From: a virus
Lineage: Duplodnaviria > Heunggongvirae > Uroviricota > Caudoviricetes
Direction: 5' to 3' (one strand)
Length of the DNA stretch: 20,642 nucleotides
Virus record (IMG/VR): IMGVR_UViG_2690316148_000002
Position 1 is the stretch's first letter. Every line of letters starts with the position of its first letter. Below the pieces are notes generated by a model. That model searched no databases and had not been told where the DNA came from. It worked only from the letters and a program-made list of their open reading frames with translations. Below are positions 1 to 20,642 of the stretch, one piece after another. Made by a program: the position numbers and the translations under genes.

Positions 1-149
1 AACAGATGTCTGGAAATATAGGGGCAAATCCAATCGTCGCCGTATTCCCGTATTAACAGAGACCGTAGCCCGACGGGGAACTCCTTCTGCGCGAGTGTGC
101 GGGAATAATCAAAAACGATGCACACCGGGGTTACCGGGTACACATATTT

Positions 150-454
150 NNNNNNNNNNNNNNNNNNNNNNNNNNNNNNNNNNNNNNNNNNNNNNNNNNN
201 NNNNNNNNNNNNNNNNNNNNNNNNNNNNNNNNNNNNNNNNNNNNNNNNNNNNNNNNNNNNNNNNNNNNNNNNNNNNNNNNNNNNNNNNNNNNNNNNNNNN
301 NNNNNNNNNNNNNNNNNNNNNNNNNNNNNNNNNNNNNNNNNNNNNNNNNNNNNNNNNNNNNNNNNNNNNNNNNNNNNNNNNNNNNNNNNNNNNNNNNNNN
401 NNNNNNNNNNNNNNNNNNNNNNNNNNNNNNNNNNNNNNNNNNNNNNNNNNNNNN
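150..454. other. Assembly gap (run of 305 N)
   Basis: Uninterrupted run of n characters in the sequence; true length and content unknown. Confidence 0.99.
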
Positions 455-678
455 TCTATAAGGCATTTATTTTTTGAAAATCTTACATTTACAACCTTAC
501 CCTGTCCTTTTATTAAAACCGTATTATCGTTTTCAAGAACAAGATGAATATTCTCTGTGGCTAAATAGTAAATGTAATGTGAGACATTGTGACGTTTTAG
601 TTCAGAATAAAACCAGTGATAGTTTAAATTATTTCGCACTTTATCGAATATTTGTTTAAAAATGGCAACCTGAGCCAT
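455..678 (-). CDS. Hypothetical protein, AT-rich moron gene (N-terminal part only; 3' end lost in the N gap)
   Basis: Minus-strand ORF entering the gap. The ATG at 676-678 is preceded on the mRNA by GGAAGG about 7 nt upstream, so I prefer it over the in-frame ATG at 691-693. Visible product begins [17 protein letters not shown]...; the region is markedly AT-rich compared with the flanking phage DNA. I do not recognise the family. Confidence 0.4.
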
Positions 679-735
679 TGTAGTACCTTCCATGTGATAT
701 GAGGGGGCGTAGTCTGCACGATTATCTAAATTGCT

Positions 736-969
736 TCAATCTGGTCTAACCTGTTTTCTGAGCAATTCAGTAATGTCACTCTTTTCTTTGTTTGCTTCAG
801 GCGAAACTCTTTTTTCTGAGCACAGTCTCCGGCGGCAGGCTTCAATGACCCAGGCTGAGAAATTCCCGGACCCTTTTTGAACAAGAGCGATGTTAATTTG
901 TTCAATCATTTGGTTAGGAAAGCGGATGTTGCGGGTTGTTGTTCTGCGGGTTCTGTTCTTCGTTGACAT
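736..969 (-). CDS. Small basic DNA-binding protein, ribbon-helix-helix-like (possibly YlcI/DUF3950-like)
   Basis: 77-aa minus-strand ORF with an Arg/Thr-rich N-terminus followed by RNIRFPNQMIEQINIALVQKGSGNFSAWVIEACRRRL, a beta-strand then helix pattern typical of ribbon-helix-helix proteins. It is divergent from nu1 across cos, as ylcI is from nohD in E. coli DLP12. Family assignment is from memory, not a search. Confidence 0.5.
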   Translation of the reverse strand: MSTKNRTRRTTTRNIRFPNQMIEQINIALVQKGSGNFSAWVIEACRRRLCSEKRVSPEANKEKSDITELLRKQVRPD

Positions 970-1029
970 GAGGTTGCCCTGTATTCAGTGTCGCTGATTT
1001 GTATTGTCTGAAGTTGTTTTTACGTTAAG

Positions 1030-1340
1030 TTGATGCAGATCAATTAATACGATACCTGCGTCATAATTGATTATTTGACGTGGTTTGATGGCGTAGATGC
1101 ACGTTGTGACATGTAGATGATAATTATTATCATTTTGCGGGTCCTTTCCGGCGATCCGACAGGTTACGGGGCGGAAGGCGCGCGGGTTTTCGCTATTTAT
1201 GACAATTTTCCGGTTTAAGGCGTTTCCGTTCTTCTTCGCCGTAACCTAATGTTTTTATTTAAAACACCCCCTGAAAAGAAAGGAAACGACAGGTGCTGAA
1301 AACGGGCTTTTTGGCCTCTGTCGTTTCCTTTCTCTGTTTT
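1030..1340 (+). promoter_or_regulatory. cos: cos region (cosQ-cosN-cosB) of a lambda-like phage, internal because this is the prophage state
   Basis: About 1030-1168 closely matches the lambda right end as I recall it (...TTGATGCAGATCAATTAATACGATACCTGCGTCATAATTGATTATTTGACG...CCGACAGGTTACG), and 1181-1357 matches the lambda left end (CGCGGGTTTTCGCTATTTATGA.AATTTTCCGGTTTAAGGCGTTTCCG...). The 12 nt at 1169-1180 occupy the cohesive-end position, immediately upstream of nu1. Confidence 0.7.
1277..1333. repeat. Perfect 16-bp inverted repeat (AGAAAGGAAACGACAG / CTGTCGTTTCCTTTCT) with a 25-nt spacer, in the cosB/nu1 leader
   Basis: Read directly from the sequence: 1277-1292 is the reverse complement of 1318-1333. 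The equivalent inverted repeat is present in the lambda left end. Confidence 0.7.
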
Positions 1341-1357
1341 TGTCCGTGGAATGAACA

Positions 1358-1877
1358 ATGGAAGTCAACAAAAAGCAGCTGGCTGACATTTTCGGTGCGA
1401 GTATCCGTACCATTCAGAACTGGCAGGAACAGGGAATGCCCGTTCTGCGAGGCGGTGGCAAGGGTAATGAGGTGCTTTATGACTCTGCCGCCGTTATAAG
1501 ATGGTATGCCGAAAGGGATGCTGAAATTGAGAACGAAAAGCTGCGCCGGGAAGTTGAAGAACTGCGGCAGGCCAGCGAGACAGATCTCCAGCCAGGGACT
1601 ATTGAGTACGAACGCCATCGACTTACGCGTGCGCAGGCCGACGCACAGGAGCTGAAAAATGCCAGAGACTCCGCTGAAGTGGTGGAAACCGCATTCTGTA
1701 CTTTCGTGCTGTCGCGGATCGCAGGTGAAATTGCCAGTATTCTCGACGGGATCCCCCTGTCGGTGCAGCGGCGTTTTCCGGAACTGGAAAACCGACATGT
1801 TGATTTCCTGAAACGGGATATCATCAAAGCCATGAACAAAGCAGCCGCGCTGGATGAACTGATACCGGGGTTGCTGA

Positions 1878-1903
<26 letters not shown>
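1358..1903 (+). CDS. nu1: Terminase small subunit
   Basis: 181-aa ORF MEVNKKQLADIFGASIRTIQNWQEQGMPVLRGGGKGNEVLYDSAAVIRWY..., which I recognise as lambda gpNu1 with its N-terminal winged-HTH region; same length as lambda Nu1; sits directly after cosB. Confidence 0.95.
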
Positions 1904-5584
<3,681 letters not shown>

Positions 5585-5604
<20 letters not shown>

Positions 5605-5878
5605 TCTCCCGCATATTGCCAGCATGGCTTTTAATGAGCCGCTGATGCTTGAACCCGCCTATGCGCGGGTTTTCTTTTGTGCGCTTGCAGGCCAGCTTGG
5701 GATCAGCTGCCTGACGGATGCAGTATCCGGCGACAGCCTGACTGCCGGAGAGGCACCCGCGGCGCTGGCGTTATCCGGTGATGATGACGGACCACGACAG
5801 GCCCGCAGTTATCAGGTAATGAACGGCATCGCCGTGCTGCCGGTGTCCGGCACGCTGGTCAGCCGTACTCGGGGATGA
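5585..5878 (+). pseudogene. C: N-terminal fragment of the head protease/scaffold gene C, interrupted by a frame break
   Basis: A GTG at 5585-5587 begins VTAELRNLPHIASMAFNEPLMLEP..., matching the lambda gpC N-terminus as I recall it. The frame ends at TGA 5876-5878 after ...VSRTRG, where lambda C reads on. Confidence 0.7.
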
Positions 5879-6885
5879 CCGGTTACAACGGCATTATCGC
5901 CCGTCTGCAACAGGCTGCCAGCGACCCGATGGTGGACGGCATTCTGCTCGATATGGACACACCGGGCGGAATGGTGGCGGGAGCATTTGACTGCGCTGAC
6001 ATCATCGCCCGTGTGCGTGACATAAAGCCGGTATGGGCGCTGGCCAATGACATGAACTGCAGCGCAGGTCAGCTGCTTGCCAGTGCCGCCTCCCGGCGTC
6101 TGGTCACGCAGACCGCCCGGACAGGCTCCATCGGCGTCATGATGGCTCACAGTAATTACGGCGCTGCACTGGAGAAACAGGGCGTGGAAATCACGCTGAT
6201 TTACAGCGGCAGCCATAAGGTGGATGGCAACCCCTACAGCCATCTACCGGATGATGTCCGGGAAACATTGCAGTCCCGGATGGATGCAACCCGCCGGATG
6301 TTTGCACAGAAGGTGTCGGCATATACCGGCCTGTCCGTGCAGGCTGTGCTGGATACCGAGGCTGCAGTGTACAGCGGTCAGGAGGCCATTGATGCCGGAC
6401 TGGCTGATGAACTTGTTAACAGTACCGATGCGATCACCGTCATGCGTGATGCACTGGATGCACGTAAATCCCGTCTCTCAGGAGGGCGAATGACCAAAGA
6501 GACTCAATCAACAACTGTTTCAGCCACTGCTTCGCAGGCTGACGTTACTGGCGTGGTGCAAGCGACGGAGGGCGAGAACGCCAGCGCGGCGCAGCCGGAC
6601 GTGAACGCGCAGATCACCGCAGCGGTTGCGGCAGAAAACAGTCGCATTATGGGGATCCTCAACTGTGAGGAGGCTCACGGACGCGAAGAACAGGCACGCG
6701 TGCTGGCCGAAACCCCCGGTATGACCGTGGAAACGGCCCGCCGTATTCTGGCCGCAGCACCACAGAGTGCACAGACGCGCAGTGACACTGCGCTGGATCG
6801 TCTGATGCAGGGGGCACCGGCACCGCTGGCTGCAGGTAACCCGGCATCTGATGCCGTTAACGATTTGCTGAACACACCAGTGTAA
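5875..6885 (+). CDS. C: C-terminal portion of gene C (S49-type prohead protease region plus scaffold-like tail), in a different frame from the N-terminal fragment
   Basis: 336-aa ORF MTGYNGIIARLQQAASDPMVDGILLDMDTPGG... ending ...AVNDLLNTPV like lambda gpC. Its ATG at 5875-5877 overlaps the stop of the upstream fragment (ATGA). The C region is 19 nt shorter than in lambda by coordinate arithmetic. Confidence 0.75.
   Translation: MTGYNGIIARLQQAASDPMVDGILLDMDTPGGMVAGAFDCADIIARVRDIKPVWALANDMNCSAGQLLASAASRRLVTQTARTGSIGVMMAHSNYGAALEKQGVEITLIYSGSHKVDGNPYSHLPDDVRETLQSRMDATRRMFAQKVSAYTGLSVQAVLDTEAAVYSGQEAIDAGLADELVNSTDAITVMRDALDARKSRLSGGRMTKETQSTTVSATASQADVTGVVQATEGENASAAQPDVNAQITAAVAAENSRIMGILNCEEAHGREEQARVLAETPGMTVETARRILAAAPQSAQTRSDTALDRLMQGAPAPLAAGNPASDAVNDLLNTPV
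6280..6885 (+). CDS. nu3: Scaffolding protein Nu3 (nested in-frame within the 3' part of C)
   Basis: Internal ATG at 6280 in the C frame (MDATRRMFAQKV...), giving a 201-aa product that shares the C stop, as in lambda Nu3. Confidence 0.7.
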   Translation: MDATRRMFAQKVSAYTGLSVQAVLDTEAAVYSGQEAIDAGLADELVNSTDAITVMRDALDARKSRLSGGRMTKETQSTTVSATASQADVTGVVQATEGENASAAQPDVNAQITAAVAAENSRIMGILNCEEAHGREEQARVLAETPGMTVETARRILAAAPQSAQTRSDTALDRLMQGAPAPLAAGNPASDAVNDLLNTPV

Positions 6886-6894
6886 GGGATGTTT

Positions 6895-7227
6895 ATGACG
6901 AGCAAAGAAACCTTTACCCATTACCAGCCGCTGGGCAATAGTGACCCGGCTCATACCGCAACCGCGCCCGGCGGATTGAGTGCGAAAGCGCCTGCAATGA
7001 CCCCGCTGATGCTGGACACCTCCACCCGTAAGCTGGTTGCGTGGGATGGCACCACCGACGGTGCTGCCGTTGGCATTCTTGCGGTTGCTGCTGACCAGAC
7101 CAGCACCACACTGACGTTCTACAAGTCCGGCACGTTCCGTTATGAGGATGTGCTCTGGCCGGAGGCTGCCAGCGACGAGACGAAAAAACGGACCGCGTTT
7201 GCCGGAACGGCAATCAGCATCGTTTAA
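6895..7227 (+). CDS. D: Head decoration protein D
   Basis: [43 protein letters not shown]... matches lambda gpD (110 aa) as I recall it. The ORF track starts 2 codons earlier (MFMTSKE...); I take the lambda-equivalent start. Confidence 0.9.
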
Positions 7228-7248
7228 CTTTACCCTTCATCACTAAAG

Positions 7249-7269
7249 GCCGCCTGTGCGGCTTTTTTT
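7249..7269 (+). terminator. Terminator-like hairpin plus T-run in the D-E intergenic region
   Basis: GCCGC (7249-7253), loop CTGT, GCGGC (7258-7262), then TTTTTTT (7263-7269). Function not established. Confidence 0.35.
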
Positions 7270-7282
7270 ACGGGATTTTTTT

Positions 7283-8308
7283 ATGTCGATGTACACAACC
7301 GCCCAGCTGCTGGCGGCAAATGAGCAGAAATTTAAGTTTGATCCGCTGTTTCTGCGTCTCTTTTTCCGTGAGAGCTATCCCTTCACTACGGAGAAAGTCT
7401 ATCTCTCACAAATTCCGGGACTGGTAAACATGGCGCTGTACGTTTCGCCGATTGTTTCCGGTGAGGTTATCCGTTCCCGTGGCGGCTCCACCTCTGAATT
7501 TACGCCGGGATATGTCAAACCCAAGCATGAGGTGAATCCGCAGATGACCCTGCGTCGCCTGCCGGATGAAGATCCGCAGAATCTGGCGGACCCGGCTTAC
7601 CGCCGCCGTCGCATCATCATGCAGAACATGCGTGACGAAGAGCTGGCCATTGCTCAGGTCGAAGAGATGCAGGCAGTTTCTGCCGTGCTCAAGGGCAAAT
7701 ACACCATGACCGGTGAAGCCTTCGATCCGGTTGAGGTGGATATGGGCCGCAGTGCGGCGAACAACATCACACAGTCCGGCGTCACGGAGTGGAGCAAGCG
7801 TGACAAGTCCACGTATGACCCGACCGACGATATCGAAGCCTACGCGCTGAACGCCAGCGGTGTGGTGAATATCATCGTGTTTGACCCGAAAGGCTGGGCG
7901 CTGTTCCGTTCCTTCAAAGCCGTCAAGGAGAAGCTGGATACCCGTCGCGGCTCTCATTCCGAGCTGGAGACAGCGGTAAAAGACCTGGGCAAAGCGGTGT
8001 CCTATAAGGGAATGTATGGCGATGTGGCCATCGTCGTGTATTCCGGACAGTACGTGGAAAACGGCGTCAAAAAGAACTTCCTGCCGGACAACACGATGGT
8101 GCTGGGGAACACTCAGGCTCGCGGTCTGCGCACCTATGGCTGCATTCAGGATGCGGACGCACAGCGCGAAGGCATTAACGCCTCTGCCCGTTACCCGAAA
8201 AACTGGGTGACCACCGGCGATCCGGCGCGTGAGTTCACCATGATTCAGTCAGCACCGCTGATGCTGCTGGCTGATCCTGATGAGTTCGTGTCCGTTCAAC
8301 TGGCGTAA
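7283..8308 (+). CDS. E: Major capsid protein E
   Basis: MSMYTTAQLLAANEQKFKFDPLFLRLFFRESYPFTTEKVYLSQIPGLVNMALYVSPIVSGEV...; 341 aa, lambda gpE. The ORF track's upstream extension (MRLFLRDFF) is rejected in favour of the lambda-equivalent ATG. Confidence 0.95.
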   Translation: MSMYTTAQLLAANEQKFKFDPLFLRLFFRESYPFTTEKVYLSQIPGLVNMALYVSPIVSGEVIRSRGGSTSEFTPGYVKPKHEVNPQMTLRRLPDEDPQNLADPAYRRRRIIMQNMRDEELAIAQVEEMQAVSAVLKGKYTMTGEAFDPVEVDMGRSAANNITQSGVTEWSKRDKSTYDPTDDIEAYALNASGVVNIIVFDPKGWALFRSFKAVKEKLDTRRGSHSELETAVKDLGKAVSYKGMYGDVAIVVYSGQYVENGVKKNFLPDNTMVLGNTQARGLRTYGCIQDADAQREGINASARYPKNWVTTGDPAREFTMIQSAPLMLLADPDEFVSVQLA

Positions 8309-8310
8309 TC

Positions 8311-8331
8311 ATGGCCCTTCGGGGCCATTTT
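8311..8331 (+). terminator. Stem-loop with UUCG tetraloop followed by a T-run, immediately after the E stop
   Basis: ATGGCCC (8311-8317), loop TTCG, GGGCCAT (8322-8328), followed by TTT. Could act as an attenuator or mRNA stabiliser after the highly expressed capsid gene. Confidence 0.35.
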
Positions 8332-8349
8332 CTCTCTGTGGAGGAGTTC

Positions 8350-8748
8350 ATGACGAAAGATGAACTGATTGCCCGTCTTCAGGAGCTGGGTGAGCAATTG
8401 AACCGCGATGTCAGTTTGACGGGAACGAAAGAAGAACTGGCGCTTCGTGTGGCAGAGCTGGAAGAAGAGCTTGATGACACGGATGAAACTGCCGGTCAGG
8501 ACACCCCTCTCAGCCGGGAAAATGTGCTGACCGGGCATGAAAATGAGGTGGTATCAGCGCAGCCGGATACCGTGATTCAGGATACGGCTGAACTGGTCAC
8601 GGTCGTGGCACTGGTGACGCTGCATACTGATGCACTTCACGCCACGCGGGATAAACCTGTGGCATTTGTGCTGCCGGGAACGGCGTTTCGTGTCTCTGCC
8701 GGTGTGGCAGCCGAAATGACAGAGCGCGGCCTGGCCAGAATGCAATAA
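8350..8748 (+). CDS. FI: DNA packaging / head assembly protein FI
   Basis: MTKDELIARLQELGEQLNRDVSLTGTKEELALRVAELEEELDDTDE...; 132 aa, lambda gpFI. Confidence 0.9.
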   Translation: MTKDELIARLQELGEQLNRDVSLTGTKEELALRVAELEEELDDTDETAGQDTPLSRENVLTGHENEVVSAQPDTVIQDTAELVTVVALVTLHTDALHATRDKPVAFVLPGTAFRVSAGVAAEMTERGLARMQ

Positions 8749-8759
8749 CGGGAGGCGCT

Positions 8760-9113
8760 GTGGCTGATTTCGATAACCTGTTCGATGCTGCCATTGCCCG
8801 CGCCGATGAAACGATACGCGGGTACATGGGAACGTCAGCCACCATGACATCCGGTGAGCAGTCAGGTGCGGTGATACGTGGTGTTTTTGATGACCCTGAA
8901 AATATCAGCTATGCCGGACAGGGCGTGCGCGTTGAAGGCTCCAGCCCGTCCCTGTTTGTCCGGACTGATGAGGTGCGGCAGCTGCGGCGTGGAGACACGC
9001 TGACCATCGGTGAGGAAAATTTCTGGGTAGATCGGGTTTCGCCGGATGATGGCGGAAGTTGTCATCTCTGGCTTGGACGGGGCGTACCGCCTGCCGTTAA
9101 CCGTCGCCGCTGA
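8760..9113 (+). CDS. FII: Head-tail connector (head completion) protein FII
   Basis: 117-aa ORF starting with GTG at 8760 (MADFDNLFDAAIARADETIRGYMG...); lambda gpFII size and position. Confidence 0.9.
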   Translation: MADFDNLFDAAIARADETIRGYMGTSATMTSGEQSGAVIRGVFDDPENISYAGQGVRVEGSSPSLFVRTDEVRQLRRGDTLTIGEENFWVDRVSPDDGGSCHLWLGRGVPPAVNRRR

Positions 9114-9124
9114 AAGGGGGATGT

Positions 9125-9703
9125 ATGGCCATAAAAGGTCTTGAGCAGGCCGTTGAAAACCTCAGCCGTATCAGCAAAACGGCGGTGCCCGGTGCCGCCG
9201 CAATGGCCATTAACCGCGTTGCTTCATCCGCGATATCGCAGTCTGCGTCACAGGTTGCCCGTGAGACAAAGGTACGCCGGAAACTGGTAAAGGAAAGGGC
9301 CAGGCTGAAAAGGGCCACGGTCAAAAATCCGCAGGCCAGAATCAAAGTTAACCGGGGGGATTTGCCCGTAATCAAGCTGGGTAATGCGCGGGTTGTCCTG
9401 TCCCGCCGCAGGCGTCATAAAAAGGGGCAGCGTTCATCCCTGAAAGGTGGCGGCAGCGTGCTTGTGGTGGGTAACCGTCGTATTCCCGGCGCGTTTATTC
9501 AGCAACTGAAAAACGGCCGGTGGCATGTTATGCAGCGTGTGGCCGGGAAAAACCGTTACCCCATTGATGTGGTGAAAATCCCGATGGCGGTGCCGCTGAC
9601 CACGGCGTTTAAACAGAATATTGAACGGATACGGCGTGAACGTCTTCCGAAAGAGCTGGGCTATGCGCTGCAGCATCAACTGAGAATGGTAATAAAGCGA
9701 TGA
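9125..9703 (+). CDS. Z: Tail completion protein Z
   Basis: 192-aa ORF, same length and position as lambda gpZ; overlaps the U start. Confidence 0.9.
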   Translation: MAIKGLEQAVENLSRISKTAVPGAAAMAINRVASSAISQSASQVARETKVRRKLVKERARLKRATVKNPQARIKVNRGDLPVIKLGNARVVLSRRRRHKKGQRSSLKGGGSVLVVGNRRIPGAFIQQLKNGRWHVMQRVAGKNRYPIDVVKIPMAVPLTTAFKQNIERIRRERLPKELGYALQHQLRMVIKR

Positions 9704-10095
9704 AACATACTGAACTCCGTGCAGCCGTACTGGATGCACTGGAGAAGCATGACACCGGGGCGACGCTTTTTGATGGTCGCCCCGCTGTTTTTGATGAGGA
9801 AGATTTTCCGGCAATTGCCGTTTATCTCACCGGCGCTGAATACACGGGCGAAGAGCTGGACAGCGATACCTGGCAGGCGGAGCTGCATATTGAAGTTTTC
9901 CTGCCTGCTCAGGTGCCGGATTCAGAGCTGGATTCGTGGATGGAGTCCCGGATTTATCCGGTGATGAGCGATATCCCGGCACTGTCAGATTTGATCACCA
10001 GTATGGTGGCCAGCGGCTATGACTACCGGCGCGACGATGATGCGGGCCTGTGGAGTTCAGCCGATCTGACTTATGTCATTATCTATGAAATGTGA
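9700..10095 (+). CDS. U: Tail tube terminator protein U
   Basis: 131-aa [55 protein letters not shown]...; lambda gpU. Confidence 0.9.
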
Positions 10096-10102
10096 GGACG
10101 CT

Positions 10103-10843
10103 ATGCCTGTACCAAATCCTACAATGCCGGTGAAAGGTGCCGGGACCACCCTGTGGGTTTATAAGGGGAGCGGTGACCCTTATGCGAACCCGCTTTCAGA
10201 CGTTGACTGGTCGCGTCTGGCAAAAGTTAAAGACCTGACGCCCGGCGAACTGACCGCTGAGTCCTATGACGACAGCTATCTCGATGATGAAGATGCAGAC
10301 TGGACTGCGACCGGGCAGGGGCAGAAATCTGCCGGAGATACCAGCTTCACGCTGGCGTGGATGCCCGGAGAGCAGGGGCAGCAGGCGCTGCTGGCGTGGT
10401 TTAATGAAGGTGATACCCGTGCCTATAAAATCCGCTTCCCGAACGGCACGGTCGATGTGTTCCGTGGCTGGGTCAGCAGTATCGGTAAGGCGGTGACGGC
10501 GAAGGAGGTGATTACCCGCACGGTGAAGGTCACCAATGTGGGACGTCCGTCGATGGCAGAAGATCGCAGCACGGTGACGGCGACGACCGGCATGACGGTG
10601 ACACCCGCCAGTGCTTCCGTAGTGAAAGGGCAGAGCACCACGCTGACCGTGGCATTCCAGCCGGATGGCGCAACCGACAAGAGCTTCCGTGCGGTGTCTG
10701 CGGATAAAACAAAAGCCACCGTGTCGGTCAGTGGTATGACCATCACCGTGAAAGGTGTTGCTGCAGGCAAGGTCAACATTCCGGTCGTATCTGGTAATGG
10801 TGAGTTTGCTGCGGTTGCAGAAATCAACGTCACCGCCAGTTAA
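10103..10843 (+). CDS. V: Major tail tube protein V (with C-terminal Ig-like domain)
   Basis: [50 protein letters not shown]...; 246 aa, lambda gpV. The ORF track's earlier start (10073) is rejected. Confidence 0.93.
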
Positions 10844-10858
10844 TCCGGAGAGTCAGCG

Positions 10859-11281
10859 ATGTTCCTGAAAACCGAATCATTTGAACATAACGGTGTGACC
10901 GTCACGCTTTCTGAACTGTCAGCCCTGCAGCGTATTGAGCATCTCGACCTGATGAAACGGCAGGCAGAACAGGCGGAGTCAGACAGCAACCGGAAGTTTA
11001 CTGTGGAAGACGCCATCAGAACCGGCGCTTTTGTGGTTGCGATGTCCCTGTGGCATAACCATCCGAAGAAGACGCAGATGCCGTCCATGAATGAAGCCGT
11101 TAAACAGATTGAGCAGGAAGTGCTTACCACCTGGCCCACAGAGGCAATTTCTCATGCTGAAAACGTGGTGTACCGGCTGTCCGGTATGTATGAGTTTGTG
11201 GTGAATGATGCTCCTGAACAGGCAGAGGACGCCGGGCCTGCAGAGCCTGTTTCTGCGGGAAAGTGTTCGACGGTGAGCTGA
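10859..11281 (+). CDS. G: Tail assembly chaperone G
   Basis: 140-aa ORF MFLKTESFEHNGVTVTLSELSALQRIEHLDLMKRQAEQ...; lambda gpG size and position. Confidence 0.9.
   Translation: MFLKTESFEHNGVTVTLSELSALQRIEHLDLMKRQAEQAESDSNRKFTVEDAIRTGAFVVAMSLWHNHPKKTQMPSMNEAVKQIEQEVLTTWPTEAISHAENVVYRLSGMYEFVVNDAPEQAEDAGPAEPVSAGKCSTVS
11257..11263 (+). promoter_or_regulatory. Programmed -1 ribosomal frameshift slippery heptamer G GGA AAG (G to G-T fusion)
   Basis: GGGAAAG at 11257-11263 with GGA AAG in the G frame (codon starts 11258 and 11261), just before the G stop. The -1 frame is open through 11697 (the T ORF). This is the conserved lambda G/GT arrangement. Confidence 0.85.
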
Positions 11282-11697
11282 GTTTTGCCCTGAAACTGGC
11301 GCGTGAGATGGGGCGACCCGACTGGCGCGCCATGCTTGCCGGGATGTCATCCACGGAGTATGCCGACTGGCACCGCTTTTACAGTACCCATTATTTTCAT
11401 GATGTTCTGCTGGATATGCACTTTTCCGGGCTGACGTACACCGTGCTCAGCCTGTTTTTCAGCGATCCGGAGATGCATCCGCTGGATTTCAGTCTGCTGA
11501 ACCGGCGCGAGGCTGACGAAGAGCCTGAAGATGATGTGCTGATGCAGAAAGCGGCAGGGCTTGCCGGAGGTGTCCGCTTTGGCCCGGACGGGAATGAAGT
11601 TATCCCCGCTTCCCCGGATGTGGCGGACATGACGGAGGATGACGTAATGCTGATGACAGTATCAGAAGGGATCGCAGGAGGAGTCCGGTATGGCTGA
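11263..11697 (+). CDS. T: T portion of the tail assembly chaperone G-T fusion (made by -1 frameshifting from G; full fusion spans 10859..11697)
   Basis: -1 frame ORF overlapping the 3' end of G and ending where H starts; same position as lambda T. Confidence 0.85.
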   Translation: MFDGELSFALKLAREMGRPDWRAMLAGMSSTEYADWHRFYSTHYFHDVLLDMHFSGLTYTVLSLFFSDPEMHPLDFSLLNRREADEEPEDDVLMQKAAGLAGGVRFGPDGNEVIPASPDVADMTEDDVMLMTVSEGIAGGVRYG

Positions 11698-14251
11698 ACC
11701 GGTAGGCGATCTGGTCGTTGATTTGAGTCTGGATGCGGCCAGATTTGACGAGCAGATGGCCAGAGTCAGGCGTCATTTTTCCGGTACGGAAAGTGATGCG
11801 AAAAAAACAGCGGCAGTCGTTGAACAGTCGCTGAGCCGACAGGCGCTGGCTGCACAGAAAGCGGGGATTTCCGTCGGGCAGTATAAAGCCGCCATGCGTA
11901 TGCTGCCTGCACAGTTCACCGACGTGGCCACGCAGCTTGCAGGGGGGCAGAATCCCTGGCTGATCCTGCTGCAACAGGGTGGTCAGGTTAAGGACTCCTT
12001 CGGCGGGATGATCCCCATGTTCAGGGGGCTTGCCGGCGCGATCACCCTGCCGATGGTGGGGGCCACCTCGCTGGCGGTGGCGACCGGTGCGCTGGCGTAT
12101 GCCTGGTATCAGGGCAACTCAACCCTGTCCGATTTCAACAAAACGCTGGTCCTTTCCGGTAATCAGGCGGGACTGACGGCAGATCGTATGCTGGTCCTGT
12201 CCAGAGCCGGGCAGGCGGCAGGGCTGACGTTTAACCAGACCAGCGAGTCACTCAGCGCACTGGTTAAGGCGGGGGTAAGCGGTGAGGCTCAGATTGCGTC
12301 CATCAGCCAGAGTGTGGCGCGTTTCTCCTCTGCATCCGGCGTGGAGGTGGACAAGGTCGCTGAAGCCTTCGGGAAGCTGACCACAGACCCGACGTCGGGG
12401 CTGACGGCGATGGCACGCCAGTTCCATAACGTGACGGCGGAGCAGATTGCGTATGTTGCTCAGTTGCAGCGTTCCGGCGATGAAGCCGGGGCATTGCAGG
12501 CGGCGAACGAGGCCGCAACGAAAGGGTTTGATGACCAGACCCGCCGCCTGAAAGAGAACATGGGCACGCTGGAGACCTGGGCAGACAGGACTGCACGTGC
12601 ATTCAAATCCATGTGGGATGCGGTGCTGGATATTGGTCGTCCTGATACCGCGCAGGAGATGCTGATTAAGGCAGAGGCTGCGTTTAAGAAAGCAGACGAC
12701 ATCTGGAATCTGCGCAAGGATGATTATTTCGTTAACGATGAAGCACGGGCGCGTTACTGGGATGATCGTGAAAAAAAACGCCTGGAGCGGGATGCAGCCC
12801 AAAAGAGGGTAGATCAACAGCGTCAACAGGACAAAAATGCGCAGCAGCAGAGCGATACCGAAGCGTCACGGCTGAAATATACCGAAGAGGCGCAGAAGGC
12901 TTACGAACGGCTGCAGACGCCGCTGGAGAAATATACCGCCCGTCAGGAAGAACTGAACAAGGCACTGAAAGACGGAAAAATCCTGCAGGCAGATTACAAC
13001 ACGCTGATGGCGGCGGCGAAAAAGGATTATGAAGCGACGCTGAAAAAGCCGAAACAGTCCGGCGTGAAGGTGTATGCGGGCGATCGTCAGGAAGACAGTG
13101 CTCATGCGGCCCTGCTGACGCTTCAGGCAGAACTCCGGACGCTGGAGAAGCATGCCGGAGCGAATGAGAAAATCAGCCAGCAGCGCCGGGATTTGTGGAA
13201 GGCAGAAAGTCAGTTCGCGGTACTGGAGGAGGCGGCACAACGTCGCCAGCTGTCCGCACAGGAGAAATCCCTGCTGGCGCATAAAGACGAGACGCTGGAG
13301 TACAAACGCCAGCTGGCTGCACTTGGTGACAAGGTTACGTATCAGGAGCACCTGAATGCGCTGGCGCAGCAGGCGGATAAATTCGCACAGCAGCAACGGG
13401 CAAAACGGGCAGCCATTGATGCGAAAAACCGGGGGCTGACTGACCGGCAGGCAGCGCGGGAAGCCACGGAACAGCGCCTGAAGGAACAGTATGGCGATAA
13501 TCCTCTGGCGCTGAATAACGTCATGTCAGAGCAGAAAAAGACCTGGGCGGCTGAAGACCAGCTTCGCGGGAGCTGGATGGCAGGCCTGAAGTCCGGCTGG
13601 AGTGAGTGGGAAGAGAGCGCCACGGACAGTATGTCACAGGTTAAAAGTGCAGCCACGCAGACCTTTGATGGTATTGCACAGAATATGGCGGCGATGCTGA
13701 CCGGCAGTGAACAGAACTGGCGCAGCTTCACCCGCTCCGTGCTGTCCATGATGACAGAAATTCTGCTTAAGCAGGCAATGGTGGGGATTGTCGGGAGTAT
13801 CGGCAGCGCCATTGGCGGGGCTGTTGGTGGCGGCGCATCCGCGTCAGGTGGTACAGCCATTCAGGCCGCTGCGGCGAAATTCCATTTTGCAACCGGGGGA
13901 TTTACGGGAACCGGCGGCAAATATGAGCCAGCGGGGATTGTTCACCGTGGTGAATTTGTCTTCACGAAGGAGGCAACCAGCCGGATTGGCGTGGGGAATC
14001 TCTACCGGCTGATGCGCGGCTATGCGGAAGGTGGTTATGTGGGCGGTGCCGGAAGTCCGGCGCAGATGCGGCGGGCTGAAGGCATTAATTTTAATCAGAA
14101 CAATCACGTGGTGATTCAGAACGACGGTACGAATGGTCTGCCAGGTCCACAGATGATGAAGGCCGTGTATGACATGGCCCGCAAGGGTGCCCGTGATGAA
14201 ATTCAGACACAGATGCGTGATGGTGGCCTGTTCTCCGGAGGTGGACGATGA
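11690..14251 (+). CDS. H: Tail tape measure protein H
   Basis: 853-aa ORF, the same length as lambda gpH; a long predicted alpha-helical, Ala/Gln/Lys/Glu-rich central region and a Gly-rich C-terminus. Confidence 0.95.
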   Translation: MAEPVGDLVVDLSLDAARFDEQMARVRRHFSGTESDAKKTAAVVEQSLSRQALAAQKAGISVGQYKAAMRMLPAQFTDVATQLAGGQNPWLILLQQGGQVKDSFGGMIPMFRGLAGAITLPMVGATSLAVATGALAYAWYQGNSTLSDFNKTLVLSGNQAGLTADRMLVLSRAGQAAGLTFNQTSESLSALVKAGVSGEAQIASISQSVARFSSASGVEVDKVAEAFGKLTTDPTSGLTAMARQFHNVTAEQIAYVAQLQRSGDEAGALQAANEAATKGFDDQTRRLKENMGTLETWADRTARAFKSMWDAVLDIGRPDTAQEMLIKAEAAFKKADDIWNLRKDDYFVNDEARARYWDDREKKRLERDAAQKRVDQQRQQDKNAQQQSDTEASRLKYTEEAQKAYERLQTPLEKYTARQEELNKALKDGKILQADYNTLMAAAKKDYEATLKKPKQSGVKVYAGDRQEDSAHAALLTLQAELRTLEKHAGANEKISQQRRDLWKAESQFAVLEEAAQRRQLSAQEKSLLAHKDETLEYKRQLAALGDKVTYQEHLNALAQQADKFAQQQRAKRAAIDAKNRGLTDRQAAREATEQRLKEQYGDNPLALNNVMSEQKKTWAAEDQLRGSWMAGLKSGWSEWEESATDSMSQVKSAATQTFDGIAQNMAAMLTGSEQNWRSFTRSVLSMMTEILLKQAMVGIVGSIGSAIGGAVGGGASASGGTAIQAAAAKFHFATGGFTGTGGKYEPAGIVHRGEFVFTKEATSRIGVGNLYRLMRGYAEGGYVGGAGSPAQMRRAEGINFNQNNHVVIQNDGTNGLPGPQMMKAVYDMARKGARDEIQTQMRDGGLFSGGGR

Positions 14252-14577
14252 AAACCTTCCGCTGGAAAGTGAAACCCGGTATGGATGTGGCTTCGGCCCC
14301 TTCTGTAAGAAAGGTGCGCTTTGGTGATGGCTATTCCCAGCGAGCGCCTGCCGGGCTGAATGCCAACCTGAAAACGTACAGCGTGACGCTTTCTGTCCCC
14401 CGTGAGGAGGCCATGGTACTGGAGTCGTTTCTGGAAGAGCACGGGGGCTGGAAAGCCTTTCTGTGGACGCCGCCTTATGAGTGGCGGCAGATAAAGGTGA
14501 CCTGCGCAAAATGGTCGTCGCGGGTCAGTATGCTGCGTGTTGAGTTCAGCGCAGAGTTTGAACAGGTGGTGAACTGA
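14248..14577 (+). CDS. M: Tail tip protein M
   Basis: 109-aa ORF MKTFRWKVKPGMDVASAPSVRKVRFGDGYSQRAPAGLNANLKTYSVTL...; lambda gpM; ATGA overlap with H. Confidence 0.93.
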   Translation: MKTFRWKVKPGMDVASAPSVRKVRFGDGYSQRAPAGLNANLKTYSVTLSVPREEAMVLESFLEEHGGWKAFLWTPPYEWRQIKVTCAKWSSRVSMLRVEFSAEFEQVVN

Positions 14578-15275
14578 TGCAGGATATCCGGCAGGAAACA
14601 CTGAATGAATGCACCCGTGCGGAGCAGTCGGCCAGCGTGGTGCTCTGGGAAATCGATCTGACAGAGGTCGGTGGTGAACGTTATTTTTTCTGTAATGAGC
14701 AGAACGAAAAAGGTGAGCCGGTCACCTGGCAGGGGCGACAGTATCAGCCGTATCCCATTCAGGGGAGTGGTTTTGAACTGAATGGCAAAGGCACCAGTAC
14801 GCGCCCCACGCTGATGGTTTCTAACCTGTACGGTATGGTCACCGGGATGGCGGAAGATCTACAGAGTCTGGTCGGCGGAACGGTGGTCCGGCGTAAGGTT
14901 TACGCCCGTTTTCTGGATGCGGTGAACTTCGTCAACGGAAACAGTGACGCCGATCCGGAGCAGGAGGTGATCAGCCGCTGGCGCATTGAGCAGTGCAGCG
15001 AACTGAGCGCGGTGAGTGCCTCTTTTGTACTGTCCACGCCGACGGAAACAGATGGCGCTGTTTTTCCGGGACGTATCATGCTGGCCAACACCTGCACCTG
15101 GACCTATCGCGGCGATGAGTGCGGTTATCACGGTCCGGCGGTCGCGGATGAATATGACCAGCCAACGTCCGACATCACGAAGGATAAATGCAGCAAATGC
15201 CTGAGTGGCTGTAAGTTTCGCAATAACGTCGGCAACTTTGGCGGCTTCCTTTCCATTAACAAACTTTCGCAGTAA
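14577..15275 (+). CDS. L: Tail tip protein L
   Basis: 232-aa ORF MQDIRQETLNECTRAEQSASVVLWEIDLTEVGGERYFFCNEQNEKGEPVTWQGRQYQPY... with the C-terminal Cys cluster (CSKCLSGCKF); lambda gpL. Confidence 0.95.
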   Translation: MQDIRQETLNECTRAEQSASVVLWEIDLTEVGGERYFFCNEQNEKGEPVTWQGRQYQPYPIQGSGFELNGKGTSTRPTLMVSNLYGMVTGMAEDLQSLVGGTVVRRKVYARFLDAVNFVNGNSDADPEQEVISRWRIEQCSELSAVSASFVLSTPTETDGAVFPGRIMLANTCTWTYRGDECGYHGPAVADEYDQPTSDITKDKCSKCLSGCKFRNNVGNFGGFLSINKLSQ

Positions 15276-15280
15276 ATCCC

Positions 15281-16024
15281 ATGACAGAGACAGAATCAGC
15301 GATTCTGGCGCACGCCCGGCGATGTGCTCCAGCGGAGTCGTGCGGCTTCGTGGTAAGAACGCCGGAGGGGGAAAGATATTTCCCCTGCGTGAATATCTCC
15401 GGTGAGCCGGAGGCGTATTTCCGTATGTCGCCGGAAGACTGGCTGCAGGCAGAGATGCAGGGTGAGATTGTGGCACTGGTCCACAGCCACCCCGGTGGTC
15501 TGCCCTGGCTGAGTGAGGCCGACCGGCGGCTGCAGGTGCAGAGTGATTTGCCGTGGTGGCTGGTCTGCCGGGGGGCGATTCACAAGTTCCGCTGTGTGCC
15601 ACATCTTACCGGGCGGCGCTTTGAGCACGGGGTGACGGACTGTTACACGCTGTTCCGGGATGCTTACCATCTGGCGGGGATTGAGATGCCGGATTTTCAT
15701 CGTGAGGATGACTGGTGGCGTCACGGTCAGAATCTCTATCTGGATAATCTGGAGGCCACAGGGCTGTATCAGGTGCCGTTGTCAGCGGCGCAGCCGGGCG
15801 ATGTGCTGCTGTGCTGTTTTGGTTCATCGGTGCCGAATCATGCCGCCATTTACTGTGGTGACGGCGAGCTGCTGCACCATATTCCTGAACAACTGAGCAA
15901 ACGAGAGAGGTATACCGACAAATGGCAGCGACGCACACACTCCCTCTGGCGTCACCGGGCATGGCACGCATCTGCCTTTACGGGGATTTGCAACGATTTG
16001 GCCGCCGCATCGACCTTCGTGTGA
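15281..16024 (+). CDS. K: Tail tip assembly protein K (JAB/MPN metalloprotease-like domain plus NlpC/P60-like domain)
   Basis: 247-aa ORF. The N-terminal half carries a JAMM-type motif HSHPGGLPWLSEAD (H-x-H-x7-S-x2-D); the C-terminal half has a Cys (VTDCYTLF) and His (VPNHAAIY) spacing typical of NlpC/P60. The C-terminal 199 aa correspond to lambda K as conventionally annotated. Confidence 0.88.
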   Translation: MTETESAILAHARRCAPAESCGFVVRTPEGERYFPCVNISGEPEAYFRMSPEDWLQAEMQGEIVALVHSHPGGLPWLSEADRRLQVQSDLPWWLVCRGAIHKFRCVPHLTGRRFEHGVTDCYTLFRDAYHLAGIEMPDFHREDDWWRHGQNLYLDNLEATGLYQVPLSAAQPGDVLLCCFGSSVPNHAAIYCGDGELLHHIPEQLSKRERYTDKWQRRTHSLWRHRAWHASAFTGICNDLAAASTFV

Positions 16025-16593
16025 AAACGGGTGCCGAAGCCATCCGGGCGATGGCCACACAGCTCCCTGCGTTTCGTCAGAAGCTGAGCGACGGCTGGTA
16101 TCAGGTGCGTATTGCCGGGCAGGATGTTAGCACGTCCGGATTAACGGCGCAGTTACATGAGGCTCTGCCTGACGGCGCTGTGATTCATATTGTTCCCAGA
16201 GTCGCCGGGGCCAAGTCAGGTGGTGTATTCCAGATTGTCCTGGGAGCAGCCGCCATTGCCGGATCATTCTTTACCGCCGGAGCCACCCTTGCAGCATGGG
16301 GGGCTGCCATTGGTGCCGGTGGTATGACCGGCATTCTGTTTTCTCTCGGTGCCAGTATGGTGCTCGGCGGTGTGGCTCAGATGCTGGCACCGAAAGCCAG
16401 AACTCCCCGCACACAGACAACGGATAACGGTAAGCAGAACACCTATTTCTCCTCACTGGATAACATGGTTGCCCAGGGCAATGTTATGCCTGTTCTGTAT
16501 GGTGAAATGCGCGTGGGGTCACGTGTGGTATCTCAGGAGATCAGCACGGCAGACGAAGGGGACGGTGGTCAGGTTGTGGTGATTGGTCGCTGA
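15922..16593 (+). CDS. I: Tail assembly protein I
   Basis: 223-aa ORF MAATHTLPLASPGMARICLYGDLQRFGRRIDLRVKTGAEAIRAMATQLPAFRQKLSDGWYQVRIAG...; lambda gpI; overlaps the 3' end of K as in lambda. Confidence 0.93.
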   Translation: MAATHTLPLASPGMARICLYGDLQRFGRRIDLRVKTGAEAIRAMATQLPAFRQKLSDGWYQVRIAGQDVSTSGLTAQLHEALPDGAVIHIVPRVAGAKSGGVFQIVLGAAAIAGSFFTAGATLAAWGAAIGAGGMTGILFSLGASMVLGGVAQMLAPKARTPRTQTTDNGKQNTYFSSLDNMVAQGNVMPVLYGEMRVGSRVVSQEISTADEGDGGQVVVIGR

Positions 16594-16653
16594 TGCAAAA
16601 TGTTTTATGTGAAATCGCCTCCGGGCGGTTTTATCGTTTATGGAGCATGACGA

Positions 16654-16979
16654 ATGGGTAAAGGCAGCAGTAAGGGGCATACCCCGCGCGAAGCGAAGGA
16701 CAACCTGAAGTCCACGCAGCTGCTGAGTGTGATCGATGCCATCAGCGAAGGGCCGGTTGACGGTCCGGTGGATGGATTAAAAAGCGTGCTGCTGAACAGT
16801 ACGCCGGTGCTGGACAGTGAGGGGAATACCAACATCTCCGGCGTCACGGTGGTGTTCCGGGCAGGTGAGCAGGAGCAGTCACCGCCGGAGGGATTTGAAT
16901 CCTCCGGCTCCGAGACGGTGCTGGGTACGGAAGTGAAATATGACACGCCGATCACCCGGACCATCACGTCGGCAAACAT
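16654..16979 (+). pseudogene. J: Truncated 5' fragment of central tail fibre / tip attachment gene J (first copy), ending at the ambiguous base 16980
   Basis: [54 protein letters not shown]... is the lambda gpJ N-terminus. After ...TITSAN the sequence has a single n and then switches to K-internal sequence. Confidence 0.8.
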
Positions 16980-16980
16980 N

Positions 16981-17375
16981 GGGTGACGGACTGTTACACG
17001 CTGTTCCGGGATGCTTACCATCTGGCGGGGATTGAGATGCCGGATTTTCATCGCGGGGATGACTGGTGGCGTAACGGTCAGAATCTCTATCTTGACAATA
17101 TGGAGGTGACGGGTTTTTACCGTGTCGCACTGACAGAGGCACAGCCGGGCGATGTGCTGCTGTGCTGTTTTGGTTCATCGGTGCCGAATCATGCCGCCAT
17201 TTACTGTGGTGACGGCGAGCTGCTGCACCATATTCCTGAACAACTGAGCAAACGAGAGAGGTATACCGACAAATGGCAGCGACGCACACACTCCCTCTGG
17301 CGTCACCGGGCATGGCGCGCATCTGCCTTTACGGGGATTTACAACGATTTGGTCGCCGCATCGACCTTCGTGTGA
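16981..17375 (+). pseudogene. K: 3' fragment of a second, diverged K copy (NlpC/P60-like part only; no JAB domain, no start)
   Basis: Begins abruptly after the n at 16980 with VTDCYTLFRDAYHLAGIEMPDFHRGDDWWRNGQNLYLDNMEVTGFYRVALTEAQPGDV..., paralogous to K residues about 117-247 but with several substitutions. Confidence 0.75.
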
Positions 17376-17914
17376 AAACGGGGGCTGAAGCCATCCGGGC
17401 ACTGGCCACACAGCTCCCGGCGTTTCGTCAGAAACTGAGTGACGGCTGGTATCAGGTGCGCATTGCCGGGCGTGATGCAGGTGAAACCGAATTGTCTGCC
17501 CGTCTTAATGAGCCGCTGGCAAATGGTGCAGTGATCCACATAGTACCGCGTCTGGTGGGAGCTAAAAGTGGCGGTGTGTTTCAGGCGGTGCTGGGGGCGG
17601 CTGTTATGGCGGTTGCTATATGGATGCCGGGGGTAGGAATTATGGCGAGTAATCTGCTGTTTTCTCTCGGTGCCAGTATGACGCTTGGCGGTGTTGCACA
17701 GATGCTGGCACCGAAAGCCAGAACTCCCCGTACACAGACAACGGATAACGGTAAGCAGAACACGTATTTCTCGTCACTGGATAACATGGTTGCCCAGGGC
17801 AATGTTCTGCCCGTTCTGTACGGTGAAATGCGCGTGGGGTCACGTGTGGTTTCTCAGGAGATCAGCACGGCAGACGAAGGGGATGGTGGTCAGGTTGTGG
17901 TGATTGGTCGCTGA
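17273..17914 (+). CDS. I: Tail assembly protein I, second diverged copy with a replaced central segment
   Basis: 213-aa ORF; N- and C-termini nearly identical to the first I copy, but the central segment differs and is 10 aa shorter (...RDAGETELSARLNEPLANGAVIHIVPRLVGAKSGGVFQAVLGAAVMAVAIWMPGVGIMASNLLFSLG...). Confidence 0.85.
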   Translation: MAATHTLPLASPGMARICLYGDLQRFGRRIDLRVKTGAEAIRALATQLPAFRQKLSDGWYQVRIAGRDAGETELSARLNEPLANGAVIHIVPRLVGAKSGGVFQAVLGAAVMAVAIWMPGVGIMASNLLFSLGASMTLGGVAQMLAPKARTPRTQTTDNGKQNTYFSSLDNMVAQGNVLPVLYGEMRVGSRVVSQEISTADEGDGGQVVVIGR

Positions 17915-17932
17915 TGCAAAATGTTTTATGTG

Positions 17933-17956
17933 AAACCGCCTGCGGGCGGTTTTGTC
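17933..17956 (+). terminator. Hairpin plus T-rich tract in the I-J intergenic region
   Basis: AAACCGCC, loop TGCG, GGCGGTTT, followed by a T-rich tract. A weaker version sits at the equivalent place after the first I copy (about 16611-16635). Confidence 0.3.
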
Positions 17957-17974
17957 GTTTATGGAGCGTGAGGA

Positions 17975-20642
17975 ATGGGTAAAGGCAGCAGTAAGGGGCA
18001 TACCCCGCGCGAAGCGAAGGACAACCTGAAATCCACGCAGTTGCTGAGTGTGATTGATGCCATCAGCGAAGGGCCGGTTGACGGTCCGGTGGATGGATTA
18101 AAAAGCGTGCTGCTGAACGGTACGCCGGTCCTGGACAGCGAGGGGAAGACAAACTTTTCCGGTGTTACGGTGGTGTTCCGTGCAGGTGAGCAGGAGCAGA
18201 CACCGCCGGAGGGTTTTGAATCCTCCGGCTCCGAGACGGTGCTGGGTACGGAAGTGAAATATGACACGCCGATCACCCGGACCATCACGTCGGCAAACAT
18301 CGACCGTCTGCGCCTGACCTTCGGTGTGCAGGCACTGGTGGAAACCACCTCAAAGGGTGACCGGAATCCGTCGGAAGTCCGCCTGCTGGTTCAGATACAG
18401 CGTAACGGTGGCTGGGTGACGGAAAAAGACATCACCATTAAGGGCAAAACCACCTCGCAGTATCTGGCCTCGGTGGTGGTGGATAACCTGCCGCCGCGCC
18501 CGTTTAATATCCGGATGCGCAGGATGACACCGGACAGCACCACAGACCAGCTGCAGAACAAAACGCTCTGGTCGTCATACACCGAAATCATCGATGTGAA
18601 ACAGTGCTACCCGAACACGGCGCTGGTCGGCGTGCAGGTGGATTCAGAGCAGTTCGGTAACCAGCAGGTGAGTCGCAATTATCATCTTCGCGGGCGCATT
18701 CTGCAGGTGCCGTCGAACTATAATCCGCAGACGCGGCAATACAGCGGTATCTGGGACGGAACGTTAAAACCGGCATACAGCAACAACATGGCCTGGTGTC
18801 TGTGGGACATGCTCACTCATCCGCGCTACGGCATGGGGAAACGTCTTGGTGCGGCAGATGTGGACAAATGGGCGCTGTATGTCATCGGCCAGTACTGCGA
18901 CCAGTCAGTGACGGACGGATTTGGCGGCACGGAGCCGCGCATCACCTGTAACTCTTACCTGACCACACAGCGTAAGGCGTGGGATGTTCTCAGTGATTTC
19001 TGCTCGGCGATGCGCTGTATGCCGGTATGGAACGGACAGATGCTGACGTTCGTGCAGGACCGACCGTCGGATAAGGTGTGGACCTATAACCGCAGTAATG
19101 TGGTGATGCCGGACGATGGCGCGCCGTTCCGCTACAGCTTCAGCGCCCTGAAGGACCGCCATAATGCCGTTGAGGTGAACTGGATTGACCCAGATAACGG
19201 CTGGGAGACGGCGACAGAGCTTGTGGAGGATACGCAGGCCATTGCCCGTTACGGTCGTAATGTCACGAAGATGGATGCCTTTGGCTGTACCAGCCGGGGG
19301 CAGGCACACCGAGCCGGGCTGTGGCTGATTAAAACGGAACTGCTGGAAACGCAGACCGTGGACTTCAGCGTGGGCGCAGAAGGGCTTCGCCATGTACCGG
19401 GTGATGTCATTGAAATCTGCGATGATGATTATGCCGGTATCAGCACCGGTGGTCGCGTACTGGCGGTGAACAGCCAGACCCGGACGCTGACGCTCGACCG
19501 TGAAATCACGCTGCCGTCCTCCGGTACCACGCTGATAAGCCTGGTTGACGGAAGTGGCAATCCGGTCAGCGTGGAGGTCCAGTCCGTCACCGACGGCGTG
19601 AAGGTGAAAGTGAGCCGGGTTCCTGACGGCGTTGCAGAATACAGCGTGTGGGGGCTGAAGCTGCCGACGCTGCACCAGCGATTGTTCCGCTGCGTGAGTA
19701 TCCGTGAGAACGACGACGGCACGTATGCCATCACCGCCGTGCAGCATGTGCCGGAAAAAGAGGCCATCGTGGATAACGGGGCACACTTTGACGGTGACCG
19801 GCGCGGCACGGTGAATGGTGTCACGCCGCCAGCGGTGCAGCACCTGACTGCCGAAGTCACCGCAGACAGCGGGGAATATCAGGTGCTGGCGCGATGGGAC
19901 ACGCCGAAGGTGGTGAAGGGTGTGAGCTTCCTGCTTCGCCTGACCGTGGCAGCGGACGACGGCAGTGAGCGGCTGGTCAGCACAGCCAGGACGACGGAAA
20001 CCACATACCGCTTCAGGCAGCTGGCGCTGGGGAATTACAGTCTGACAGTCCGGGCGGTAAATGCCCGGGGGCAGCAGGGCGATCCGGCGTCGGTATCGTT
20101 CCGGATTGCGGCACCGGCAGCGCCTGTCACTATTGAACTGATACCGGGGTATTTTCAGATAACGGCGGTCCCGAAACTGGCTGTATATGACCCGACGGTG
20201 CAGTTTGAGTTCTGGTTTTCGGAAAAGCGGATTGCGGATATCAGGCAGGTTGAAACCAGCGCCCGCTATCTTGGCACGGCGCTGTACTGGATAGCCGCCA
20301 GTATCAATATCAAACCGGGCCATGATTATTATTTTTACGTTCGCAGTGTGAACACCGTTGGCAAATCGGCATTTGTGGAGGCCATCGGTCGGGTGAGCGA
20401 TGATGCAGAAGGTTATCTGAATTTTTATAAAGGGTTGATCAATAAAACGCATCTCGGCAAGGAGTTGTGGACGCAGATTGATAACGGTCAGCTTGCGCCG
20501 GACCTGACTGAAATCAGGACGTCCATTACGAATGTCAGCAATGAAATCACGCAAACCGTCAATAAAAAACTGGAAAATCAGAGTGCTGCAATCCAGCAGA
20601 TACAGAAAGTTCAGGTTGATACAAATAATAACCTGAACAGCA
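17975..20642 (+). CDS. J: Central tail fibre / host specificity protein J (5' 889 codons; runs off the end of the window)
   Basis: I translated the frame from ATG 17975 by hand and it stays open to the window end: [20 protein letters not shown]...[55 protein letters not shown]..., colinear with lambda gpJ. It is absent from the ORF track only because no stop is reached. Confidence 0.95.

Follow-up and report, generated by a model that had tools for sequence, protein, structure and literature searches.

The DNA analysed here (the window, 20,642 nucleotides, which is the entire draft record CXDF01000072.1 of assembly GCA_001253095.1) carries two head-to-tail copies of a segment comprising the 3' part of K, the whole of I and the 5' part of J, with a single ambiguous base between them. 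The question which this locus raises is whether a prophage really possesses a partial second set of tail-tip genes, or whether the repeat arose while the genome was being put together. A preliminary description offered two readings, a misjoin of two different lambdoid prophages by the assembler and a genuine old recombination joint. The first is supported, because the two sides match two different prophages, the contigs end in blocks shared by both, the record is scaffolded and the junction is absent elsewhere in what was searched; nothing favours the second. Judged from these comparisons, the tandem repeat is very probably a scaffolding artefact, overlapping contigs of two prophages having been misjoined.

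The repeat and its genes

The preliminary description had placed the two units correctly to the base (Table 1), and had also located the junction exactly, J switching to K-internal sequence at the single n. The copies are indeed non-identical. In BLASTN comparisons their flanks share 93-95% identity (93.3% between 15630-16120 and 16981-17471, and 94.9% between 16336-16979 and 17657-18300, E = 0 in both cases), whereas the centre of gene I (16121-16335 against 17472-17656) gave no BLASTN alignment between the units, and it is these different centres that explain the 30-nt difference in unit length. It was also rightly argued that copies from a recent duplication should be identical. A repeat search of the window found only these two long direct matches.

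Gene and domain identities were taken from Pfam matches above the curated cut-offs. The order M-L-K-I-J, together with the expected domains in K, I and J, identifies a module of the lambda type, and the J of the window has the FNIII, Ig and Phage-tail_3 domains of GpJ found in phage lambda. At the nucleotide level, phages 434 and lambda match the tail-tip region at about 95.8% identity. The phage records inspected differ from the window in having one K-I-J each, the J' and 'K2 fragments being peculiar to the window record; in fact, among the best phage matches listed, the 4924-nt query maps onto about 3603 nt, that is, onto a single K-I-J. As read, J' consists of 108 J residues, one ambiguous residue, Gly and a stop; it is annotated in the source record as a 110-aa gene and has no Pfam match.

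Table 1. Coordinates of the scaffold pieces, repeat units, shared blocks and tail-tip genes in the window
Feature	Position	Strand	Description
First scaffold piece	1-149		1-32, end of an IS element; 33-149, intergenic, upstream of the P1 packaging genes
Sized scaffold gap	150-454		305 N; counterpart in CP032523.1 of 238 bp, 38% GC
Contig A (prophage P1)	455-16979	+	More than 99.8% identity to P1 loci
K1	15281-16024	+	Pfam JAB and NlpC/P60
Unit 1	15630-16979	+	1350 nt; 3' part of K1, I1, 5' part of J; P1 alleles
I1	15922-16593	+	Pfam Lambda_tail_I
J' (apparent truncated J)	16654-16986	+	108 genuine codons, with ATN GGG TGA running over the join
Block identical in both units	16894-16979	+	86 nt; terminates contig A
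Single N	16980		Isolated ambiguous base, taken to mark a scaffold join whose estimated gap was zero or negative
Contig B (prophage remnant P2)	16981-20642	+	99.43% gap-free identity to P2 references
Unit 2	16981-18300	+	1320 nt; 3' part of K2, I2, 5' part of J2
Block identical to 15630-15702	16981-17053	+	73 nt; opens contig B
'K2 (apparent N-terminally truncated K)	16983-17375	+	Pfam NlpC/P60 half only, JAB absent
I2	17273-17914	+	Pfam Lambda_tail_I
J2	17975 to window end	+	Pfam GpJ domains

Two prophages on either side of the ambiguous base

Independent assemblies contain, for each side of the N, a collinear locus of ordinary structure with no duplication. Positions 1690-16979 show 99.98% identity over 15,290 nt to the locus L005, and 99.84% to two complete genomes, CP032523.1 and CP041511.1 (P1); in these three K-I-J is single and J runs on to 1164-1165 aa. 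P1 loci were recovered through the exact H protein, which is listed in 482 blocks of the collection (the exact I2 protein is listed in 363), and P1-type sequence continues right after the endpoint of contig A in 7 out of 7, with a full-length P1 J in six. The other side, positions 16981-20642, matches CP023645.1, CP019689.1 (S. sonnei 75/02) and CP022455.1 without gaps (P2), while its identity to the P1 J is just 93.6%. The P2 reference genomes have a full-length K behind an M-L region with only 88.8% identity to that of the window, and in complete S. sonnei genomes the P2 locus is an IS-flanked remnant in an IS-rich context.

The two prophages may reside in one cell. Of the 23 prophage regions of S. 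sonnei 75/02, one at 0.41 Mb is lambda-like and another, at 4.63 Mb, is the P2 locus (PMC5447701); co-residence is taken from this prophage table (PMC5447701, Table 3) together with drafts holding both. The terminase protein was also considered as a route to genomes with both P1 and P2, and was discarded as too widespread to be informative. In this respect the pair resembles other co-resident lambdoid prophages of mosaic structure, the tail genes of P1 and P2 being 89-95% identical with long identical blocks, which makes these blocks substrates for homologous exchange. Such exchange differs from what is seen here in that it yields hybrids of normal length, never a head-to-tail joint of a J 5' part with a K 3' part.

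Moreover, each contig carries alleles of the other prophage. Where contig B differs from the P2 references it has the P1 allele at 20 of the 21 sites, distributed over eight short patches, and two of these positions (17018 and 17027, inside its 73-nt block) show P1 alleles and not those of the P2 references. Reciprocally, contig A has the P2 allele at both of the two sites where it differs from P1 within P2-homologous DNA; unit 1 departs from the P1 of L005 at one position in 1350 (16761), again with the P2 allele. This two-way pattern fits consensus mixing between the contigs.

Layout of the record and ends of the contigs

Only two runs of non-ACGT characters interrupt the window, the 305-N gap and the N at 16980, the sole isolated ambiguous base in the 20,642 nt, which lies exactly between the two units; the copies are separated by a gap or ambiguity character in a record which is visibly scaffolded. 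The first piece has 100% identity to CP032523.1 (L023, 8191-8339), where an IS3-family transposase gene immediately precedes it; the locus L022, which is without the IS, matches just 33-149. When compared with its counterpart in CP032523.1, the length of the 305-N gap proves to be an estimate and not a copy of a reference. Contig A contains, in order, Nu1, A, W, B, C, D, E, FI, FII, Z, U, V, G, T, H, M, L, K1 and I1, followed by the first 326 nt of J, whilst contig B comprises K2 (its 3' 395 nt only), I2 and J2 (889 codons).

At the join, contig A ends in ...TCGGCAAACAT (J codon 108/109) before the N, and contig B begins with GGGTGACGGACTG... inside K, at the second base of a Gly codon; written around the ambiguous base x, the junction reads ...GGCAAACAT-x-GGGTGACGG. 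The end of contig A has no sequence in common with the start of contig B, and neither homology nor microhomology was found at the joint. Beyond ...GGCAAACAT the sequence goes on with T GACCGACTGCG in every P1 locus and with C GACCGTCTGCG in the P2 loci of complete genomes (L013-L016), so that contig A stops on the last base common to P1 and P2. Contig B, in turn, starts inside a block common to both, and thus both ends fall at repeat boundaries of the kind expected in an assembly graph. The end of contig A and position 18300 of contig B correspond to the same J coordinate. The derivation of one k-mer size from both contig ends was abandoned, since the shared stretches of 73 and 86 nt disagree, and with no single k the assembler model is only qualitative.

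By convention, a lone n is what SSPACE and ABySS put between contigs whose predicted overlap is not found. A published statement of this single-n rule for negative gaps was looked for in the literature and not found. Negative gap sizes for overlapping contigs are described for ALLPATHS-LG, and gaps inserted between overlapping contigs for SOAPdenovo2 (PMC5368935).

A scaffolding model of the repeat

The comparisons show the identity of each side, where the contigs end relative to the differences between P1 and P2, that the record is scaffolded and that the other assemblies searched lack the junction; the program responsible for the join and the read pairs behind it are what we infer here, and the steps would be as follows. 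The source is very probably a Shigella sonnei isolate, to judge from the best matches, with at least two lambdoid loci bearing homologous tail-tip modules: P1, a complete lambda-like prophage, and P2, an IS-flanked remnant with M-L-K-I-J-lom. A short-read assembler would have built contig A along P1, beginning at the packaging genes and passing K1 and I1 to enter J, where it halted at the P1/P2 fork, and contig B from the P2-type J leftwards via I2 into K2, halting in the block common with P1. The scaffolder would then have tied the end of contig A to the J part of contig B, the link possibly coming from the 3' part of P1's own J collapsed into contig B, from ambiguous mapping of pairs in the long identical stretches, or from a P1/P2 recombinant J in the strain. 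Placing the J of contig B directly after the end of J' would need an overlap of 1320 nt between the two contigs; since these stretches carry different alleles, which precluded merging, the contigs would have been placed one after the other with a single N as the smallest possible gap. Most likely, the real genome has one K-I-J set per prophage, and the J' and 130-aa 'K2 open reading frames would then not exist in it.

This class of error has precedents. The setting side by side of duplicated overlapping contigs through mate-pair links has been documented (Kelley & Salzberg 2010, PMC2864568), and the false duplications described there and by Ko et al. 2022 (PMC9516828) resemble the present one in that diverged adjacent copies are split by a gap character, each copy is joined to unique flank on one side only, and the copies cannot be merged on account of a divergence of several percent. 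The difference is that those cases concern diploid haplotypes, whereas the present copies are paralogous modules, one from each of two prophages of a haploid bacterium, with a gap of one N between them. As regards greedy scaffolding with read pairs, SSPACE and GapFiller are greedy and may produce false joins (Page et al. 2016, PMC5320598, describing a pipeline of Velvet, SSPACE and GapFiller), and the window record is of a similar kind, a bacterial draft assembled into scaffolds whose gap sizes are estimates. Among the public S. sonnei assemblies, 299 came from that pipeline (PMC5320598); any link of CXDF01000072.1 to it would be circumstantial.

Alternative explanations

The alternative which survives best, itself rather improbable, is that the duplication is artefactual and the link partly true. 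Homologous recombination between P1 and P2 within J, for instance by a prophage-mediated inversion, would have made a hybrid in which P2-like J sequence, from 18301 on, truly follows contig A; the misattached part would be confined to the opening 1320 nt of contig B (K2'-I2-J2 5'). The geometry of the join agrees with this, given the J coordinate shared by the end of contig A and position 18300. A gap-free contig, L021, is in fact a P1/P2 hybrid with a single switch in an identical K block of about 80 nt, although it may itself be a chimeric short-read contig. The patches of P1 alleles in the J of contig B imply that the J copies interact, in the cell or in the assembly; nevertheless, eight short patches with reciprocal P2 alleles in contig A resemble consensus mixing and not one crossover. 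In addition, none of the loci recovered through H leaves the P1 type past the endpoint of contig A, and all but one keep the P1 J at full length.

It is very unlikely that the join came from reference-guided ordering, or from plain concatenation of contigs, with both contigs overlapping on one reference K-I-J. Both are at least 93% identical to any lambdoid K-I-J and would thus overlap on a reference, but in that case the 305-N gap should have had the reference length, the 238 bp of the near-identical genome, or that of a fixed filler. This possibility alters only the tool at fault and not the conclusion.

A genuine strain-specific rearrangement, in which an illegitimate joint would connect codon 108/109 of the P1 J to codon 117 of the P2 K and the N would be an uncalled base, is extremely unlikely. 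Both sets of alleles are present in the source, prophage recombination does occur in the lineage or in its assemblies (the clean P1-to-P2 switch inside K in L021), and a lone N could in principle be a low-quality base within a continuous contig. Yet the only isolated N of the record falls exactly at the joint, in a record that has another scaffold gap; the joint shows no homology to have mediated it; and ends lying at a P1/P2 fork and in a shared block are those expected of an assembly graph and not of a random illegitimate crossover. Furthermore, the copies do not look derived from one another, each being nearly identical to a different pre-existing allele, P1 or P2, and their gene I centres failing to align.

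Searches for the junction elsewhere bear on the same reading. Among 5,426 complete E. coli genomes there was no collinear match; three records (H1, H2 and H3) covered at least 80% of the junction query. H2 and H3 were rejected as carriers, being non-collinear K-J fusion remnants with I deleted. H1, E. coli FY26, has an array of several K-I-J5' modules in a row in a 'complete' genome, which lends a genuine origin some plausibility; it was also rejected, since its breakpoints differ, and the array is unique among the 5,426 genomes. The exact pattern ATCACGTCGGCAAACATNGGGTGACGGACTGTTACACG had no match in viral contigs or in contigs of species-representative genomes, a weak search, as the N of the pattern may miss a literal N and the GTDB representatives probably do not include S. 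sonnei. The exact 130-aa 'K2 product, in turn, occurs in a single contig of the whole collection, the source record itself. The junction is interrupted by an N in the one record that has it and absent from the other assemblies searched, although many carry both prophages. Were the joint real, a second allelic K(3')-I-J(5') would be inserted in the tail-tip operon of one S. sonnei isolate, for which the chances are slight in the extreme; in that prophage K1-I1 would still work, J' and 'K2 would be non-functional remnants and I2-J2 would come as a further set, giving two different alleles of the tail-assembly gene I.

Lastly, a programmed variation cassette of an invertible or shufflon-like kind was discarded, as only lambda-type morphogenesis genes, and no recombinase gene, lie from Nu1 to J, and the repeat search, which showed only the two long direct matches, gave no flanking sites.

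Significance for S. sonnei prophage records

With a scaffolding misjoin as the preferred reading, the finding is an ordinary one, of value only as an annotation warning and for quality control. A second N-containing draft of the S. sonnei lineage, CWTP01000056.1, runs from P1 to the 5' part of K, through 250 N, and on into P2 from upstream of M, a chaining which produces an apparent M-L-K duplication. This recurrence of P1-to-P2 chaining may point to an error that is systematic among S. sonnei drafts built by scaffolding.

Read literally, the record adds two spurious pseudogene-like open reading frames, the 110-aa J and the 130-aa K fragments, and inflates the count of tail genes. Since the consensus of either contig includes a few alleles of the opposite prophage, SNP calls from this part of the draft cannot be trusted. 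More generally, the record fuses two prophages which have different neighbours in the complete genomes of the lineage, and prophage typing, pangenome gene counts and the inference of alleles of J, the host-range gene, would all be misled by it.

Structure of the repeat and of the record

The preliminary description had read 15630-18300 as a head-to-tail repeat of K(3')-I-J(5') with its junction at the single n, in non-identical copies differing in the centre of gene I. Self-BLAST and base-by-base alignment confirmed this reading as exact: both flanks of the units give direct matches (see table), and the N falls precisely on the boundary between unit 1 and unit 2. In the alignment, the first 73 and the last 86 bases are identical, a single identical run of 175 nt lies within the units, and no alignment is possible in the middle of gene I, where the 30-nt length difference between them arises. 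The source record annotates the antisense ORF within J as a gene, but it gave no Pfam hit, so the annotation is almost certainly spurious.

An exact-match look-up of the 130-aa K fragment gave a single contig from the whole collection, the window's own record CXDF01000072.1 (GCA_001253095.1; length 20,642). The locus that came with it matches the window without a difference from 6983 to the last base, and the window is therefore the entire draft scaffold. Window 1-149 and 455-2000 match the complete genome CP032523.1 at 100% and 99.9%, respectively, the two matches being separated there by 238 bp of intergenic DNA with 38% GC (8340-8577 of the locus L023). As the window holds 305 N at this place, gap sizes in the record must be estimates, this one being an over-estimate and not a fixed filler, which points to read-pair scaffolding. 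SSPACE and ABySS mark an overlap that they fail to resolve with one n, and a one-N gap would be the outcome expected from a gap estimate of zero or less. Moreover, the record begins at a repeat boundary, since window 1-32 is the end of an IS element; in CP032523.1 the matching stretch is immediately preceded by a gene for an IS3-family transposase, and loci without the IS match the window only from base 33.

Features of the window and of the loci compared (window genes read from ORFs and Pfam domains)
Feature	Position	Remarks
Nu1 to H, then M, L	left part of window	lambda morphogenesis genes; ORFs and Pfam
K1	after L	JAB and NlpC/P60 domains (Pfam)
I1	after K1	Lambda_tail_I (Pfam)
J' (J fragment)	after I1	108 codons; reads ATN GGG TGA across the join
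'K2 (K fragment)	after J'	NlpC/P60 half only
I2, then J2	J2 to window end	ORFs and Pfam
Antisense ORF	18905-20554, minus strand	549 aa, wholly within J
Non-ACGT runs (two)	150-454; 16980	305 N; single N
Units 1 and 2	15630-16979; 16981-18300
Contigs A and B	455-16979; 16981-20642	left and right of the single N
Direct match, first flank	15630-16120 vs 16981-17471	93.3% identity
Direct match, second flank	16336-16979 vs 17657-18300	94.9% identity
P1-allele sites in contig B	17018, 17027, 17207-17264, 18454-18483, 18577, 18724-18772, 19674-19682, 19843-19849, 20313-20314
L002 (NZ_CP104123.1)	4053688-4066123	degraded prophage; terminase fused to L fragment
NZ_CP159689.1		degraded prophage; terminase fused to L fragment
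FY26 (L001, NZ_CP101741.1)	4147814-4160579	array of K-I-J pieces
CWTP01000056.1 (L020)	8314-23647	draft with 1,062 N
AAUYMT010000069.1 (L021)	5839-21058	zero N; switch at locus positions 9599 to 9680

Two prophages on the two sides of the N

On the left, the collection lists 482 blocks with an exact copy of the tape-measure protein H (853 aa). In all 7 loci compared from these (2 from complete genomes), M, L, K, I and J come after H, with J of 1164-1165 aa, ending after 391 aa in locus L010, and none of the 7 carries a duplication. At the DNA level, window 1690-16979 shows 99.98% identity to L005, a locus of this lambda-like prophage (P1), and about 99.84% to CP032523.1 and CP041511.1; against the window's right part these loci reach only 93.3-93.7%. 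The best complete E. coli match of the left side is a STEC005 prophage adjoining appY-ompT (97.5% over 16.2 kb).

On the right, the exact I2 protein occurs in 363 blocks, and in the complete genomes CP023645.1, CP019689.1 and CP022455.1 it belongs to an IS-flanked remnant (P2) with the order M-L-K-I-J(1159 aa)-lom. Window 16981-20642 aligns with these three without gaps at 99.43%, while in the M-L-K 5' part their identity to the window is no more than 88.8%. The best complete E. coli match of this side is the ipaH-carrying prophage of VL46 (97.8%), whose head genes have no match to the window. Judged by these matches, each side of the N belongs to a different prophage, P1 on the left and P2 on the right, which supports the preliminary suggestion that an assembler had misjoined two lambdoid prophages.

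For Shigella sonnei 75/02 (CP019689), a published table lists 23 prophage regions, among them a lambda-like prophage at 0.41-0.46 Mb and, at 4.63-4.65 Mb, the region holding the P2 locus (PMC5447701); pp2 of this strain would correspond to P1. The P2 remnant is present twice in CP019689.1 (4621455-4651513), the copies being separated by 9.4 kb and surrounded by IS elements, which also lie between them, either through IS-mediated duplication or as an artefact of SSPACE and gap-closing assembly.

Contig ends and mixed alleles

After ...GGCAAACAT all P1 loci read on as T GACCGACTGCG, whereas the complete-genome P2 loci L013-L016 read on as C GACCGTCTGCG, as does the window at 18301; therefore, the left contig ends on the last base common to P1 and P2. 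The right contig starts 73 nt ahead of the point where it first departs from the copy in the left contig, inside a block common to P1 and P2 that extends 22 nt further upstream. Such end points are expected of contig ends, and a non-homologous biological crossover would have no reason to fall there. A single k-mer size could not be derived from both ends, as 73 and 86 nt disagree, and the argument is therefore qualitative only.

Of the 21 sites at which contig B departs from the P2 references, 20 have the P1 allele, grouped in 8 short patches from 17018 to 20314; the P2 allele stands at 418 other informative sites. Reciprocally, 3 sites separate contig A from its closest P1 match, and both of those in P2-homologous DNA (14675, 16761) carry the P2 allele. 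Isolated alleles swapped in both directions are the expected outcome when a short-read assembly merges near-identical paths. Repeated short gene conversions could also have left such patches, a less likely origin because other P2 copies lack them, including one in another N-containing draft. Under merging or gene conversion alike, the source seems to have contained J sequence of P1 type beyond 16979, and therefore the J of P1 probably continues past that point and does not really end there. The dominance of P2 alleles in a collapsed J consensus would be explained by two P2 copies.

The junction and related joins in other genomes

A 401-nt query across the junction was matched by halves in 4,441 of 5,426 complete E. 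coli genomes and was nominally covered in only 3 records. Two of these, L002 and NZ_CP159689.1, are real deletion remnants covering the query superficially: with I deleted, a shortened K abuts an interior segment of J, and the pieces of these K-J fusions are not collinear with the query. The third, FY26, has breakpoints other than the window's. Its run (K-I-J5', M-L-K-I-J5', K-I-J5', then 'K-I...J), in which the I alleles are of four kinds and several J and K pseudogenes are cut short, is unique among the 5,426 genomes, since in the others the query falls on one K-I-J. The run resembles a comparable fault in a "complete" assembly, perhaps an assembly-graph path resolved wrongly; the alternative is a real, very odd array. 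Phage records, lambda and 434 included, hold a single K-I-J.

In the draft CWTP01000056.1, of the same lineage, P1 runs to the 5' part of K and is followed by 250 N and by P2 from upstream of M, giving an apparent M-L-K duplication; three further gaps of about 270 N each lie inside K, I and J. This is the same class of misjoin as in the window, with other breakpoints. AAUYMT010000069.1 is a P1/P2 hybrid with a single switch in mid-K, in an identical block of about 80 nt, where 299 consecutive P1-informative sites give way to 255 P2-informative ones, and is either a true recombinant (e.g. by prophage-mediated inversion) or a chimeric contig.

Proposed origin of the repeat

Contig B would have a P2 backbone into which the J of P1 was probably partly collapsed, so that read pairs could have linked the end of contig A to the J part of B. 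Placing this part directly after the end of J' in A would require an overlap of 1320 nt between non-identical sequences, and, with no mergeable overlap, the scaffolder would have set the two contigs one after the other with one N between them. The join is of the same type as the "duplicated overlapping contig", a false duplication described for haplotypes (PMC2864568), and false joins are a known fault of the greedy scaffolders applied to large bacterial collections (PMC5320598).

A genuine joint peculiar to this strain is very improbable, and the exact junction pattern had no match in the viral or species-representative contig collections. The isolate may instead carry a real P1/P2 recombinant J, in which case the link from A to J2 would be true and only the first 1320 nt of B misplaced. 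We hold with high confidence that the tandem K-I-J repeat is not a real genomic feature. SNPs in the mixed-allele region of the draft are unreliable, and even if a recombinant J were true, the K-I-J duplication would remain an artefact.
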